Shown here: piece after piece, positions 1-64,000 of the stretch
Layout: every line of letters starts with the position of its first letter
Numbering within the stretch: position 1 is the first letter of the stretch
Virus record (IMG/VR): IMGVR_UViG_3300037603_000023
Location: 817 to 64,816 of that record
Strand: one strand, 5' to 3'
Length of the DNA stretch: 64,000 nucleotides
Source of the DNA: a virus
Lineage: Duplodnaviria > Caudoviricetes
The notes under the pieces: generated by a model
What the model saw: only the letters and a program-made list of their open reading frames with translations
What the model was told of the DNA's origin: nothing
Database searches by the model: none
Program-made: the position numbers and the translations under genes

Positions 1-1
1 T

Positions 2-91
2 TGGTGGAAGCCGACGACGCCGCGCCGCGACTTGGTTAAGGCCGCTGCATTGATCGTCGCTGAAATTGAGCGGCTTGACCGAGCCATGTAG
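2..91 (+). CDS. 3' end of a conserved phage hypothetical protein (truncated by window edge)
   Basis: My translation of frame 2 gives WWKPTTPRRDLVKAAALIVAEIERLDRAM*, a C-terminal motif I recognise from phage early genes. Confidence 0.6.
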   Translation, partial: WWKPTTPRRDLVKAAALIVAEIERLDRAM

Positions 92-153
92 GGCCTGAAA
101 AAGAGACGAGTTGAAACATTCCACAGGCGCTAGATCCACAGAAAACGGCGGCA

Positions 154-480
154 GTGGATAACCACGCCGCCGTTGGGGTTGGGTCTTGGGATTGGAGCGA
201 GGCAATGACTGATTTGGTGTTGTTCTACAACAGCGACTACGAACCGTTCGCAGCTTTCTATTGGGGTGGCGAAGGGGGCGCGCTGACAAAAGAACAGGCT
301 GTAGCTGAGTTTGAGGCTGCGATCGATCCCGATTATGAATTGATCGAATATGCCAGCGAACCTCGCCTGTTCCATATGCGGAAACAGGATGAGCCGGACG
401 AAGAAGACTACCCATGGGAAATCTGCACGGCCGATGCTGCCGGCGCAACGCCAGCGTTTGGCGTTATATTCGATATCTAG
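154..480 (+). CDS. hypothetical acidic protein
   Basis: 108-aa ORF in a co-directional cluster; start codon uncertain. Confidence 0.6.
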   Translation: MDNHAAVGVGSWDWSEAMTDLVLFYNSDYEPFAAFYWGGEGGALTKEQAVAEFEAAIDPDYELIEYASEPRLFHMRKQDEPDEEDYPWEICTADAAGATPAFGVIFDI

Positions 481-498
481 TCCAGATTGGAGCAAGGC

Positions 499-699
499 AT
501 GGCTGATATTCGAACGACGCCGGGGGGCGGCATGGAGGCGATTGGACACGGGGGCTCTTGGCAGACCGTGCCCAAGGCCGCGCAGCAGGAAATCGAGCGC
601 CTGCGGCGGTCGGTGGCGGAAATGCAGGGCCACACGTTCTTCTGCCAAGACCCCGAGGGCGCTCTGCGCCGCTGGTATCCGCCAGCCGAGTCCGAATAG
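499..699 (+). CDS. small hypothetical protein, paralogue of ORF 61427-61594
   Basis: GGAG RBS before ATG 499; C-terminal MQGHTFFCQDPEGALRRWYPP resembles MQGHVFYCEDDEGVLRRWFPP at 61427. Confidence 0.7.
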   Translation: MADIRTTPGGGMEAIGHGGSWQTVPKAAQQEIERLRRSVAEMQGHTFFCQDPEGALRRWYPPAESE

Positions 700-786
700 G
701 AGCATGCCGCTCGGCTACGCCGACAAATTCACAATGGGTTGGGAGTTCCCGGCCGGCGGCGAAATCTGAAGATAGGAGCGCATGCT

Positions 787-996
787 GTGGCCGAGACATT
801 GGCAAGGCGGTTGAAAGGCGAGCGGGTTGCTTGGGATCTCACTCAACAACGCCTAGCTGACCGCTCAGGTGTTTCGCTCGATCGCATCCGCCGGATAGAG
901 CAGCAGCGATTGTCGCCGAGCGCTAAAGACGCCTATGCAATTTGCCGAGTGCTCAAGCGCGATGTGTTTTGGCTCTTCAATGGCGAAAGAAACTGA
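787..996 (+). CDS. XRE-family HTH transcriptional regulator
   Basis: LTQQRLADRSGVSLDRIRRIEQ...ICRVLKRDVFWL HTH_3 pattern; GGAG RBS 8 nt before GTG 787. Confidence 0.8.
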   Translation: MAETLARRLKGERVAWDLTQQRLADRSGVSLDRIRRIEQQRLSPSAKDAYAICRVLKRDVFWLFNGERN

Positions 997-1013
997 AACC
1001 AGATTGGAGGCAA

Positions 1014-1259
1014 TCACCTCCGGCGCCATCGGTCCAACGCGGGCAGATGCCCCTCACCGCCCGCCGCGATCTGGCTCAATGTCATCTCGACCCGGCCGGC
1101 GCACACCTGGCATTTGAACCGCGCGCCGACATACACGCGCTCGGCCGGGACCGCAGTCAGGTCGATATCCTTGTGCACGCCGCATTGCCGGCAGAAGCCG
1201 GTCAGCTTGTAGCCGTGGCGCAGGAGATCCCCGAAGGTTTTGAGGGTGATTCCGGTCAT
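1014..1259 (-). CDS. small zinc-binding hypothetical protein
   Basis: CRQC and CQVC motifs in 81 aa. Confidence 0.65.
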   Translation of the reverse strand: MTGITLKTFGDLLRHGYKLTGFCRQCGVHKDIDLTAVPAERVYVGARFKCQVCAGRVEMTLSQIAAGGEGHLPALDRWRRR

Positions 1260-1289
1260 GCCAGATCGGTATCACCAACCCCAAACGAC

Positions 1290-1327
1290 AAAAAGCCCCG
1301 CAGTCCGGCGGGACCACGGGGCTCTTT
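1290..1327. terminator. intrinsic terminator (end of late operon, possibly bidirectional)
   Basis: AAAAAGCCCCG...CGGGGCTCTTT inverted repeat with A and T tracts. Confidence 0.65.
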
Positions 1328-1420
1328 CGCGGGACCGACACCGACTGACCCCGAAGCGGGACCGGTCAGCACCGGCAAGCAACCGACGCGGATTGCGCCG
1401 GATCGAACAGGGCAAAGCCC

Positions 1421-1690
1421 CTATTTCGGAATACCTTTGAGATTCTTCGCTATCTCTTCGAGCGTGTGCTGCATATCGGATTGGCGCTTGTCTGTGGCCG
1501 TCTCAACAGCCGCAGCGATGCGCTCGAGTGCGCGGACGGTTCGTTCGGCGTGGTCACGGTCGACAACCGAAACCGGTGCAACGTCCATGGCCGGCGGGGT
1601 CGATTTGGTGCTGAAATACTTGAACCAAGCAGTGAACAGGATGCCGATGCCGGCGATTGCTGCGGTGAGGATTTCAGGCGTTAATTCCAT
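1421..1690 (-). CDS. small membrane protein of lysis region
   Basis: N-terminal TM helix ILTAAIAGIGILFTAWF; overlaps the upstream membrane gene. Confidence 0.65.
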   Translation of the reverse strand: MELTPEILTAAIAGIGILFTAWFKYFSTKSTPPAMDVAPVSVVDRDHAERTVRALERIAAAVETATDKRQSDMQHTLEEIAKNLKGIPK

Positions 1691-2132
1691 GACGCTGCTC
1701 CGAGTATTTTCGATCGATGATTGCGGCGTCGGTGGCAGCACGAAGGACGTTGTGGAAGTCGAGCAACAAGAGCACGGGATAGATCGCCAGGCCGGTCGAC
1801 CACGTCCCGGAGTAGATGAATCCCGCGGTGATCTGGAACCAGAAGAAGCAAGCGGCGAAAGCCCCGATCAGCCTCAGATGTGGCGATCGTCGCCATAGGC
1901 CGTTGATGAACAGGAACAGGATCCTCATCAGCCCGACAAGCAAGCACACAAGACCCCAAGCCTGCTCCGGCATCATCGATGAGAACGTGTTGTAGCTCGG
2001 GCTGATCGAAAACAAGTTGTCGTTCAGCAGGAGCACGACTCCCCAATTGAAGATCATCACCGACAGCGCCCATTCCGAAGCGCGGACGGGGAATGTCTCG
2101 CGTAGTGATTTGGTTGCGTGGTGGTAAATCAT
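1674..2132 (-). CDS. multi-pass membrane protein (holin/antiholin-like)
   Basis: About four hydrophobic segments; directly downstream of spanins. Confidence 0.6.
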   Translation of the reverse strand: MIYHHATKSLRETFPVRASEWALSVMIFNWGVVLLLNDNLFSISPSYNTFSSMMPEQAWGLVCLLVGLMRILFLFINGLWRRSPHLRLIGAFAACFFWFQITAGFIYSGTWSTGLAIYPVLLLLDFHNVLRAATDAAIIDRKYSEQRHGINA

Positions 2133-2485
2133 TGCGGCCTTCCAATGTTGGTTTTCACTTCGTCGTACCAGGTGGCACATTCTCGGATTTGCCCGTTTGC
2201 CCGGAACAGCGCGCGGTCGGTTTTGACGAGAGCGGCGTCGAGCCGGTCTCCGGTGGTGACGCCAGATCGATAGGTTCGTCTGCAGTCTTCGGGATACTCC
2301 GGGAGGGTCCGCCCGATCCGCTGGGCCTCTTCCGCGACAGATAGCGCGTTTTCAACCTGCTCGGCACTTGCTCGCTCCCGCTCGGCCGCGACGAACCTAC
2401 CGTCCGCGCAGCCTGCCAAGGAGATCAGGATCAACAGCACAATCACCGGCAACAGGGCGCGAAAGCAGATCTGCCAAGTCGTCAT
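2129..2485 (-). CDS. o-spanin (Rz1-like lipoprotein)
   Basis: Signal peptide with lipobox LISLAGC; overlaps the i-spanin 3' end. Confidence 0.7.
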   Translation of the reverse strand: MTTWQICFRALLPVIVLLILISLAGCADGRFVAAERERASAEQVENALSVAEEAQRIGRTLPEYPEDCRRTYRSGVTTGDRLDAALVKTDRALFRANGQIRECATWYDEVKTNIGRPQ

Positions 2486-2816
2486 TGAGAATCTCGTTTT
2501 CTGTCTGGATAGCGGCCAGCCGCCGAGAGAGGTTCACCCGGGCGTTGATCTCTGCCATGAGCCGCTGATTGGCTTCTGCCGCCAGCTTGCCGCGGGCAGC
2601 GCTGATCTTCTCTTCGGCCTCGAGCTTGGCTTCCAGTGCCGCGATCTCGGCGCCGGCGACCATTTCCTTGACGCGCTCGTTGACGGCCTGCCGGATGGCG
2701 CTCGACTTGTCGAACTGCACCCAGGCCAAGGCTGCGAGGATCATCGCCACGGGGATCGGGATGGTGAAGCCGAGGATGCGCCAGATGAGCTTCATGATAG
2801 CCGGGCCAGAGATCAC
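2397..2816 (-). CDS. i-spanin (Rz-like)
   Basis: N-terminal TM then long coiled coil; position after holin and endolysin. Confidence 0.7.
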   Translation of the reverse strand: MISGPAIMKLIWRILGFTIPIPVAMILAALAWVQFDKSSAIRQAVNERVKEMVAGAEIAALEAKLEAEEKISAARGKLAAEANQRLMAEINARVNLSRRLAAIQTENEILNDDLADLLSRPVAGDCAVDPDLLGRLRGR

Positions 2817-3061
2817 AGTGGCGGCTCCTGATCCTGATAGGCATCCGCGCCCAAGTGCTGCATCACGTTCTTGTCGTCATAAGCGGCCCCGAACACGTAG
2901 GCGCCAATCACCGACCCAGCGAGGAAGAAGCAGGCATTGGCGACCGCTGACGCGAGGTTGGTGTCCTCGCCCTTCCAGATCAGCCAGATCACCATGCCGG
3001 CGCAGAACAGGAGCGTGCCGTGCACGATCCGGCGGCGAGCATTCCAGGGTGGGCGCTTCAT
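2813..3061 (-). CDS. putative holin
   Basis: 82 aa, two TM helices, basic N-terminus, in lysis cassette. Confidence 0.6.
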   Translation of the reverse strand: MKRPPWNARRRIVHGTLLFCAGMVIWLIWKGEDTNLASAVANACFFLAGSVIGAYVFGAAYDDKNVMQHLGADAYQDQEPPL

Positions 3062-3333
3062 CGTGAAATCCCCGCGTCACCATCCCAATCACTATGGATT
3101 CGAACGGTCCTGCCGGTCATGACTGCCTCAGCCATCCCAAGGTTCATTTCGCGACCCATTATCGAGGCGAACCGCTCAGCAGTGACGAGGGTTTTCAGCG
3201 TGAGCACCCCAATCCTGGAGGGGTCTCTGTCGACCGGGAAATTCGCTCCAGCGGCCAGAACCGTGGCGAGCGGGATAACAAGGCTTCCGTTTTCGATTCG
3301 GATTGCCTGATCCTGTTTCTGTTTCTCACCCAT
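3058..3333 (-). CDS. hypothetical protein in lysis cassette
   Basis: ATG overlaps the endolysin stop; stop overlaps the holin start. Confidence 0.55.
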   Translation of the reverse strand: MGEKQKQDQAIRIENGSLVIPLATVLAAGANFPVDRDPSRIGVLTLKTLVTAERFASIMGREMNLGMAEAVMTGRTVRIHSDWDGDAGISR

Positions 3334-4037
3334 CAACGTGTTCCACCCATGCTGCCGCTCGCGCCAGATTCGATGAGCGCCGGATAGGCTTTCATCGGGA
3401 ATGTCTTCGGCCAGCGGAAGGCGATGAACTTGTCCAGCGGGAACCACGAGAGCGTGATCGCATTCGACTGGTTGCCGCCCAGGAGCTTCACGCGCCGCCG
3501 ACGCGCGTCGTACTCAGCAACGATGCCGACATGCCCCGCCTTCGCCGACCAGCGGATGACACCGATAGCGCCGATATCGGCGGGCCCGGCTTTATGTCCG
3601 AAATTCGCCCAGCCCTGCGCCCAGAACGGGTTGTCAGGGACCGGTTCATCCGGGAGCGTCTTGACGATCGCGCTCTCGATCGCGTCACCGCACCATGGAA
3701 GCCGCGCAGGATTGCCGAGGAACTTGCCGATGCGAAGCCAGGCAGACAGCGCAGCGTTGTCGCGGACTTCATGCAGCCCCTTCTTGCGGTACATTTCCGC
3801 CATCCATGGAGGCATGGTTTCTGTCGGAGTCTTCGGTTGCGGCCGGGTTTCACCTGACAGGTTTTTCCGCAGCGCTGCCACAGTCGCATTGTCAGCCAGT
3901 CCCGACACCGGTAGTCCCTTGCTCTTCTGGAAAGCCTTCAGCGCTTCGCGGCTGCGAACGCCAAATGCTCCACCGACCGGGCCGGGATTATGGCCATGCG
4001 TCATCAGCCGGGACTGAACCCAGGTTTCGAAGCTCAT
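3333..4037 (-). CDS. endolysin: peptidoglycan-binding domain plus NlpC/P60-CHAP (TIGR02594-like) domain
   Basis: G..G..SREALKAFQKSKGLPVSGLAD PG-binding motif; LPWCG, GHVG and LLGGNQSN catalytic motifs. Confidence 0.9.
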   Translation of the reverse strand: MSFETWVQSRLMTHGHNPGPVGGAFGVRSREALKAFQKSKGLPVSGLADNATVAALRKNLSGETRPQPKTPTETMPPWMAEMYRKKGLHEVRDNAALSAWLRIGKFLGNPARLPWCGDAIESAIVKTLPDEPVPDNPFWAQGWANFGHKAGPADIGAIGVIRWSAKAGHVGIVAEYDARRRRVKLLGGNQSNAITLSWFPLDKFIAFRWPKTFPMKAYPALIESGASGSMGGTR

Positions 4038-4057
4038 AACAATGTCCTTATGTGTTC

Positions 4058-4092
4058 GCTGCCTGCGGCCTCGCTGAAGAACCGCAGGCAGC
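4058..4092. terminator. 11-bp stem-loop between tail and lysis genes
   Basis: GCTGCCTGCGG...CCGCAGGCAGC perfect inverted repeat. Confidence 0.45.
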
Positions 4093-4123
4093 TTTCTTGC
4101 CGGCAATGCCAGACCGGCAATCT

Positions 4124-5140
4124 CTATCTGCTATCGACGCCGGCTCCGTCGCTGGGCATTTTGAGGCCAAGCGAAACTGTGTAGCCGCCACCTTTGCTTA
4201 TCTGGCCCTTCACATCGTCAATCCGGTAGGATCCGTCGACGCCCGGGCGACAGCCCGACACTTTGCAGACGGCTTCCGGCTCAGCTGCTGGATCGCCGAG
4301 GATGGTGACGCTGCCGCCGCCCTTCCGGCGATTGCTCTCTTTCGAGTGGGACTTGGCGCGGTCCTCGGCATGCCCCTTCTTGGCTGCAGAAATCACGGTC
4401 CGGACGGCCGCCTCGACGTCGTCGATGCCGGTCGGCACCTTGACGCTCACGCGCTCGCCCTTGTCCTTGTCGAAGTAGGAGATCTCGGCGTCCTTGAACT
4501 TCGGTCGACTGACGATGGGTTCGATCTCGGCAGAGATCAGATTGACGCCGGCCGCCGCGGTGATCTGTGTCAGCGGGCGCCCGGAAACAGAAAGCCCCTC
4601 GTTGCGAGGGGCTATGAAGGCTCGGTTTCCGATGACGCGGAATGTCCCGCCCATCTCCCTGGCCATTCGCTGGCCCCACGACATGAAGCTCTCATTCTGC
4701 ATGATCCAATAGTCACGCTCGATAGAGGCGATGTCGCCGATGGCAGTCGCATCGAGACCGGCCTTCTGGCCCCACTCGCGGAACACGTCACCGAAACTGG
4801 AGTCATCCTTGTTCCGAAGGTCGGGCTCCTTCACCTTTCCACCGTGATCGGCCGATGAGGCGCTGATCTTGAGGTTCCGCCCGCTCTTCTTGTCGATCGA
4901 CCAGGCAACGCCGGTCACGAACCCCGTAAACACCTCAACGCCGGAAATCGATGCCTGAATGGGCGCCCGGTCCTGCGGCATCGCAATCGATCCGTCCACA
5001 TCCGCAAGATCGAAAGAGGCGCTGCTAGCCGCCTTTCCGGCGGCATGGCTGTATTCGAAGCTTTGGATTAGAGGCAGGAAGTTGCTGGTAACGTCGATCC
5101 CGCCGACGCTCACGGAGAACCTGTGCTTGATGAAGCTCAC
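4124..5140 (-). CDS. P2 gpD-like tail/baseplate hub protein (late control D)
   Basis: QNESFMSWGQRMARE motif, size and synteny after gpU/gpX; GTG start overlaps the tail X stop. Confidence 0.85.
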   Translation of the reverse strand: MSFIKHRFSVSVGGIDVTSNFLPLIQSFEYSHAAGKAASSASFDLADVDGSIAMPQDRAPIQASISGVEVFTGFVTGVAWSIDKKSGRNLKISASSADHGGKVKEPDLRNKDDSSFGDVFREWGQKAGLDATAIGDIASIERDYWIMQNESFMSWGQRMAREMGGTFRVIGNRAFIAPRNEGLSVSGRPLTQITAAAGVNLISAEIEPIVSRPKFKDAEISYFDKDKGERVSVKVPTGIDDVEAAVRTVISAAKKGHAEDRAKSHSKESNRRKGGGSVTILGDPAAEPEAVCKVSGCRPGVDGSYRIDDVKGQISKGGGYTVSLGLKMPSDGAGVDSR

Positions 5141-5364
5141 GACCAGAGCCTTATGACTTCGCGCGCCGGCTCGCTGGATGCGGAGACCTTCTCGATCGGA
5201 ACCTCGATCACTGTCCCGACCGGAATTTCGGCGTTCGCGGAGAGGCCGAAATTCAAGCCAAGGCAAGATTCAACAAGGCCATCCGGCAGGCGCTTGTAGC
5301 GCGCCCAGAGAACGCTCGACAAGGTCAGCCCCTCGCGCTCTACGGTGATGCTTTCTGTGATCAC
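5137..5364 (-). CDS. P2 gpX-like tail protein (LysM-like)
   Basis: 75 aa, TLSSVLWARY...N.GL...IPVGTVIEVP pattern. Confidence 0.85.
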   Translation of the reverse strand: MITESITVEREGLTLSSVLWARYKRLPDGLVESCLGLNFGLSANAEIPVGTVIEVPIEKVSASSEPAREVIRLWS

Positions 5365-5783
5365 GAAAGAAGCCTCAGAATATTGGTGATGACGCCGATT
5401 CCGCTTGGCGTGCCCGTGCGCAGCAGAGATGCTTTGAACTCGATGGATCTGCCGATGCTGGTTGGATCAAGATCCTCATCGTCGCGCTTGACCACGTCGA
5501 CGATGACCCAGCCCATGGCCGAAAGGTCCGCCAGCATAAATGGAAGCGGAATACGGGATTTCGACGCACCAAGAAGCATCGTAAACCCGCCGTCTACCCC
5601 AAGTGACCGCGGCTTGATGACGCCCGAAATCTCGATGCTCGCTTCCCCGATCCCCATGTCCTCGTAGACAGGAGCGGTTCCGATCACATCGTGCTTTGCG
5701 TAGGCGTTCTGCCATTGGTATCGAATGGACTGAAGGTTGGTCTTCAGCGTGAAGGTGCAGAGGCCGATGGTTGCCAGATTCAT
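5361..5783 (-). CDS. P2 gpU-like tail tube initiator
   Basis: WQNAYAKHDVIGTAPVYEDMGIGEASIEISG pattern; synteny. Confidence 0.8.
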   Translation of the reverse strand: MNLATIGLCTFTLKTNLQSIRYQWQNAYAKHDVIGTAPVYEDMGIGEASIEISGVIKPRSLGVDGGFTMLLGASKSRIPLPFMLADLSAMGWVIVDVVKRDDEDLDPTSIGRSIEFKASLLRTGTPSGIGVITNILRLLS

Positions 5784-5794
5784 GGTCTTCGCTC

Positions 5795-8101
5795 CTACCA
5801 GCCGCCGCCACCGGAGTCGCTGTAGACTTGGTTGACCTTGCCCTGGACGCTAGATTTCGCCTTTGCGCCGGCAGCGCTGGCTGCGGCGTCTACGCCGCGC
5901 AGCAGGCCCATCAATTCCCGAGCGAGATTGACCGCGCCCTGAAGACTCGACGTATCGACCTGCGGGGATGCGGTGACCGACAGAGAATCCTTGATCTGCT
6001 GTCCAGCCTGCGCTGCTTCGCTGGTTGCAGATGAGAAGTCAGGCGCAGGTGTCGGGTAAGCAAAATCTGAGATTCCCGGTGCAGAAACGTCAGAGGGGCG
6101 CGGGGACGGAATAGGGGTCTGTCCAGTGCTCGAGCCAATATCACGAGCGCGCTTGCCGACACGGCGCGGGGGGCCAGAAGACCCGGCGCCGACCACCCGC
6201 ATGAACTCGGTGTAGTTGTCTACTGAGGGCTTTGGCGCCGGCCCCGAAAGCTCTTCTGCCACCCTGCGAGCCTCGTCGCGCATCTTCTGGCGCTCTTCGG
6301 CTGTGGCATCCATATACTCGTTATCAGCGGTCGAGCCAGACAGCGCCAACGGAAGAGTCAGGGCAGTCCCACCGATAAGCCCAGGACCGCGACGCCCACC
6401 TCTACGTCTATTGCCACCACCGCCATCAACGGCATCAGCACCAGCAGCACCTTTCAGCGCCGCGGCTGCGGCCGACAGTTCAACGGCCGCGCCCGAAAGG
6501 GCTGGGCCGGCCGCGAGAAACTTGTAGAGGCTATAGCCTGCAAATCCGGTAGCAGCCGCGCCGCCCACAAGGCCGGCAGTGCCAAGTGCGTCCTGCAGCA
6601 TCGGGCTCTTTTCGATCGTCTGAGCGAACGAGCGAACAGCATCGGCGGTATTGTTGAGGAACCCGATGACGAGAGAGCCTTCACCGCCGATAGCGGCAGC
6701 CAGATCACCCCATGCATTTTGGAAGTCTTCAAGCGCCAAGAATGGGTCGGCCCGGCGAGCCCGGTCCGCAACCTCGATGCCTTGAGTGCGCCGGATCTGG
6801 TCAAGACTCTTCTCGAACTGCTCGGACTGCGTGACCATGCGCGTGAGCAACATGGTCGCGTTGGAGTTTCGGGAGAGCTTGGCGATCGCGTGAGTGACCT
6901 CGCCATCGTTGGTGAGATCAACGCCTGCCTTCTCGAGAGCCGGGACCAGATAGGTCTTTGCCCATGCGTAAGGGTTCTCGCCGAACATCTGACGATCGAC
7001 AAGCTCTCCGCGGCCTAGGCCCGAACGGATGCCAAGATCGCGCTGCGCCTGAAGGTCTGCTTTCGCGGCTGTATCGCGAGCACCGATCACAAACGCCTTG
7101 TAAGCCATGGCGACGGCATTACCGGCGGTATCTGCGCCCATGTCCTGCATGAGAATTGGCGCAACAGTGGTCAGGAACTCGTTGGAAAGGGCCGAACCCG
7201 CGACCTTGGATCGTCGGGCGAACTGCCAGAACTGGCCGACATCGAGGTCCATACCCTCGATCTGGGATGCGCGAACGAAGCCTTCGATCACGGACTTGAC
7301 CTGGTCGATGCCAAGTTCACCGCCGGCGTTGACGCCGAGGTTGTCCATACCTTTCTGCAGGCGCATCATCTCGGATGTTCCGGCGGAAAGCCCCTTCGTC
7401 GACTGGAGGACGACCATGGCCTTGACCATGTCCTCGAGAATCGCCCCTCCCCGCGTCGTATCGCCCATCAGGTTGCGCGACGTGCGGGCCATTTCCATCG
7501 TCTGGGTGGTGCTGACAGAGCCGTACTGGCTGGTCAGACCCATGGATGAAGCAAAGATCTGCTGGCGCTCTTCAGGCGTCAGGCCCGCCATCTCCTGCCG
7601 GAAGATCTCACGGCGACGTTCAGCCCACGAACTGACGCCGCCCCGGGCGGCCACACCGCCGAGATAGGCAGTCGTGTAGGCGCCCATGGATACGAGAGCG
7701 GCCTTACCCAGCCAGCCCGCCCCGCCCTTGAATACCTGGCCGAGCTTGGAAACTTCCGAGTGAGTGCGGGCAGCTTCCGCGCGAACCTGCGCGAACGCGC
7801 CGACGGTGGATGTCCGCCAAGTGGAGACTTCCGAGCGAGCCAGGGCTTTCGACAGGCTCCGGTCCTTGATGCCCTGCTGCAGCCGGTTCCAGTCGTTCTG
7901 GACGTATGCCATCTCCTTTCCGGAGGCGCGCAGACTGTCCAGTTGCTTCTGCATCCCGGCGCCCCACGGGGCAGCCGCAAGCCGCTTCTGTGCAGCTTCG
8001 ATCTTGCGAAGAGACTGGTCGATCGACGCCGCTGCAGCCTTTGCCGGTCCGCTGGCGTTGTCCTTTACGCCGATCTGCAGCAGGCCAAGTATGGTGCGCA
8101 C
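5795..8101 (-). CDS. tail tape measure protein
   Basis: 768 aa Ala/Gly-rich helical protein between tail chaperone and gpU. Confidence 0.9.
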   Translation of the reverse strand: MRTILGLLQIGVKDNASGPAKAAAASIDQSLRKIEAAQKRLAAAPWGAGMQKQLDSLRASGKEMAYVQNDWNRLQQGIKDRSLSKALARSEVSTWRTSTVGAFAQVRAEAARTHSEVSKLGQVFKGGAGWLGKAALVSMGAYTTAYLGGVAARGGVSSWAERRREIFRQEMAGLTPEERQQIFASSMGLTSQYGSVSTTQTMEMARTSRNLMGDTTRGGAILEDMVKAMVVLQSTKGLSAGTSEMMRLQKGMDNLGVNAGGELGIDQVKSVIEGFVRASQIEGMDLDVGQFWQFARRSKVAGSALSNEFLTTVAPILMQDMGADTAGNAVAMAYKAFVIGARDTAAKADLQAQRDLGIRSGLGRGELVDRQMFGENPYAWAKTYLVPALEKAGVDLTNDGEVTHAIAKLSRNSNATMLLTRMVTQSEQFEKSLDQIRRTQGIEVADRARRADPFLALEDFQNAWGDLAAAIGGEGSLVIGFLNNTADAVRSFAQTIEKSPMLQDALGTAGLVGGAAATGFAGYSLYKFLAAGPALSGAAVELSAAAAALKGAAGADAVDGGGGNRRRGGRRGPGLIGGTALTLPLALSGSTADNEYMDATAEERQKMRDEARRVAEELSGPAPKPSVDNYTEFMRVVGAGSSGPPRRVGKRARDIGSSTGQTPIPSPRPSDVSAPGISDFAYPTPAPDFSSATSEAAQAGQQIKDSLSVTASPQVDTSSLQGAVNLARELMGLLRGVDAAASAAGAKAKSSVQGKVNQVYSDSGGGGW

Positions 8102-8105
8102 TTTG

Positions 8106-8252
8106 TCAACCTTCCTTCATGGCTTCAGCTTCAGCCTTCTTGAGAGCCATTGCCTCGCCAAGCCACATGATCAGTTCGTCCCACTCGAAGCCCATCGTGA
8201 CGTCGAGCGGGGTTTTGAACTCGCGAGAGACTACTGCGACGTAAATTCGCCA
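8106..8252 (-). CDS. P2 gpE'-like frameshift extension of the tail assembly chaperone
   Basis: The -1 frame relative to 8231-8596 reads WRIYVAVVSREFKTPLDVTMGFEWDELIMWLGEAMALKKAEAEAMKEG* and ends just before the tape measure. Confidence 0.6.
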   Translation of the reverse strand, partial: WRIYVAVVSREFKTPLDVTMGFEWDELIMWLGEAMALKKAEAEAMKEG

Positions 8253-8596
8253 CTCTCCAATGCGCGCTTGAATGCCTCCTTCAAGCGCGCGGGCGTAAAA
8301 GCGTCGACGACCTCAGAAATAGCATCCTGATCGTCCATGGAGAGCGCGACCCACACTTCAGCAGGAATGTCGGCGCCGATTGGCACAAGCGACTCACTGT
8401 CCTCGACCGAGGCAGCGGCAACCATATACGCCCGGATTTCCTTCGCGGGGCAGACGCGGACATGCACCGTCTCGTAGACCTCGCCGTCGAACTCGACGGG
8501 GAACTGAAGGGGTACATCCTTGCCGGGATGCACCATGCGGGCGGTTGGGCGGGCGACGGTTTCTTCCGTCGCCCCTTCTGTTTCGGCATTGTTCAT
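8231..8596 (-). CDS. tail assembly chaperone (P2 gpE-like)
   Basis: VPLQFPVEFDGEVYETVHVR motif; between tube and tape measure. Confidence 0.85.
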   Translation of the reverse strand: MNNAETEGATEETVARPTARMVHPGKDVPLQFPVEFDGEVYETVHVRVCPAKEIRAYMVAAASVEDSESLVPIGADIPAEVWVALSMDDQDAISEVVDAFTPARLKEAFKRALESGEFTSQ

Positions 8597-8606
8597 TGGT
8601 CAGTCC

Positions 8607-9143
8607 TTACACAAGCCCGAGGTTGCGGGAGAGCTCCGGGAACATCGGCTGACCATTGCGGCGGTAGCCGGAAGGCCCCGCGAAATAGTCAAACCAGAAG
8701 ATTTCCTGGCCGTTCTTGTAGAGCTCGTAGTTCACGATCTCCTTGATTTCGAATTCGGAACCGACATCGGATTCCTTCTCGAAATCTTTGTGAGTGACGC
8801 GCACCATGCGCCCCTCAACGATCGCCACGAGCGAGACATCGATGTCCTTCTTGAGATCGCGAAGATTCGCGCGGACCGTGTATTTGATCCGCGAGGACGG
8901 CATGAAGCGTGTCATAACGTCGGTATCGATGCCAGTCATCGAGAACTTCAGCGTGCCCATGGTGAACGAGCGCTCGCCCATTTCGAGGGTCATGACGTGG
9001 CCACCAGCCTTGTGCGACATAGTGGCTTCCTCGAGGTCTAGGATGATCCCCACGCTCTTGATCTTGAGATGCAGCGATGCGCTCGGGTCGTCGTCGCCGA
9101 CGAAGAGGTTCGCCGCGTCGATGCGTTCGATTGTGTTCGCCAT
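8607..9143 (-). CDS. major tail tube protein (P2 FII-like)
   Basis: 178 aa after sheath; EIFWFDYF C-terminal motif. Confidence 0.85.
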   Translation of the reverse strand: MANTIERIDAANLFVGDDDPSASLHLKIKSVGIILDLEEATMSHKAGGHVMTLEMGERSFTMGTLKFSMTGIDTDVMTRFMPSSRIKYTVRANLRDLKKDIDVSLVAIVEGRMVRVTHKDFEKESDVGSEFEIKEIVNYELYKNGQEIFWFDYFAGPSGYRRNGQPMFPELSRNLGLV

Positions 9144-9155
9144 ATTGGTGGCTCC

Positions 9156-10637
9156 TTACTGGATCTGCGCATCGAGCGCGGTGGAGATCTGCTGCACGAG
9201 AAGCGACAGCGCTTCCTCGTAGCGGCGGCTGCGGATGATGATCTTCCGCAGGACTGGCGGCTCTTCGGCGTAGAACGTGATGTCGATGTTGCCCTGCCGC
9301 AGTTCGGAAGGCAGGTTCCGGTCGGGCTCGAACTTCACCCGGTAGTCGAGGATGAAGCCATCAGCCTTCAGTTCCGCAAGCTGCGATTTCAGGGTGTTCA
9401 AGATCGCCTCAACAACCTGGATGGTGATGTTGTGGCGCCCCAGATAATATCGCTCTGCCTTGATCTGCAGGAGCTCCATGTAGTCGCGCAGGCGGCAGAC
9501 ATGGGCGAACAGATATGCAGAGTCTGGGGAGAGCGTGTCAGTGCCCCAGAAGACGAACCCGCTGTCAGACAGCGCGCCGTCAACGCCGATGTCACCCTTC
9601 ACGACGATGCCGGCGTTCTGCTCAAGGTCAAGCTGACCTTCCGAGTTGCCGTCGATGATCGAGAACGGAATGACCGGCGTAACGCCGACGATACCGTAGA
9701 GCGACTGGTTGGCCGCCGACTTGCCTGGGATGCCGCCATTCTGCGCATCGCGCGAGATGTAGGCGCCAATGACAGCAGGCGAGAGTGGGCGCGTGACGGC
9801 GGAACCGCTGACCGACACCTTGGCATCCTGGCGCAGAGGATGGAGGAAGCGAGATGTTTCGGGAAGGGTTTCACGCCAATCCAACCAAGCCTGCCGTGTG
9901 GACGTTGGCCCTTCGGGCGGACAGTGAGCCTTCAGGCGGTCGAGGATCGTCGGCAGGGTGGCGCAGACCGGGTTGGCAAGCTGCTCAAGAACCGCGGTCA
10001 GGGACGCGCCAGAGCCGGCGTCCGACGTGACTGCGAGGGTCGGCGCCGAAGTGTAGCCGGTGCCCGGGGTGATATCGACAGTCAGGATCGCGCCACTGCC
10101 GTCGACCGTCGCAACGGTCGCAGAGAAGCCGGAGCCATCGCCACCAGTGCCGGCGATAGCATCCCCAACCACATAATCGGCACCACCGTCGCCGATCGTG
10201 ATCGAGCCAACCCCGTTCTGGGACTGCGAGGTGTAACCCGGCACCATAATTAGGCGAGGCGTCAGGCCCAGGTTCGACGGCGCATCAAGGAGCGCCCACA
10301 TGCCGGTGCGGCTCGCCTCGTTGCCGACGATGCTCTGGATCACCGTAAAGGCGTCATCGTCGTGCGCGACACGCACCACGACCACCTTGGCAGCGCCGGT
10401 GCCCTGAAACTGCGCGGTCATCAGATCGATGCCCTGCGGGATCGTACCAGTGGCGCCCAGCTTCGCGCGGAGCGTGGTGTCCGCGGTATTGAGGTAAACC
10501 TCAGTGTTGAGAGGGAAAGCAGTTGCATCAGCATCATCGGCAGTACCGACGATGCCTACAATGCTCATGTCAGCGCCGAGAACCGACTGGTTCTCAACGC
10601 CATCGCGAATGTGCTGAATGCCAGCGACAAGTGTCAT
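9156..10637 (-). CDS. tail sheath protein (P2 FI-like)
   Basis: RTGMWALLDA...PRLIMVPG, FVFWGTDT, VKFEPDRN motifs; 493 aa. Confidence 0.92.
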   Translation of the reverse strand: MTLVAGIQHIRDGVENQSVLGADMSIVGIVGTADDADATAFPLNTEVYLNTADTTLRAKLGATGTIPQGIDLMTAQFQGTGAAKVVVVRVAHDDDAFTVIQSIVGNEASRTGMWALLDAPSNLGLTPRLIMVPGYTSQSQNGVGSITIGDGGADYVVGDAIAGTGGDGSGFSATVATVDGSGAILTVDITPGTGYTSAPTLAVTSDAGSGASLTAVLEQLANPVCATLPTILDRLKAHCPPEGPTSTRQAWLDWRETLPETSRFLHPLRQDAKVSVSGSAVTRPLSPAVIGAYISRDAQNGGIPGKSAANQSLYGIVGVTPVIPFSIIDGNSEGQLDLEQNAGIVVKGDIGVDGALSDSGFVFWGTDTLSPDSAYLFAHVCRLRDYMELLQIKAERYYLGRHNITIQVVEAILNTLKSQLAELKADGFILDYRVKFEPDRNLPSELRQGNIDITFYAEEPPVLRKIIIRSRRYEEALSLLVQQISTALDAQIQ

Positions 10638-10682
10638 GAGGGTTCTCCTTGCTTGCCTTGCCCAAGGGCCGGTTCGGGCAAC

Positions 10683-10704
10683 AAAAAACCCGCCGAAGCG
10701 GGTT
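10683..10704 (-). terminator. intrinsic terminator
   Basis: Minus strand AACCCGC-TTCG-GCGGGTT followed by a T run. Confidence 0.8.
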
Positions 10705-10731
10705 GATCAGGGTTCGTGGTTGGTGAGGCGG

Positions 10732-11199
10732 CTACCAGCCGGCCTCGATGTCGATGGCGTCAAGCGCGGCCTGGTCGGCCGCTGCCTCGATCGCGTCTTT
10801 AAGCGCCCAGGAGTTGGCGTAGAGCGCTTGCCCCCACGCCGCCATTGAGAGCAACACGGCAAGGCCGTCGCTGTAGGAGAGCGTAATGATCACGTTGTCC
10901 TCAGTGCGGAAGTTCGCGCCCATCGTCGCGCCCGCGCCGCCAGCAACGGCGGCTGAGTATGCGGCCTGCGATGTCAGCCAGTTCACCTGGTCGTCGGTGT
11001 CACGGGTTTGCAGCACCTTCTCGCCATGCGGTGCGCCGAAGTCATGCGTGTATCCGCCTGTCAGTTTTTCGGCGAGAAGGGCAGACACAGCGGCGCGCTT
11101 GGCGGCCTTGTTTTCGGCGAAGGTGAGAGGCGTGTGGACCGTTGAGGCGTCAACTTCGACCCGGACTCCACCCGTCTTCATTACCGTTGTCGTCGTCAT
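10732..11199 (-). CDS. tail fibre assembly/chaperone (DUF4376-like)
   Basis: Follows the fibre gene; ...LKDAIEAAADQAALDAIDIEAGW C-terminus. Confidence 0.75.
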   Translation of the reverse strand: MTTTTVMKTGGVRVEVDASTVHTPLTFAENKAAKRAAVSALLAEKLTGGYTHDFGAPHGEKVLQTRDTDDQVNWLTSQAAYSAAVAGGAGATMGANFRTEDNVIITLSYSDGLAVLLSMAAWGQALYANSWALKDAIEAAADQAALDAIDIEAGW

Positions 11200-12242
11200 C
11201 CTGTCACCACCCTGTAAAGTTGGGCCTTGCCGCTGGCGATGCTATTGGATGAGAAAAGAACGCGGGCGGCGTCAACACCAGCCGCGCTAAGTCGGCGCCC
11301 GGCAAACACGCCGACACACGTTGAGCCCAACGCATTCACGAAAGAAATCGAGCCTTTGACGGTCGTATAAACGGCGTCGGACGGTGCGCAGATTGTAATT
11401 TCTCCGCAACAACCGGTTTCATTTGTGTCATTGCCAATACGGCTACTGTTACCCGAATCGAGGTTCGCTTTTATCGCGGTCGTTCCGGTGCTCTCGGTAG
11501 CTGACGCGACGGTCCCGATCTGGTTCAGAAGACCGAACGCATAATCAGAAGCTCCACTATCAAAACTAGACCCGCCGTCAGTTGATGTCCTAATGAGTAG
11601 GGCAACGGCATCGGCTACTGGCTTCAGATCCCAGAACTTTATGAGGTATTCTTCATAGTCGCCCGTCAGGCTGAAATCCAAAGCCGCGACTGGCGTTCCA
11701 GCCTCCACCTCAAACATCGTGCCAATCGGAATAAGACCGGGCGACGGTGGCGCCGGTATCGCCGCAATAGCCGCGGCACGGGCCACCGCTTCAGCATCAA
11801 TGGCATCGGAAAGCGCGCTGTCAGCCGCCGTCCGCGCCGCAGCTTCCGCCACGATCGCATCCACCAGCGCCTCAATCGCCGCCTGCGCATTGGTGTCGTC
11901 GGGCAACAATGCGCCATAAGCCGCGACCGTGACGTTCTCGGCGCCAACGCCGCCGGTCTGCAATGCCTGCAGCGCATCCTCGGCCAGCGCGATTGCCGCC
12001 GTGATGGCGTCCATATCTTCTTGAAGCGTGACGATTTGCGGCGCAACAGCGTCGGACAAAAGCCCCTGCGCGGTTTCAATCGCCGCGTCGGAAACCGCGT
12101 CTTCAAAGCCATCGGCGGCCGCTTCGACCGCATTCAGGCGTGCCTGCAAGCTAGCGAGGACGGCGTTCCAAGTCGCGGCATCTAGGCTATGGGCGGCCGT
12201 GACCTGGTAGCCGTTAGACGCGGTCGGCGGTGTCAACGACAT
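11196..12242 (-). CDS. tail fibre / receptor-binding protein
   Basis: N-terminal Ala-rich coiled coil (AEAAARTAADSAL) and beta-rich C-terminal domain. Confidence 0.75.
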   Translation of the reverse strand: MSLTPPTASNGYQVTAAHSLDAATWNAVLASLQARLNAVEAAADGFEDAVSDAAIETAQGLLSDAVAPQIVTLQEDMDAITAAIALAEDALQALQTGGVGAENVTVAAYGALLPDDTNAQAAIEALVDAIVAEAAARTAADSALSDAIDAEAVARAAAIAAIPAPPSPGLIPIGTMFEVEAGTPVAALDFSLTGDYEEYLIKFWDLKPVADAVALLIRTSTDGGSSFDSGASDYAFGLLNQIGTVASATESTGTTAIKANLDSGNSSRIGNDTNETGCCGEITICAPSDAVYTTVKGSISFVNALGSTCVGVFAGRRLSAAGVDAARVLFSSNSIASGKAQLYRVVTG

Positions 12243-12402
12243 CGCTGCCCTCCTTTGCGACCAGCTTGGTCAGATACGCGCCGCGGAAGATGTGCTCATT
12301 GAGCGGACGCAACACGCGCCCGCCCGCAATCGTAACCGGCCGGGCCAGTTTCACCTTGTACTCGGCCTCCGGCTCGTATACCGGGGTTGCTGACTTAGCC
12401 AT
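12214..12402 (-). CDS. small baseplate-region hypothetical protein
   Basis: 62-aa ORF in late operon with proper spacing. Confidence 0.6.
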   Translation of the reverse strand: MAKSATPVYEPEAEYKVKLARPVTIAGGRVLRPLNEHIFRGAYLTKLVAKEGSDVVDTADRV

Positions 12403-12412
12403 GGTTCAATCC

Positions 12413-14740
12413 TCAAAGCGCGTGCATTGAAATGTCCTGCACGAAGCAGGCTTTGGTGACGTTCGCCGTCGTCATGGTCGGACGCACCCGCACCGCCGAA
12501 ACGGCCGATCCCGTCAGATCAAACGTCGAGATGATCTTGCGGCGTTTCGGCCGGAAGTAATCGACCTCGATCTCGGTGGTGTCGGCTGTGTGCGTGGAGC
12601 CGCCCGCGATGATCGTCGCGGCATAGGTGTTGTCGGCCGCATCGAAGTTGTCCATCGTCGTGACAACCACGATCGTTTCCGAGGAAACGCCGAGCGCCAG
12701 TTCATCCGAAACCGCCACCGCCGATGTGCGGATACGCATCGCCACGCCGCGTGCCGTGTTGTCCAGCTTGATCGCCGGAGCCAGATCGGTTGTGCCGATC
12801 ATCGTCAGCCGCAACCCGACCTGGGCAGGCAGCCCCACAAGCGGGGCCGGATCGCCGGTCAGGATCGGATACCAGGTATCGTCGCCAACCGGCTTAATCT
12901 CCCATGCAACGGCAGTGCCGGCCGGAGCAAAGCCCGAATAGAGCAACTGGATCTCCGACATCCCATCTGGGCAGGACAGCGGCGCGAAGTCGATAACGGT
13001 GCGGGTCGATGCAAACTTCGCCGCCTTGATGCGGAAGCAGAAGTCGTTGAGATTGTCGCCCTGCGCCCAAACGCCGTCAGTTGCCCAGAACAAGCTGCCC
13101 TGCGCAAACTTGTTGCCCGAAACCGTGTTGAGCGCATGGTTGCCGACTGTGACCGTGTACCAAGCGAAACGCTTGCCGGCCTCAAACAGCGTCGGCTGCG
13201 CCAGCGGGAAGGATACCCACCCGACCGAAAGCTGCGCCGGCGTAAGCACCGAATTGGCGACCACCTTTTCAAACTGCGGCGCACCGGTGGCGTCCACTTC
13301 GCAGACGAACAGGTTGATGTTGCCGGTAGAGCCGACGCGCGAGACCTTCAGGTCGATCGAGGTGGCGATCATTGTCTGCGAAATCAGGAATGTCTGACCG
13401 TAAATCGAGCCGTTCACGCCGAATTCCTCGACGTGATAGTCCCAATAGGTCGACGACCAGGTTTCGTACCGCACCTGCTGGACCGTGTAGCCCTTATGGC
13501 CTTCCGTCGCGGGGTTGGAGTTGTAAGATACCCAATCCGCCGTCTGCCCGTCAGCCGTCGCAAGATTGCCCGTGGCGAGGCCGGATGAGACATACGTCTG
13601 ACCGTCGACGTTGAACGTGTCGCCAACGTGGACCGATCCGAGGTCTTCCCATCCCGCATAGTTCTCGCATGCGACAAAGGACGCGCCATAGGAAATCGAC
13701 GTGCCCGATACGGTCCGCTGCACCGCGGTTTCGACTGAATGCACCTGGTCGGAAATGTCCTTGGTGCCGCCGCTGCCGTCGACTTCGATGCGGACTTCCT
13801 CGGTGAAGGCCGGTAGCGCCAAGCTATCGCGGATAGTCAGCTTCGGATCGGCCGGCGTGGCCAGCGCCATCTGCGCGTCCACGATCTGCGCATAGCCGAA
13901 CCGCACGCCCTCACGGATGCGGGCCAGCCAGTCGGCGTGCTGCTTGTCCCATTCGTCCTGCTTCAAGCCCTGGTCAAACCAGTAGGCCCGCGCGGTGTCG
14001 GGAAGATCAAGCTGTCGCCGGGTTGCACCCAGATCGCGCTGCATCTGCTGGATGATTTCGGGCCGCGGAATATCGCGCAGCCGGGCCGATACGTTGGCGA
14101 GGTCGGTTTCAAGCGTGGCGGTGCGCTGGATGGTTAGATCAAGCCGGCCCTCAAGCACGGTGATCCGTCCGTCAAGTTCATAGACCGATTTGATGCGCCA
14201 GTTTTCGCCCGGCACGATCTCCTGAATGCCCGCGGTGGTAATCCGCACATAGGCAACGGCGGTGTCGCCCGCATTGACCGTCGGCTTGGCCTGCGGCGCC
14301 GGGCCGATCAGCCCTGCCTGCACCACGAATGTCACGTAGCGTCGGCTGACCTTCGACACGCTAGTTTCAACCGGCACGCTCTCGACAAGCGGCTGCTCGC
14401 CGGTTTCGACACTGCGCAGCGCATTGACGGTATCGGTTGCCGGGCGGGCGATGATCGCCAGCCATCGATCGTCGGTGACGATCACCGGCGAATAGGTCTG
14501 CAGATCAAGCGTCGCCGCCTCGTCCATCCGATAAACGACGCCGTCGTCATAAAGCTCGCCTGCGGTGATCGAAATCTGCGTTGTCGACTGCTGGGCAACC
14601 GTCATCCGGCCCCAATGGTTCGGCCAACCGATCGCGGTGCCGGTGATCCCATCCACCGCCTCGCGGCCGTAAGTGCCGATAGCCGTCCAGTCCGCCGCCG
14701 TAGCAATTTCGGCGTAGGTAAAATTCACTGTCTTGTGCAT
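12413..14740 (-). CDS. baseplate/tail fibre structural protein
   Basis: 775 aa following the gpI-like gene; beta-rich with a central coiled coil. Confidence 0.7.
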   Translation of the reverse strand: MHKTVNFTYAEIATAADWTAIGTYGREAVDGITGTAIGWPNHWGRMTVAQQSTTQISITAGELYDDGVVYRMDEAATLDLQTYSPVIVTDDRWLAIIARPATDTVNALRSVETGEQPLVESVPVETSVSKVSRRYVTFVVQAGLIGPAPQAKPTVNAGDTAVAYVRITTAGIQEIVPGENWRIKSVYELDGRITVLEGRLDLTIQRTATLETDLANVSARLRDIPRPEIIQQMQRDLGATRRQLDLPDTARAYWFDQGLKQDEWDKQHADWLARIREGVRFGYAQIVDAQMALATPADPKLTIRDSLALPAFTEEVRIEVDGSGGTKDISDQVHSVETAVQRTVSGTSISYGASFVACENYAGWEDLGSVHVGDTFNVDGQTYVSSGLATGNLATADGQTADWVSYNSNPATEGHKGYTVQQVRYETWSSTYWDYHVEEFGVNGSIYGQTFLISQTMIATSIDLKVSRVGSTGNINLFVCEVDATGAPQFEKVVANSVLTPAQLSVGWVSFPLAQPTLFEAGKRFAWYTVTVGNHALNTVSGNKFAQGSLFWATDGVWAQGDNLNDFCFRIKAAKFASTRTVIDFAPLSCPDGMSEIQLLYSGFAPAGTAVAWEIKPVGDDTWYPILTGDPAPLVGLPAQVGLRLTMIGTTDLAPAIKLDNTARGVAMRIRTSAVAVSDELALGVSSETIVVVTTMDNFDAADNTYAATIIAGGSTHTADTTEIEVDYFRPKRRKIISTFDLTGSAVSAVRVRPTMTTANVTKACFVQDISMHAL

Positions 14741-14748
14741 GGTGCCCT

Positions 14749-15414
14749 CTAGGTCAGCGAGGTTCGATCAACGAAGGAGCCAAAGGTCAGGCTGCCATCG
14801 AGAAGCGGTGCATCGCCAAACCGAAGCTTGCGGCGGTGCGTGAATGAAACTGTGTATTCGGCGTGCTCGAACTTCGCGATTCGCGCGGCGCGCTTGGCGC
14901 GGATGATCGGTTCGCGGGACGGCGGTCGGGTTGCGGCTATACCAACCGCAGACCGGCCGATGACGAACGCATTGCCCGGCATATCGAGCGTCACCTTGAT
15001 CAGATACCGCGCCTTGTAGGGCGGGTGTTGGATCGGGTTGATGCCGACGGCCGACTGCCCGATGACGAACTTTGCCGGGTAGGCAACCCGATCGATCACG
15101 GTGGCGCCGACGAACCAGAGATACCGCTTCAGCCCCTCGAACGTGCCCTTGAGGTCGCCAAGCTGTTCGCCCGGATAGGTCTCGGACAGGCCGGCGGACT
15201 GCGCGATCATTTCGCGCTTTGTGGCGACGGGCCAATCGTCAAACCAGAGGTCGACCGAATAATGCGCGGCCAGCCAGGGCAGCCAGGCAACCGGCGTCTG
15301 ATACGGGTCCATGATCTGCTCGTAAGGCACGGGCAGTTCATCGGACATGGCATGCGCCAGCGCCTTTTCAAACGTGTCCGAATTGCCGGGCAGGATGTCG
15401 CCGACGATGCTCAT
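14749..15414 (-). CDS. P2 gpI-like tail/baseplate protein
   Basis: DPYQTPVAWLPWLAAHYSVDLWFDDWP...KR...KGT motif. Confidence 0.9.
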   Translation of the reverse strand: MSIVGDILPGNSDTFEKALAHAMSDELPVPYEQIMDPYQTPVAWLPWLAAHYSVDLWFDDWPVATKREMIAQSAGLSETYPGEQLGDLKGTFEGLKRYLWFVGATVIDRVAYPAKFVIGQSAVGINPIQHPPYKARYLIKVTLDMPGNAFVIGRSAVGIAATRPPSREPIIRAKRAARIAKFEHAEYTVSFTHRRKLRFGDAPLLDGSLTFGSFVDRTSLT

Positions 15415-16337
15415 CCGCGCACCTCAAACCCAATTGTGATCGTACCAAGCACCGGCACCTTGTAAGGATCGGGATCGAGCGCCACCGGTGCATTGTCGCG
15501 CACCTTCAAAATGTTCGGCCCGTAAGCCGCACCCGCCATGAACCCAGCCGGCACTTCGCCACCGATCAGCGTCCGATCGTCACCCGCGGCACGCACTCGC
15601 GTCGTTGCTTCCGCCACGAGGACGGCCGGCGCCGGGCCTATCGCCGGCACTTCAATCGTCAGGTCAACGTCGTACTCAACCCGCGTTGCCGCCAGGATCG
15701 AGATTGCCACGCCTTCCGGCATCCGATTGACATGACGCACCGCGGCGCTCACCGCAGCGCGCTGCTCGTCTGTCGGTAGCGCGCCGGCCGGGCCGATGAT
15801 CACGACATCGGTGTCGCCACGGCGACCATGGATGTCGAACCCGATCACCCGGGCGTCAAGCATGGCAGGCCAAGCCGCATAGGCGTCGAAAAGATACCGA
15901 CCCGCCGATCCCGATGCCTGGGCATCAAACGACAGCAGGTATCGGCGCAGAAGCTGAAAATCGCTTTCCAGCACCGCCGGCGTGTTGCCCGTCGCCGCGA
16001 CAATCGTCAGGCGCTCAATGTTTCTGCCGGCCACCAGATTGTCGAGATTCGTACCCGTCGAGAGCGGCCCAAGAAGAGCTTTGATGCCGTCGTTGACACG
16101 CTGGCGATCGAGCAGACGGATGTAGGACCACGCCTCGCCAATGATGATCGCCGGGTCCGTCTCAAGCATCGAGACATCGTAATCCGGTAGCGTGTCGTCG
16201 ATCGCGCGCGCATCTGCCCAGAACGCTTGAAACCGAGTCTTGTATGCCGCGAGCAGCGCTTCGTAATCGAGCTCTTCGATTGCAGTCGGGGCAGCTATGC
16301 GAGTCAGGTCAATCGTGGTCGGCGCGTAGGAGGTCAT
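15411..16337 (-). CDS. baseplate J-like protein
   Basis: IEELDYEALL, ETDPAII, GTNLDNL, ESDFQLLRR, AGSAGRY motifs. Confidence 0.92.
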   Translation of the reverse strand: MTSYAPTTIDLTRIAAPTAIEELDYEALLAAYKTRFQAFWADARAIDDTLPDYDVSMLETDPAIIIGEAWSYIRLLDRQRVNDGIKALLGPLSTGTNLDNLVAGRNIERLTIVAATGNTPAVLESDFQLLRRYLLSFDAQASGSAGRYLFDAYAAWPAMLDARVIGFDIHGRRGDTDVVIIGPAGALPTDEQRAAVSAAVRHVNRMPEGVAISILAATRVEYDVDLTIEVPAIGPAPAVLVAEATTRVRAAGDDRTLIGGEVPAGFMAGAAYGPNILKVRDNAPVALDPDPYKVPVLGTITIGFEVRG

Positions 16338-16338
16338 G

Positions 16339-16719
16339 TCAGACACCGGACGTGATCACGAGGGATCCGTTTGAGAAAGAGATGAAGGCGCGGGCCTGCT
16401 CGAAATCGAGATGGCCGTATGGGCGATAGAGCCCGTCCATGGGCATGTCGGCGACACCGCCACGGGTGAGATCTTTCGCATCGAACCTGGTCACTTTGAA
16501 CCTCGGCTCGAACAGGTCGATCAAAGCCCATGTGATCGCCGCCCAGCGCAGAATCGTCTCGGCGGTCATGTTCTCACCGAGAAGACGCAGGCCCGGGTTG
16601 CCGAACCAAGGGCGCATCACACGAGGCCCAAGCGGAGTGGTCAGAATCTTCTCGATGGATTGCAGGACATGGGCGAACCCCTCAAGAGGGCGACCAGTCC
16701 GCGCGTCGATGCCGCTCAT
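16339..16719 (-). CDS. baseplate wedge gpW/gp25-like protein
   Basis: GIDARTG...HVLQSIEKILTTPLGPRVMRPWFG. Confidence 0.92.
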   Translation of the reverse strand: MSGIDARTGRPLEGFAHVLQSIEKILTTPLGPRVMRPWFGNPGLRLLGENMTAETILRWAAITWALIDLFEPRFKVTRFDAKDLTRGGVADMPMDGLYRPYGHLDFEQARAFISFSNGSLVITSGV

Positions 16720-16928
16720 TTCCGGCGCCCTCTGCCGCGCTTGCGTGGTACGGGCGACGCCTGAGACGCCTCCGATTCAACGGTGCGTTCTGCTACGGGA
16801 ACGATATGCCCAAGCCGCAGCGGGTGTTCGGCCGCCAGATCGGTCAGGTGAACGGTCTCATTGATGCCTGGGTTGCGGATGCCGGCGACTTCGGCGCCAG
16901 CCCGCTCCGTGACGAGATAATCTTTCAT
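16716..16928 (-). CDS. small hypothetical protein
   Basis: AGGAG RBS and ATG at 16928; overlaps gpW start. Confidence 0.65.
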   Translation of the reverse strand: MKDYLVTERAGAEVAGIRNPGINETVHLTDLAAEHPLRLGHIVPVAERTVESEASQASPVPRKRGRGRRK

Positions 16929-16938
16929 CAGATCCTCC

Positions 16939-17478
16939 TTACTCCGGGATACCGCTGACACCGAGGCCGGGTTCGACGTTGATGTGTTTGTGGGTGTCGT
17001 CGATCTTCTTTCCATTCGACGTGACGTGCCCGCCATCGAAGTCGACATCTCCAGTGACGCGAAATTTCCCGGTGATGTGAATGCCATCGGCAGTCAGAGC
17101 CGCCCGCACAGACCCAAATGTCAGAACGCGCTCATCCTCACTGTCAGACGGAGACTGGTTATCATCGCTCCAGTGAAACGGCTCGAGCGCTCCCTGCTCG
17201 ATGTCGCCCGTGCTGCCACGGATCGTCATTGTCTGCCCAACACTCGGCGGTGAGTGAACCTTCAGGGCGCCGGCAGTCTGCGAGTACGGCAGCCACGGCG
17301 ACTTGATCACATCGCCATCCGAGTTCTTTCCGATCTCGATCCTGGCCAGCTTCTTCGCGGCGTCGACGTCTGTCACCTTACCGCGCCAGTCAGTGGCGCC
17401 GAGACGGCGATCGTGCTCAACGATCGCGTCGATCAGCGGTGTGATGGCTTCGGCGATGATGTCACCAAGGTCATTCAT
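16939..17478 (-). CDS. baseplate spike gpV-like protein
   Basis: GKVTDVD..KKLAR, SPWLP, PPSVG; C-terminal HKH iron-binding motif. Confidence 0.9.
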   Translation of the reverse strand: MNDLGDIIAEAITPLIDAIVEHDRRLGATDWRGKVTDVDAAKKLARIEIGKNSDGDVIKSPWLPYSQTAGALKVHSPPSVGQTMTIRGSTGDIEQGALEPFHWSDDNQSPSDSEDERVLTFGSVRAALTADGIHITGKFRVTGDVDFDGGHVTSNGKKIDDTHKHINVEPGLGVSGIPE

Positions 17479-18232
17479 CTTCCGGCTCCGGGTCGATAAG
17501 GTCTGTATCGGCCAGCACAGGGATAGCGCCTTCTTCGTCGACTGCGTCCGGCGTGACCGGGCCAATGCCCAGCCCTTCGATGGCTGCCGAAGTCATGTGC
17601 AACTGCATGGCCGCATCCTGATAGGATTCGAGGTCCGCAGGGTTCTCGATCGCGGCCTTGAAGACGTCGGCTACCGCCTCGTCGCCATTGGCGCGCAACG
17701 CCGCATCCAGAAGCTGGTAGGTTTGCGACAGCGGAGAGCCAATTTCCGGCTCCCGCAACACGGTGAGAGCAAGAGAGAGCTCCACCGCCGGGACTCGAAC
17801 GCCTGATTCGTGTTCAATGAGAATCTGCCGGTAGGTCCGGTCGCCAATTGATAGGACAAGCTTCCGCCAGATTTCCGACCACGGCTCAACTGTCTTCGCC
17901 AGCGCGTTTTCGACCTGCCGGGTGATGATATTCAGTGTCATGCCGGAGTTCTTGCGGCTCGGCGAGAAAGCCTCGCCATCAGGCATCTTCACCCTGTTCG
18001 GCGGTAGGTAGATGTAGACTTTCAGATCTGCATCACCGGCGCCACCATCATCTTTCGCCGTCATGCGCTCGATGTAGACCGCGATATAGGGAAGAACCTC
18101 ACCTTCCGCGGCCTTGTTCACCAATCCGTCGACCGGATCGATCGGCGATTCCTCGACGTTTGTGCCGGCCCAGGTGGCTCCGGTGATCAGCTTGCGAGCC
18201 GTCGTGATGATAGCTTGTGACGCGATACTCAT
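17471..18232 (-). CDS. putative tail terminator/neck protein
   Basis: Position between head-closure gene and gpV; function inferred from synteny only. Confidence 0.55.
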   Translation of the reverse strand: MSIASQAIITTARKLITGATWAGTNVEESPIDPVDGLVNKAAEGEVLPYIAVYIERMTAKDDGGAGDADLKVYIYLPPNRVKMPDGEAFSPSRKNSGMTLNIITRQVENALAKTVEPWSEIWRKLVLSIGDRTYRQILIEHESGVRVPAVELSLALTVLREPEIGSPLSQTYQLLDAALRANGDEAVADVFKAAIENPADLESYQDAAMQLHMTSAAIEGLGIGPVTPDAVDEEGAIPVLADTDLIDPEPEDE

Positions 18233-18627
18233 GCCGGCACACACACGCAAACGATGCGGCCGAGGCCGTCTTCATCCGGCTCGCGGCTCAGAACGAAGTG
18301 CTCGACCGGCGATCGAGAAATGAGGGAAATCTTGTCATGCTTCCGCGGCATCCAATTCAGGACAGCCGCATCGATGGAGACATGAACCCGCTCCGCAGCA
18401 ACGAACGGCTGGCGACCATCGAACTGGCCCTCATCCGTAACCGTCGCTGCGACGGGATTAAAATCGGGGATGGCCGTCACGTCGAATGACGGACGGCCAT
18501 CATCTTCGGCCTCGCCTCCGTAGTCACCAGCGCCTGGCTTCATGCCGGTGACACGCACGGTTTCCCCGTACACATCATCAATGGCACCAGTAGCCAGGCG
18601 CTCGAGATCTGCGAAGATGCTTGGCAT
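18229..18627 (-). CDS. head-tail joining/closure protein (lambda FII-like)
   Basis: FADLERLATGAIDDVYGETV N-terminus; directly after major capsid. Confidence 0.7.
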   Translation of the reverse strand: MPSIFADLERLATGAIDDVYGETVRVTGMKPGAGDYGGEAEDDGRPSFDVTAIPDFNPVAATVTDEGQFDGRQPFVAAERVHVSIDAAVLNWMPRKHDKISLISRSPVEHFVLSREPDEDGLGRIVCVCVPA

Positions 18628-18643
18628 TGCGGTCCCTTAAAGC

Positions 18644-19690
18644 TTACGACAGGGTTCCGCGCATCAGGACGCGCGGGCGGGTGCAGTAGTGGATGACGTT
18701 GTTCTGGTATTCCACGTTGATGCCCTTGTCGTTGGGCATCCGGTACTGCTTGACATACATCTCGAGGCCCATGGTGTTGACCGTTTCGATATAGTCTGCC
18801 GGAGCGAAGATTGACCGGAACAGGCCAGGTACGCCGAGCGGCACAAACTTGACCTCGTCATCCGCGATGCCGACATCAAGGCCACCGCGATAGTTGACCC
18901 AATTGATGTCGAACAGCGGGAACATGCCCCAAGCACCAGTTGCGGCGCTCGAATTGTCGACGTTGATGGTGGCTTGGCGAAGGGTGGCCGCGGCCGAGTA
19001 GCCCTGATACGTCTCTCGGACTTCCTTGTGCTTGATCAGGGCGTCCCAGAAATCATCACCACACAGCGCCATGATCCCGGAGAACGGCAGCCCATCAAGA
19101 CTTGAGCCCATCGCGCGGCTAAGGGCCGTCGCCTTTTCCCGCAGCACTCCACCGGCAGGGTTGGCTGCATCCAGATCCCAATCGACGGGATTGGACTGAG
19201 ACTCGCCCATTTCGTCGAAATAGTCGTAAAGGACGGAGCCGTCTTCATCCAGCAACTGCCCTTTGGTGACGACGGTGAGCTTGTGATATTCCTCAGTCAG
19301 TGCGAACGACTGGCGAATATCGGTTGCGCGCTGGGCAATGCGACCCTGGAAGGTTTCGACAGCGCGGGCCGTGCCAAAGGCCCGGATGCTCTGCACTTCA
19401 TCAGCAAGGATGGCGTCATCGACCTGGAAGTGCGGCACGGCGAGCCGGCGCATGGTGCGACGGTTTTTCCCGAAGGTCTTACCCGGTGAGCCGCGCGGCG
19501 ACGCCGGCACGATGAAGATGTTTTGTGCCGCATCCTTTTCGATCGCGATGTCCAGCGTATCGATCGAGGTGGTCTGGAAGATGCCAGACTTGGAGATGAA
19601 ACCTGGTACGTATTTCACCTCACGCATAGCGTCGGACATTGTGGTGACGGAGAACGCATCGCCGTCGAAGATGTCGAGAATATCAGACAT
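18644..19690 (-). CDS. major capsid protein (lambda gpE family)
   Basis: 348 aa; FAPADYIETVNTMG...QNNVIHYCTRP motifs. Confidence 0.92.
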   Translation of the reverse strand: MSDILDIFDGDAFSVTTMSDAMREVKYVPGFISKSGIFQTTSIDTLDIAIEKDAAQNIFIVPASPRGSPGKTFGKNRRTMRRLAVPHFQVDDAILADEVQSIRAFGTARAVETFQGRIAQRATDIRQSFALTEEYHKLTVVTKGQLLDEDGSVLYDYFDEMGESQSNPVDWDLDAANPAGGVLREKATALSRAMGSSLDGLPFSGIMALCGDDFWDALIKHKEVRETYQGYSAAATLRQATINVDNSSAATGAWGMFPLFDINWVNYRGGLDVGIADDEVKFVPLGVPGLFRSIFAPADYIETVNTMGLEMYVKQYRMPNDKGINVEYQNNVIHYCTRPRVLMRGTLS

Positions 19691-19703
19691 TTCAGTTTCC
19701 CAT

Positions 19704-19727
19704 AAAAAAACCCGGCGATGCCGGGCT
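19704..19727 (-). terminator. intrinsic terminator-like hairpin between decoration and capsid genes
   Basis: Minus strand CCCGGC-ATC-GCCGGG followed by T7. Confidence 0.6.
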
Positions 19728-19765
19728 GATAGACAGATGGCAGCGTGCGCTACCGACGATGCGAG

Positions 19766-20431
19766 TTAGTACCGGACGATGATGCCCAGCGCTTCGAGGG
19801 CCTGATTGGCATTCGCCTTCTCAGGCGCTGTGATGTCGGACGGCCAGGCGATGCAGTTGCCATTCGCCTGGCAGCCGCGGACGATCGCAGTGATTGCGGC
19901 CGTTTCACCGACACCAGTCGTTACACCGTAGATGGCGATACCGGCAGGAACCTCAGATCCGTCGGTGCCATCCTGATCAAACGGCACGTACTGGTAGTCT
20001 TCGGCATCTGCAGCGACCGAGATCGTGAAGGTGTCTCCGACAACGAAGTCAGTCGCACCATCGGCGATGGTGAACTTGATTTCCTTGTCGAAAGCAGCCC
20101 CAACGGTGGCGTTTCCGATGCTCTTGCCGTTCGGGTCTTCGACCCGGAACGTGCCGCCATTCGAAGCGGCGGTGACGCAAACGACTGTGTAATCGCCGTC
20201 TTTCACCTTTGAGGAAACGGCAGGGTCAGCGACGGTGAGAACGCCGTTGCCAGTGCCTGAAAATGCCTGAGTGACGAACACCCCGGCTGCAACCGCGATC
20301 TTGCCAAGGACCATGTTGGGCGTGACCGTCTGCTCCGCAGCGATAGTCACGGCTTCGCGGCTCCGGTTACCCGGGTCTTCGTTCATGATGAACTCGCCCG
20401 GACGAAGACCTTCAGTGAGAACTGTCGACAT
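19766..20431 (-). CDS. head decoration protein (lambda gpD-like) with internal insertion
   Basis: SREAVTI...GMVLGKI and YVPFDQDGTDGSEVPAGI motifs. Confidence 0.85.
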   Translation of the reverse strand: MSTVLTEGLRPGEFIMNEDPGNRSREAVTIAAEQTVTPNMVLGKIAVAAGVFVTQAFSGTGNGVLTVADPAVSSKVKDGDYTVVCVTAASNGGTFRVEDPNGKSIGNATVGAAFDKEIKFTIADGATDFVVGDTFTISVAADAEDYQYVPFDQDGTDGSEVPAGIAIYGVTTGVGETAAITAIVRGCQANGNCIAWPSDITAPEKANANQALEALGIIVRY

Positions 20432-20470
20432 AACTTACTCCGTTATGAATGGGGTTGAACCTGCGGACCC

Positions 20471-21718
20471 TTAGTGGGTGCCGCGGTTGGCATGGGCGAC
20501 CGCTTTGCCCCAGCCCGCCGAAGCCGGCTTGTCCTGGTCGAGCGTGTCGGGTGCGCCGAGGCCGCTGGCACCGGTGCGTTCCTTACGCTGCTCATAGGTC
20601 TCGGGAGCGTCCTTCGGTGCGGATGCACCGGCGGCGGGCGCAGCGGGGCCAGCGGCGATCATGATCGCCTTGGCGGCCGCGACATCCATGCTGGTGTCGT
20701 AGGCCAGATGTTCGGCCAGGGTCGGGTTTTTCTTGCCTTCGTCCGAGGCGAGAATTGCCTTGATGCGGGTCTGGGTTTCAGCGCGGGCCTTGGCCTCTGC
20801 CTGGGCGATGGCTTCGGCGTCGTTCGTCGTCGCCGGTCCGTTGTTGGTAGTGCTCATGGAAAAACCTCCGTTGGAGCGTGACTGCGAACGACCACTCCGG
20901 TCGCGCTTGGAAAGGGCGGCCAAGGCGTCCTCAAACTGACCGACGGCGTCGGCCATGCCTGCGGAAACCGCGTTTGCCCCGATCTCGACGCCACCGGCGC
21001 CGAATTTCTTGATGACGTCGTCGACACTCACGCCGCGGTGCTTGGCCACGGCTTCGACAAATACAGCGGCCATGTCGTCAACGGTCTTCTGGATCTGTGC
21101 TTTGCCGTCATCGCTAGAAGGATCCGGACGCTTGCCGGGAGACTGCGACGACACAAACTCAAAACGCTCGATGCCGCGAGCGGCATCGTTCGTGCGCTTC
21201 TCCATGCCCATGACGACGCCGATCGAACCCAACATGGCGATGTCTGAAACAGTCACCCGGGAAGCTGCCGAAGCAATCCAGTATCCGCCGGAACATGCTT
21301 GACCGCTGATGTAAGCGTGGATCGGCTTGGTCTTCCGTGCGGCGAAGACCGCCTGGGCGAGCTCATCGCAACCGAATGCCTCTCCACCGGGCGAAGAAAT
21401 CGACAACATGATCCCCGAAATAGATGGGTCGTCGATCGCCACCTGCAGATCACGGCGCAGCATCTCGTATGAGGTGGCGCCAGACATCGCGGTAAAGAGG
21501 TTGGCCTTCTTGAATAGCGGCCCTTCAACATTCAGAACCCCGACGTCGCCGCGGATCTGCAGCCGCTCGCCCCGGTCTGCTTGCTCGGCGCGGTAGGCGG
21601 CCAAGGTTTCGGGCGCGATTTCGCTGGTCCGATCGGCGATATCGATCATCTCTTCCAGCTTCGCGGGCACGATAGCCCAAGGAACTGAAGCGCCAGCATC
21701 AAGAATTCTCATGTCCAC
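20471..21718 (-). CDS. S49 capsid maturation protease/scaffold (lambda gpC-like)
   Basis: ISSPGGEAFG, ACSGGYWIASAA, GSIGVV motifs; C-terminal scaffold region. Confidence 0.93.
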   Translation of the reverse strand: MDMRILDAGASVPWAIVPAKLEEMIDIADRTSEIAPETLAAYRAEQADRGERLQIRGDVGVLNVEGPLFKKANLFTAMSGATSYEMLRRDLQVAIDDPSISGIMLSISSPGGEAFGCDELAQAVFAARKTKPIHAYISGQACSGGYWIASAASRVTVSDIAMLGSIGVVMGMEKRTNDAARGIERFEFVSSQSPGKRPDPSSDDGKAQIQKTVDDMAAVFVEAVAKHRGVSVDDVIKKFGAGGVEIGANAVSAGMADAVGQFEDALAALSKRDRSGRSQSRSNGGFSMSTTNNGPATTNDAEAIAQAEAKARAETQTRIKAILASDEGKKNPTLAEHLAYDTSMDVAAAKAIMIAAGPAAPAAGASAPKDAPETYEQRKERTGASGLGAPDTLDQDKPASAGWGKAVAHANRGTH

Positions 21719-21990
21719 GGTCCTCGCCGGTCAATACGCGCGCCTGCGGTGATCGCGCGGCGCGGTGATGCGCGCCCGCGCTTTGCGGCGCAGTCGGCTT
21801 CAAGTTGCTTGACCAGGGCCTCGAGCGCTCCGGTTTCGCGTCGGTGATACTCGACCTTGCGGTCACGAAAATGCACAACGGCGATGCCGCCCTCTGCGAG
21901 CAGCTTCATCAAAGCCGGGCGCAGCACCACAAGAGCAGCGCAAGGGTCATATTCCTCGGCACCGAAGAGCGCTGTGTAATCAATAGCCAT
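21709..21990 (-). CDS. head completion protein (lambda gpW-like)
   Basis: RKVEYH...LEALVKQLE...RRAI pattern near portal. Confidence 0.75.
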   Translation of the reverse strand: MAIDYTALFGAEEYDPCAALVVLRPALMKLLAEGGIAVVHFRDRKVEYHRRETGALEALVKQLEADCAAKRGRASPRRAITAGARIDRRGPWT

Positions 21991-22243
21991 TGAGGCTAAC
22001 CTCCGACTTAACCCGGAAAATCTCGGGAGATGCGAGCGGCAAGCGGAGATCAAAGTCGCGGCCGGCGTCTTGGAGTGCGCTATACGCATCTGCTCGCCAC
22101 TCACCGTCGATGACCGGGAACCACCATAACTTCACACCAAAAAGTGTGACACGGCGTTCGGCGATAAACATACGTTCATGCCAGCATCTATAGCCGTTGC
22201 AGACTTCTACGCGCGCCTCTCGGACCCTGTATTCAGTCGCCAT
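21980..22243 (-). CDS. hypothetical protein between portal and gpW
   Basis: GGAG RBS/ATG overlapping the portal stop; 87 aa. Confidence 0.55.
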   Translation of the reverse strand: MATEYRVREARVEVCNGYRCWHERMFIAERRVTLFGVKLWWFPVIDGEWRADAYSALQDAGRDFDLRLPLASPEIFRVKSEVSLNGY

Positions 22244-23963
22244 CGAGGTCAGCCTCCAACTCAGATTCCAAAGCCGCATTCAAGGCATCGCTGTTGTTCG
22301 GTTCGCTGTCGCCCGGAGTGCGGCCAGCGCCCTTGCGACGCGGCTTTTTGCCTCCTTTGCGGTTCTTCCGATCGTTCGGATCGTCACTGTCCGGCGGCGC
22401 GTTCAACTCAAGATCCAAACCCTCTTTGGTCTCAAGAATGTCTTTCGGCGACCACGGCAGCGGCAGACCAAGGCTTTCGGCGAGATCGTTTTCGGCCTTC
22501 TGAGCCGCCATCAGATCCTCGATATCCCAGCCGTAATCTTCCGCGATGTTCGACAGCGATGTCGCGCCCATATCCTTCAGGACTTCATGTGCGCGCGCGG
22601 CTTTAAACTCGTCGGCCTGCGGGCGGGCCGGGCCCGTCCAAGTCGTGCGCGCGGCGAACGCTTTCTTTTCAAGGTAGGCGTCGAGCCCGCCTTCGAATTC
22701 AATTCGGCCGGTCCCGATCTCTTCCTCGAGCCACGCTTCGAAGATTGCCTTGCAAAACGGAACCACAATGTTGGTTCGGCGGCGCAGAACGATCAGCCAT
22801 TCGATGGCGCCGGCCATACGAACCGAGGAATAGGTTGCGCCTCGGAAGTCGCCGGTGCCGCCTTCGTAGGTGACACCGATCCCGGCGCAGATCTCGCGCA
22901 GCAGCCAGCCCATGAACTGGTCATATTGCTGACCAGGCTGTTTTGCTTCGACGAAATCGAGCTCGTCGTTCGGGAACAGCTGAGCAATCCGGCCATGTTG
23001 GGTCAGATCGATACCGGCCCCATCATAGAATTCGCCCTTGGCGCCCATAAACGCCTTGAGGTCCAGTTCGCCCTTGTCCTTGTCGGTCATCAGGCCGTCA
23101 AAAACACCCAACCCGGTGACGTTCGTCTTGAGCGTGGCTGCAAAGATTGTCTGGATCAGCGCGCTCGTCAGTGTGGCGTCGGCATACTGGTCAACCTGAC
23201 GAACAACCTTGAGGACAGGCGCCAAGGGAGAGATGCCGCGGTTCACCGCGATCGATGGCAGGTAGTAATGGAGCACATTCGGGCGACCATCGGCGTCGAA
23301 AGCCCGAATTGGCGTCTCTTTTGAGCCAATTTCGTACTTTTCCCGGTAATAATAGGTCAGCGGGAACCCCCAACTGTCCGTTTTGACACCGTTGACGATG
23401 TTGTTGTGGGGCTCATTCTTGTTGATCAGCCGGCTCGGCGGAAGCAATTTGACCTTCGTCACTGTGCCGGAATTGAACCTTTTGATCATCGGGAGCATCC
23501 CGAAGACCTCTCCATAGGCCAGAAAGCAGCCAAAAGCGGCTTGCTGCATCTGGTAGAACGTCATTTTCCCGCCAGCGTCGCACTCAGTCGGGCTCTCAGC
23601 CCAGGCGCGGAACCGGCTTTCGACCTTGTTTGCCCACTTTGTAGCCTTTTCCTGATCCCACCCCAGACCAACGGCGTCAGGGCGGACAGAAATACGCAAC
23701 CCGGACCCCACGGTGGCGCCGGCGGCCACCTCTACGGCTCGAGCGATGAAACCTGAGTTCTGGATGGATTCAACGGCACGGGCCGCCGCCACTTCCCAGG
23801 ACTTTCCGATGTCGTCAGACGTCTCACGCAGCTGCGGACGCCAAGACACCATAAGTGGATTGACGCCATTCTGAAAAAAGGCAGCCATAGGGCTCTTGCT
23901 TGAGCCGCTGACGCCACCAGAGAGGCGGTTCCACGCCCTCGAAATGATGTTCCCAGAAGCCAC
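22233..23963 (-). CDS. portal protein (lambda family)
   Basis: GDFRGATYSSVRMA, RGISPLAPVL motifs; 576 aa. Confidence 0.93.
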   Translation of the reverse strand: MASGNIISRAWNRLSGGVSGSSKSPMAAFFQNGVNPLMVSWRPQLRETSDDIGKSWEVAAARAVESIQNSGFIARAVEVAAGATVGSGLRISVRPDAVGLGWDQEKATKWANKVESRFRAWAESPTECDAGGKMTFYQMQQAAFGCFLAYGEVFGMLPMIKRFNSGTVTKVKLLPPSRLINKNEPHNNIVNGVKTDSWGFPLTYYYREKYEIGSKETPIRAFDADGRPNVLHYYLPSIAVNRGISPLAPVLKVVRQVDQYADATLTSALIQTIFAATLKTNVTGLGVFDGLMTDKDKGELDLKAFMGAKGEFYDGAGIDLTQHGRIAQLFPNDELDFVEAKQPGQQYDQFMGWLLREICAGIGVTYEGGTGDFRGATYSSVRMAGAIEWLIVLRRRTNIVVPFCKAIFEAWLEEEIGTGRIEFEGGLDAYLEKKAFAARTTWTGPARPQADEFKAARAHEVLKDMGATSLSNIAEDYGWDIEDLMAAQKAENDLAESLGLPLPWSPKDILETKEGLDLELNAPPDSDDPNDRKNRKGGKKPRRKGAGRTPGDSEPNNSDALNAALESELEADLDGD

Positions 23964-23967
23964 AAAG

Positions 23968-25827
23968 TCACCTATTCAGGCGCTTGCCGAGGTCTCTGAA
24001 GCTGACCCGTTCGACGGGTTTGCCCTTGAGCTCCGCGTAGCGCGTTTCGAAATCAAATTTGACGAGGTATTTCACGGCCAAGCCGTAAACCACGGTATCG
24101 AGCGCTTCTGCCTTTCGGCCGGAAATGCGCTCAAACACCACTTCGGGGCGCCCGGCCTTGGCCGAATTGCCCTTCTTGATCTTCACCACCCTGCGTTCCG
24201 ACGTCACCTGCCGGAACCACTCTTCCGAGAGCGTGTTCGAGAACCGAAAACACTGCGACTTGCCGCGCTCGAGCGGCAGCGTTACCAGAATGTCGGTTTT
24301 GACCTGGTCGACGCCGACGATATAGAGCGGCGCCGTCCTGTTGCGCCGCCGCGTTTTGCTTGCCTCGATCACCTTGATCGGTCCTTCGCGGCCCTTGATC
24401 GCCACGATCTTCAGCCCCTGGGTACGCTCGCAGTAATCGTAGACAAATTGCGTCCGTCCGCCGTCACCGGAGTCGATGGCCGATGCTGAAATCCCGATCT
24501 GGCCGCCCAGAGGATGGCGCCACGTCGTAGTCAGGACCGAATGCAGTTCTTCCCATGTCGTGTCGAGGTTCGTGCCGCCCCAAACGACGTGATGCCCAAG
24601 GATGAAGCGCTCACTCGCCGAATGACCGATGAACGTGATCTCGAACCTGTCAACCTGGACGTCAACGCCGGCAGTGATATAGGCCACATCCTGCGGGATG
24701 TCCTCGCGCCAGCAGCCATCTTCGTTGCTCCACTGGATGCCCCAATCCTCGGCCCGAGCCAAAAGCTGGCTCTGGCTGACGTAACTGATAGTCGTTGACC
24801 AGACCTTGCCCAGATTGGTGTTCACGAACACCTGCATGGCAGCAGGCCCAGCCTTTTCCGCCTTCTCGAATTCCTCGACCAAGTTTGCCCAGGACACGTT
24901 CGAGAACTGCGAAATCAGGGCGTTCATCCGGAACCCGGCATGCCGCTCGATTTCCGGAGCCGTGGCCCGCCATTCGCCGGCCTCGACCATCTCAGGCTTG
25001 TGCTTTTCCTCGATCGGGTTGCCGCACGACGGACAGACGCAAACCGCGGTTTTCGGCTTCCCGGGAGTCCAGTCGATGTTCTCCCAAAGAAGCTCGAAGA
25101 GGTCTCCGCATTGCATGCAGGGGATCTCGAAGATCCGCTGATCCGATTCCCCGTACTTCACGAGCACGATCGACGTGGCTTCGTCCGTCGGCGTGGACCC
25201 GATCACAATCTTGCGATCCGGATACGAGATCGTCCGCTTTTCAGCGAGCACGATCGGGTCACCTTCTTTGGTGACCTCCATGCCGTCGACTTCGTCGCAG
25301 AACAAAAACCGCGTCGTATGCCGGCGCAGGTTGCGCGGCGCCCTGGCCGAGATGACCTTCAACGTGCCGCCGCCCAGCATCGCCCGCTGGGTCAGCGTAT
25401 TCCGGCCGTCGAAGCGGCCGGTCTGCATCAGTGATCGAAGCGCCGGCGATTCCCGAAAGGCCGGATCGATCTCGTCGACCACAATACCGCGCGCGTCATC
25501 ATCTGTCGGCATCAACAGAATGATTGGACCCGGGTCATTCGCCGCCGCCGCGCCGATCGCGGCAACCAGGCTGACCGTGAAGCCGGTTCGAGCCGACTTG
25601 ATGACTGTCACCCGCTCGATCAGCGGATCCCCGATCGCATCCAGAATTCCGCGCTGGAACTTCCACGGACGAAAACGGCCCTTCGCCGCAGTGTTTCCGG
25701 CCAGGCGAAAGTTTTCCATCGCCCAATCGCTGTAGGAAAGCAGTTCTGGCGGCCGGAGCGCCTTCGAGACGCTGCCAAACAGCCGATTAACGGCGTCGCT
25801 TGCCACTCTCGATGTCCTTCCTGTCAC
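23968..25827 (-). CDS. terminase large subunit (lambda GpA family)
   Basis: KSARTGFT Walker A, LFCDEVD Walker B, GSTPT, TAGVDVQ, EALDTVVY. Confidence 0.96.
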   Translation of the reverse strand: MTGRTSRVASDAVNRLFGSVSKALRPPELLSYSDWAMENFRLAGNTAAKGRFRPWKFQRGILDAIGDPLIERVTVIKSARTGFTVSLVAAIGAAAANDPGPIILLMPTDDDARGIVVDEIDPAFRESPALRSLMQTGRFDGRNTLTQRAMLGGGTLKVISARAPRNLRRHTTRFLFCDEVDGMEVTKEGDPIVLAEKRTISYPDRKIVIGSTPTDEATSIVLVKYGESDQRIFEIPCMQCGDLFELLWENIDWTPGKPKTAVCVCPSCGNPIEEKHKPEMVEAGEWRATAPEIERHAGFRMNALISQFSNVSWANLVEEFEKAEKAGPAAMQVFVNTNLGKVWSTTISYVSQSQLLARAEDWGIQWSNEDGCWREDIPQDVAYITAGVDVQVDRFEITFIGHSASERFILGHHVVWGGTNLDTTWEELHSVLTTTWRHPLGGQIGISASAIDSGDGGRTQFVYDYCERTQGLKIVAIKGREGPIKVIEASKTRRRNRTAPLYIVGVDQVKTDILVTLPLERGKSQCFRFSNTLSEEWFRQVTSERRVVKIKKGNSAKAGRPEVVFERISGRKAEALDTVVYGLAVKYLVKFDFETRYAELKGKPVERVSFRDLGKRLNR

Positions 25828-26350
25828 CGCCGATGACTGTGTCCTCGACCTCGTTGGCCAAGTCCTTCAGTTCGTCGCGGCACAATCTCTTGACAGTTTC
25901 GGCGTCGTGGGCGGTCATATGCGGGATTGTCGCCCGCATTTTGCCCGGCATCGCCAGAAACGCCTGCCTCACCTTGCCCGCGAAAGCGGACCAGGCTTCG
26001 GAAACCTCGCTGACGAGCAACACTTCATCCCTCAGCCTCGCGAGTTTGACTTCCGAAATCTCCTTTTCGACAGCCTCACGCTCAGCGCGGACATCAGACA
26101 GGTTCATCCCGTTCGATGTTGCTCGCCCAGCTGCCTGCTTCCGCAGGTGGCCGATGTAGTTGTGGATCGTCTTCAGCGCATCGAACTGCCGGTTCGTCGG
26201 CCCCTGCACCGCAAGGCCCATCGAAACCAGATCGGTCAGCTTCCGGTCGCTCATATCCATGAGCGCAGCCATCTGCTTCCGGGTCACATATCGCTGCAAT
26301 CCAGTGCTCGGGCCGATCGTCTCGGCCCCTTCATCTTTTTTTCGGGGCAT
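25787..26350 (-). CDS. terminase small subunit (Nu1/DUF1441-like)
   Basis: N-terminal winged HTH (RKQMAALMDMSDRKL) plus coiled coil; directly upstream of GpA. Confidence 0.85.
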   Translation of the reverse strand: MPRKKDEGAETIGPSTGLQRYVTRKQMAALMDMSDRKLTDLVSMGLAVQGPTNRQFDALKTIHNYIGHLRKQAAGRATSNGMNLSDVRAEREAVEKEISEVKLARLRDEVLLVSEVSEAWSAFAGKVRQAFLAMPGKMRATIPHMTAHDAETVKRLCRDELKDLANEVEDTVIGGDRKDIESGKRRR

Positions 26351-26907
26351 CAGGTTCCGAGCGCGACAATGATGTGCCGCGTGATCCTCTTCTCAAGATC
26401 GAGTGCCAGAAAAGCCTCGGCCGCCGGCACGTTCGGCCGCGACGGCTTCGAAAGCTCGTTCGGGATGACCGGGCCGTAGAGTTTCTGCAGCGGGTAGCGA
26501 GACTTGCCCTGCCTGGACATCACCTCACCTTTCGCCACGAAGGTTCCCGGGAAGACTTGCCGCCGGTTCCATGCTGTTGCCTGGGCTCCGGCCATCGAAC
26601 GCGACCACGAGGGGTTGCCGTACTCACCCAGCGAAATCGCTTTGTCCCTGCTCTCGACCGTAGCCGTCATCGACGGCGCCGGGACAGCAGGCTTCACAGT
26701 CATCCCGCCCGACACTCGACCGCTCGGGATCCCCGTGAAGTTGGTGATCCGCGTGATCGACTGCCTGCGTTGCTCAGAAGCGTGCTCATTCAAACCGCGA
26801 GCGGCCGGGACAGCCATGTTGAGGTTCTGCAGCCGGCGCACCAGCGCCTGCATCTCGTGCAGCCTCTCAATCTTGGCGTCGACCTTCAGCCCGCGGGCCA
26901 TGTGCAT
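26350..26907 (-). CDS. lambda gpZ-like tail completion/neck protein
   Basis: RQGKSRYPLQKLYGPVIP motif typical of minor tail protein Z family. Confidence 0.65.
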   Translation of the reverse strand: MHMARGLKVDAKIERLHEMQALVRRLQNLNMAVPAARGLNEHASEQRRQSITRITNFTGIPSGRVSGGMTVKPAVPAPSMTATVESRDKAISLGEYGNPSWSRSMAGAQATAWNRRQVFPGTFVAKGEVMSRQGKSRYPLQKLYGPVIPNELSKPSRPNVPAAEAFLALDLEKRITRHIIVALGT

Positions 26908-26952
26908 CTCCTAGATCTCAGGCCGGCTTGACGCCCTTAACGCATATCGTTG

Positions 26953-27078
26953 CTGCTCGAAAGCAGGCCGCGCCAGCGTTGGGCTCTGCACCCACGAGGA
27001 CATCCGTCATAACCCCAAACCGGCCGGGGTCCGAAAGGAAGGCGCGGCACCATGAAGCTGTGCAAATGGGCCAACCCA
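26953..27078 (-). ncRNA. candidate structured RNA leader of the late operon
   Basis: 8-bp closing stem GCCGCGCC/GGCGCGGC enclosing four hairpins, plus flanking CTGCT-TTCG-AGCAG; structure inferred by eye. Confidence 0.35.
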
Positions 27079-27160
27079 TCAGAAATTCTTATCGTCGGCG
27101 GGCCTCTCAGAAGAAGCCCTTATAGAAACATAACTTCGGCGATAGATCGGGGTGCTGCGC

Positions 27161-27184
27161 CCCGCGTCCTCGCCGAGGGTCGTA
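27161..27184 (-). other. probable cos (cosN) packaging site
   Basis: Minus strand TACG-ACCCTCGGCGAGGA-CGCGGG has the same flanks as lambda TACG-GGGCGGCGACCT-CGCGGG; non-coding and upstream of terminase. Confidence 0.5.
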
Positions 27185-27537
27185 CGGTCCCTTAACGCCT
27201 TCATATCGCTGCGCATTCGCCCATCAGCGCGCGCTACAGCGTCGCCATGACCGGGGGTACAGCAGAGCGAGAGCCCGCACCAGCGGCCCGCCCTGCCCTG
27301 ATGTGAGCATGGGGCCTGGCTGGCGCTGGCGTGGCGCGCTTGCATCGCGTGATATGGGGTGTTTCAGCTGGTGGCCGGTCCGGTCCTTGCCGGTCGCGGC
27401 TTTCGCCTATGGCTGATGGATATGCCGGGTTTGGCCGGTCCGTCAAGCGCCCTTGTTGCGGAAAGAGCAAGATGCGAGGCGCGTGGCATAGGTCAGGCCA
27501 TGGCCAGCGAAAGCCATAAGCCGAACCGTTTCAAGCG

Positions 27538-27554
27538 GTTGCATGTCATGCATC
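27538..27554. promoter_or_regulatory. repressor operator-like site
   Basis: GTTGCATGTCATGCATC, one mismatch to the GTTGCA-N5-TGCAAC consensus seen at the immunity region. Confidence 0.5.
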
Positions 27555-27771
27555 AACCGTCAAACTACCGTATTCGGGCAAGCGCTTTTTTTTCATTGCC
27601 CATTCGGCGTTGTTTCATGGCCGTGACGATAGGTAAAAGCGAGGTTCGAAAACCGTTGACATTGCGTTGCGCACCTATCGAACAGCGCGCGGTGATTCGC
27701 ACCATGAAAGGCGCGCACCTATCGCCAGTTGAACCGGCTCTTTCCATGCTGGTTTTCAGGCACAAAAAAGC

Positions 27772-27812
27772 CCGGACAAAACCGGGACAAGAGCGGGACA
27801 TTTTCGGGACAA
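27772..27812 (+). repeat. iteron array A: four (C)GGGACA repeats at 11-bp period
   Basis: Copies start at 27772, 27783, 27794, 27805 (first copy has one mismatch). Confidence 0.8.
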
Positions 27813-28176
27813 GACGCAAAGAGCCATTCGAACGCGCGGCCCGCTCTCTTTCTTTATATCTGGAGATTTTCTTGTCGACGCATTGAAAGGCTGACCTTGT
27901 GCAAGCGCGCCTGATGGCGCTTGTCAAGTCTTTGCACGGTCATCATGAAGAGCACTATTTATAGGGGATGCGCGAAAGAAAACTGATTTTCAGCGTTTCC
28001 GCAAGTCCTCGCAACCTCACGTTTTGTTACAGGTTCCGGGCTGGTCCGGTTATGTTGCTGACATATAAGCGAAACCGGGAAAAGCGCGCCTTCCTGGCGC
28101 GCGCTTGATCCATGCACTTTTTCCTTGACGGGGTTTTGAGCGGGTCGAGAAAAAGCGCGTTTGACCACATTATTTT

Positions 28177-28206
28177 GTTGCATAACTTGCAACTTTCGCT
28201 TAGATT
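28177..28206 (+). promoter_or_regulatory. operator overlapping sigma70-like promoter of the accessory operon
   Basis: GTTGCATAACTTGCAAC (exact reverse complement of 49978-49994); TTGCAT-N17-TAGATT. Confidence 0.75.
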
Positions 28207-28256
28207 GAACATATCGAAACAGGCCAAACGTGGCCACCATTTAGGAACATTCGATC

Positions 28257-28490
28257 ATGGCACAAGCTGCAACCGCATCCTTTAACGACACCTACGCCGG
28301 TTTCATCCCGGTCAAGCTGGTTCCGTTCCGGACAAAGCGCAAGGGCGCAACCGTCACGCGGTATTCATGGCGGACGGAAGAAAACGCGGGTATCGGCATA
28401 TGGCGCGACCCGTCCTTTCCTACGGTCGAAAGCGCCATGCGCGCCGCATCCCGTATCCCGCATCTTTTCCAGAACGTGACGGAAGGCTGA
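28257..28490 (+). CDS. accessory hypothetical protein
   Basis: AGGA RBS after hairpin 1; 77 aa. Confidence 0.75.
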   Translation: MAQAATASFNDTYAGFIPVKLVPFRTKRKGATVTRYSWRTEENAGIGIWRDPSFPTVESAMRAASRIPHLFQNVTEG

Positions 28491-28494
28491 CACC

Positions 28495-28890
28495 ATGCGC
28501 CAGCTACTCGCAACCGCCATTCTAGCAACACTCGCAACCGGATCATATGCCGCTGACAAAGCGGCAACGTTGCCACCATGCGAGACGGAAGATTCTATAA
28601 ACTGTTTTTGGGACGCGACCGCGCGCGGCAACGGTAAAGGTCAGTCATTCATTGACGTTGACGGAAGCCGCATTTCTCTTGCGCCTTTTTTGCTTGTCGA
28701 ACTGTCAGGCTCGAGCGTTCGCATTCTGGAGCGGTTCGAACTGCCCGGCCATTGCTTCAAAGCCTCGCTTGATCATGCGCTACCAGCTGGCGCGACCTTT
28801 GCAACATGTGTCGGCACCGACGAAGCAAGCGAGGAAGCTATGGCCGCATATGTGGCCTTTGAGTATGGCCTGATTGAAGGCGATTTTTGA
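28495..28890 (+). CDS. secreted hypothetical protein
   Basis: Signal peptide MRQLLATAILATLATGSYA-A; LPPCETEDSINCFWDA...GNGKG motif. Confidence 0.75.
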   Translation: MRQLLATAILATLATGSYAADKAATLPPCETEDSINCFWDATARGNGKGQSFIDVDGSRISLAPFLLVELSGSSVRILERFELPGHCFKASLDHALPAGATFATCVGTDEASEEAMAAYVAFEYGLIEGDF

Positions 28891-28928
28891 AACCTGCCAA
28901 CCGTGGCAACCAACAAGGAACCGAAACC

Positions 28929-29165
28929 ATGCGCCCATATACCATGACACCGGATCGCGGCTTGCAGCCCGATATGACCGCGCGCCTTTACGTGAAACGC
29001 GACACCATGACAGACCTTTGGCGGTTGGCATGGATGACACCCGGCGCTGATTCATTCTGCTATGCGGAAGGTGAGTGCAGCGCCAAACTTTTTCGGTTGC
29101 GCCGCGATGCGGTCGCATATGGCCAGCGCGCCTATGGTGAAACTGCAAGCAAGTGGACGGATTGA
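28929..29165 (+). CDS. accessory hypothetical protein
   Basis: AAGGA RBS after hairpin 2; 78 aa. Confidence 0.75.
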   Translation: MRPYTMTPDRGLQPDMTARLYVKRDTMTDLWRLAWMTPGADSFCYAEGECSAKLFRLRRDAVAYGQRAYGETASKWTD

Positions 29166-29168
29166 ACC

Positions 29169-29411
29169 ATGGCTTATGTGACAATCCACAAATCCGGCGC
29201 TGGCGCTGATAGCTTCAAAGTCGATTCATGGTTCAATGGTTTGGCTTACAACTTCCATTTCGGTGAAGCCGGATCACCTATGCGAAACGTCTATTTGCAA
29301 GGTGAAGACGCGACCGCGATCCGCGACGAATTCGACAAGATGGAAAGCCGGGAACCGGACCGGGAAAGCCGCGAAATATGGCTGGCGTTGCTCGATCCTT
29401 ATCTCGACTAG
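29169..29411 (+). CDS. accessory hypothetical protein
   Basis: TGAACCATG junction; 80 aa, acidic C-terminus. Confidence 0.75.
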   Translation: MAYVTIHKSGAGADSFKVDSWFNGLAYNFHFGEAGSPMRNVYLQGEDATAIRDEFDKMESREPDRESREIWLALLDPYLD

Positions 29412-29499
29412 CCGCAATCGTGACGGCGCGCGCGTTCGCGCCGTGACATGGCCGCTAGGTCAATCCCGCTCAATTGTGAGCACCACGAAAGGAAAACCC

Positions 29500-29643
29500 A
29501 TGTTCACACATTCCGACCGCAACCGCCGCGACACGTTCGCCAATTCCAAACCCGGCAAAATCCGCCGGAATGACCGGCGCGCCGCTATCGCTCGCAAATC
29601 GGCTTTTCTGGTCGATGGCCTGACAATCCGCGCGGGGGAATGA
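29500..29643 (+). CDS. small basic hypothetical protein
   Basis: AAAGGA RBS after hairpin 3; 47 aa Arg-rich. Confidence 0.7.
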   Translation: MFTHSDRNRRDTFANSKPGKIRRNDRRAAIARKSAFLVDGLTIRAGE

Positions 29644-29646
29644 ACC

Positions 29647-29901
29647 ATGACACCTAATCAGATCGCCGACAAAGCGCGCGAAATGTGCGCCGGGAACGAG
29701 GAACTTTCCGCCAACCTGAAAGCCGCTTGGAACCGGGTTTGCGACCAGATCGAAAGCCGCGCTAAGCGGATCGGATCGCGCGTTTTCGAAGTGCGGCAAT
29801 GTCTCGACGCGGCCCGGCTCGAGCTGCTGACAGCGACAGTTGACGGGAAGCCGCTTGATGTCGCCGAAAAGCTTTCCTTGAAGCGCGTGGGGATCGAATG
29901 A
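29647..29901 (+). CDS. accessory hypothetical protein
   Basis: TGAACCATG junction; 84 aa. Confidence 0.7.
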   Translation: MTPNQIADKAREMCAGNEELSANLKAAWNRVCDQIESRAKRIGSRVFEVRQCLDAARLELLTATVDGKPLDVAEKLSLKRVGIE

Positions 29902-29903
29902 CC

Positions 29904-30167
29904 ATGGAAACCGCAACCAGCAAGCCCGCGACAATCACGGACGCGCGCCGGTCTTTTCTGGTCGACACGCCGAACGCTTGCACTCATTGGGGCCGCGTCA
30001 CCTTGACGACGACACCGGCCACGGATGGCGACGAACGGCGGTTTGTGCTGGCCGGTCCGTCTGGCCGTCACTCGCTCTTGATCGTCGCAACGGACGCGGC
30101 GCGCCTTGATGCGCATTGGCAAGGCTTTTGCAGCGATCCGCGCAACTGCCCAATTTCTGGAGAATGA
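29904..30167 (+). CDS. accessory hypothetical protein
   Basis: TGACCATG junction; 87 aa. Confidence 0.7.
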   Translation: METATSKPATITDARRSFLVDTPNACTHWGRVTLTTTPATDGDERRFVLAGPSGRHSLLIVATDAARLDAHWQGFCSDPRNCPISGE

Positions 30168-30169
30168 CC

Positions 30170-30481
30170 ATGGCCAACCGTTTAAGACAGATGATTTCAA
30201 GCGTGGTCAATGCGGCCATCGGCAAAGGCGGAAAGCCGATTGTCGAGCAACCGACTTTGCGTTGCCTCAAGGATCGCGCCGACGCGGCCGGAACTGCATT
30301 TGATGCGGCATGCAAGCCGCATTTCGCGGATGGCCGTTGGGGCGCATATCGCGCCATTGAATGCGGCCAGGAAATCCCGGCAACGGTTGACGCGGCAATG
30401 ACCGCTTACCACGACGCGACACAAGCATTTTACCGGGCCCGCGATGGTGAGGGCGGCTTTCTCGGATCGCGCGGATTGTGA
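30170..30481 (+). CDS. accessory hypothetical protein
   Basis: TGACCATG junction; 103 aa. Confidence 0.7.
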   Translation: MANRLRQMISSVVNAAIGKGGKPIVEQPTLRCLKDRADAAGTAFDAACKPHFADGRWGAYRAIECGQEIPATVDAAMTAYHDATQAFYRARDGEGGFLGSRGL

Positions 30482-30607
30482 CAACGGCGCGCGGTCTTCA
30501 CCGGGCCGCGCACCTATCACCCCGGCAACGTCACCGCATGGCGGCGTTTCCCGGCTGATAGAGCCGAAACCTGGCCAATTGTGGCCGCCAATTGAGGAAT
30601 TGAACCG

Positions 30608-31039
30608 ATGGCAAATGAACCGAAACCCACCACCATGCTTGCCGCCGTTCTGGCAACGGAAGGCAAAGGCCCATATCACACCGCGCGCGGCGAAAAGACC
30701 GATTTTATTGGCGACGGCTTGAGCGCGTATCGCATCGCCAAAGACGCGGAATCCTTGATCCGGCTTGGCAAGCGCGCCGCGCGGGTCGCGGTGCAACAAT
30801 GCAACGGAATCGATCGCTATGACGCAAAAGCCGGTCGCGTGCTCGCATCATGGACGGAAGCGGACCAGGACCGCGCGGAAAAGGCGAAAGCCAAAATCGA
30901 GACGGAAGCCAACGCAATTCTTGCGGCCTATGGCGGCGGCAATGCCAGCGCGGGCGGCGATCCGCGCGGCTATGTGCTGAAATTCAAACTGAATTCGGGC
31001 CGGTCAAACGGCATGGATTCCGGCGTTTGGGGGGTGTGA
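30608..31039 (+). CDS. accessory hypothetical protein
   Basis: GAGGA RBS after hairpin 4; GDPRGYVLK motif. Confidence 0.75.
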   Translation: MANEPKPTTMLAAVLATEGKGPYHTARGEKTDFIGDGLSAYRIAKDAESLIRLGKRAARVAVQQCNGIDRYDAKAGRVLASWTEADQDRAEKAKAKIETEANAILAAYGGGNASAGGDPRGYVLKFKLNSGRSNGMDSGVWGV

Positions 31040-31042
31040 TCA

Positions 31043-31471
31043 ATGAGCACTTACGTTTTCGACACTGACGACTTGCTCGATATTCGCCAAATCATCGAAC
31101 GGTTTGAAGAACTGGAAAGCGACCGGGACGGCTTTGTGATTGGCGCTCCGGACGGCACGGAAACGCCCGCGCCAGATCAATGGGCGGAAGAAAATCCGGA
31201 GGATTCCGACGAGTTGGCAATCCTTGAAAAGATGCTCGACGAATTGCGCGGCTATGGCGGTGACGAACAATGGCGCGGCGATTGGTTCCCCGGAACACTG
31301 ATTCATGAACGATATTTCACCGATGCAATGCGCGAGCTAGTCGAGGATATAGGCGGCATGCCAAGGGACGCGCCTTCATACCTCGTCATTGATTGGGAAG
31401 CGACCGCCGAAAATTTGCGCGTCGATTACTCGTCAATTGAGGTTGACGGCGAAACCTATTGGTATCGCTGA
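31043..31471 (+). CDS. ArdA-like antirestriction (acidic DNA-mimic) protein
   Basis: Very Asp/Glu-rich; ELVEDIG..P...YLVIDWEATAENLRVDY C-terminal ArdA-type motif. Confidence 0.6.
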   Translation: MSTYVFDTDDLLDIRQIIERFEELESDRDGFVIGAPDGTETPAPDQWAEENPEDSDELAILEKMLDELRGYGGDEQWRGDWFPGTLIHERYFTDAMRELVEDIGGMPRDAPSYLVIDWEATAENLRVDYSSIEVDGETYWYR

Positions 31472-31472
31472 A

Positions 31473-31640
31473 ATGATCCTTTGCCACATCCTAAGCGCAC
31501 ACGAACGCCTCATAACGTGGACGGAAGCCGCGCGGCTGATATGGCGGGACATTGAGCCAATTGCCCGCGACCTATTCGCCCTCGCTTCAATCTCTCTCTT
31601 TGTCGCGGCCTTTGTGCTGGTCGCGGCGGGGATCTCTTAA
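31473..31640 (+). CDS. small membrane protein
   Basis: 55 aa with one C-terminal TM helix. Confidence 0.6.
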   Translation: MILCHILSAHERLITWTEAARLIWRDIEPIARDLFALASISLFVAAFVLVAAGIS

Positions 31641-31673
31641 CCGCCAATCGTGGCGACCAGGAAAGGAATTGAA

Positions 31674-31913
31674 ATGCAGGTAACGGTTTCCAGAGAGCGC
31701 GACGTGGGCGGCGATTCCATCGCCTATGCCGTGCTCAATGACGGGCAAGCAACGCCGCTCATCATTCATCGCTATCGGTCCCAGGATTGGCAGCTTTGCC
31801 GGGAAAGGCCGATGCCGCCCGGCGCGTCTCGATCATGGGTGACAACCAGCATCCACAAGCGACTGAGTGAGGCGAAAGAGGCGGCGCGCCAATTGCTTGA
31901 AACCACCGCTTGA
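31674..31913 (+). CDS. accessory hypothetical protein
   Basis: AAAGGA RBS after hairpin 5; 79 aa. Confidence 0.75.
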   Translation: MQVTVSRERDVGGDSIAYAVLNDGQATPLIIHRYRSQDWQLCRERPMPPGASRSWVTTSIHKRLSEAKEAARQLLETTA

Positions 31914-31941
31914 TCAACCTCAATTCAGGAAAGGAATTCAG

Positions 31942-32190
31942 ATGTTCATTATCGAGATGCAACCGCCAAACGGCGCGCCGGTCGAATATTGGCCGGAAGG
32001 ATTCGGCTTTACCAGCCATGCGCACACACTCGACCGCGACCAGGCCGCGCGCTTTGACAGCGAGCCCGCCGCATGGCAGCGCGCCAATGGGTACAGATGG
32101 CCACCGGCCTTCTGGGAAAGTGAGCGCAAGCACCGCGACCGGATGGAAGCAAAATTCAGGCTTTGGCAATTCCGCGTCGTCGCCGCATAG
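31942..32190 (+). CDS. accessory hypothetical protein
   Basis: AAAGGA RBS; 82 aa. Confidence 0.7.
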   Translation: MFIIEMQPPNGAPVEYWPEGFGFTSHAHTLDRDQAARFDSEPAAWQRANGYRWPPAFWESERKHRDRMEAKFRLWQFRVVAA

Positions 32191-32275
32191 GCCGGATTTC
32201 AGCCGCGACCGGCTTTCGAGCCGGTCATGGGTGCAATCGCGCCGTCTCAATTGTGAGAACCAGAAAGGATTCGAA

Positions 32276-32611
32276 ATGCCACGAGAAACCCACACACTGC
32301 CATTTATCGGGATGCCAGACACCGAAGTTACAGGAAAGCGCGTTGGAGCCTTCCTTGTGTTCCGCTGCCCCGTGTACCCCGCGAAATTCCTCGTCTCGCA
32401 CCTGCCGTCACAATACAGCGCGCACAGTGACGGATTCCGCACACAGCGCGCGGCCCTGAATTTCGTTGACGCCCTTATGGCCCTGCCTGTGGATTGGGAT
32501 GCAATTCAGACGCCCGAACAAGCGCAGAGCTTGCCGCCCGAAGTGCTGCGCGAAGTCTATGACATTCGCCGCAGCTTCAACGCCGCAACCCTCAATCATT
32601 GGAGGGTGTGA
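32276..32611 (+). CDS. accessory hypothetical protein
   Basis: AAAGGA RBS after hairpin 6; 111 aa. Confidence 0.75.
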   Translation: MPRETHTLPFIGMPDTEVTGKRVGAFLVFRCPVYPAKFLVSHLPSQYSAHSDGFRTQRAALNFVDALMALPVDWDAIQTPEQAQSLPPEVLREVYDIRRSFNAATLNHWRV

Positions 32612-32613
32612 CC

Positions 32614-32838
32614 ATGGCCAAGCTTTCCCCTGTCAAAAATATCCCGACATTCGCTTGCATCATCCGCGCAACATGGGAGCGTGGCTCCGATCAGATTGCC
32701 GCCATCCGTGAAATCGATAATCGCGGCTCTTGGTTGTCAGCCGACCAATTGACACAAGCCGGGCTCACAAAAGCCAGGTATCGCGAGATTTGTGGCCGTG
32801 ATCCGAATACGGGCGCGAGGGCTGTTCAACATGGGTGA
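32614..32838 (+). CDS. accessory hypothetical protein
   Basis: GGAGG RBS, TGACCATG junction; 74 aa. Confidence 0.7.
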   Translation: MAKLSPVKNIPTFACIIRATWERGSDQIAAIREIDNRGSWLSADQLTQAGLTKARYREICGRDPNTGARAVQHG

Positions 32839-32992
32839 TCAGCCGAAGAAAGTCGCCAAGCTCCACAAGGGCAGAACATGGGCTGTAATGCGTCTGCCTT
32901 GGACAGGATTCCGCGACATGATCAGCGGCTTTGACAGCAAGGAAGCCGCCAAAGAATGGGCCACGGCGAACGGTTACGAGGTCATACCATGA
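32831..32992 (+). CDS. small hypothetical protein
   Basis: 53 aa overlapping the upstream stop. Confidence 0.6.
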   Translation: MGDQPKKVAKLHKGRTWAVMRLPWTGFRDMISGFDSKEAAKEWATANGYEVIP

Positions 32993-33075
32993 CCCGCCGC
33001 GCCTTCCTGCTGGCCGTGGCCGCTTTAACAATTCCAACAGGAATTGAGGGGGATGGCGACGTGCCACCCCCATAG
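32989..33075 (+). CDS. 28-aa micropeptide
   Basis: ATGA overlap; MTRRAFLLAVAALTIPTGIEGDGDVPPP. Confidence 0.45.
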   Translation: MTRRAFLLAVAALTIPTGIEGDGDVPPP

Positions 33076-33145
33076 CCCACCGCATGACCTGGGCGGCAAT
33101 TGTGCCGCCCGCCCCTCAACCGTGAAAACCGAAAAGGAAACCGAC

Positions 33146-33781
33146 ATGAAAACTTCAATCTGGATCGTAACCACCACCATCCCCGAGCGCGGCGAGCCGC
33201 CTTGCTTCCCAAGCCCGTTTGCAACGGAAACCGAGGCGGAAGCCTATGCCGATGAAATGATGCGCGCCGAGTGGGCCAGTCATGGGCCGGATGACGACGA
33301 AACCGGCGAGAGTCTACCCTACCCCGGAGATTGGCGCGAAGCTCAAGACTTGATCCTTGATTTCTACAATGATGGCTCCTGGGGCCAATGGCAGGTCACG
33401 CAGCACACCATCGAGACGCCGGACGTTTCGCACCCCGCCGCCGCCTTCATCAACCGCATGGCACAATTCACCACGCCGGAGGATGAATTCAACGACCCGG
33501 AAAACCAAGACAATGTTGCGGTCTATTCCGATGTCGAGGAATACATCAGCGACATGAGCGACGACCGGCTTTGCGGCGAGTATGAAGCCTTCATGTGCAT
33601 GGTGCGGGAAGCCCGGACAATTCGGGATGCTACCCCTGCCCCTGACCCGCGAATTACCGAGGCGAAAGCGGTCATCGGCCAGCTTGTGCTCCAGGTCGAG
33701 CAAATGCGCGGCATGTTCGATGACAGCGACGGCACAATTCAGGCCGCGCTTGATGATGCGGAGGCGTGGGGCAATGACTGA
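33146..33781 (+). CDS. acidic accessory hypothetical protein
   Basis: AAAAGGA RBS after hairpin 7; 211 aa, strongly acidic. Confidence 0.8.
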   Translation: MKTSIWIVTTTIPERGEPPCFPSPFATETEAEAYADEMMRAEWASHGPDDDETGESLPYPGDWREAQDLILDFYNDGSWGQWQVTQHTIETPDVSHPAAAFINRMAQFTTPEDEFNDPENQDNVAVYSDVEEYISDMSDDRLCGEYEAFMCMVREARTIRDATPAPDPRITEAKAVIGQLVLQVEQMRGMFDDSDGTIQAALDDAEAWGND

Positions 33782-34025
33782 CCTGACCCTGATCTACCTC
33801 GTCACCTACAATTTCGATTACGAGGAAAGCGCCCGCGCCTTCCGCACCCGCGCCGAAGCCGTGGCCGACATCGCCGACACCTTCGAATGCGAGAGCGAGC
33901 CAGACACCCCGGCCTTTTGGCAGGAGGTCATGGACACCTATGGGGCGGGCAATTGGAAAGGCTTCCAGTTTCTCACGCTCGACCCGGCAACGATGGCGAT
34001 CAAGGAGGCCAGGACCGATGGCTGA
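33774..34025 (+). CDS. acidic accessory hypothetical protein
   Basis: 83 aa overlapping the upstream stop. Confidence 0.7.
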   Translation: MTDLTLIYLVTYNFDYEESARAFRTRAEAVADIADTFECESEPDTPAFWQEVMDTYGAGNWKGFQFLTLDPATMAIKEARTDG

Positions 34026-34284
34026 TCACTCGCGGAAATACCTGGACACCTCAACTGCGCACATCTCACCCGCCGCAGTCGAATGGCTCGACAAGGTTAG
34101 CGGTGGCTACACCGTCGCCAAATTCGAATACGGCTGGTTTTGGCTGGTGCCGCAAGCGCCGGATGATCTTCTGCATGAAGACCTTCGACCGATTGCTGAC
34201 CACGCATCGAAGCTTGGATGCCACCACGTTCTATTCGATCGTGATGCAGCGCCAATTGACGGCTTGCCCGTCTACGAATGGTGA
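34018..34284 (+). CDS. DUF5983-like protein
   Basis: LDTSTAHI...YGWFWLVP...VLFDRDA motif. Confidence 0.7.
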   Translation: MADHSRKYLDTSTAHISPAAVEWLDKVSGGYTVAKFEYGWFWLVPQAPDDLLHEDLRPIADHASKLGCHHVLFDRDAAPIDGLPVYEW

Positions 34285-34289
34285 GCGCG

Positions 34290-34523
34290 ATGGAAACGAA
34301 AGAAGAAAAGAAGCGGTTCCTTGAGTCCTATGGATGGAAGGTCGGTGAGCGCGATCCCCGCCTCAACACAGACTTCCCCGGCGCGTTCATGTGCGTCGAG
34401 CCGCACGAGGAAGCCGAATTGCCGACCCGCGACGGCTCGAATGGACCGTGGTGTATCGTCGGCGACGACCTGCCCGCGCTTATCGATGAGGCGCATGATT
34501 TCTTGTCTGCGCTGATCCAATAA
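34290..34523 (+). CDS. accessory hypothetical protein
   Basis: 77 aa; in-operon spacing. Confidence 0.7.
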   Translation: METKEEKKRFLESYGWKVGERDPRLNTDFPGAFMCVEPHEEAELPTRDGSNGPWCIVGDDLPALIDEAHDFLSALIQ

Positions 34524-34557
34524 CCCGCCAATCATGGCAACCGAGAAAGGAAATCCG

Positions 34558-34869
34558 ATGTCCATACAACTGAATTTCATGGAAATGCTCGACGCTCTGG
34601 ACGAACTGGAATCGCCCGCCGCCGCGTCATTCAAGAAAACCGCCGAGGGCCTTGCGTCTGCGATGGCTCTTGAGATTGCACGTCTCACCGAAACCAAAAC
34701 CGACGAGGCAATTCATGAGGGCATGGCCTTCGCTGGCCTGTGCGCCCCGTTCAACCCGACCAAGGCGTATCAAGCGCCGCCGCAAGTGCTGACACAATTC
34801 GATCCTGGCGGCGTCGAAGACTGGATTGAAGACGCCGCAGCCCTCTACACCGAAGCGCAGGAGGCTTGA
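34558..34869 (+). CDS. accessory hypothetical protein
   Basis: AAAGGA RBS after hairpin 8; 103 aa. Confidence 0.75.
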   Translation: MSIQLNFMEMLDALDELESPAAASFKKTAEGLASAMALEIARLTETKTDEAIHEGMAFAGLCAPFNPTKAYQAPPQVLTQFDPGGVEDWIEDAAALYTEAQEA

Positions 34870-34872
34870 ACC

Positions 34873-35439
34873 ATGACCAATGAAACCGAATCCCACGGCG
34901 TCAACGTCTGGATGTGCGCCACGATCTACGTCGATGCCTTCAGCCAGGAAGAAGCCGAAAGCACCGTGACCGAACTCTATGCCGGTTCGCTCGAAAACCC
35001 GGACACAGTGGAAATTGCCGCCCGCGATATTCGGATGAGCGAGGGCGGGGATTTTCTGTCACCTGCCGTCACGCTCTACGGCCTTGCCAGCGAGAGCAAG
35101 CTTGTGCCCGAGTTTGACCCGGTCCGCGATGCAGCGCCCGACATGCTGGCGGCGCTGCAAGCCGTCATGCGCTGCGCCCGTGGCGAGCTGGAGCGCCCGC
35201 TTACGCAGCGCCAGCCATGGGCCGAGGCGCAGCGGCTGATCGAGGCAGCAATAGCCAAGGCGGAAGGCGGTGCAGCACCGACCACACTCGAAACCGCGCA
35301 GTCCCTCGAAGCCAAGTACGGGCGCTGGCAGGACCACCCCGATTACAGCGACCGCGATTGGCGCAACGACGAAACCCGCCTGGGTTATTGGGAATGGGTC
35401 GCGTCCAAGGTCAACAGCCAGGAAGGCGATTCAGCATGA
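34873..35439 (+). CDS. accessory hypothetical protein (modular)
   Basis: TGAACCATG junction; AAPDMLAAL..AIAKAEG and GEHPDY..DW...GYWEWV-type phage modules. Confidence 0.75.
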   Translation: MTNETESHGVNVWMCATIYVDAFSQEEAESTVTELYAGSLENPDTVEIAARDIRMSEGGDFLSPAVTLYGLASESKLVPEFDPVRDAAPDMLAALQAVMRCARGELERPLTQRQPWAEAQRLIEAAIAKAEGGAAPTTLETAQSLEAKYGRWQDHPDYSDRDWRNDETRLGYWEWVASKVNSQEGDSA

Positions 35440-35636
35440 GCAACCCGAATGGTATCCGCTACTGTGTGGATGGGCATGAATTCCCCTACCCTGAATCCAA
35501 TCTGGCAGGCGATGGCAAGTATGCGCCGTTCCGTGTCTTCGACATCACCGCCCAGGATTATGTTGGCGAACAGCACCCGACGCGGGACGACGCCGAAGCT
35601 GCTATGCGCGAACTGGAGGGTCGCAACAATGGATAA
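35436..35636 (+). CDS. small hypothetical protein
   Basis: ATGA overlap; 66 aa. Confidence 0.65.
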   Translation: MSNPNGIRYCVDGHEFPYPESNLAGDGKYAPFRVFDITAQDYVGEQHPTRDDAEAAMRELEGRNNG

Positions 35637-35919
35637 GCCCGCTCACAAGAAGATCACCGACATCGGCGATTTCGCAATATGGGAAACGCCGTCTGGTCGG
35701 TTCGAAATCTACAGCCCTACATCGCTACTTGCCTCAACGGGCACAATTGAGCGGGCCCTGGAATACGCCAGAGCGAAGGTGCGGGAGGCAGGCCCACCGG
35801 ACCCGCTGACCGCGCTCAAGGCGGTCGTGGCGACCGCGCCGCGCCTCTCTCACAGTCCGTTCACGGACGCTATCGAGGCCGCTAAGGCGGCGATTGCCAG
35901 GGCGGAGGGGCGGTCATGA
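35629..35919 (+). CDS. hypothetical protein
   Basis: Overlapping start; 96 aa. Confidence 0.65.
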   Translation: MDKPAHKKITDIGDFAIWETPSGRFEIYSPTSLLASTGTIERALEYARAKVREAGPPDPLTALKAVVATAPRLSHSPFTDAIEAAKAAIARAEGRS

Positions 35920-36485
35920 TCGAAGCAAAGCCCAACGGCTGTCAGGAATCGAATTACCTGGTCCCTACGCTCCCCTGTAACCAGCCCGCCGAGCGCATGA
36001 TCGGCTGGCCGGGGCGCGGTGAAGGCCCGTACCGCATGTGCGCAATGTGCGCCAATCACAGCGTCCGCAATCGTGGTGCTGAAGACATGGGGCCGTATGT
36101 GGCGGATGATGGGTCGGGGAATACGCCAGAATCTATAGCAAACGGCTACCTACGGGTAAAAATCCCCCTTACGACTGAAATGCTGGCCGCAATCGATGCC
36201 GCGGAAAGGAGCCTATTTTTGACCACTCTATTCTACCTCTCTTTCGCCGACCCGCAGAAGCCCAAGGGTGAACAATGGCTTGGCGCAGCAATTGTCGCTG
36301 CACCAGACTTCGTCGCAGCGGTGAATATTGCGCACATTGAAGGCATCAACCCAGGTGGTGAGGTGGTGGGTCAGGACGTCGATGCTGAATTGGAGGTTCC
36401 GCAACACTTCATCGGTCGGTTGCTCAACAAGCAGGACGTAGCCGACTTGGATGCCGCCTTGCTGGCCCAGCGTACCAAGCAATGA
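35916..36485 (+). CDS. hypothetical protein with N-terminal Cys cluster
   Basis: ATGA overlap; CQE...C...CAMC motif. Confidence 0.65.
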   Translation: MIEAKPNGCQESNYLVPTLPCNQPAERMIGWPGRGEGPYRMCAMCANHSVRNRGAEDMGPYVADDGSGNTPESIANGYLRVKIPLTTEMLAAIDAAERSLFLTTLFYLSFADPQKPKGEQWLGAAIVAAPDFVAAVNIAHIEGINPGGEVVGQDVDAELEVPQHFIGRLLNKQDVADLDAALLAQRTKQ

Positions 36486-36641
36486 CGCCCGAGCCATCCG
36501 CCCGCGACCCACCAGAACGCGACGAGAACCAAACAAAAACGAGCAGAACATAGGAGAACAAACCATGCCGAACCGCGCCAGAGAGCCACCACCACCCGCT
36601 CATTCAGCCAATTGTGGAAACCAGACAGGAAAGGAACACCG

Positions 36642-36863
36642 ATGCGCTACATCGTTTTGACAGGTCGCCATCCGACCAGAACCCGCCGCGAACTCATCAA
36701 GGAATGCTGCGACAACGGAATCACCGTGCAGAAGAAGGTGGACCGGCGCACAGACACCGTGATTGCCAGCCGCTTCGACACTAAGAAGGCCAGCGCCGGC
36801 AAGGACAATTCAATCCGCATCTTGCCCTACGAAGCTCTTGAGCAGATCATCGGGAGGTTTTGA
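36642..36863 (+). CDS. stand-alone BRCT-domain protein
   Basis: IVLTG...TRREL......G..VQKKVDRRTDTVIA...TKK matches ligase-type BRCT; RBS after hairpin 9. Confidence 0.75.
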   Translation: MRYIVLTGRHPTRTRRELIKECCDNGITVQKKVDRRTDTVIASRFDTKKASAGKDNSIRILPYEALEQIIGRF

Positions 36864-37138
36864 TGCAGCACCAGGAAGGATCAACAGTGGTCACCCGCTA
36901 CAAGTACAATCGCATGACACCGAAGGATTTCTCCGGCGATCTGAATTCGCTCGGGCTGTCAGCCGGTCAATTTTCCCGGCTGTCCGGGGCGCGCTATGAG
37001 CGCGTCCTGAAGTGGCTCGACGGGCAGGAGGACATTCCCCCTCATGTGCCGGTGATGCTGGCCCTGCTGGAATTGCCCGGCGCGATGGCGCAGGCACAAA
37101 GGGCCGTCAACTTCTATATCCGAGAGGAAGGCCAATGA
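36860..37138 (+). CDS. HTH transcriptional regulator
   Basis: MTPKDF...LGLSAGQFSRLSGARYERVLKWLDG...IP. Confidence 0.75.
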   Translation: MMQHQEGSTVVTRYKYNRMTPKDFSGDLNSLGLSAGQFSRLSGARYERVLKWLDGQEDIPPHVPVMLALLELPGAMAQAQRAVNFYIREEGQ

Positions 37139-38628
37139 CCGTCATCACCATCGGAAAGAGCGCTGCCGGTCGCGAGGTCGAATTGCGGCTCGACAAGGCC
37201 AATCGCCACGGGCTCGTCACCGGCGCAACAGGCACCGGCAAGACCGTCTCCCTGCAACTGCTCATGGAAGGCTTCTCCCGCGCTGGTGTCCCGGTCTTTG
37301 CGGCTGACGTGAAGGGCGATCTGTCCGGCATCGCAGCGTTCGGCCAGGACGACAGCCGTGCCGCCGATCGATCCCGCAAAATGACCGGCCACTTCAAAGC
37401 CGATCGCTTCCCGGTGACCTTCTGGGATCTGTTCGGCGAACACGGTCACCCGATCAAGACCAGCGTTCAGCAGATCGGCCCGGATCTCACCTCGCAGATG
37501 CTGCGCCTGAACGAAACCCAGGCCGGGGCAATTGCCATCGCCTTCAAGAAGGCCGTAAACGATCAGGCGTGGATGCTGACGCTCGACGATCTGCGCTGGA
37601 CCTTGAACGAGATGATCGAGGAACGGGCCGAAACGTGCGAGAAATACGGCAACGTCACCGCGAGCTCGATCAACACCGCACAGCGCCAATTGCTGTCGCT
37701 CGAGTCCCAGGGCGGCGACAAGCTGTTCGGCGAACCGCCGTTCTCTGTCCTTGACCTGATCCGCAAGCGTGAGGACGGCCGCGGCTACATCAACCTGCTT
37801 CACGCCGACCAATTGATGGAAGCTCCGAAGCTCTACGCCACCTTCCTGCTCTGGCTGCTGACCGAATTGTTTCGCGAACTGCCCGAGGTCGGCGACGTGG
37901 ACAAGCCCAAGATGGTGTTCTTCTTCGATGAAGCCCACCTGCTGTTCTCGGATGCTCCGAAGCAATTGCTCGAGAAGATCGAGCGCCTGGTGCGCCTCGT
38001 GCGCTCCAAGGGCGTGGGCGTCTATTTCGTGACACAATCCCCCAAGGACGTGCCCGACGCCGTCCTCTCCCAGCTGGGCAACCGAATTCAGCACGCTCTC
38101 CGCGCCTACACCCCGAAGGATCAGCGCATGGTGCGCGCTGCCGCCCAGGCATTCCGCCCGAACCGCGATGTCGACGTGAAGACCGTCATCACCGAAATGG
38201 GCGTGGGGGAAGCTCTGGTGTCCTGCATGGATGAAGATGGGATTCCGCTGCCGGTCGAGCGCGTCAAGGTCATGTCACCGTCGGCGCATATCGGACCGAT
38301 CACGAACGACGAGCGCCATGTCATCATGAAGGCGTCGCCGTTCGCCGGCAGCCGGGCCGAGAAGCCGATCCACGAGCAGGGCTATCACTTCATGCGCAGG
38401 ATGAAAGAGGACGCCGGCATCGATCCTGGGCCGGATAACGGCCCGCCCGATTACGTGCCGGGACAGATCGCAGCTGAGAGCCAGATCACCGTTGATGCGC
38501 TGATGGAATTGAACGGCATGGTCGAGCAAGAGCAACGTCCGCGCGGGCTGACCGGTCGGCACTTCTTCTGGGGATGGCTGATCTGCACCGTGGTCGCGGT
38601 CACGGCTGATCTGGTGGGTGTCTTCTGA
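37135..38628 (+). CDS. DUF853/YjgR HerA-like ATPase with C-terminal TM segment
   Basis: NRHGLVTGATGTGKT, ADVKGD, FFFDEAHLLF, RSKGVGVYFVTQSP, GNRIQHALRAYTP. Confidence 0.92.
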   Translation: MTVITIGKSAAGREVELRLDKANRHGLVTGATGTGKTVSLQLLMEGFSRAGVPVFAADVKGDLSGIAAFGQDDSRAADRSRKMTGHFKADRFPVTFWDLFGEHGHPIKTSVQQIGPDLTSQMLRLNETQAGAIAIAFKKAVNDQAWMLTLDDLRWTLNEMIEERAETCEKYGNVTASSINTAQRQLLSLESQGGDKLFGEPPFSVLDLIRKREDGRGYINLLHADQLMEAPKLYATFLLWLLTELFRELPEVGDVDKPKMVFFFDEAHLLFSDAPKQLLEKIERLVRLVRSKGVGVYFVTQSPKDVPDAVLSQLGNRIQHALRAYTPKDQRMVRAAAQAFRPNRDVDVKTVITEMGVGEALVSCMDEDGIPLPVERVKVMSPSAHIGPITNDERHVIMKASPFAGSRAEKPIHEQGYHFMRRMKEDAGIDPGPDNGPPDYVPGQIAAESQITVDALMELNGMVEQEQRPRGLTGRHFFWGWLICTVVAVTADLVGVF

Positions 38629-38807
38629 TGCTGGTGCGCGTTTGGACAACCAAGGAAGGCGAGCGTATCCCGCTCAACAAGATGGAGCGCAGCCACATCA
38701 TCAATTGCATCAACAAAATTCAACGGTCGCGGAAGGGATGGCGCAGGCATTGGCTTGAGCCATTGATGCTTGAGCTCGAAATCAGGGATATGCAAGATCG
38801 CCTTTAG
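38628..38807 (+). CDS. small hypothetical protein
   Basis: My translation: MLVRVWTTKEGERIPLNKMERSHIINCINKIQ...; TGATG overlap. Confidence 0.7.
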   Translation: MLVRVWTTKEGERIPLNKMERSHIINCINKIQRSRKGWRRHWLEPLMLELEIRDMQDRL

Positions 38808-38810
38808 GCA

Positions 38811-39509
38811 TTACCCGAACAGCCGCGAAAGCCTCGTCGCCGTCAGTGCGCCGCCCGCGAGCGGCAGGAACGACCACCGGGCCCGGAAGGCCCGGGCCGT
38901 GATCATGTCGAGATCCAGCGCCACGATGTCGAGCCCGACGCGGATACCTTCGACGGCATTGGGCTTGACCCTCTTGCCGTCACCGAGAATTGCCGAGAAT
39001 TCATCCCGGATGATGACCGCGTGCAGAAGGTCGAAGATGGCGGTGCCGTCCATCTGATCCCGCCATCTCTGGATCTTCTTCATGCAATCGAACTTGTGAT
39101 CGGCCACGCGCCTGGATCCAAACCCGCCGGAAGGTGTCGCCTCGAGGTCGACCGACTGCATCGGTGAAACCTGGGCGCCTTCAACAGCCGTTCGAAAGCG
39201 CTCACCGGCTGCGACGCGCATCATCTCCGCGCCGGCAGCATCCTCTCTTGTTGCCAGCCGCCGCGTCTCCCGAAGCCATTCGAACGGGCCGGAATTGATG
39301 TTGATATCAATCGTGTTCTTCTGGTCTCGCATGTGCATCTTGATCTCGTGACCATCACGGCCGGCGCGCGGGAGCGGTGCCGCCACGGACGGCGTCGCCC
39401 ATCCGGCCAACCCGTAGACCATGTGCATCTGAGCGTAGAACTTAGCGCGACGAACCTCGAATTCTGGTTCCCGGCGGTAATGCGCTGCGAGGCCAACCGT
39501 GATCGACAT
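38811..39509 (-). CDS. DUF6456-like protein (putative late-transcription regulator)
   Basis: NINSGPFEWL...AGERFR motif; last gene of the early leftward operon. Confidence 0.6.
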   Translation of the reverse strand: MSITVGLAAHYRREPEFEVRRAKFYAQMHMVYGLAGWATPSVAAPLPRAGRDGHEIKMHMRDQKNTIDININSGPFEWLRETRRLATREDAAGAEMMRVAAGERFRTAVEGAQVSPMQSVDLEATPSGGFGSRRVADHKFDCMKKIQRWRDQMDGTAIFDLLHAVIIRDEFSAILGDGKRVKPNAVEGIRVGLDIVALDLDMITARAFRARWSFLPLAGGALTATRLSRLFG

Positions 39510-39796
39510 CATCGACTCCTTCGCTTCTCGACCGGGACCGGCTTCTTGCCGGGCCGAAAGACCGCGTTCGCCGCCTGGAGCGCGTTCACGCGCTTGCTGG
39601 CGGTTCCGACGACGTCTGCTTGCCAGAAATTGCGCATCGCGCGCCACGCGGCCAACTCAGCCTGATCCTGAGTATCGAACAATTGGCGCTTGCCACCCTT
39701 TTGCACGATTTTCCAGCCGCCCATGCGAACAGTTCGGAAATACCCTACATAAGTGCCAGTGGCGACCATCTCCGTCCTGACGTCAATCGAGTTCAT
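39509..39796 (-). CDS. hypothetical protein
   Basis: 95 aa with overlapping boundaries. Confidence 0.6.
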   Translation of the reverse strand: MNSIDVRTEMVATGTYVGYFRTVRMGGWKIVQKGGKRQLFDTQDQAELAAWRAMRNFWQADVVGTASKRVNALQAANAVFRPGKKPVPVEKRRSR

Positions 39797-40040
39797 TTTC
39801 GGCTTCCGTTACCCGCTTGATGTGGCGCTCGACCGCTCTGGTGATGGCCGACGACGAGACCCGTTTGAAGAATTGAGCCACTGCCGCCGGCTCCTGATTG
39901 AGCGCCATCCAGACCTCGTAGATGCAATGATCGCGTGCGATCAGGGTGAGCATGGATCGCCGATAGATCATGACGTCTTCGGCGGTCATGCCGTAGATCG
40001 CAGCCGTCTCTGAAACGATGTCGTAGAGGCGCGGTCTCAC
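39783..40040 (-). CDS. DnaA C-terminal (domain IV)-like HTH protein
   Basis: IVSETAAIYGMTAEDVM..RR....IAR...Y......VAQFFKR.SSAITRAV pattern. Confidence 0.65.
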   Translation of the reverse strand: MRPRLYDIVSETAAIYGMTAEDVMIYRRSMLTLIARDHCIYEVWMALNQEPAAVAQFFKRVSSSAITRAVERHIKRVTEAENELD

Positions 40041-42265
40041 AGGTATTCGGCCTCCGCATAGAGGTCGTTTTGAGCGTCATCGTCAGGGTGAGAATCGTAA
40101 GATGTCCCCTGATTGTCTGAATCCTGTCCCCTCTTTGTCCCAAATTCCGATCCTTCGGGGAAAGTTCTGGAGAACCCGCGGACGGGCTTTCCGTCCCACC
40201 AGAGGTATGGGCTGTTCACGCCGATAATACCGTACTTCTGCAGGCTGGTTTTCGTCCTACCGAGTTCCTTCTTCACCTGGTCGGCGGCCTTCACCTTGTC
40301 GTCGACCTCAACCATCGATTCCATCGCGACAGCCTTGTATGCGGTCCAATTGATGATGATCTTGCCAACTGCAGCGCGCGGCCCATCCGCTTCTGTGGCT
40401 ACAAATTTGCCGTAGCGGTCCGACGCCGCGAACAGGTTCATCAGAACGCGGCGCTCTGTCGGGTTTGGCGAGAAGCCGAGCCGTTGCTGCTCCTTCTTCA
40501 ACCGCTCTTTTTCCGTCACTGAGAGGACCACGCAGGAGGTCACGTCTGCGCCCGTTCGGTCATTCCGCCTTACGGGGATAGAGGCCAGCGAGAAACGAAA
40601 CCGCAGGCCGTCTTCGCCATCCTTCATCTTCTCGAGGTTTGCTTCTCGTATGCCTGTATCCTTGTCATGGCTGATGAATATGACTTGGTCGGCATTGTCT
40701 TTCAGAGACGTGTGCCCACGCATCTTCTCGCCCTTGGCGTTCATGTGGTGAACGACCATGACGTTCACCCCGCACTCATCTCGAATACGCTCGACGTTAG
40801 AGAGAATTACAGCGGTGTCTTTTCCGCTGATTTCATCGGCCCCGACAGTGGCTTTCGAAAGAGTATCGATAACAAATAGCTCTACAGGTGCCGACATTGT
40901 CAGTGAGAGAGCGTTGATTTCTGATATCAGGTTATCGACGTCCTTGCTGTCCTTGGAAAAAATGTTGATTTTCGATGGCAGCAGTTCAAATGGGACATCC
41001 TCATCATCTGGCACGCTGAAGTGCTTTGCGTAGGCGTCCATGCGGTCGAGAAAACCAAGGCCGCCCTCGCCAGCTTGATAGATCACCCCGCCCCGCTTCA
41101 CCGGGTTGTCGAAGAAGTCTATCCCGCGCGCCACACACATAGCCAAATGAAACGCTAGAAAAGATTTCCCGGACCCTGAAGGGCCGCCCATGAAGGACAC
41201 CCCCTGTTCGGTAAGCCAGCCCTCTACGAGAAATTCAAGCCGTTTGCGCGGCCGCTTTCTGTCTGACCATGGGATCGCGCCGAACATCGATTTCGGGCGC
41301 TTTGGCGCCCACATTGGAGCGCTCTTGACGATATCGGCGAACTTCTCAGCGGTCCCACCGGCCTTGTCCCGCCAGTCGGAAACATCCCCCTTCTCCGGCA
41401 TCTCCGGCCAGTGCTCGACAAGGTCGATCACACGAACCGATTTCGCCTTCTTCTTGAGCCTGTGCCCCAGGTTCATCATCCGCATGCGGCCAGCATCGTC
41501 ATTGTCGCCGCACAGGATCACATCGGCACCGGCAAGGTCATCGTCGTACCTGTCTTCCCAGAACTTGGCGCCGCCGCAATTGGTGGTGGCCGCGAAGCCC
41601 CAAGAGCGCAGGGTCTCGACGTCTTTTTCCCCTTCAACCAAGAGAACCGGTCTGCCGTCAGCTTTCGCCTTCAGCACCTCATCGCGGCGGTACAGCCACC
41701 GCGTCGCCTTCGGGAATTTCTTGATCTCGGAATATTTGCCGCCCTCTTTGGCGCGGAACCAGTGACCGTCTTTGGTCTTGCCGTATTCGGCCTCATCCAG
41801 AGCCCAGATCCATGACCCGCCCGGGCCCGGCCGGCGCTGCATGTAGCGCCGCGCCGCTTCCTTGGGGAATTTCACGACCTGGATGGCGAGATTGCCCTTG
41901 TCGTCGAGATAGTCGAACGCCGCAATTGGCTTGGGGTCGAAGAAGTCCGGAATGCCGGGAATGTTGACGTTCGCCTGCTGCTTACCTTCCGACTTCTCCA
42001 GGAACCCGTTGTCCTGAAGCCACTTCACGGCATCGGACTTCCCGAGCCCCTTGTAAGCCTTCAGCAGATCCAGCACGCCGCCACCGGTGCCATCCTCATG
42101 GTCCTGATAGACGCCCTTCGTGATATCGACGGCCAGAGATCCGTTGGTCCCGTACCGGATTTCAGTCTTGGTGGAGAGCTTGCGGTTCGGCTTCCCGAGC
42201 GATTCCTGCAGAACGCGCTCAGCAACCGGCCCCATCAGCCGCCCGAATTTCTCTGCTTCGCTCAT
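40037..42265 (-). CDS. primase-helicase (TOPRIM plus RepA/AAA_25 SF4 helicase)
   Basis: VEGEKDV and DNDDAG TOPRIM motifs; GPSGSGKS Walker A; LFVIDT Walker B; RGHTSL. Confidence 0.92.
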   Translation of the reverse strand: MSEAEKFGRLMGPVAERVLQESLGKPNRKLSTKTEIRYGTNGSLAVDITKGVYQDHEDGTGGGVLDLLKAYKGLGKSDAVKWLQDNGFLEKSEGKQQANVNIPGIPDFFDPKPIAAFDYLDDKGNLAIQVVKFPKEAARRYMQRRPGPGGSWIWALDEAEYGKTKDGHWFRAKEGGKYSEIKKFPKATRWLYRRDEVLKAKADGRPVLLVEGEKDVETLRSWGFAATTNCGGAKFWEDRYDDDLAGADVILCGDNDDAGRMRMMNLGHRLKKKAKSVRVIDLVEHWPEMPEKGDVSDWRDKAGGTAEKFADIVKSAPMWAPKRPKSMFGAIPWSDRKRPRKRLEFLVEGWLTEQGVSFMGGPSGSGKSFLAFHLAMCVARGIDFFDNPVKRGGVIYQAGEGGLGFLDRMDAYAKHFSVPDDEDVPFELLPSKINIFSKDSKDVDNLISEINALSLTMSAPVELFVIDTLSKATVGADEISGKDTAVILSNVERIRDECGVNVMVVHHMNAKGEKMRGHTSLKDNADQVIFISHDKDTGIREANLEKMKDGEDGLRFRFSLASIPVRRNDRTGADVTSCVVLSVTEKERLKKEQQRLGFSPNPTERRVLMNLFAASDRYGKFVATEADGPRAAVGKIIINWTAYKAVAMESMVEVDDKVKAADQVKKELGRTKTSLQKYGIIGVNSPYLWWDGKPVRGFSRTFPEGSEFGTKRGQDSDNQGTSYDSHPDDDAQNDLYAEAEYL
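40103..40141 (-). repeat. iteron array B: four GGGACA repeats at 11-bp period inside the primase 3' end
   Basis: TGTCCC at 40103, 40125, 40136 and TGTCTG at 40114. Confidence 0.75.
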
Positions 42266-42436
42266 TCAGGCATACCACGCCACAATGAGAGAGCCGAAGA
42301 GCAGCAAAATGCCGACGAACATAAGGATTACGCCGCCCTTCTGGTGCTTTTCTTCGGGTAGCGCCGAGCCGTACCCGCCGGTTGCGCTGGCAAACCAGCC
42401 GAGGGCCGCAAAGATGAACGCGATGGTCAAGAGCAT
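42266..42436 (-). CDS. small two-TM membrane protein
   Basis: MLLTIAFIFAALGWF...GGVILMFVGILLLFG. Confidence 0.65.
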   Translation of the reverse strand: MLLTIAFIFAALGWFASATGGYGSALPEEKHQKGGVILMFVGILLLFGSLIVAWYA

Positions 42437-42870
42437 CCGCGATCCCCCTCGTATCCAGGGCGAACGACAAGACTGTCTTTCCAGTCGACCGTGCCGCGTT
42501 GGTAGGAAGTAAATACGCCAGCGGAAAGCCCGAGGCCGGAAGGCATGCCGTCTACGAACCAATTGCCAGATCCAACATCTATCGACGGTCGTTTGCGGAA
42601 AAGCTCTGCGCACCCGCGATCGTTGTTTCGAATATCCCGCGCCATGAACTTGTAATCTGGATGAACATGGCTCCAGTCGATGGTGTCTGGGGTAAGAGGC
42701 TTTGGGGCGATGCGGTAGAGACGATCCTCTTTCCACAAATCGAACTCGCAAGGAGTGAACCACTCATAGGTGCTTGTGAAAATCTCAATCCGCCTCCCTT
42801 CATGATGGGCCAGCAACAGTTCGCCCTTCTCGGCGCGGGACAGTTCTCCAAATGGCTTGGGATGGGTCAT
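42427..42870 (-). CDS. hypothetical protein
   Basis: 147 aa; IDWSHVHPDYKFMARD...DWKDSLVVRP phage motif. Confidence 0.7.
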   Translation of the reverse strand: MTHPKPFGELSRAEKGELLLAHHEGRRIEIFTSTYEWFTPCEFDLWKEDRLYRIAPKPLTPDTIDWSHVHPDYKFMARDIRNNDRGCAELFRKRPSIDVGSGNWFVDGMPSGLGLSAGVFTSYQRGTVDWKDSLVVRPGYEGDRGCS

Positions 42871-43169
42871 GCGTCCTCCTTCACCGGAACGGTGTCGAGT
42901 AGTTTGCGGATGGTTTTCATGCCGGAGGCGGTGCGATCGCGCTCGACGGGGCGGAATAGCAGACACGAGAAGAGAGCTTCGATGCCCGGCAAGCAAATCG
43001 CAGGACATCCTTCCTTTCTCTCAAATCGCTCGTCTGGAATAATCTCTTGGATCTCGTAGACTTTGCCAACTACAAGCGGGAACCGGAACCAAGCCCCCGG
43101 GGCCCCATCGCGCCCCATCTTAACGCACACCACCTTGTCGCCCGGCTTTGCGGACTTCCACCAAGCCAT
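42867..43169 (-). CDS. hypothetical protein
   Basis: PGDKVVCV SH3-like start; ATGA overlap. Confidence 0.7.
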   Translation of the reverse strand: MAWWKSAKPGDKVVCVKMGRDGAPGAWFRFPLVVGKVYEIQEIIPDERFERKEGCPAICLPGIEALFSCLLFRPVERDRTASGMKTIRKLLDTVPVKEDA

Positions 43170-43170
43170 C

Positions 43171-43485
43171 TCAACACCCCTCAATCATCTGAATCATTCT
43201 GTCCGGGCCAGCCCGCAGCGCCCGCATCACAAGGCTGCGAAGCACCTGCTCCCGGCTCATGCGAAGCTGCTTGCCGACCGCATCAATGTCGAAAACGAAG
43301 TCCGATATCGGGATGCTCAAGAGCACCGTCTGGCCGTTGTCGGCGGGCGGCGTAACGCCCGCCAGCACCAGCGCGTTGCGGATCAGCGCAGGCGAGCAGT
43401 CGACCTGGGCGGCGATCTCTTGGACAGGGATCTCTCGGCCAGCCATGTAGCCAATGCGGATCGGGTTGCGGACAAGGTCGCTCAT
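43171..43485 (-). CDS. HTH / ribbon-helix DNA-binding protein
   Basis: VQEIAAQVDCSPALIRNAL HTH; C-terminal MSREQVLRSLV. Confidence 0.6.
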   Translation of the reverse strand: MSDLVRNPIRIGYMAGREIPVQEIAAQVDCSPALIRNALVLAGVTPPADNGQTVLLSIPISDFVFDIDAVGKQLRMSREQVLRSLVMRALRAGPDRMIQMIEGC

Positions 43486-43838
43486 GCTGCCACCCTCGCC
43501 TTCTTGGCGGCAGCAAACACGCGCCATGTGCGCCGAGAGTATTCCAGGTTTCGTCGGCGGCTGATGGAGTTGTACCGCGACTTGACACCGTCCCGGACAC
43601 CTATTCGGTTCATGTGACTGCCGATGCCGTAGAATGCGGCCACTCTGGAGACGCCGAAAATGCGCCCAACTTCCGCAGGATTCCTTCGATGAAAAAACCA
43701 GACGACCCAGAAAGCGGCATGCCGTGCCCTCACAATGTCCGGGCGTCGGCCACCAGTCATGATGTCTTCCAGCGAAACGAAATGAAGCCGAGCGATCATG
43801 TTCACATCTTCAAGAATCTGCTGTCGTGGCGTTTTCAT
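43482..43838 (-). CDS. second DnaA C-terminal (domain IV)-like protein
   Basis: VSLEDIMTGGRRPDIVRARHAAFW...AEVGRIFG pattern. Confidence 0.7.
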   Translation of the reverse strand: MKTPRQQILEDVNMIARLHFVSLEDIMTGGRRPDIVRARHAAFWVVWFFHRRNPAEVGRIFGVSRVAAFYGIGSHMNRIGVRDGVKSRYNSISRRRNLEYSRRTWRVFAAAKKARVAA

Positions 43839-44148
43839 CGCTCTGCCCCTCCAGTTTGATAGACCCAACAGCCACCAGCAGCGTGAGAAACGCTGCCGAC
43901 ATCTGCTTGCCGCGCGCCTTTGAAATCCCAGGCTTGTTCTGCATGGACATGGCAGCCGTCTCGGCCGCTGTTTCGTAGTCGAATGTGGATTCCACGTCGT
44001 AGAACCCGCCGTTCATCGCACGGGCTACCTCACCCCTGAACTTGACCAGGCTCAGCGTTCCATCCTGCTCGAGAACGCCGCGGTGCATGCCGGGCTCATC
44101 AGAGATCGGAAGAGAGAAGATCATACGTGGAGATGGGGAACCGGTCAC
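43810..44148 (-). CDS. hypothetical protein
   Basis: GTGA overlap with the methyltransferase stop. Confidence 0.55.
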   Translation of the reverse strand: MTGSPSPRMIFSLPISDEPGMHRGVLEQDGTLSLVKFRGEVARAMNGGFYDVESTFDYETAAETAAMSMQNKPGISKARGKQMSAAFLTLLVAVGSIKLEGQSDENATTADS

Positions 44149-44735
44149 AGCAACCACCCCAATTCCGTCGATGTCGACGAACTCGACAGATCCCAGACGA
44201 TCCAGCACCAGTCGGCCGTACCGCCTGATGCCTTGCCACCACTCGCCAGATACTCGCCTGGAGGGCACGATACCCGGGGAGTGATGATCCAGATGCGGGT
44301 TGGCTTATGCTCGGCGAACAGGCCGTTGGCGCGGCCGGTGCCGGCAAGAAACTTCACATCGACGAAGGCGCAGACTTTGCCGTGGGTGACGGAGATCGCC
44401 TTGCGGATGAAAGCTTCGGCTCCCTTTGCCCGGAAGAAAGGCGGGTTCATGACAATGTTGGCGTAGCGAAATGGATCCTCCGGCCCGAGAAAATCATACT
44501 CTCCGGTGAACCATGGCTCGCGGGGCTCAATCCTGGTGGTGATGTCGGATCCGGTGGCCTCATACCCTGCCTTGAGGCAGGCCCTGACGATGTTGCCGCC
44601 GCCGCAAGCCGGATCGTGGATCTTGCCGACAAACCGCTCTTTGCTCAGCAGCTTCGTGGTGGCAATTTCAGGTTCCGCGTACCAATCGAGACCATCTCTG
44701 GCCCATATGTGAGCGGCCTTTTCCGTCTTGGTCAT
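44145..44735 (-). CDS. phage N6-adenine DNA methyltransferase
   Basis: DWYAEP, DPACGGG motif I, NIVMNPPF motif IV. Confidence 0.85.
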   Translation of the reverse strand: MTKTEKAAHIWARDGLDWYAEPEIATTKLLSKERFVGKIHDPACGGGNIVRACLKAGYEATGSDITTRIEPREPWFTGEYDFLGPEDPFRYANIVMNPPFFRAKGAEAFIRKAISVTHGKVCAFVDVKFLAGTGRANGLFAEHKPTRIWIITPRVSCPPGEYLASGGKASGGTADWCWIVWDLSSSSTSTELGWLL

Positions 44736-45466
44736 CCGGCCGCCCTCACCCTTGCATCGGTGAATTTCGGCTCAATACCGGCGGCTACGTAGCGGAAGCC
44801 CCTGCCCCAGACGGTCTCGATGATGTCTCGGCCATCACAGATCGGCAGCAGCTTCTTGCGAAGCTTGCATACATAGACATCGACGATCTTGGTTCCGGGC
44901 TCGTCAGCCATGCCTTTGTAGAGATGGGTGCAGAACATCTCTTTGGTGACCACCGCCCCAGCCTTCTGCACCAACAGGCAAAGCGCCTCGGCCTCGCTTC
45001 CCGTCAGATGAACGGATCCGAGATCAGAAGACATCCATCCTGTAGACGTGTTGAGCGTTGCAGGGCCAACGCGGACAAGCCATGGAGTTTCCGGGGGCTG
45101 CGCTCGGCGGATCAGCGTGGCAATCCGAGCCTTCAACTCGGCGGGATCAATGCTTAACGGCTGCGCATCATCCGCGCCGGCATTCATGAAATCCGAGAAG
45201 GATTTATACCCGGCGAGACTGTCGTCGATCAGCGCTAGGACCAGGTTTTTCAAGCCTCGCTTGCGCATGCTTTCGACCATTTCAAGATCGGTGATGTATT
45301 GGGAGACGCAGACCACCCCAACGGCGTCCGCATCGGCCTCAAGCATATCGATCATGTCTCCCGGTTGACGTTGCCGAGCCAACACGACCTCAGAAAAGCT
45401 CGCCTTGAGCGATGGGGCCAACCGCAGCGCGGGTTGCGCCGAAGACGCGCTGATAACGCACCTCAC
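44732..45466 (-). CDS. ctrA: CtrA-like OmpR-family regulator with degenerate receiver
   Basis: VTKEMFCTHLYKGMADEPGTKIVDVYVCKLRKKL...IETVWGRGF closely follows the CtrA DNA-binding domain. Confidence 0.8.
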   Translation of the reverse strand: MRCVISASSAQPALRLAPSLKASFSEVVLARQRQPGDMIDMLEADADAVGVVCVSQYITDLEMVESMRKRGLKNLVLALIDDSLAGYKSFSDFMNAGADDAQPLSIDPAELKARIATLIRRAQPPETPWLVRVGPATLNTSTGWMSSDLGSVHLTGSEAEALCLLVQKAGAVVTKEMFCTHLYKGMADEPGTKIVDVYVCKLRKKLLPICDGRDIIETVWGRGFRYVAAGIEPKFTDARVRAAG

Positions 45467-45603
45467 CGGCCATCCCCTTGAATGATGAGTATCGAATCAC
45501 CGTTCGGCGTCGTGACTTTCGGCGTCTCCATGACCACAAGACCAAAACCGATAAGGATCGCAACGATCGACGCTGCAACGAAGTGCCCAAAAGCATTTGT
45601 CAT
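45463..45603 (-). CDS. small membrane protein
   Basis: MTNAFGHFVAASIVAILIGFGLVVM...; both ends overlap neighbours. Confidence 0.6.
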   Translation of the reverse strand: MTNAFGHFVAASIVAILIGFGLVVMETPKVTTPNGDSILIIQGDGR

Positions 45604-46187
45604 GCCCTTCTCCTGGATTGTGCGTGAATAAGCAGCGGATCAACTGGCTGGCACAGCTTCGGCGCCACGCGCATCTCCGCGTAGGACCAGACCGCAAGCG
45701 CATCCGTGCGGTCCGTCGTGATGTCGTCGTCGTCCCAGGACATCCAGCCGAGCGCCACGCATTTGCGTTGCACTGCCGCCTTGGCGACGTCGCCCTTGCC
45801 GTTGCCCTTGCCTATGAAGTGGGAGCGGACCGAGCCTTGGTGCGCAAATTCCCAATGGTAGTGACCGAGGGTGTAGAACATGCCCTGCAGCGCAGCTGGC
45901 AGCCCGTAGAGAACCAGCATGACCGTCGTTGACGTCTGGCCGGATTTCGCGTTCGGCGCGATCGGCGCTTCACAAAAGATGTGCGTGGGATTGAATTCCT
46001 TGGCGGCTTCCGTCGCATAGCGCAGCGCATTGGCGAACTTCGCCCCGTTGCTGATCGTCCCGCCCTTTGGCTTAGCGCCATCACGGGTAAACCACTTCGA
46101 CCCGGAGACCGGCTTCTGGCCGGCCTCGCCAAAGGCGTAACCAAACCTGGAAGCCACGTCTAAAGCCAGAATGCGCGGAACGGTCAA
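45600..46187 (-). CDS. RuvC-like Holliday junction resolvase
   Basis: RILALDVA, IFCEAP, DRTDALAV catalytic acidic motifs. Confidence 0.8.
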   Translation of the reverse strand: MTVPRILALDVASRFGYAFGEAGQKPVSGSKWFTRDGAKPKGGTISNGAKFANALRYATEAAKEFNPTHIFCEAPIAPNAKSGQTSTTVMLVLYGLPAALQGMFYTLGHYHWEFAHQGSVRSHFIGKGNGKGDVAKAAVQRKCVALGWMSWDDDDITTDRTDALAVWSYAEMRVAPKLCQPVDPLLIHAQSRRRA

Positions 46188-46864
46188 TTTCTGCCCCCAC
46201 GTTTAAGCGGGGCGGCAAGTTGTGATGGCTGCCAACCTCTTCTTATCCTGCTGTAAAGCGTACCATATTTGATGCCGGTGCGTTCGGCGTATTCGGCAAC
46301 GCTGACGGGCCCTGTTTCCAAAGAAATGAGCAAATTCGAGCGCCGATTTCTGGCCTGCTCTTTCCGTGATGCCCATCGGACATTTGATGGCTCATAGGGG
46401 CCGTCATTATTCCGACGGTCCAGTGTCAATCCACTGGGGCGCTTTCCGACATCCTCGGCGAAACACTGGAAACCAGTCTTGCCACCCTCCCCAAATCGCC
46501 ATCGAGCACAGACAAGAATGCCGCGGCCACCATAGTGCTGAAAATGCTCGCTGTTCTCGTTGTAGCATCGATCCAGCATGTTGCCGTAACTATCGATGAG
46601 ATCGCGCTTACTGCTGCGCGTAAGAAGCCCATGCTTGGTATTTGCACTCGCGGAACGTTCCCGCTGGATGCAACCGCACGACAATGTGTGGCCTGAACGA
46701 AGCTTTGTTGCTGTGGTCCGCGCTTCCCCGCCACACGCGCACTGACATAACCATATTTTCTGGCCTCTCGACGTAGACCCGCAAATGGAGACTGCCGTCA
46801 GACGCCCAAACACCTGACCGGACAGTTCTAGACGATTATGCGCCGGACGATTTGCATAGACCAT
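46184..46864 (-). CDS. HNH endonuclease (homing-type)
   Basis: FGRLTA, YGGRGILVCARW, TLDRRNNDGPYEPSNVRWA...Q.RN. Confidence 0.85.
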   Translation of the reverse strand: MVYANRPAHNRLELSGQVFGRLTAVSICGSTSRGQKIWLCQCACGGEARTTATKLRSGHTLSCGCIQRERSASANTKHGLLTRSSKRDLIDSYGNMLDRCYNENSEHFQHYGGRGILVCARWRFGEGGKTGFQCFAEDVGKRPSGLTLDRRNNDGPYEPSNVRWASRKEQARNRRSNLLISLETGPVSVAEYAERTGIKYGTLYSRIRRGWQPSQLAAPLKRGGRN

Positions 46865-46873
46865 AACTAGACC

Positions 46874-47320
46874 TCACTCGTCGCCTTCAGGAGCAGCCTT
46901 GTCCCACTCGCCCTGCTCTTGGTCAGTCAGATCGCCCTGGACGGCATCGATCACCGCATTGGTGGTCTCGTCGCGCTCCACGGCCGCCTTACCCAATGGG
47001 CTGTCGGCGAAGTCGCCCAGCGCCTCGCGGATGTCGTTGAATACGGCCGCATCGTCGTCCTCGAGGTCTTCGCGAGCGGCCTCGGCCTTCCGCTCAAGTT
47101 CACGGACCTTGACGACGGCCTTGACCGCCTTTTTCGAAAGCCCGGCATCCTTGGCCTCGTCGAGAACCTGCTTCTTGTTCTCCTGGATGCGCCGGGCGCG
47201 CTCCATGTAGGCCGTCTTCTCGCGCATCAACTCGCTATCGAGTTCTTCCAGGCGGTTGATGTAGGCAGCCATTTCGTCGCTGTTGGCGCGGTTGCGCCCT
47301 TCAAGAATCCGCGCGGTCAT
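46874..47320 (-). CDS. gapR: GapR/DUF2312-like nucleoid-associated protein
   Basis: YINRLEEL..E...KQVLDEAKDAGLSKKAVKAVVKVR. Confidence 0.7.
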   Translation of the reverse strand: MTARILEGRNRANSDEMAAYINRLEELDSELMREKTAYMERARRIQENKKQVLDEAKDAGLSKKAVKAVVKVRELERKAEAAREDLEDDDAAVFNDIREALGDFADSPLGKAAVERDETTNAVIDAVQGDLTDQEQGEWDKAAPEGDE

Positions 47321-47367
47321 CTTGTTTTCCTTCTCAGTCAGGGATAACGGCGCAGCCCGCCGCAGGC

Positions 47368-47787
47368 TTACTCCGCGGCTTCGAGGAACCCGCTCAAAAC
47401 TTCACTCTGGACAGAATTCAAAGGCGCACCGCGAACAGCGAGTTCGCGAACGATACGGTTGGCTGCACGAGCAAAGGCCAGGCGAGCAACACGGCGGCGC
47501 TCACGACGCAGCGCTACCCACAGCGCAACGGCCTCATGGCCGCGCAAAGACGCTTCTCCAGCCAGCATCGAGCGCACGCGGCGCTCGGTCAGCGGCCGCT
47601 CACGGCGATCAATGTGTCGCGCAACCGCGTTGCGGATGGCAGGTATCTTGATCTTGTCGGCAGCGTCGCCGCACAGCAGCTTGCCGAGCTCTCGCGTCGC
47701 CTGCGCCGGGCTGGCGACGCAATACTCGACACCGCCCGGCGCACCCTCATTTTCCTTGGGAGGAAAATTGGAAAAACTTTCCAGCAT
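47368..47787 (-). CDS. CII-like/HTH regulator
   Basis: AGGAG RBS before ATG 47787; LTERRVRSMLAGEA motif; position downstream of cro. Confidence 0.5.
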   Translation of the reverse strand: MLESFSNFPPKENEGAPGGVEYCVASPAQATRELGKLLCGDAADKIKIPAIRNAVARHIDRRERPLTERRVRSMLAGEASLRGHEAVALWVALRRERRRVARLAFARAANRIVRELAVRGAPLNSVQSEVLSGFLEAAE

Positions 47788-47891
47788 TTTGGCATCTCCT
47801 TCGGTCAAAGTGTCCGCAACCAACGGAGACACAGATGATGAAGAGCCGGAAATGCAGGGGCCCACCACAGGCCCGAAAGAACCAGAGAGCA

Positions 47892-48446
47892 TCATGAAGA
47901 TGCTCCAACGCATGATCGTTGAGCCAGGACCGCTGGCAGGCGATCGTTCGGGAAAAAGTCGTCGGCTCGAAGGTCGATCGAGTTCGCCTTCGCATAAGCC
48001 AGCAACGCCTTAAACTCAGGCACAGGGATAGAGCCCCCTGTGCCGCCAGTTGATGCAGGTGTTTTGCGCGGCATCATCCACCGGTAGACACGGCTCGTGT
48101 CCCGACCAGTGATTTCGGCAACAACCCGAGGGCCACCCATTACGGCAACAATTTCCCGCGCAGGAGAAAGATAGCGCTCCCACGTACTAGGCTTTCCATG
48201 ATCCCATTCGGTGGCGTTGTCCCGAATGAAATCGCGCAATTTCGACGTTAACCGAAACCACTCGCCATGGGATCGAAGATGAGAAAACTTACGATGAAGT
48301 TCGCGTTCGTCGCGCTGATCACCATCACGGACGGCAAGCAGGGTGCAGGGCGCAGGGCAGCCCGTCGCAAGCATCTGCAGTCGCCGCTTCGGATTGTTGG
48401 AATAACCAATTTTCACCAAACCCATGGCTTCAATGAAGTAGATCAT
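47892..48446 (-). CDS. T5orf172 (GIY-YIG) domain fused to Cro-like HTH domain
   Basis: IYFIEAMGLVKIGYS...E.ELH..F...R..GEWF then GGPRVVAEITGRDTSRVYRW. Confidence 0.75.
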   Translation of the reverse strand: MIYFIEAMGLVKIGYSNNPKRRLQMLATGCPAPCTLLAVRDGDQRDERELHRKFSHLRSHGEWFRLTSKLRDFIRDNATEWDHGKPSTWERYLSPAREIVAVMGGPRVVAEITGRDTSRVYRWMMPRKTPASTGGTGGSIPVPEFKALLAYAKANSIDLRADDFFPNDRLPAVLAQRSCVGASS

Positions 48447-48667
48447 TCCGCAGTCTCCGGAGATCCGAAAAACTCGGGCAAAAGCGCCTTCCGAGAAATG
48501 CCCGTAACGCCCTCGACCTCGATTGCTCGACGAGGTGTTATCTGGCCGCGCTCCCAGCGAAGCACGGTCGACTTATCCACGGGGGGCGTGAACAACTTAC
48601 CGAACGCCTCAAGGGACATTCCTCCGTTGTCTTCGCGGTACTTGGTGATTTTCGATGTCTGCTCCAT
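48443..48667 (-). CDS. cro: Cro-like repressor
   Basis: MSLEAFGKLF..VDKSTVLRWERG HTH; divergent from cI. Confidence 0.8.
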   Translation of the reverse strand: MEQTSKITKYREDNGGMSLEAFGKLFTPPVDKSTVLRWERGQITPRRAIEVEGVTGISRKALLPEFFGSPETAE

Positions 48668-48678
48668 AGCCGAGGTAT

Positions 48679-48695
48679 GTTGCATAAGTTGCAAC
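48679..48695. promoter_or_regulatory. operator between cro and cI
   Basis: GTTGCATAAGTTGCAAC palindrome just upstream of cro. Confidence 0.8.
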
Positions 48696-48792
48696 CTCAT
48701 GCAAGCAAAAAAGTTGCACGACGCAATAACGATTGATCGCTTGGGGTTTTGTAAAGTTGCAGTTGGAACAACACTGCGAGAACCCGCCCTCC

Positions 48793-49137
48793 ATGTACGA
48801 GCTCAAAAAAATTCATGAGGGGAAAACCCCTCAGCGCATTCACTTCATCGCGGAGTGGGCCGAGAAGCGTGGACTGAAGCAGTCCGACGTCGCCCGCGAG
48901 ATCGGCGCGGACAAAGGGCTCGTATCAAGATGGTTTAGCGGTACGGTGCCCAAGGCTGAATACCTGGAGCAATTGCGCGCTCTGTTCCACGCAGAAGAAG
49001 TCAGTTCACTTTTTCGCCATCCTGACGATGACTGGATCGCTCGCCTCTTTCGAGATAAATCGGACGAACAAAGGGAGCGCGCAATCGATATGCTAAGGCT
49101 GTTATTTCAAGACAGCAAAACAGGCACCGACGGGTAG
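48793..49137 (+). CDS. CI-like XRE repressor without peptidase domain
   Basis: LKQSDVAREIGADKGLVSRWFSG HTH; 114 aa; divergent from cro. Confidence 0.8.
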   Translation: MYELKKIHEGKTPQRIHFIAEWAEKRGLKQSDVAREIGADKGLVSRWFSGTVPKAEYLEQLRALFHAEEVSSLFRHPDDDWIARLFRDKSDEQRERAIDMLRLLFQDSKTGTDG

Positions 49138-49160
49138 CCAATTTAGCGAAGGGTGCCGGA

Positions 49161-49511
49161 ATGATTGGCTGCCGCATATTTGCAATTGGGTTTGCAGTCA
49201 CTGTTGCGGCTATCGTCGTCTGGGCGATGTTGCTTCCGAAAGTTGATCAGTGCGAATCAGAAATTGCCGCTGTTGACGCCGCCCGGAATGTTGTGAGGAA
49301 CAGCATCGCCTCACCGTCGACGGCTAAATTCCCTTCTGGAACAGGCCCTTACACGATTGTTAATGTAGAAGAGTGCCGCTACCGCATAGCGGGCTACTTC
49401 GACGCCCAGAACCGTTTCGGGGCGATGACCCGGGCGAGATTCATTGCGGAAGTCTACTACTCCAGAGACCGCGAAGGCTGGTACGGCGAAGACGTCTCGA
49501 TTATCGAGTGA
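49161..49511 (+). CDS. membrane-anchored protein, possible superinfection exclusion
   Basis: N-terminal TM, YFDAQNRFGA motif; co-transcribed with repressor. Confidence 0.55.
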   Translation: MIGCRIFAIGFAVTVAAIVVWAMLLPKVDQCESEIAAVDAARNVVRNSIASPSTAKFPSGTGPYTIVNVEECRYRIAGYFDAQNRFGAMTRARFIAEVYYSRDREGWYGEDVSIIE

Positions 49512-49943
49512 CCTCGGCGCATAGACGGCGCCGGACGCCGTCTGCGATCAAGCTCGTGCTGATTCCTGGGCTTTTCCCTCAAGAACACAACTACGATCTT
49601 CTCAATCTGTCGAATGTCTCAAAGGCTTCATTTCTACCCCACTGACCCTGAGTTTAGACCCGATATCCGGCAAAGACCCCCTACCCCATCAGCCGCGACT
49701 GATAGGGAGGGAAGCCTTGCCGCTCTGACCCTTGAGATGAGCCCGATAGAGCCGGCAGGACGCCTCTCGGCAATCCGTCCTCTGTTTCCGGCGGCACCGT
49801 AGGATGATCTAACCCCCGCGCCTGGCGCTTCACCGGCAGTGGAGTTGCACCACTGTCGCGCCTGAGCAGGCGTCCGCGTCGTTGCACGGCTCGCCCTATC
49901 GCCAGCGTTTTACCAATACGATTCTATCTTCTGCAACAACAAA

Positions 49944-49994
49944 GTTGCACGTTATGCAATTTTTTCGCTTGCGTATGGTTGCAAGTTATGCAAC
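49944..49994. promoter_or_regulatory. tandem operators upstream of the rightward early operon
   Basis: GTTGCACGTTATGCAAT (49944-49960) and GTTGCAAGTTATGCAAC (49978-49994). Confidence 0.8.
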
Positions 49995-50041
49995 AAACCT
50001 CGCCGTAAGTTCTGCCTTTTGCGGGCTGCGGAGAGGATACA

Positions 50042-50230
50042 ATGAAGCCGCCACCACCACGCAATGAAACGGTCAATCGCATCGCCGAGATAGCCGACCT
50101 GGACATTCACAACGCCGTCGCTCGCTATATGGCCGGTGAAGATCTCACTGAAGCGGAAAGCATGCTCGTTGCGCTGGCTCAAGCCAGTGCCAACGCCCGG
50201 GCATACGCTCATTTCGGTGAACTGCTTTGA
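50042..50230 (+). CDS. small hypothetical protein
   Basis: GAGGA RBS; first gene after the operators. Confidence 0.65.
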   Translation: MKPPPPRNETVNRIAEIADLDIHNAVARYMAGEDLTEAESMLVALAQASANARAYAHFGELL

Positions 50231-51162
50231 CGGTCGAGATCATCTACCCAGCTGATCACACGGCTTGGCTTGCGGCCCGTTCACGGGACATCACCGCGTC
50301 GGTGGCTGGGGCGCTTTTCGGTGCCCACCCTTACACGACTGCCTATCAAATCTGGGCGGAAAAGACCGGCGCGATTGAACGTGATGAGGCCGAGAACGCC
50401 GCCATGCGCCGCGGTCGCTTGCTAGAGCCCGCCGCCGTCCAGATGCTTCGCGAGGAACGTCCGGACTGGACCGTCGAATATCGGCAGGACAATGCCTACT
50501 TCCGCGCCCCTGCTCTGCGCATCGGCGCCACGCCTGATGCGTTCGTGCAACGCCCGGAGACGTTTGGGCAGGGAATCTGCCAGTTCAAGACATCGTCCGA
50601 AGAGGCCTTTCGGAAATACTGGATCGACCCGGACACCGGTGACGTCGAGGTTCCCACTTGGATTGCTGTGCAAGCGATCGTGGAAGCCAAGCTGACGGGC
50701 GCGACATGGGCCAGCGTGGCCGTCATGGTCGTCGGTCGAGGCATCGATATGCACGTCTTCGATGTCCCGCTCCATGACGCCGTCTGGAAGGCGCTGCTCG
50801 GCAAGGCCCGTGAATTCTGGGAACTGACCGACGCAGGCGATCACCCGCCGCTGGAGTGGGACCGTGACGGATCGACTGTGATCGACGTCTACCGCTCCAC
50901 TGAGCCACGTCGCATCGACCTCACCGGGGATCTCGAGACGGACATGATCGTCGGCCGCTTCGAGGGTGCGCGCGCTGACCGGCGCGCTGCCCAGAAGCTC
51001 GAGGACGTCCTGCGCGCCCAGGTCATCTATGCGCTCGGCAATGCCGACGAGGGTGAAACTGCCCGCTTCAAGATCAAGGCTCCAGAGCGCGTCCGGAAGG
51101 ACGGCGCCACCTACCGCAACATCAAAATCATATCGAAGGAAGGATCATTCGATGCCTACTGA
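50227..51162 (+). CDS. YqaJ-like (lambda Exo family) exonuclease
   Basis: WLAARSRDITASVAGALFG, GRLLEP, IGATPD, CQFKT. Confidence 0.9.
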   Translation: MTVEIIYPADHTAWLAARSRDITASVAGALFGAHPYTTAYQIWAEKTGAIERDEAENAAMRRGRLLEPAAVQMLREERPDWTVEYRQDNAYFRAPALRIGATPDAFVQRPETFGQGICQFKTSSEEAFRKYWIDPDTGDVEVPTWIAVQAIVEAKLTGATWASVAVMVVGRGIDMHVFDVPLHDAVWKALLGKAREFWELTDAGDHPPLEWDRDGSTVIDVYRSTEPRRIDLTGDLETDMIVGRFEGARADRRAAQKLEDVLRAQVIYALGNADEGETARFKIKAPERVRKDGATYRNIKIISKEGSFDAY

Positions 51163-51910
51163 AGCTGTGGCCGGCCCAGGTCATAACAACCCGCCCCTGC
51201 CAGATCTCTTAAAGGATGAGTTCTTCGCCCTCATGGACGAAGTCGAATCCCTCGCCAAAGACGCGAATGCCGCTAAAGCCGCGGTCGATGATCGCGGGCT
51301 GAACAGCGACGAAGATGTCCTGCCGCTGATCGAGATCGGCAAGGCCGCCACCAAGCTCACTCCGAAGATCGATAAGACCCGCCTCGAACGCACGCAACCG
51401 CTTCGCGACGACGTCGAGACGATCAACGGGTTCTTCAATGTCATGAAGGAGCGCGTCGAGCGTATCAAAAAGGGCTTCGCGGCCAAGGTCGGGGAGTATG
51501 ACGCCGCCAAGCGCGAGCGTGAGCGCCGTGAGGCGGCCGAGCGCGCCCGTATTGCCCAGGAAGAGGCACAGCGCAAGCTCGATGAAGCCGCTGCCGCCCA
51601 GCACTCCGTCATGTCCGATGTCGTCATGAACGAAGCGGCCGAGGCGGAGCATCGCGCTTCCCGGGCGGCGATCGAGGCCACAAAGGCAGGGACCGGGCCG
51701 ACGAAGACAGACGCCGGCACGGTCAGCCAGTCCGCGCCGTGGACGTTCGTCGTTGAGGATTGGGACGCGATCGATCTGCGCGAACTCCGCGACAGCTTCA
51801 CGGTCGCCGAGATCGAGAAGGCCATCCGCGGCCACGTTCGCAAGCACAAGAACACGAAACCGCTGAAGGGTGTCCGCTTCTACCAGGAAGCCAAGACGTC
51901 GTTCCGCTGA
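51152..51910 (+). CDS. coiled-coil recombination-module protein
   Basis: GPGHNNPP N-terminus; KGVRFYQE C-terminus. Confidence 0.65.
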   Translation: MPTEAVAGPGHNNPPLPDLLKDEFFALMDEVESLAKDANAAKAAVDDRGLNSDEDVLPLIEIGKAATKLTPKIDKTRLERTQPLRDDVETINGFFNVMKERVERIKKGFAAKVGEYDAAKRERERREAAERARIAQEEAQRKLDEAAAAQHSVMSDVVMNEAAEAEHRASRAAIEATKAGTGPTKTDAGTVSQSAPWTFVVEDWDAIDLRELRDSFTVAEIEKAIRGHVRKHKNTKPLKGVRFYQEAKTSFR

Positions 51911-51923
51911 TCAGGAGATCCGC

Positions 51924-53024
51924 ATGAATACGAAGACACAAGAGATGGAGATCGTCACTCAGGATGGTGAGGTGATCTCCGGGCTCCCAGCCGGATATTC
52001 CGGGCAGGAAGGAAGCCTCGCTGTCAGCCTCGCCAGGGCCGAAGTTGATCAGCAGATCGCAACATCCCGCGCGCTGCCGCGCAACATTCGGAAGGCTGTC
52101 GACAACATCAAGTCGCTGGCCACCCTCGACGAGAAAAGCGCTGAGGAATGCGTCTACGCGCTTCCGCGCGGCGGTAAGCCGATCAAGGGACCGTCAATCC
52201 GCCTGGCTGAGATTATCGCATCGCAGTGGGGCAACTGCCGGGTTGGCGCTCGCGTCGTCCATGTCGATCGCCATGAAAAGTGGGTCGAGGCCGAGGGTGT
52301 TTTCCACGATCTGGAATCGAACACGGCTACCACGTCGCGGGTTCGCCGGCGCATCGTCGACAAGAACGGAAATCTCTACTCCGATGACATGATCATCGTC
52401 ACCGGCAACGCGGCATGCTCGATTGCGAAGCGCAACGCCATCCTTGGCGCTGTCCCGAAGGCAGTTTGGCGCTCGGCATATGACGCGGTGGAAAGCGTAA
52501 TTGCTGGAGATGTGAAGACGCTGGTTGAGCGGCGCGGGAAGGCCATGAAGGCGTTTGCAGCGTTCGGCGTCACGCCAGATCGCGTTTGCGAGGCCTTGGG
52601 TGTTTCTGGGCCCGAGGAAATCACCGTCGACCTTATGCCCATCCTGCTTGGCTGTCATTCCGCCCTGAAGAGCGGAGAGGCCACGGTCGAAGAGCTTTTC
52701 CCCGTGAAGGGGGAAAAGCCATCAGGCCCGAAAGACCTTTCCTCCCGCCTCGACGCTATCGCCAAGGCAAATACCAACTCAGACACCAAGGAACCAGACG
52801 GCGAGAAGGATGCGCCGTCCGGTGATGCCGGTGAGGAAGGCGCAACTGACGTTGGCGACGAGGCCGAAGCCGCCGCCATGACGCCCGTCGAGACAGCCCG
52901 GGCCGAAGGCCTTGAGGCCGGGCGAAAGGGCATGGCTCGGAAGGCCATGCCCGCCAAGTACCGCAACGACGCCGAACTCTCGGCGGCATGGATTTCCGGA
53001 TTTGATGAAGGGGTGAAGGGATGA
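51924..53024 (+). CDS. putative single-strand annealing/recombination protein
   Basis: AEVDQQIATSRALPR, YALPRGGKPIKGPSIRLAE; synteny with YqaJ. Confidence 0.6.
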   Translation: MNTKTQEMEIVTQDGEVISGLPAGYSGQEGSLAVSLARAEVDQQIATSRALPRNIRKAVDNIKSLATLDEKSAEECVYALPRGGKPIKGPSIRLAEIIASQWGNCRVGARVVHVDRHEKWVEAEGVFHDLESNTATTSRVRRRIVDKNGNLYSDDMIIVTGNAACSIAKRNAILGAVPKAVWRSAYDAVESVIAGDVKTLVERRGKAMKAFAAFGVTPDRVCEALGVSGPEEITVDLMPILLGCHSALKSGEATVEELFPVKGEKPSGPKDLSSRLDAIAKANTNSDTKEPDGEKDAPSGDAGEEGATDVGDEAEAAAMTPVETARAEGLEAGRKGMARKAMPAKYRNDAELSAAWISGFDEGVKG

Positions 53025-53272
53025 GCAGCAACCAGAAATTCGAGATCAATAACCTCGACGTCACTCACTCTGCTGCGGTGACGTTCATCGGGGCGCTCGA
53101 CGCCCAGATCCAGGAACTGAAGGACAATCTGGATCGCCTGCACATCCTGCGCGCCGGTGCTGCGCGCACCTTCGGTATAGACCGACCAGATAGCGGCACC
53201 TTCGTCGAGAAGCTGACTGCCGGCGCCAACCGCACTCAGTTCGAGGGCGAGAAGAAGGCGGGTGCGGTATGA
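53021..53272 (+). CDS. hypothetical protein
   Basis: ATGA overlaps. Confidence 0.6.
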   Translation: MSSNQKFEINNLDVTHSAAVTFIGALDAQIQELKDNLDRLHILRAGAARTFGIDRPDSGTFVEKLTAGANRTQFEGEKKAGAV

Positions 53273-53472
53273 GTGAGCCAATTCTGCCTACCAGTGAACC
53301 GCTTGAATTCAACGGCCTGACCAAGCGCGAAGAATTCGCTCGATCTGCGATGCTTGGCATTCTTGCGTCAGAGTCAGAAGGGAATTTCTACGACCCGGAA
53401 TGGGCGGCCGAGCGGTCCGTTTTATTTGCTGATGCTCTTATCGCTCGACTGGCGAAAGGCGGTGAGGCATGA
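53269..53472 (+). CDS. hypothetical protein
   Basis: GLTKREEFA..AM.G...A..S...ADALI phage motif. Confidence 0.7.
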   Translation: MSEPILPTSEPLEFNGLTKREEFARSAMLGILASESEGNFYDPEWAAERSVLFADALIARLAKGGEA

Positions 53473-54200
53473 CCGAGATCCCTATGCTTTCCGTCCTCCG
53501 CTTCTGCGATACCGAGACAACGGGATTTAAGAAACCCGCAGAAATGGTCGAGATTGGTTGGACAGACCTACGCCTGTACCCAGAAGGGTGGGTGATTGAG
53601 GTCGATAACCAAAGCGCCTTTGTTCAACCAGGAGTTCCTATTGAGCAGGGCGCTTTCGAGACCCATGGCATAACTCTTGAGATGACCGTTGGAGGGTTGC
53701 TCCCCAGCGAAGCGCGCGCTTTGCTGGACAAGGATTCGGCGATTTTGGGTGCTCACAATGTCGCTTACGACCGGCAGTTCGTCCGGTCTGGCAAGCCATG
53801 GATTTGCACCCTCGAGTGCGCCCGTAAGGTTTGGCCGAAGGCTCCCAACCACAAGCTCGAAACGCTGAAGGAATATCTCGGCATCGAGCTCGAGGGTGAC
53901 GCCCACCGCGCCGGATACGACGCTGCCGTGGCGGCTCGCATCTTCCTTCACCTGACCAAGCACATGACAATCGAAGAGATGTTGGAGCGGTCAACTCCCG
54001 AAAGCGTGCCTTTGTTGATTGAATTTGGGAGCAAGTACAGGGGTCGCCCGTTTGAGGATGCTGATACTGGCTACCTGAAGTGGATACCAACCACCGACAT
54101 GCGGAAAGGCATCAAGACAGCCGCACGATTGGCTCTACAGGCTCGGGAGACGGCGCCGGTGGTGCGGTCGGCAGGGTCTGCATGGGATCGGAGCTTCTGA
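53469..54200 (+). CDS. DEDDh 3'-5' exonuclease (ExoX-like)
   Basis: DTETTG, AHNVAYD, AHRAGYD motifs. Confidence 0.9.
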   Translation: MTEIPMLSVLRFCDTETTGFKKPAEMVEIGWTDLRLYPEGWVIEVDNQSAFVQPGVPIEQGAFETHGITLEMTVGGLLPSEARALLDKDSAILGAHNVAYDRQFVRSGKPWICTLECARKVWPKAPNHKLETLKEYLGIELEGDAHRAGYDAAVAARIFLHLTKHMTIEEMLERSTPESVPLLIEFGSKYRGRPFEDADTGYLKWIPTTDMRKGIKTAARLALQARETAPVVRSAGSAWDRSF

Positions 54201-56314
54201 TGCAGTTCTCCCCGCAACAGACCGATGCGCTGGATGCCGTCGCAAGGTGGAAGAAGTCGCCCGACAAGCCGTGGTTCTACCTGGCCGGATATGCAGGGAC
54301 CGGCAAAGAGCAACCGGTCTCAGCTGTAGTTCAAACTCCTACTGGTCCCGCGAAAATAGGGGAAGTCCGGGTTGGTGACATGGTTCTTGGGCGCGACGGG
54401 AATGCGACCCGCGTTCTCGGGGTTTACCCACAGGGGCGCAAGCCAGTTTTCAAGGTTACATTCCGCGACGGAGCATCGACCCGATGCGGCGCACAGCACC
54501 TTTGGCAAGTCAAGAGTGGCGCGCGCGATTGGCGTGTTCTCACCACCATGCAGATTCTAGAATCAGGTATTCGGTGGGGCTCCGGTGATGCAAAGTTTCA
54601 GATACCACTCTGCGAACCGGTCGCATATTCCAACCCATCACCAGCGTTTGACCCGTATCTCATCGGCGTTCTGATTGGAGATGGCAGCCTCAGCGGCTCC
54701 GTCGTGTCTTTCTCTACCCCCGATATCGATGCGGATATTGCGGAGCAGATCAAAGCATGCCTGACTGATGATTTTGAGGTGCGTCGGGACGATTGTCCCC
54801 CGTGCCCTCGATACGTTATCAAAGACACTCAAGACCCCCACCACAACCGCGTTCGCTTTCACCTGCAAAGCCTCGGTCTTTGCGTGACCTCGCGCCATAA
54901 GTTCTTGCCTGCGGAATACCTCTATGCGCCGGTCGATGATCGGATGCGCTTGCTGCGCGGCTTGATGGATACGGACGGAAGCTCAAGCGGCAATCGCGTC
55001 GGCTTCCATACATCGTCGGAGCGATTGGCACGGGATGTGGTGCATCTTGTGCAGTCTCTTGGCGGCACTGTCATTGTGAAGGAATACCGCCGTAAGGATA
55101 AAGACGCGGTTGAGTTCCAACTCAATGTGAAGGTTTCCTTCAACCCATTTCTCTCAAAAAGGAAGGCGAGCCAGTGGCAGCCATCCACAAAAAACCCGCC
55201 GTCCCGGTACATTTGGGCAATCGAGCCCGACGGTGAAGAGGATCAAGTTTGCATTCGTGTTGATGCGGAGGATCATCTCTATCTGACTGACGAATTCATC
55301 GTCACCCATAACACATCGCTTGCCAAACACTTCGCGGCCGGTGCCAGTCGCGGGGTGTTGTACGGAGCATTCACCGGCAAGGCCGCCATGGTGATGCGGA
55401 AGAATGGCTGCTTCGGCGCATCGACCATCCACTCGATGATCTACAGCTTCGACCAAAGCGCGAAGACAGGGGAACTGAAGTTTCGGCTCAAATCGAAGAT
55501 GGACCTATCGGGTAACGAGATCATCATCATCGACGAGTGCTCGATGGTGGACAAGGAGTTGGCTGCGGATCTGCTGTCTTTTGACATACCGGTCTTGGTT
55601 CTAGGGGATCCTGGCCAGTTGCCACCGGTTGGCGGACCCGGCTTCTTTACCAGCAATGAACCGGACTTCATGCTGACAGAGGTCCATCGACAAGCGGCCG
55701 AGAGCCCGATCATTCGCTTGGCAACTGACGTTCGCGAAGGGCGATCTCTCGAGATCGGTCAATACGGGGAATCGAAGGTTGTTTCTCGCTACGACCTCGA
55801 GCAAGCGGACGTCACCAGCGCTGACCAGGTGCTCGTCGGCACGAACAAGACGCGGGCGCTCTACAACAGGCGGCTGCGCGAACTCAAGGGCTTGAAGGGC
55901 GAGTTCCCGGTAGCGGGCGACCAGCTCGTCTGTCTGAAGAACGACTCCACGCTCGGCCTATTCAACGGTTCGCTCTGGGAAGTCGTTCGCCTCAAACGCC
56001 GCACGGCCGGCGCCCTCAATGACAGGTGCATCAACTTCGTCGTGAAGTCGACCGACTTCGAGAACACACAGCCTGTCGACGTGCGGGTCCGTGAGGAGTT
56101 CTTCAACGGGGATCCGAAGGAGATCGACTGGCGCGAAAAGCGAGGCACCCAGGAATTCGACTACGGCTACGCCCTGACGGTCCACAAGTCGCAGGGTTCG
56201 CAGTGGTCGCACGTCTGCCTGTTCGACGAAAGCAAGACATTCGCAGCCGATCGCGGTCGGCATCTTTACACCGGCCTGACCAGAGCGGCCGACAAAATTA
56301 CGGTGGTGATATGA
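54200..56314 (+). CDS. RecD/Dda-like SF1B helicase interrupted by an intein
   Basis: GYAGTGK|TS split Walker A; IIDECSMVD, GDPGQLPPV, EVHRQA, YALTVHKSQGSQW, YTGLTRA. Confidence 0.92.
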   Translation: MQFSPQQTDALDAVARWKKSPDKPWFYLAGYAGTGKEQPVSAVVQTPTGPAKIGEVRVGDMVLGRDGNATRVLGVYPQGRKPVFKVTFRDGASTRCGAQHLWQVKSGARDWRVLTTMQILESGIRWGSGDAKFQIPLCEPVAYSNPSPAFDPYLIGVLIGDGSLSGSVVSFSTPDIDADIAEQIKACLTDDFEVRRDDCPPCPRYVIKDTQDPHHNRVRFHLQSLGLCVTSRHKFLPAEYLYAPVDDRMRLLRGLMDTDGSSSGNRVGFHTSSERLARDVVHLVQSLGGTVIVKEYRRKDKDAVEFQLNVKVSFNPFLSKRKASQWQPSTKNPPSRYIWAIEPDGEEDQVCIRVDAEDHLYLTDEFIVTHNTSLAKHFAAGASRGVLYGAFTGKAAMVMRKNGCFGASTIHSMIYSFDQSAKTGELKFRLKSKMDLSGNEIIIIDECSMVDKELAADLLSFDIPVLVLGDPGQLPPVGGPGFFTSNEPDFMLTEVHRQAAESPIIRLATDVREGRSLEIGQYGESKVVSRYDLEQADVTSADQVLVGTNKTRALYNRRLRELKGLKGEFPVAGDQLVCLKNDSTLGLFNGSLWEVVRLKRRTAGALNDRCINFVVKSTDFENTQPVDVRVREEFFNGDPKEIDWREKRGTQEFDYGYALTVHKSQGSQWSHVCLFDESKTFAADRGRHLYTGLTRAADKITVVI
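54308..55312 (+). mobile_element. 335-aa class-3 (WCT) intein with LAGLIDADG homing endonuclease
   Basis: Starts EQPV, block B HLW, block F QVCIRV, ends VTHN|T; YLIGVLIGDGS and LLRGLMDTDGS. Confidence 0.9.
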
Positions 56315-56676
56315 GTGAGCAACCAATCAACGTGGATGTCCTTGGCAGGATCGTTTTGGCGGCGGCGCAGGAACCACGGCTTTCGGCAACATTCCCCGGG
56401 ATCACGCTCGAAAATGCGGCGTTTGAAGCGCTGTCACTCGTGAGCGCCGGAGAGGACGCAAACGATCTGATCGAGGATGTTCTCGCCGTCGCCGCGGTAA
56501 CCATCAGCGCGCTCATTAGGGCGTCGCACAACGGCGAGCTTTGCCCGGGCTGCATGGCCCGGAGCGTGTTCGGCTACTCGATGGAGGTCGCCGCCGTGAT
56601 TGGCGCTGACGACGCTGCCAACGAACCCGACGAAGACCCATCCGAAACACCACCGTTTTCAGGGAGTATCAACTGA
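56311..56676 (+). CDS. hypothetical protein
   Basis: ATGA overlap; CPGC motif. Confidence 0.6.
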
Positions 56677-57119
56677 TGGCTGGAAGCTTGAATCGCGCGG
56701 AACTGGTTGGCCATCTTGGCGCCGACCCTGACATCAAGCGCACGAATAACGGCAACATGATTGCCAATCTCTCCGTCGCCACGTCCGAGACGTGGCGGGA
56801 CAAGAACACCGGAGAGCGCCGAGAAAAGACCGAGTGGCATCGTGTTGTCATCTTTCAGGAGGGGCTTGCCAAGGTCGCTGAGAACTATCTGAAAAAGGGA
56901 TCGAAGGTCTTGATCAGTGGGAAGCTGCAGACCCGGAAATGGCAGGATCAGTCCGGTCAGGACCGCTACTCGACCGAGATCGTTCTGAACGGGTTCGACG
57001 CGAAGCTGCTCATGCTTGATGGCAAGAGCGAGGGCGGCGGATCCGGTGGCGGAGGCGGCGGTAGTCGCGGCGGTGGGCGCTCCAACGACATCGACGATAA
57101 TGAGGACATTCCGTTTTGA
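56676..57119 (+). CDS. ssb: single-stranded DNA-binding protein
   Basis: [30 protein letters not shown], acidic DIPF tail. Confidence 0.97.
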
Positions 57120-57676
57120 CCGATGTCCCTTTGCTCCCGCGAAGCCCGCTGTCTCGCAACTATCGCCACGGCTACAAAACCGCCGGCAAGTATTCTCCGG
57201 AGTACTCGATCTGGATGAATATGCGCAGCCGCTGCAACAACCCGAAAAACAACCGTTTCGCCACATACGGGGCTCGGGGGATTGCAGTCTGCCGCCGGTG
57301 GGAAGTCGACTTCCTGAATTTCTTGACTGACATGGGCCGGCGCCCCAGCCCAAAGCACACCCTGGAGAGGATCGACAACGATCAGGGCTATTTCCCGGAA
57401 AATTGCAGGTGGGCGACGCGCAAAGAGCAAGCGCGCAATCGGCGATCATCTCGGTTCTTGGAGTTCGATGGTCAGACGAGGACGTCGGCGGAATGGTCCG
57501 AACTGACGGGCATAAGCCAAGGGACGCTTCACGCCAGGTTGAAAGCAGGGTGGCCTGTCGAGCGAGCCCTTTCTGAGCCTGTCCAAGGCAAGGCCCGGAA
57601 GGACGAGAAATCAGACATGAAGCCGGCGCGCATCTACTCGCGCCTCCCTCTCGAGGACACATCATGCAAACCGTAA
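57116..57676 (+). CDS. HNH endonuclease (homing-type)
   Basis: [39 protein letters not shown]. Confidence 0.85.
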
Positions 57677-58128
57677 TCAGGCACACATTCACGCCCGAAG
57701 AAGTCGCGGCTGCCATGATCCAGAACGTGCCGAAGGCGCAGGAGATCCAGGTCCGCTTTACCGACGGCTATGTCGAGATCGACATCGTCGGTCCCGCAGC
57801 AGCCGGCGAGCCTGAGAAGGCGGCGCCGGAGAGCGCCGCCCATGCCACCAAGGCCAGCGAACCCGACAACGCGCCAGCACCCGCCGACGATACCGCAAAG
57901 GCGGAAGAGCCGAAGCTTGGAAAGAACGCGAAGCTGGTTCTCGAGCACTGCGCCCTCGGCGGGTTTCAGGTTTTTCTCGACGTGGAGACCGAGAAGGACG
58001 CGCTCGAGCGCGTTCTGTTCACTTGCAATGCAGCCGGCATCGAGAGCTTCGACAACAACAAGACAGCCATGGCCGCCTTCAAGGATATCTGCGCCGACTT
58101 CCAGATTTGGTGCGGAGGGGCAGACTGA
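57664..58128 (+). CDS. hypothetical protein
   Basis: 154-aa in-operon ORF. Confidence 0.6.
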   Translation: MQTVIRHTFTPEEVAAAMIQNVPKAQEIQVRFTDGYVEIDIVGPAAAGEPEKAAPESAAHATKASEPDNAPAPADDTAKAEEPKLGKNAKLVLEHCALGGFQVFLDVETEKDALERVLFTCNAAGIESFDNNKTAMAAFKDICADFQIWCGGAD

Positions 58129-58259
58129 TGGCGACGTTCCGGATCCATCACGCCAGCGGGCATGCCGACATCCCTGCCAACGCCCCCAATGAAGCCCGGA
58201 GGGTGTTCGCCGAGAAATACCCGGGTGTCATCATCAAGAAAGTGAAGGTGCTGAAATGA
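58128..58259 (+). CDS. small hypothetical protein
   Basis: TGATG overlap; MATFRIHH...IIKKVKVLK. Confidence 0.6.
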   Translation: MATFRIHHASGHADIPANAPNEARRVFAEKYPGVIIKKVKVLK

Positions 58260-58594
58260 ACTTTCGAGAAGGCGATACCGTGAGCGTGGAAGCGACTCTT
58301 GCCTACGTTCATCCGGACGACGAGCACTTGCGGATTCACATCCACAACCACCACGGTCCCACCTATGTGACGCCGAACAGTGTGAAGCTGGTGAAGCCGA
58401 ACATTCAGATTGGCGACCAGGTCAAGCTAAGAAGCCCGAGCGTTAATCAGCCTGTCGGACCCGCGGTTGTCCTCTCGATTGCCAACGATCACCTGTGGGT
58501 CGAGTGGGACGACGGCGAATATGCGACATGGTGGGTAGGTGCGGTGGACCGAGTTGCCCTCGCCGGCCAGAAGCCGGAAGGCGGTGATGCGTGA
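58256..58594 (+). CDS. hypothetical protein with tandem SH3/KOW-like motifs
   Basis: FREGDTV and IQIGDQV repeats. Confidence 0.6.
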   Translation: MNFREGDTVSVEATLAYVHPDDEHLRIHIHNHHGPTYVTPNSVKLVKPNIQIGDQVKLRSPSVNQPVGPAVVLSIANDHLWVEWDDGEYATWWVGAVDRVALAGQKPEGGDA

Positions 58595-58932
58595 GCAAGG
58601 CCCCCATGGAGCCCCGCGTGCCGGCAGATATTATTGCAAACGCCGCTCGAGCGGTTGAGGCGGTGAAGTCGATCGACAAAGTCATCGAATGGCTGAAACA
58701 GGACTCGAAACAGGAAATCACTGAGGCTGGAGCAAGAATACGTGGCGTGTTCGGTTGCAACCGCCTCTCTAGGATGACTGATGTGATCGTCGGGGAAGTG
58801 TGCCGCCGCGCGCTGATCGAAGCGCTGCTGATGGAGCGCATGGTCAACACGGAAAACTGGTCCCACCTTGTCGAGTTTCCGGAAGCGCCGGTGCTCCCGT
58901 CTCTTTCTTTCGAGAAAGGCGGTGCCGCATGA
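58591..58932 (+). CDS. hypothetical protein
   Basis: GTGA overlap. Confidence 0.55.
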   Translation: MSKAPMEPRVPADIIANAARAVEAVKSIDKVIEWLKQDSKQEITEAGARIRGVFGCNRLSRMTDVIVGEVCRRALIEALLMERMVNTENWSHLVEFPEAPVLPSLSFEKGGAA

Positions 58933-59519
58933 CGATACCACCCTACCCGCTTCACTGGCCCGACACGCTACCGAGGACGCCTAAAAAGGCGTCGTCGCAA
59001 TTCCGATCCACGCTCTCGGCCGCCATGAACAATGTGCGCGGATCGCTTCAGCGGTTCGCCGGCGACAGCGGCAAGACGGTCACAGATGTCGTGATCTCGA
59101 GCAACGTGACCCTGGGCGAAGAGAAGCCCGCGGACACCGGCGTTGCTGTCTGGTTCACATGGGACGGCATGCAGGTCTGCATCGCGGTCGACCGCTATCC
59201 GAAGGTCCAGGACAACCTGCAGGCCATCTACCACGTCATCGAGGCGCGCAGGACTGAGGTTCGTCACGGCGGCCTGCACATCGCCCGAGCCACATTCAAG
59301 GGGTTTCAGGCGCTGCCGGCGCCTCCCAGCAAGAAACCTTGGCGAGAAGTGCTCGGCCTCGACCTGCCGCACAAGCGAGAACCGTTGAACAAAGACGTCA
59401 TCGAGGCTCGCTACCGCGCACTGGCGAAGAAGGCGCACCCGGATTCGGGCGGCTCCCACGATGCGATGGCCGAGTTGAATCGCGCCAAGGATGAAGCGCT
59501 TCGAGAGGTCGACAGATGA
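58929..59519 (+). CDS. phage DnaJ-domain protein
   Basis: YPLHWP N-terminus; YRALAKKAHPDSGG J-domain HPD motif. Confidence 0.9.
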   Translation: MTIPPYPLHWPDTLPRTPKKASSQFRSTLSAAMNNVRGSLQRFAGDSGKTVTDVVISSNVTLGEEKPADTGVAVWFTWDGMQVCIAVDRYPKVQDNLQAIYHVIEARRTEVRHGGLHIARATFKGFQALPAPPSKKPWREVLGLDLPHKREPLNKDVIEARYRALAKKAHPDSGGSHDAMAELNRAKDEALREVDR

Positions 59520-59755
59520 ACACCCCCTCACTCGACAATGAACGTGCGCGCGCCGCTATCAAGGCTCTGGTGGACGGTCGCGATCTTGTTCATGACCAGT
59601 CAAGGATCCTCGTCACGCTAGATCACATGGTGGCGGTTACGCTCCTTGCCCTAATGCGTGACCCGCGCAAGGCCGCTGCGATGCTCAATGAGGGGTTGGT
59701 CCCTGGCGTCGAAGAACGGCTTTCGCTCTATTCGGCTAGGGAGAAAAGGCCATGA
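59516..59755 (+). CDS. hypothetical protein
   Basis: ATGA overlaps. Confidence 0.65.
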   Translation: MNTPSLDNERARAAIKALVDGRDLVHDQSRILVTLDHMVAVTLLALMRDPRKAAAMLNEGLVPGVEERLSLYSAREKRP

Positions 59756-60021
59756 GTAACTTCGTGATGAAGATCGACGGCGACGTCCGGTTCCCCGGCA
59801 AGATCGTTTCCGAATACCGCACCGGCGTCGGCAAGGCACGGATCGTGGTCGAGATGATCGTGCCCGGCGCCGAGGGCTTGCAGCACATATACCGGCCCGA
59901 GCAGTTCCGACCGATGACCGACTTCGAGCGCCGCAAGATCGAGCTGATGGCGAGGATCTGGAACGCGGAGAAGCCGGAAGACATCACCGCCATGGGTGGC
60001 GCGGGATGGCTGGCACCATGA
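59752..60021 (+). CDS. hypothetical protein
   Basis: ATGA overlaps. Confidence 0.65.
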   Translation: MSNFVMKIDGDVRFPGKIVSEYRTGVGKARIVVEMIVPGAEGLQHIYRPEQFRPMTDFERRKIELMARIWNAEKPEDITAMGGAGWLAP

Positions 60022-60176
60022 ATCTGCGCCCGATCCACATCCTTATTGAGCAGGCCAAGCACTGGCGCGCGCAGCACAAGGCGGCTGGCAGACAGATCGA
60101 AGCCGCGGCCTGTGATGTTCGGATTGCCGCGCTCGAGGACGCGATTGAAGCAATGGAGAAGGCAAATGGCGACTGA
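60018..60176 (+). CDS. small hypothetical protein
   Basis: My translation MNLRPIHILIEQAKHW...; 52 aa, ATGA overlap. Confidence 0.6.
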   Translation: MNLRPIHILIEQAKHWRAQHKAAGRQIEAAACDVRIAALEDAIEAMEKANGD

Positions 60177-60582
60177 AGCAGATATCGAGAAGGCGGCAAG
60201 AGCAATGCATGACGGCCCTCTCGGCGCCGATGACCATGATTTCGATGCGCCTGAGAATGCAAAACAGCGTGCGTGGTGCATCGATATGGCCAAGGCCGCC
60301 CTTGAGACGGCGCACCCCAGATTGAGGCGGTTTCGACATTGGAAACGCGGCACCACCTACGAGGTGATCGGCTACGGTCGGGTGCAGAGCGGATTGTGGG
60401 TTGAGCCGAACACCTGCCCACGCCCCGGGCCGGTCGATATGCGCGAGGTCGTCATCTACCGCGGCGAGGAAGACGGAAGCATGTGGGTGCGTCCGATCGA
60501 AGAGTTCAACGACGGCCGGTTCGAAGAGATCCCCGAGCGGATCGTTCACAAGCACCTCAATATCCAAGGGAATGATCGATGA
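60166..60582 (+). CDS. DUF1653-domain protein
   Basis: FRHWKRGTTYEVIG...VVIYR.....WVRPIEEFNDGRF. Confidence 0.8.
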   Translation: MATEADIEKAARAMHDGPLGADDHDFDAPENAKQRAWCIDMAKAALETAHPRLRRFRHWKRGTTYEVIGYGRVQSGLWVEPNTCPRPGPVDMREVVIYRGEEDGSMWVRPIEEFNDGRFEEIPERIVHKHLNIQGNDR

Positions 60583-61427
60583 CCCCGCACGAAATCATGA
60601 TCTTGAACGCCTGCTACAAGTGCTCGTCGCCGGCCGTGAATGTCTTGCCGCACATCTGGAATGCCCCGGCCGCTGTAGCTACCAGGCGAGCATTTGTTAA
60701 ACTTGGCTTGATCGATCCAGAGACGCACAAGGCTACAGAGAGGGGCGAGCGGCACATAGAGCGCCTTTGCGCCGTCGGCTTCGTCGACGAGGAAGCGGCG
60801 CCACCGTCGGCTGACCACCCCGGCAAGGCCGCGCTGTCGGCAATCGTTGAAGGGCTCAAGGGGGTGACGCCGGGGCCGTGGTGGGCTGACAGTGAGCGGA
60901 GCGAGGGCGGCGATGGCAGGTTTGATGCTTTCGCAGTCTACGGTCCAGAGCAGCGGTACGGGCGTCCGTCGAGCATATGCGACACGCACAATGCAGGCGA
61001 GATCGTGATCCAGCACGAGCACGACACCACCCCTTGGGACGAGCAGGGCCGTGTGAACATGGATCATATCGCCCGCTGCGACCCAGCCACCATGCAATCC
61101 ATCGCCGCCTATGTCGCCGAACTGACAGACCGCATTGCCGATCTTGAGCGCGACAACGGTGTACTGACCAAAGAATACAGGGCCTTTATGCAAGAGACCC
61201 GCGAACGGGATATCGAGTTTGCGCAAAAAATAGGCGAGCAGCAGGCTCGTGCAGAACGTGCTGAGGCCGCTCTTGCAGAAGCAAGTAAGGTGATTGAGCG
61301 ACTAAAGCTTGCGATGCACGATGCTATCAACCGCCCCATGGGCGTGGTTCCCGCAACGGCGGAGGAATTCTACGACCCGCGCCACCCAACCTTTGATCGG
61401 CTCCAAGCCAATAAGGGGGATGCGTGA
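60579..61427 (+). CDS. Ead/Ea22-like protein
   Basis: TPGPW...HIARCDPATMQSI then coiled coil. Confidence 0.7.
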   Translation: MTPHEIMILNACYKCSSPAVNVLPHIWNAPAAVATRRAFVKLGLIDPETHKATERGERHIERLCAVGFVDEEAAPPSADHPGKAALSAIVEGLKGVTPGPWWADSERSEGGDGRFDAFAVYGPEQRYGRPSSICDTHNAGEIVIQHEHDTTPWDEQGRVNMDHIARCDPATMQSIAAYVAELTDRIADLERDNGVLTKEYRAFMQETRERDIEFAQKIGEQQARAERAEAALAEASKVIERLKLAMHDAINRPMGVVPATAEEFYDPRHPTFDRLQANKGDA

Positions 61428-61594
61428 TGACAAAATCTGAACTTGATGCCGCTGTTCGTGAATACCGCAGGCTAATAGACGCGATGCAAGGCCACGTTTT
61501 CTACTGTGAAGATGACGAGGGTGTCTTGCGAAGATGGTTCCCGCCCAGAAGGCCATTTGCAGACCGCGCAACCAGCACCACAGGAGGTGAGTGA
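61427..61594 (+). CDS. 55-aa protein, paralogue of ORF 499-699
   Basis: My translation MTKSELDAAVREYRRLIDAMQGHVFYCEDDEGVLRRWFPP...; TGATG overlaps at both ends. Confidence 0.7.
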   Translation: MTKSELDAAVREYRRLIDAMQGHVFYCEDDEGVLRRWFPPRRPFADRATSTTGGE

Positions 61595-61791
61595 TGGCCG
61601 GCATAACACTTTCACTCACACAAGACGAGCTTTCAGAGGCGGTGCGTGATTGGGTCGAGAAAAAAGGCTTTCTCACGACAGACAGATTTTCCGTGAGAGT
61701 GACAACGCACAAGGGTGATCGCCCATTTGATCCGGACTACACAGAAGTGTCCGTGTCTGGCGTTGCCGTTCGCGAGGCCACCCGCCCATGA
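61594..61791 (+). CDS. small hypothetical protein
   Basis: GGAGG RBS; ATGA overlap downstream. Confidence 0.65.
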   Translation: MAGITLSLTQDELSEAVRDWVEKKGFLTTDRFSVRVTTHKGDRPFDPDYTEVSVSGVAVREATRP

Positions 61792-62381
61792 CCGACCTAT
61801 CTGCCATCACGCCAAAGCAGACTCCCCCGACGGACCTATTCGGCCAGACGATTCGGCGAGATGCTGAGTTCTCTGGCGCCAACCGACTGACCCTGTCCCG
61901 ATCCTGGAGCGCCGAGCCCCGCGCCTTGGTAATTGGCTGCAACCCGTCGACTGCGGACGCGATGAAAGAAGATCCGACGTCGCGGTGGTGGAACCACTGG
62001 TTCTATAAGGCCGGATTCGGAGGATATGATGCGGTCAACCTCTATCCGTTCTGCACATCGAGCCCCGCCGAGTGCAAGCGCATCGTCGACAGCATCGCTC
62101 ATGGCGCGTGGGATGCCCGTGACCAACTTCAGTTCGTCAACCTTCCCCACGTCGTCGCCAAGGCGAAGGCGGCATCAAAGGTTTTTGTCTGCTGGGGGAA
62201 TATCGCGTGGGATCCGGACTGGATCGAGCACGTCGTCGAAGAGATCCAGACTGGCGAAGCGCCTTACCCGGATCTGTGGTGCTGGGGCACGACAAAGAGC
62301 GGCGCACCGAAGCACCCGCTCGCGCGCGGCAAGCATCGCATGGCGACTGATGAGCCGGCCATACTCTGGCGGTGTGCATGA
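61788..62381 (+). CDS. DUF1643-domain protein
   Basis: IGCNPSTAD...DPT, VNLYP, PKHPL. Confidence 0.9.
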   Translation: MTDLSAITPKQTPPTDLFGQTIRRDAEFSGANRLTLSRSWSAEPRALVIGCNPSTADAMKEDPTSRWWNHWFYKAGFGGYDAVNLYPFCTSSPAECKRIVDSIAHGAWDARDQLQFVNLPHVVAKAKAASKVFVCWGNIAWDPDWIEHVVEEIQTGEAPYPDLWCWGTTKSGAPKHPLARGKHRMATDEPAILWRCA

Positions 62382-62629
62382 TGACTGACGAGCGCACCGT
62401 AATCCACGGCTTGCCGCCGCGCATGATGAGCGATGCCGAACTGCGCGCGTTCTTTGGCCTGTCAGAGCGCGCATTGAGGACACTCAGGTTCGACAAATCC
62501 TTCCCGCGAAAGGACTCGCTGATCGGCAAAACCGACAGGAAGGCCGTCGATTCGTATTTTGACAGGCGATCGAACCTTCAGCATCCTTCTTCGGTCGACA
62601 ATGTCGTCGACGGAAGAGAGGAATTCTAA
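62378..62629 (+). CDS. putative excisionase
   Basis: Small winged-helix-like ORF directly upstream of int. Confidence 0.55.
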   Translation: MMTDERTVIHGLPPRMMSDAELRAFFGLSERALRTLRFDKSFPRKDSLIGKTDRKAVDSYFDRRSNLQHPSSVDNVVDGREEF

Positions 62630-63810
62630 TGCCAAGAACAACGAGAAGAGCCGACAGGCCCGGTTACACCTACCGGGACAGAGCAGACGGAACCCGGGCC
62701 CATTACTGGAAACCCAGCCGCGCCGTGAAGGGCGCCCCGTCGTACCTTGAAAGCAGACCCATAGCCGACGGCGCGACCGATGAGCAAATCTCCAGGCTAT
62801 GTCAGGCGTGGACCGACGAATTGAAGTCGGATCTTGACCGGCTGGAGCGCGCACCTGCTTTCGACGGCACGATCAGCGCCCTGATCCACCTGTACCGCAC
62901 CGACAAGGAATCGCCATTTCACGCACTGAAACAAACCACTAGGAAGCGTGATTACGAGCCCATGTTAAGGCTTCTGGACCGGACGGTAGGCAAGCGGGCG
63001 ATCAAGGTGCTGACCGGAGCCGACTTCCGTCGCTGGTACAGAAGCTGGTCGGCCGACGGGAAGACCCATACCGCCCACAACGCAATCCGAAAGCTCCGGA
63101 CTGTGCTCTCCTACGGCGCAAGCGAGCGGATGCCCGGCTGCAGCCAGGCCCGCGAGATCCTGTCGCTGATGGAGTTTGAGGCGCCTGCACCGCGCAAGGT
63201 GAAGCTCGAGTATGCCCACGCGCAGGCCATCATCGCCAAGGCGATTGAGATGGGGCGCCCTTCAATCGCTCTCACCCAGGCCATCCAATTCGAGACGGCG
63301 CTACGCCGGATCGACATCATCGGGCAGTGGGTGCCTGTGGAAAACGAGGATGAAGGCGGGATCGTTCGCGGCAAGACAAGATGGGTAGGACCGACCGCTG
63401 CGGTCGTCGATGGCGACCTCGTCATGCGGATCTCCACATCCAAGACGAAATCGGACGCCGCTTTCGATCTCACGGCTTGCCCGCTTGTTATGCAGGTGAT
63501 CGCCGACCACCCGCTGCCGCGGCTCGGTCCTCTGATTATCTCAGAAAAGACCGGCCTGCCCTACCGGGAGAATTACTACGCAACGGAGTGGCGGGAAATC
63601 GCCAGAGCAGCCGGCGTGCCCGATTCGATCTGGAGCATGGACTCAAGGGCAGGCGCAATTTCCGAAGCAGAGATAGCAACCGGTGACATCGATATGGCCC
63701 GGAAGCTGGCAACGCACACGGACCCGAAAACCACTCGGCGATATGTGCGCAATGACCTTTTGGAGAGCAACCGCACGGTAGCTGAGGCCAGGTCAAAGCA
63801 CCGCCGTTGA
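62629..63810 (+). CDS. int: tyrosine integrase
   Basis: 393 aa; catalytic R (ALRRIDI), DSR, H (LATHT), Y (RRYVR); adjacent to att core. Confidence 0.9.
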   Translation: MPRTTRRADRPGYTYRDRADGTRAHYWKPSRAVKGAPSYLESRPIADGATDEQISRLCQAWTDELKSDLDRLERAPAFDGTISALIHLYRTDKESPFHALKQTTRKRDYEPMLRLLDRTVGKRAIKVLTGADFRRWYRSWSADGKTHTAHNAIRKLRTVLSYGASERMPGCSQAREILSLMEFEAPAPRKVKLEYAHAQAIIAKAIEMGRPSIALTQAIQFETALRRIDIIGQWVPVENEDEGGIVRGKTRWVGPTAAVVDGDLVMRISTSKTKSDAAFDLTACPLVMQVIADHPLPRLGPLIISEKTGLPYRENYYATEWREIARAAGVPDSIWSMDSRAGAISEAEIATGDIDMARKLATHTDPKTTRRYVRNDLLESNRTVAEARSKHRR

Positions 63811-63835
63811 CACGGCAATGACACGGATGACACGG
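63808..63835 (+). repeat. three direct TGACACGG repeats (integrase arm-type sites)
   Basis: Copies at 63808, 63819, 63828. Confidence 0.75.
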
Positions 63836-63880
63836 GACAATGAGATCAATCGTAAAACAGCAGGGATTTCAAGCCCTTAT

Positions 63881-63927
63881 TGGAGCGGGTAGCGGGAATC
63901 GAACCCGCGTATTCAGCTTGGAAGGCT
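63881..63927 (-). other. att core: 3' half of tRNA-Gly(TCC)
   Basis: Minus strand AGCCTTCCAAGCTGAATACGCGGGTTCGATTCCCGCTACCCGCTCCA gives anticodon loop, T arm, acceptor 3' strand and CCA; no 5' half. Confidence 0.9.
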
Positions 63928-63953
63928 CTGACGGATTCAATGATTTCAATGGC

Positions 63954-63961
63954 CCGTGTCA
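63954..63961 (-). repeat. inverted TGACACGG arm-type site on the far side of the att core
   Basis: CCGTGTCA at 63954-63961. Confidence 0.6.
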
Positions 63962-64000
63962 TTCAAACAGTTACCGGAACCGAAGAACAGATCATTCGGA

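Follow-up and report, generated by a model that had tools for sequence, protein, structure and literature searches.

The window analysed here, namely the whole 64,000-nt stretch of a phage genome (the 64-kb phage), contains an early operon of 29 same-strand genes (28257..38628, + strand), which are mostly ORFans and which end with a gene for a helix-turn-helix (HTH) protein and one for a HerA-like ATPase. In this phage, we found nine copies of a hairpin element with the consensus NNNCA-ANNR-TGNNN-RCC, all of them between 28222 and 36619 on the + strand, and no others. The features are as follows (SD, Shine-Dalgarno).

28161..28215, + strand: AT-rich promoter-like region before element 1, with TTGACC / TTGCAT -35-like hexamers and a TAGATT -10-like hexamer, read from sequence
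28177-28193, + strand: perfect inverted repeat GTTGCA-TAACT-TGCAAC, read from sequence
28222..28259, + strand: element 1 in the operon 5' leader, GGCCA-AACG-TGGCC ACC, dG -6.8, SD AGGAA, ATG 28257
28895..28931, + strand: element 2, TGCCA-ACCG-TGGCA ACC, SD AAGGAA, ATG 28929
29406..29461, + strand: long accessory stem-loop found by folding, between the stop at 29411 and element 3
29468..29502, + strand: element 3, GCTCA-ATTG-TGAGC ACC, SD GAAAGGAA, ATG 29500, heading a conserved 47-aa gene
30486..30567, + strand: two-hairpin accessory RNA before element 4, conserved in four relatives
30573..30610, + strand: element 4, GGCCA-ATTG-TGGCC GCC, SD GAGGAA, ATG 30608
31642..31676, + strand: element 5, CGCCA-ATCG-TGGCG ACC, SD GGAAAGGAA, ATG 31674
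31915..31944, + strand: degenerate copy CCTCAATTC in a 28-nt gap, 3' arm and RCC lost, SD GGAAAGGAA intact, ATG 31942
32190..32243, + strand: long irregular accessory stem-loop (~20 bp) before element 6, found by folding
32245..32278, + strand: element 6, TCTCA-ATTG-TGAGA ACC, SD GAAAGGA, ATG 32276
32586..32616, + strand: re-registered degenerate version CCCTC...GGAGGG within the end of the upstream gene, its 3' arm also being the SD for ATG 32614
33090..33111, + strand: accessory 8-bp hairpin GGGCGGCA-ATTG-TGCCGCCC, with the top CA-ATTG-TG as in the elements
33114..33148, + strand: element 7 (weak), CCTCA-ACCG-TGAAA ACC, SD AAAAGGAAA, ATG 33146
34526..34560, + strand: element 8, CGCCA-ATCA-TGGCA ACC, SD GAGAAAGGAAA, ATG 34558
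36606..36644, + strand: element 9 (weakest stem), AGCCA-ATTG-TGGAA ACC, SD AGGAAAGGAA, ATG 36642, heading the HTH-gene block
36863..37138, + strand: XRE-fold HTH protein, 91 aa, candidate trans-acting reader

When the window was searched with the pattern CAAYYRTGNNNRCC, eight matches were obtained (0.55 +/- 0.8 in shuffled sequence), each of them on the + strand and within 28.9-36.6 kb; the copy at 28222, with the loop AACG, falls outside this pattern and is the ninth. The matches lie in one operon only, in agreement with a preliminary description of this DNA, in which the element had gone unnoticed in the other operons. That description listed ten copies, all at correct coordinates, but the hairpin at 33091 is an accessory one of 8 bp with no RCC or SD of its own. 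Among the degenerate versions that it named, those at 31918 and 32589 are indeed truncated or re-registered (no hairpin was obtained upon folding 31915..31944), while that at 29411 turned out to be the foot of a larger hairpin of -36 kcal/mol.

In all nine copies, the hairpin is located 6-7 nt 5' of a GAAAGGA-type ribosome site, the ATG follows 17-23 nt 3' of the hairpin, and the orientation is that of the genes; just 3-4 pairs are present in the copies at 33114, 34526, and 36606. The element was previously described as heading each gene block, and we indeed found a copy in ten of the ten intergenic gaps of at least 28 nt in the operon (one being degenerate), while the other 18 junctions are -8 to +4 nt, i.e., stop/start coupled. 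The rule of one copy per uncoupled gap is stronger than first stated. Three copies begin 1-4 nt past the upstream stop, as had been noted: element 2 (4 nt), element 5 (1 nt), and element 8 (2 nt). The region at 28161..28215 is likely to be an early promoter with an operator, and in each genome the first element directly follows a promoter-like region, with palindromes in relatives as well (TGCGATCATCGCA in a Hoeflea prophage and in the relative L219); a strict sigma70 consensus scan called no promoter at 28161..28215 or at any element.

Nine sequences of phages or prophages, with hosts that include Hoeflea and Microvirga, yielded 63 copies for comparison. These copies comprise 38 distinct hairpins and 23 stem types in terms of the outer three pairs. 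The inner C-G and A-U pairs (pairs 4 and 5), described earlier as essentially fixed, are invariant together with the CC of the flank; the first loop position is A in 63/63, and the 3' flank is RCC in 60/63. Watson-Crick pairs fill 162 of the 189 outer cells. Among copies picked without requiring outer pairing, 91.1% of the outer pairs were formed as compared with 67.3 +/- 2.0 in shuffles, and double-change cells numbered 41 versus 12.7 +/- 3.1, neither value being reached in any of 500 shuffles; slid controls were 20-57% paired. The earlier observation that the outer pairs vary yet stay complementary thus extends to the relatives. One orthologous slot carries four different stems, all complementary; the slot of element 3, with GCTCA/TGAGC here, has GGCCA/TGGCC in the relative G001, TGTCA/TGACA in Hoeflea, and GGTCA/TGACC in L219. 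Compensatory changes from GGCCA to GCGCA occur between genomes at element 4, the orthologues of element 7 have TGAGA in place of TGAAA, and element 1 is identical in stem and loop to the first copy of L219 and of a further relative, L221.

The spacing from the hairpin to the SD is 6-7 nt in 51 of the 63 copies and that to the start is 17-23 nt, while the distance from the stop to the hairpin varies from 1 to 39 nt, and every copy points in the same direction as the genes; the element is anchored to the start site and not to the upstream stop. The fold as well as the sequence is under selection. This selection, together with the association of the element with the ribosome site that follows it, makes a plain double-stranded operator improbable, as the preliminary description had argued from covariation. 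No G-U pairs were found in the 189 outer cells, and 21 of the 27 mismatches are 5'C/3'A, which become wobble pairs on the opposite strand. The absence of G-U is unusual for an RNA helix and is explained only partly by a leader composition rich in A and C and poor in U (48% A, 8% T).

The element appears to be a new RNA motif. A search of Rfam, the catalogue suggested as a check, gave no match, and in a covariance model search across 358 kb the copies scored 20-33.5 bits, followed by a drop to 19.5 or less. In the 4.3-Mb Hoeflea genome, 12 matches were located in a single 10-kb prophage array versus 3 elsewhere, and the cluster was present in just one of 151 genomes of the order of Hoeflea. Given this phage-restricted distribution, a host-wide regulon is unlikely.

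What accompanies the element is the XRE-type HTH gene, which closes the operon in all element-bearing sequences compared and encodes the only protein common to six otherwise divergent element-bearing genomes. Its family has 579 representatives; contigs retrieved with the HTH protein alone contained 12, 9, and 3 further copies of the element, and those with distant members (~40% identity) contained recognisable variants. A relative of the HerA-like ATPase with 10 kb of upstream sequence had neither the HTH gene nor the element. The predicted structure of the HTH protein (pLDDT 89.6) has an XRE-type fold near those of HigA2, MqsA, Aca2, Aca10, and C-proteins; searches against Pfam and solved Aca proteins revealed no family and no sequence similarity. 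Alternatively, the conservation of the HTH protein may have a different basis, such as a function as a Cro-like or Mor-like transcription factor, in which case its co-occurrence with the array would only mean that both are hallmarks of this operon type.

Taken together, the element is probably a shared translational control site for the early operon. More specifically, we tentatively favor a hairpin operator in the mRNA at which a translational regulator encoded by the phage would act, much as in the Aca1/Aca2 systems. The element would be a cis-acting leader module, with a 5-bp stem and a 4-nt loop fixed 6-7 nt 5' of an extended Shine-Dalgarno sequence, in which the top of the hairpin (C-G, A-U, and the loop A-N-N-R) and the 3' R-C-C would be read by sequence, while pairing alone would be needed in the lower three pairs. 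It would head every translation unit that recruits ribosomes de novo, the other genes using stop/start coupling. We infer that the fold forms in RNA and that a phage-encoded protein binds the hairpin top and RCC on all 9-13 leaders of a single transcript; the bound protein would occlude the adjacent ribosome site, so that the whole cassette-rich early operon would be shut down, or its level set, together. The best candidate for the reader would be the XRE-type HTH protein from the last element-headed block. The last-slot hairpin, which heads this block, is the weakest (3-4 pairs) in 5/5 collinear genomes, and such a hairpin in the protein's own leader might provide graded autoregulation. A protein-bound translational switch, one of the roles suggested earlier, is consistent with the invariance of RCC and of the pairs next to the loop, with the restriction to phages, and with the co-occurring HTH gene; the long stem-loops at four slots count against the operator reading and fit a processing model better.

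A reader of the HTH type would have a parallel in Aca1 and Aca2, HTH proteins that bind hairpins in the leader RNA of anti-defence operons. Aca2 binds 5'-UTR hairpins and thereby blocks ribosome binding (PMC13551039 and Aca2 work cited there), which is the feature proposed here. The Aca1 motif, with a covarying stem, lies just past the transcription start site (TSS) and ends ~20 nt before the start codon, and Aca-type motifs are also found between genes of one operon (PMC13551039). The present operon likewise has a small HTH protein at its distal end, a short covarying inverted repeat that would be transcribed just past the TSS and ends ~20 nt before the start, and motifs between genes; also, a helicase gene can follow the regulator. 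Unlike in the Aca systems, the HTH protein is a candidate binder with no sequence match to Aca families, the hairpin differs in sequence and is far smaller (14 nt), with a copy at each uncoupled start it numbers 9-13 per operon instead of one or a few, and no Acr was recognised. An anti-defence role of the operon is unproven because its own cassettes are ORFans; ArdA was found only in a relative.

Other systems are also close in kind, and the earlier statement that no described system matches was too strong in view of SAS/ESAS, the Aca1/Aca2 RNA hairpin motifs, and the PeSL cassettes. Silencing of many early cistrons at their initiation regions by one phage protein would resemble the action of T4 RegA, but RegA is not known to be an HTH protein and binds unstructured AU-rich start regions, whereas a defined hairpin upstream of the SD is present here. 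SAS/ESAS of cluster K mycobacteriophages are likewise repeats associated with the translation starts of only some genes, confined to the non-structural part of the genome in one orientation, with an SD-containing box after an inverted repeat and a proposed role in translation initiation. SAS is, however, a fixed 13-bp sequence (GGGATAGGAGCCC), and the ESAS arms are 17 bp, sequence-conserved, and 4-13 bp apart, as opposed to 5-bp arms with covarying outer pairs and a 4-nt loop in our element; the host phylum and the phage type also differ. In T4-type phages, PeSL (promoter-early stem-loop) units are mobile regulatory cassettes, likewise short and conserved, which border small ORFan genes of hyperplastic early regions and coincide with the breakpoints at which related phages differ by an insertion, deletion, or replacement (PMC2839356, PMC4122927). 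A PeSL contains a terminator stem-loop as well as a strong sigma70 promoter, neither of which is present in our element, and our element is linked to the ribosome site within a single operon.

It is unlikely that the elements are processing or stability punctuation, in which the early polycistronic RNA would be cut upstream of the elements, either where the strand is single and A-rich or within long stem-loops, and the small hairpin with its strong SD would be the 5' stabiliser of each downstream segment, resembling T7 RNase III sites, puf-type intercistronic hairpins, and 5' stabilisers against RNase J or RNase E. As in T7 early mRNA, structured RNA is found at gene junctions, and four elements are directly preceded by long stem-loops (~20 bp or more) of comparable size to the T7 signals. 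The 81-nt stretch at 29405-29485, element 3 included, has an MFE of -36 kcal/mol (z -2.7), and the 73-nt stretch at 32190-32262, element 6 included, one of -37.1 kcal/mol (z -4.4). The 3' part of the latter stem-loop, GGTGCAATCGCGCC, is conserved in relatives, and the accessory hairpins show sense-strand G-U exchanges, including several changes from G-U to G-C or A-U at 30486..30567. Both sides of the element hairpin are A/C-rich and single-stranded, and the geometry of the hairpin and extended SD is constant. The 14-nt hairpin is, however, far too short as an RNase III substrate, and five of the nine slots have the hairpin with no long one. A pure stabiliser would need no invariant C-G/A-U top, loop A, or RCC, the first copy is in the primary 5' leader, where a cut is unnecessary, and the signal of a host nuclease would be expected in host genes, where none was found.

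The elements mark where related phages swap genes, to judge from sequence comparison. Relative to the element start, the blocks of homology that the 64-kb phage shares with four relatives start at -7 to +3 or stop at +17 to +38. Most genes between elements differ among related phages, and 13 of the 27 genes in the array lack a homologue in eight relatives, while about ten joints keep their order. A co-occurring pond variant shows whole-gene differences at element joints, where element 8 heads the next gene instead (joint 34553 to 34873). Since the joints, 35-130 nt in length, stay conserved while the genes diverge, they would also act as exchange homology. The suggested role in cassette gain or loss thus received comparative support, as did the translational switch. 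That the element is nothing but a passive "plug-and-play" start site and recombination linker is nonetheless improbable. The hairpin would then merely insulate the ribosome site from the upstream gene, the conserved joint would supply homology for in-register cassette exchange between phages, and the varied stems would prevent recombination between joints within one genome. Element-headed start regions are indeed more open than coupled ones (0.59 vs 0.44 unpaired), but removal of the hairpin in silico shifts start-site accessibility by just -0.03 +/- 0.07. Breakpoints were found at coupled junctions too, as in any phage mosaic, exchange may follow from the conservation and not cause it, and the invariant positions in 63 copies, down to lineages with ~40% identity, point to a sequence-specific reader.

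Reading of the fold on DNA, as a bottom-strand ssDNA hairpin or cruciform in the spirit of attC or REP/RAYT, is very unlikely. The absence of G-U pairs, the C/A mismatches that would be G-T on the other strand, the cassette-like behavior of the array, and the classical DNA binding of HTH proteins are consistent with a structure-specific recombinase or nuclease, or the HTH protein on an extruded or double-stranded form, as its reader. No tyrosine recombinase or Y1 HUH transposase is, however, encoded in the 96%-complete genome, the 5-bp arms are far shorter than attC or REP, and the strict 6-7-nt SD spacing and single orientation lack a DNA-level rationale; because the outer half-site positions vary freely, ordinary base-specific readout of the outer palindrome by an HTH dimer is excluded. 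A nascent-RNA signal, either a boxB-like antitermination site or a hairpin-dependent pause coupling RNA polymerase with the first ribosome at re-starts, is extremely unlikely: the 5-bp stem and small loop approximate lambdoid boxB in size, a boxA-like ATCTCTTAAC precedes one slot, and a location ~11 nt before the SD is one at which a pause would make sense, but an operon carries nine to thirteen copies, compared with two nut sites in lambda, the A-N-N-R loops differ from GNRA-like pentaloops, the boxA-like string occurs at one slot only, where a coding sequence ends with it, we identified no N-like protein, and no terminators were predicted within the array. The ssDNA hairpin promoters suggested earlier are unsupported, given the SD-tied spacing, a sigma70-like region (read from sequence) upstream of the first copy only, and no giant virion RNA polymerase gene.

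In conclusion, we have identified a hairpin element that heads the uncoupled genes of a phage early operon, and this element is probably a translational control site shared by the gene blocks of the operon.

The window covers 64,000 of the 64,816 bases of a record that comes from pond metagenomes and was judged 96% complete. Genes for a lambda-type portal, a gpA terminase and a tail sheath are located on the minus strand, and the plus strand carries, from ~28.2 kb, a 10.4-kb operon of 29 mostly tiny genes (the array), which ends with a 91-aa XRE-fold protein (hereafter, HTH) and a HerA-like ATPase. Almost none of the cassette proteins of the operon has a Pfam or PHROG family, DUF5983 being the sole one seen among the window's own cassettes; the corresponding slots in relatives are occupied by ArdA (in the array of L221), beta-clamp and DUF5983 genes. 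No match to PF01797 (Y1 HUH transposase) or to PF00589 (tyrosine integrase) was found in the genome; the integrase is undetected in the whole record, yet a relative with a 90% identical terminase resides in a Hoeflea chromosome at 2.83-2.92 Mb (L201/L206). The following features lie in or around the array.

28177-28193: perfect palindrome GTTGCA-TAACT-TGCAAC in the promoter-like region before the array; candidate DNA operator
L219 (a related contig), ~895-910, and the Hoeflea prophage upstream of its first element: perfect palindrome TGCGATCATCGCA in the promoter-like region before the array; candidate DNA operator
36565-36660, plus strand: 31-codon ORF with its own GGAGAA SD, running through the last element and overlapping the start at 36642
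36863-37138, plus strand: HTH gene
38811-39647, minus strand: ~233-278-aa protein of no family (weak DUF6456), convergent to the array
51924-53024, plus strand: 366-aa protein whose C-terminal part weakly matches ribosome modulation factor (RMF; E ~1e-3, below the cut-off)
54080-56314, plus strand: UvrD/RecD-like SF1 helicase gene with an apparent intein interruption (LAGLIDADG and Hint domains within an AAA_30...UvrD_C frame)

The helicase homologues of Hoeflea and of the relative G002 align to the window's product over just ~340 aa. The 38811-39647 protein is kept beside the HTH gene in three relatives (G001, G003 and G004), and similar-sized genes are located at the equivalent position, next to the replicative helicase, in L219, L222, L223 and L224; this protein may be a replication initiator or loader.

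Every copy of the hairpin element listed in the preliminary description was present in the window. Against the possibility that the motif is equally common in shuffled sequence, CAAYYRTGNNNRCC was found 8 times, always on the plus strand at 28.9-36.6 kb, versus 0.55 +/- 0.8 times in shuffles, and the ninth copy at 28222, with the loop AACG, falls outside this count. The proposal that the element heads gene blocks became sharper than first put: all 10 intergenic gaps of at least 28 nt carry the element (degenerate at 31915). The other 18 junctions of the operon are translationally coupled because they overlap or are spaced by at most 4 nt, often as TGA(A)CCATG. Thus, the element leads each start that has to recruit its own ribosome. 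A second constant form, TGA(A)CCATG(G/A), is common to the coupled junctions: a stop is followed by the ACCATG context at the following positions.

29165-29171: TGA(A)CCATG(G/A) junction
29643-29649: TGA(A)CCATG(G/A) junction
29898-29906: TGA(A)CCATG(G/A) junction
30165-30172: TGA(A)CCATG(G/A) junction
32609-32616: TGA(A)CCATG(G/A) junction
34867-34875: TGA(A)CCATG(G/A) junction

Breakpoints between relatives are found at these junctions as well (e.g., 29643 and 34873).

Between the 3' end of the hairpin and the SD core there are 6-7 nt (51 of the 63 copies compared), the start codon lies 17-23 nt from the same end, and the distance from the upstream stop to the hairpin is variable (1-39 nt). 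The SD is extended (GAAAGGA) and presumably pairs with the extreme 3' end of 16S rRNA, in a leader composed of 48% A and 8% T. The hairpin has a mean energy of -4.8 kcal/mol and a mean pair probability of 0.66 in 134-nt contexts. Directly upstream of the element, long and stable stem-loops are located at four slots (29406-29461, 30486-30567, 32190-32243 and 33090-33111), and several sense-strand G-U exchanges among relatives in those before slot 5 point to folding in the transcript.

For the analysis of covariation, copies were chosen without any demand on the outer pairs (CA-N4-TG-N3-RCC plus SD and start), which gave 39 sequences. As had been claimed from the window, the stems stay complementary while varying: 91.1% of the cells were paired versus 67.3 +/- 2.0% in shuffles, cells with double changes numbered 41 versus 12.7 +/- 3.1, and slid controls were 20-57% paired. 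The 63 copies represent 38 distinct hairpins and 23 stem types, in all of which the two loop-proximal pairs (C-G and A-U), the CC and the A at the first loop position are invariant; RCC is found in 60 of 63. Independent compensatory events are visible even at single orthologous slots. Indeed, ahead of a conserved 47-aa gene, the stem in the leader is GCTCA/TGAGC, GGCCA/TGGCC, TGTCA/TGACA or GGTCA/TGACC in four genomes, and GGCCA and GCGCA alternate between genomes at another slot. In a covariance model built from the copies, these score 20-33.5 bits and everything else at most 19.5 across the 358 kb of these genomes. The search of Rfam 15, proposed as a way to refute novelty, gave no match in the window at the gathering score; when E values up to 1 were allowed, the array contained only a sub-threshold RAGATH-25 match, elsewhere than the element. 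On these sequence comparisons, the element is a well-supported new RNA motif.

Relatives were gathered by scanning for the pattern and by fetching sequences with proteins as guides. When viral and genome collections were scanned with a loose pattern, most matches were single and due to chance, and relatives could be told only by clustering and pairing. The element-bearing sequences comprise a second 64-kb viral contig (G001; 11 copies), a prophage in the Hoeflea chromosome (12 copies), a provirus with 2-3 copies, of which the two elements compared and their flanks are identical to those of the Microvirga brassicacearum CDVBN77 provirus, two further proviruses (4-5 and 2 copies), and three additional metagenomic or MAG contigs, one labelled Ahrensia (12, 9 and 3 copies). 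A nucleotide search of cultured phages found nothing. CGCCAATCGTGGCGACCGCAAGGAAG recurs within an apparent conserved gene of unrelated bacteria (L195-L198 and L204; Acidobacteriota and Acidimicrobiia MAGs); its likeness to the element is due to chance and calls for caution with pattern searches.

The element is confined to early arrays, where it accompanies translation starts of non-structural genes in a single orientation. With the SD included, the 4.3-Mb Hoeflea genome has 12 matches in one 10-kb stretch and 3 elsewhere; when the demand for the SD is dropped, 11 are in the array versus 25 scattered, which is near chance level. Among 151 genomes sampled from the order of Hoeflea, furthermore, only this Hoeflea genome has a cluster. 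This restricted distribution makes a host regulon unlikely, and the reader of the element is phage-encoded or else a general host machine. The element was absent from the examined DNA of terminase relatives (47-67% identity) and HerA relatives, and it thus travels with the early module and not with the virion module.

The idea that gene blocks are exchanged at the elements gained comparative support, since nucleotide homology to four relatives sets in between -7 and +3 or breaks off between +17 and +38 from the element start. For 13 of the 27 genes in the array, no homologue exists in eight relatives, and the Hoeflea prophage, whose terminase is 90% identical, has only 11 of the 27 in common; about ten joints hold their order and individual stems despite this gene turnover. 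A 50-kb contig of a variant co-occurring in the pond matches the window at joints only. This variant is devoid of the gene at 34558-34869, and the same element there consequently heads the next gene.

In an all-against-all comparison of the first six element-bearing genomes, several of which share almost nothing else with the window, the only common protein was HTH. Its gene is in the last element-headed block in all arrays, and each of the five collinear genomes has its weakest hairpin (3-4 pairs) at this last position; translation of the 31-codon ORF at 36565-36660, if it occurs, would unwind the window's one. The AlphaFold model of HTH is a confident five-helix XRE-type fold (pLDDT 89.6), and the nearest solved folds by Foldseek, with weak E-values, are HigA2, the MqsA C-domain, Aca2, Aca10 and controller proteins, with which the Atlas neighbours agree. 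The sequence matched no Pfam family (including Aca2_YdiL) and no PDB entry. The family has 579 representative relatives, and a protein search with HTH gave one marginal match only. Contigs reached via the HTH protein alone do carry the element. At ~40% identity, family members are still accompanied by variants that can be recognised (CCGCA-AYNG-TGCGG-ACC in L224 and GGCA-ATCA-TGCC-ACC in L226), and the L223 variant has longer GC stems with the C(A/G)...UG top and RCC retained. In this distant relative (L223:1050-9000), longer GC-rich hairpins linked to starts precede most operon genes, such as GGCGCG-CTTA-TGCGCC-ACC and GCCCGCA-ATGG-TGCGGGC, and the motif family is hence wider than our covariance model (R1) detects. 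Neither the HTH protein nor the element was present in a HerA relative for which 10 kb of DNA upstream was compared. Alternatively, HTH could be conserved for a reason unrelated to the element.

Its fixed orientation, its constant distance from the SD and its presence at all uncoupled starts, and no others, argue that the element probably functions on mRNA at translation initiation. The invariant stem top and RCC versus the freely covarying lower pairs are characteristic of a small hairpin with a sequence-specific reader, and the phage-restricted distribution points to a phage-encoded one. A role in processing or stability is a less likely alternative, for which the long accessory stem-loops at four slots speak; a T7-type RNase III site is an irregular helix of about two turns, whereas the element has 5 bp and just those accessory stem-loops reach the size of such a site. 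A fold on the other strand or on DNA would fit the absence of G-U pairs in 189 outer cells and the preponderance of 5'C/3'A among mismatches (21 of 27). The A/C-rich flanks, however, account for part of both biases, and the antisense hairpin is no more stable than the sense one (-4.72 vs -4.79 kcal/mol). In silico removal of the hairpin shifts the accessibility of the start site by only -0.03 +/- 0.07, which argues against a purely structural insulator. An RNase P mimic, with the stem and RCC as acceptor stem and discriminator-CC, leaves the conserved loop and top pairs unexplained and would have a very short stem; an alternative in which the 5' arm pairs with the start context AUGGC suits few copies only; and CsrA-like or anti-SD pairing was rejected because the hairpin has no UCCU complement. 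Single-stranded DNA hairpin promoters, a role suggested in the preliminary description, were abandoned in their N4-type form, as no ORF for a giant virion RNA polymerase exists (the largest ORF is 775 aa).

The same description knew of no matching system. This holds for membership, which fails by sequence or anatomy for SAS/ESAS repeats, Aca motifs and PeSLs, but not for kinship in kind. Among known hairpins, lambdoid nut boxB has a 5-bp stem, a GNRA-like pentaloop, a preceding boxA, two sites per genome and the N protein, while the element has 4-nt A-N-N-R loops and 9-13 copies. An integron attC site is a 57-141-bp imperfect palindrome with R/L boxes and requires an integron integrase, in contrast to an element of 14 nt in a genome with no PF00589 match, and the hairpins of IS200/IS605 and REP/RAYT have a Y1 HUH transposase as partner, for which PF01797 gave no match. 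The PeSL unit consists of a sigma70-like early promoter and a terminator stem-loop, and the element resembles it in marking breakpoints of gene insertion, deletion and replacement between related phages (PMC2839356); unlike the PeSL, no element has a promoter-like or terminator-like site, and the 5-bp stem lacks a U run. In the absence of an integrase, a HUH transposase and any promoter or terminator consensus at the elements, therefore, the element is not a member of attC, REP or PeSL.

In kind, the element takes an intermediate place, with the SAS/ESAS repeats of cluster K mycobacteriophages on one side and the RNA motifs of Aca on the other. SAS is a 13-bp box, GGGATAGGAGCCC, that precedes the start codon by 3-8 bp and has the 17-bp sequence-conserved inverted repeats of ESAS upstream of it (PMC3203893), and their function is still unknown (PMC3203893, PMC12699233). 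The limitation to non-structural genes, one orientation and translation starts is common to both, but the 5-bp covarying arms, RCC and GAAAGGA SD are peculiar to the element. Direct precedent comes from Aca2, which binds hairpins in 5' UTRs and thereby represses translation (PMC13551039); the covarying hairpin bound by Aca1 extends from immediately behind the TSS to ~20 nt short of the start codon, and Aca-type motifs are also located between genes inside operons (PMC13551039). Like the Aca regulators, HTH is encoded in the operon that it would regulate, in the last block, and the covarying hairpins, the first of which follows a promoter-like region and lies in the 5' UTR between the inferred TSS and the RBS, end 17-23 nt before the start. 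Unlike Aca1-Aca14, HTH has no sequence match to solved Aca proteins, and the likeness is at the fold level only.

By analogy with Aca, it is possible, albeit short of an even chance, that the element is an operator for a protein acting on the mRNA hairpin, and HTH is the foremost, if tentative, candidate for its reader. We also put forward, as a speculative proposal, that this unnamed XRE-HTH family is an RNA-binding global translational repressor with 9-13 graded operators doubling as recombination joints. One HTH protein would read 9-13 minimal hairpin-RCC copies along a single 10-kb mRNA, and its binding would turn off the entire swappable early cassette array, the genes of which would probably be for counter-defence. 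The strength of the operators would be graded by stem length, the repressor's own leader being the weakest. The operators would also serve as addressable recombination joints, and a newly captured gene would hence automatically come under the control circuit.

Even if the reader is not HTH, the element is a practical marker of true translation starts, of mosaic breakpoints and, in Hyphomicrobiales prophages (Hoeflea and Microvirga), of arrays of early accessory genes. Microvirga brassicacearum CDVBN77, which is cultured, has a two- to three-copy version, making the question amenable to bench work. If the proposal of an HTH repressor is true, a new HTH family would be joined with a very small new RNA motif with clean covariation, the recently discovered RNA-hairpin binding by phage HTH regulators would extend from one leader per operon to operon-wide operators, and a hypervariable gene array would keep a common control while its contents swap.
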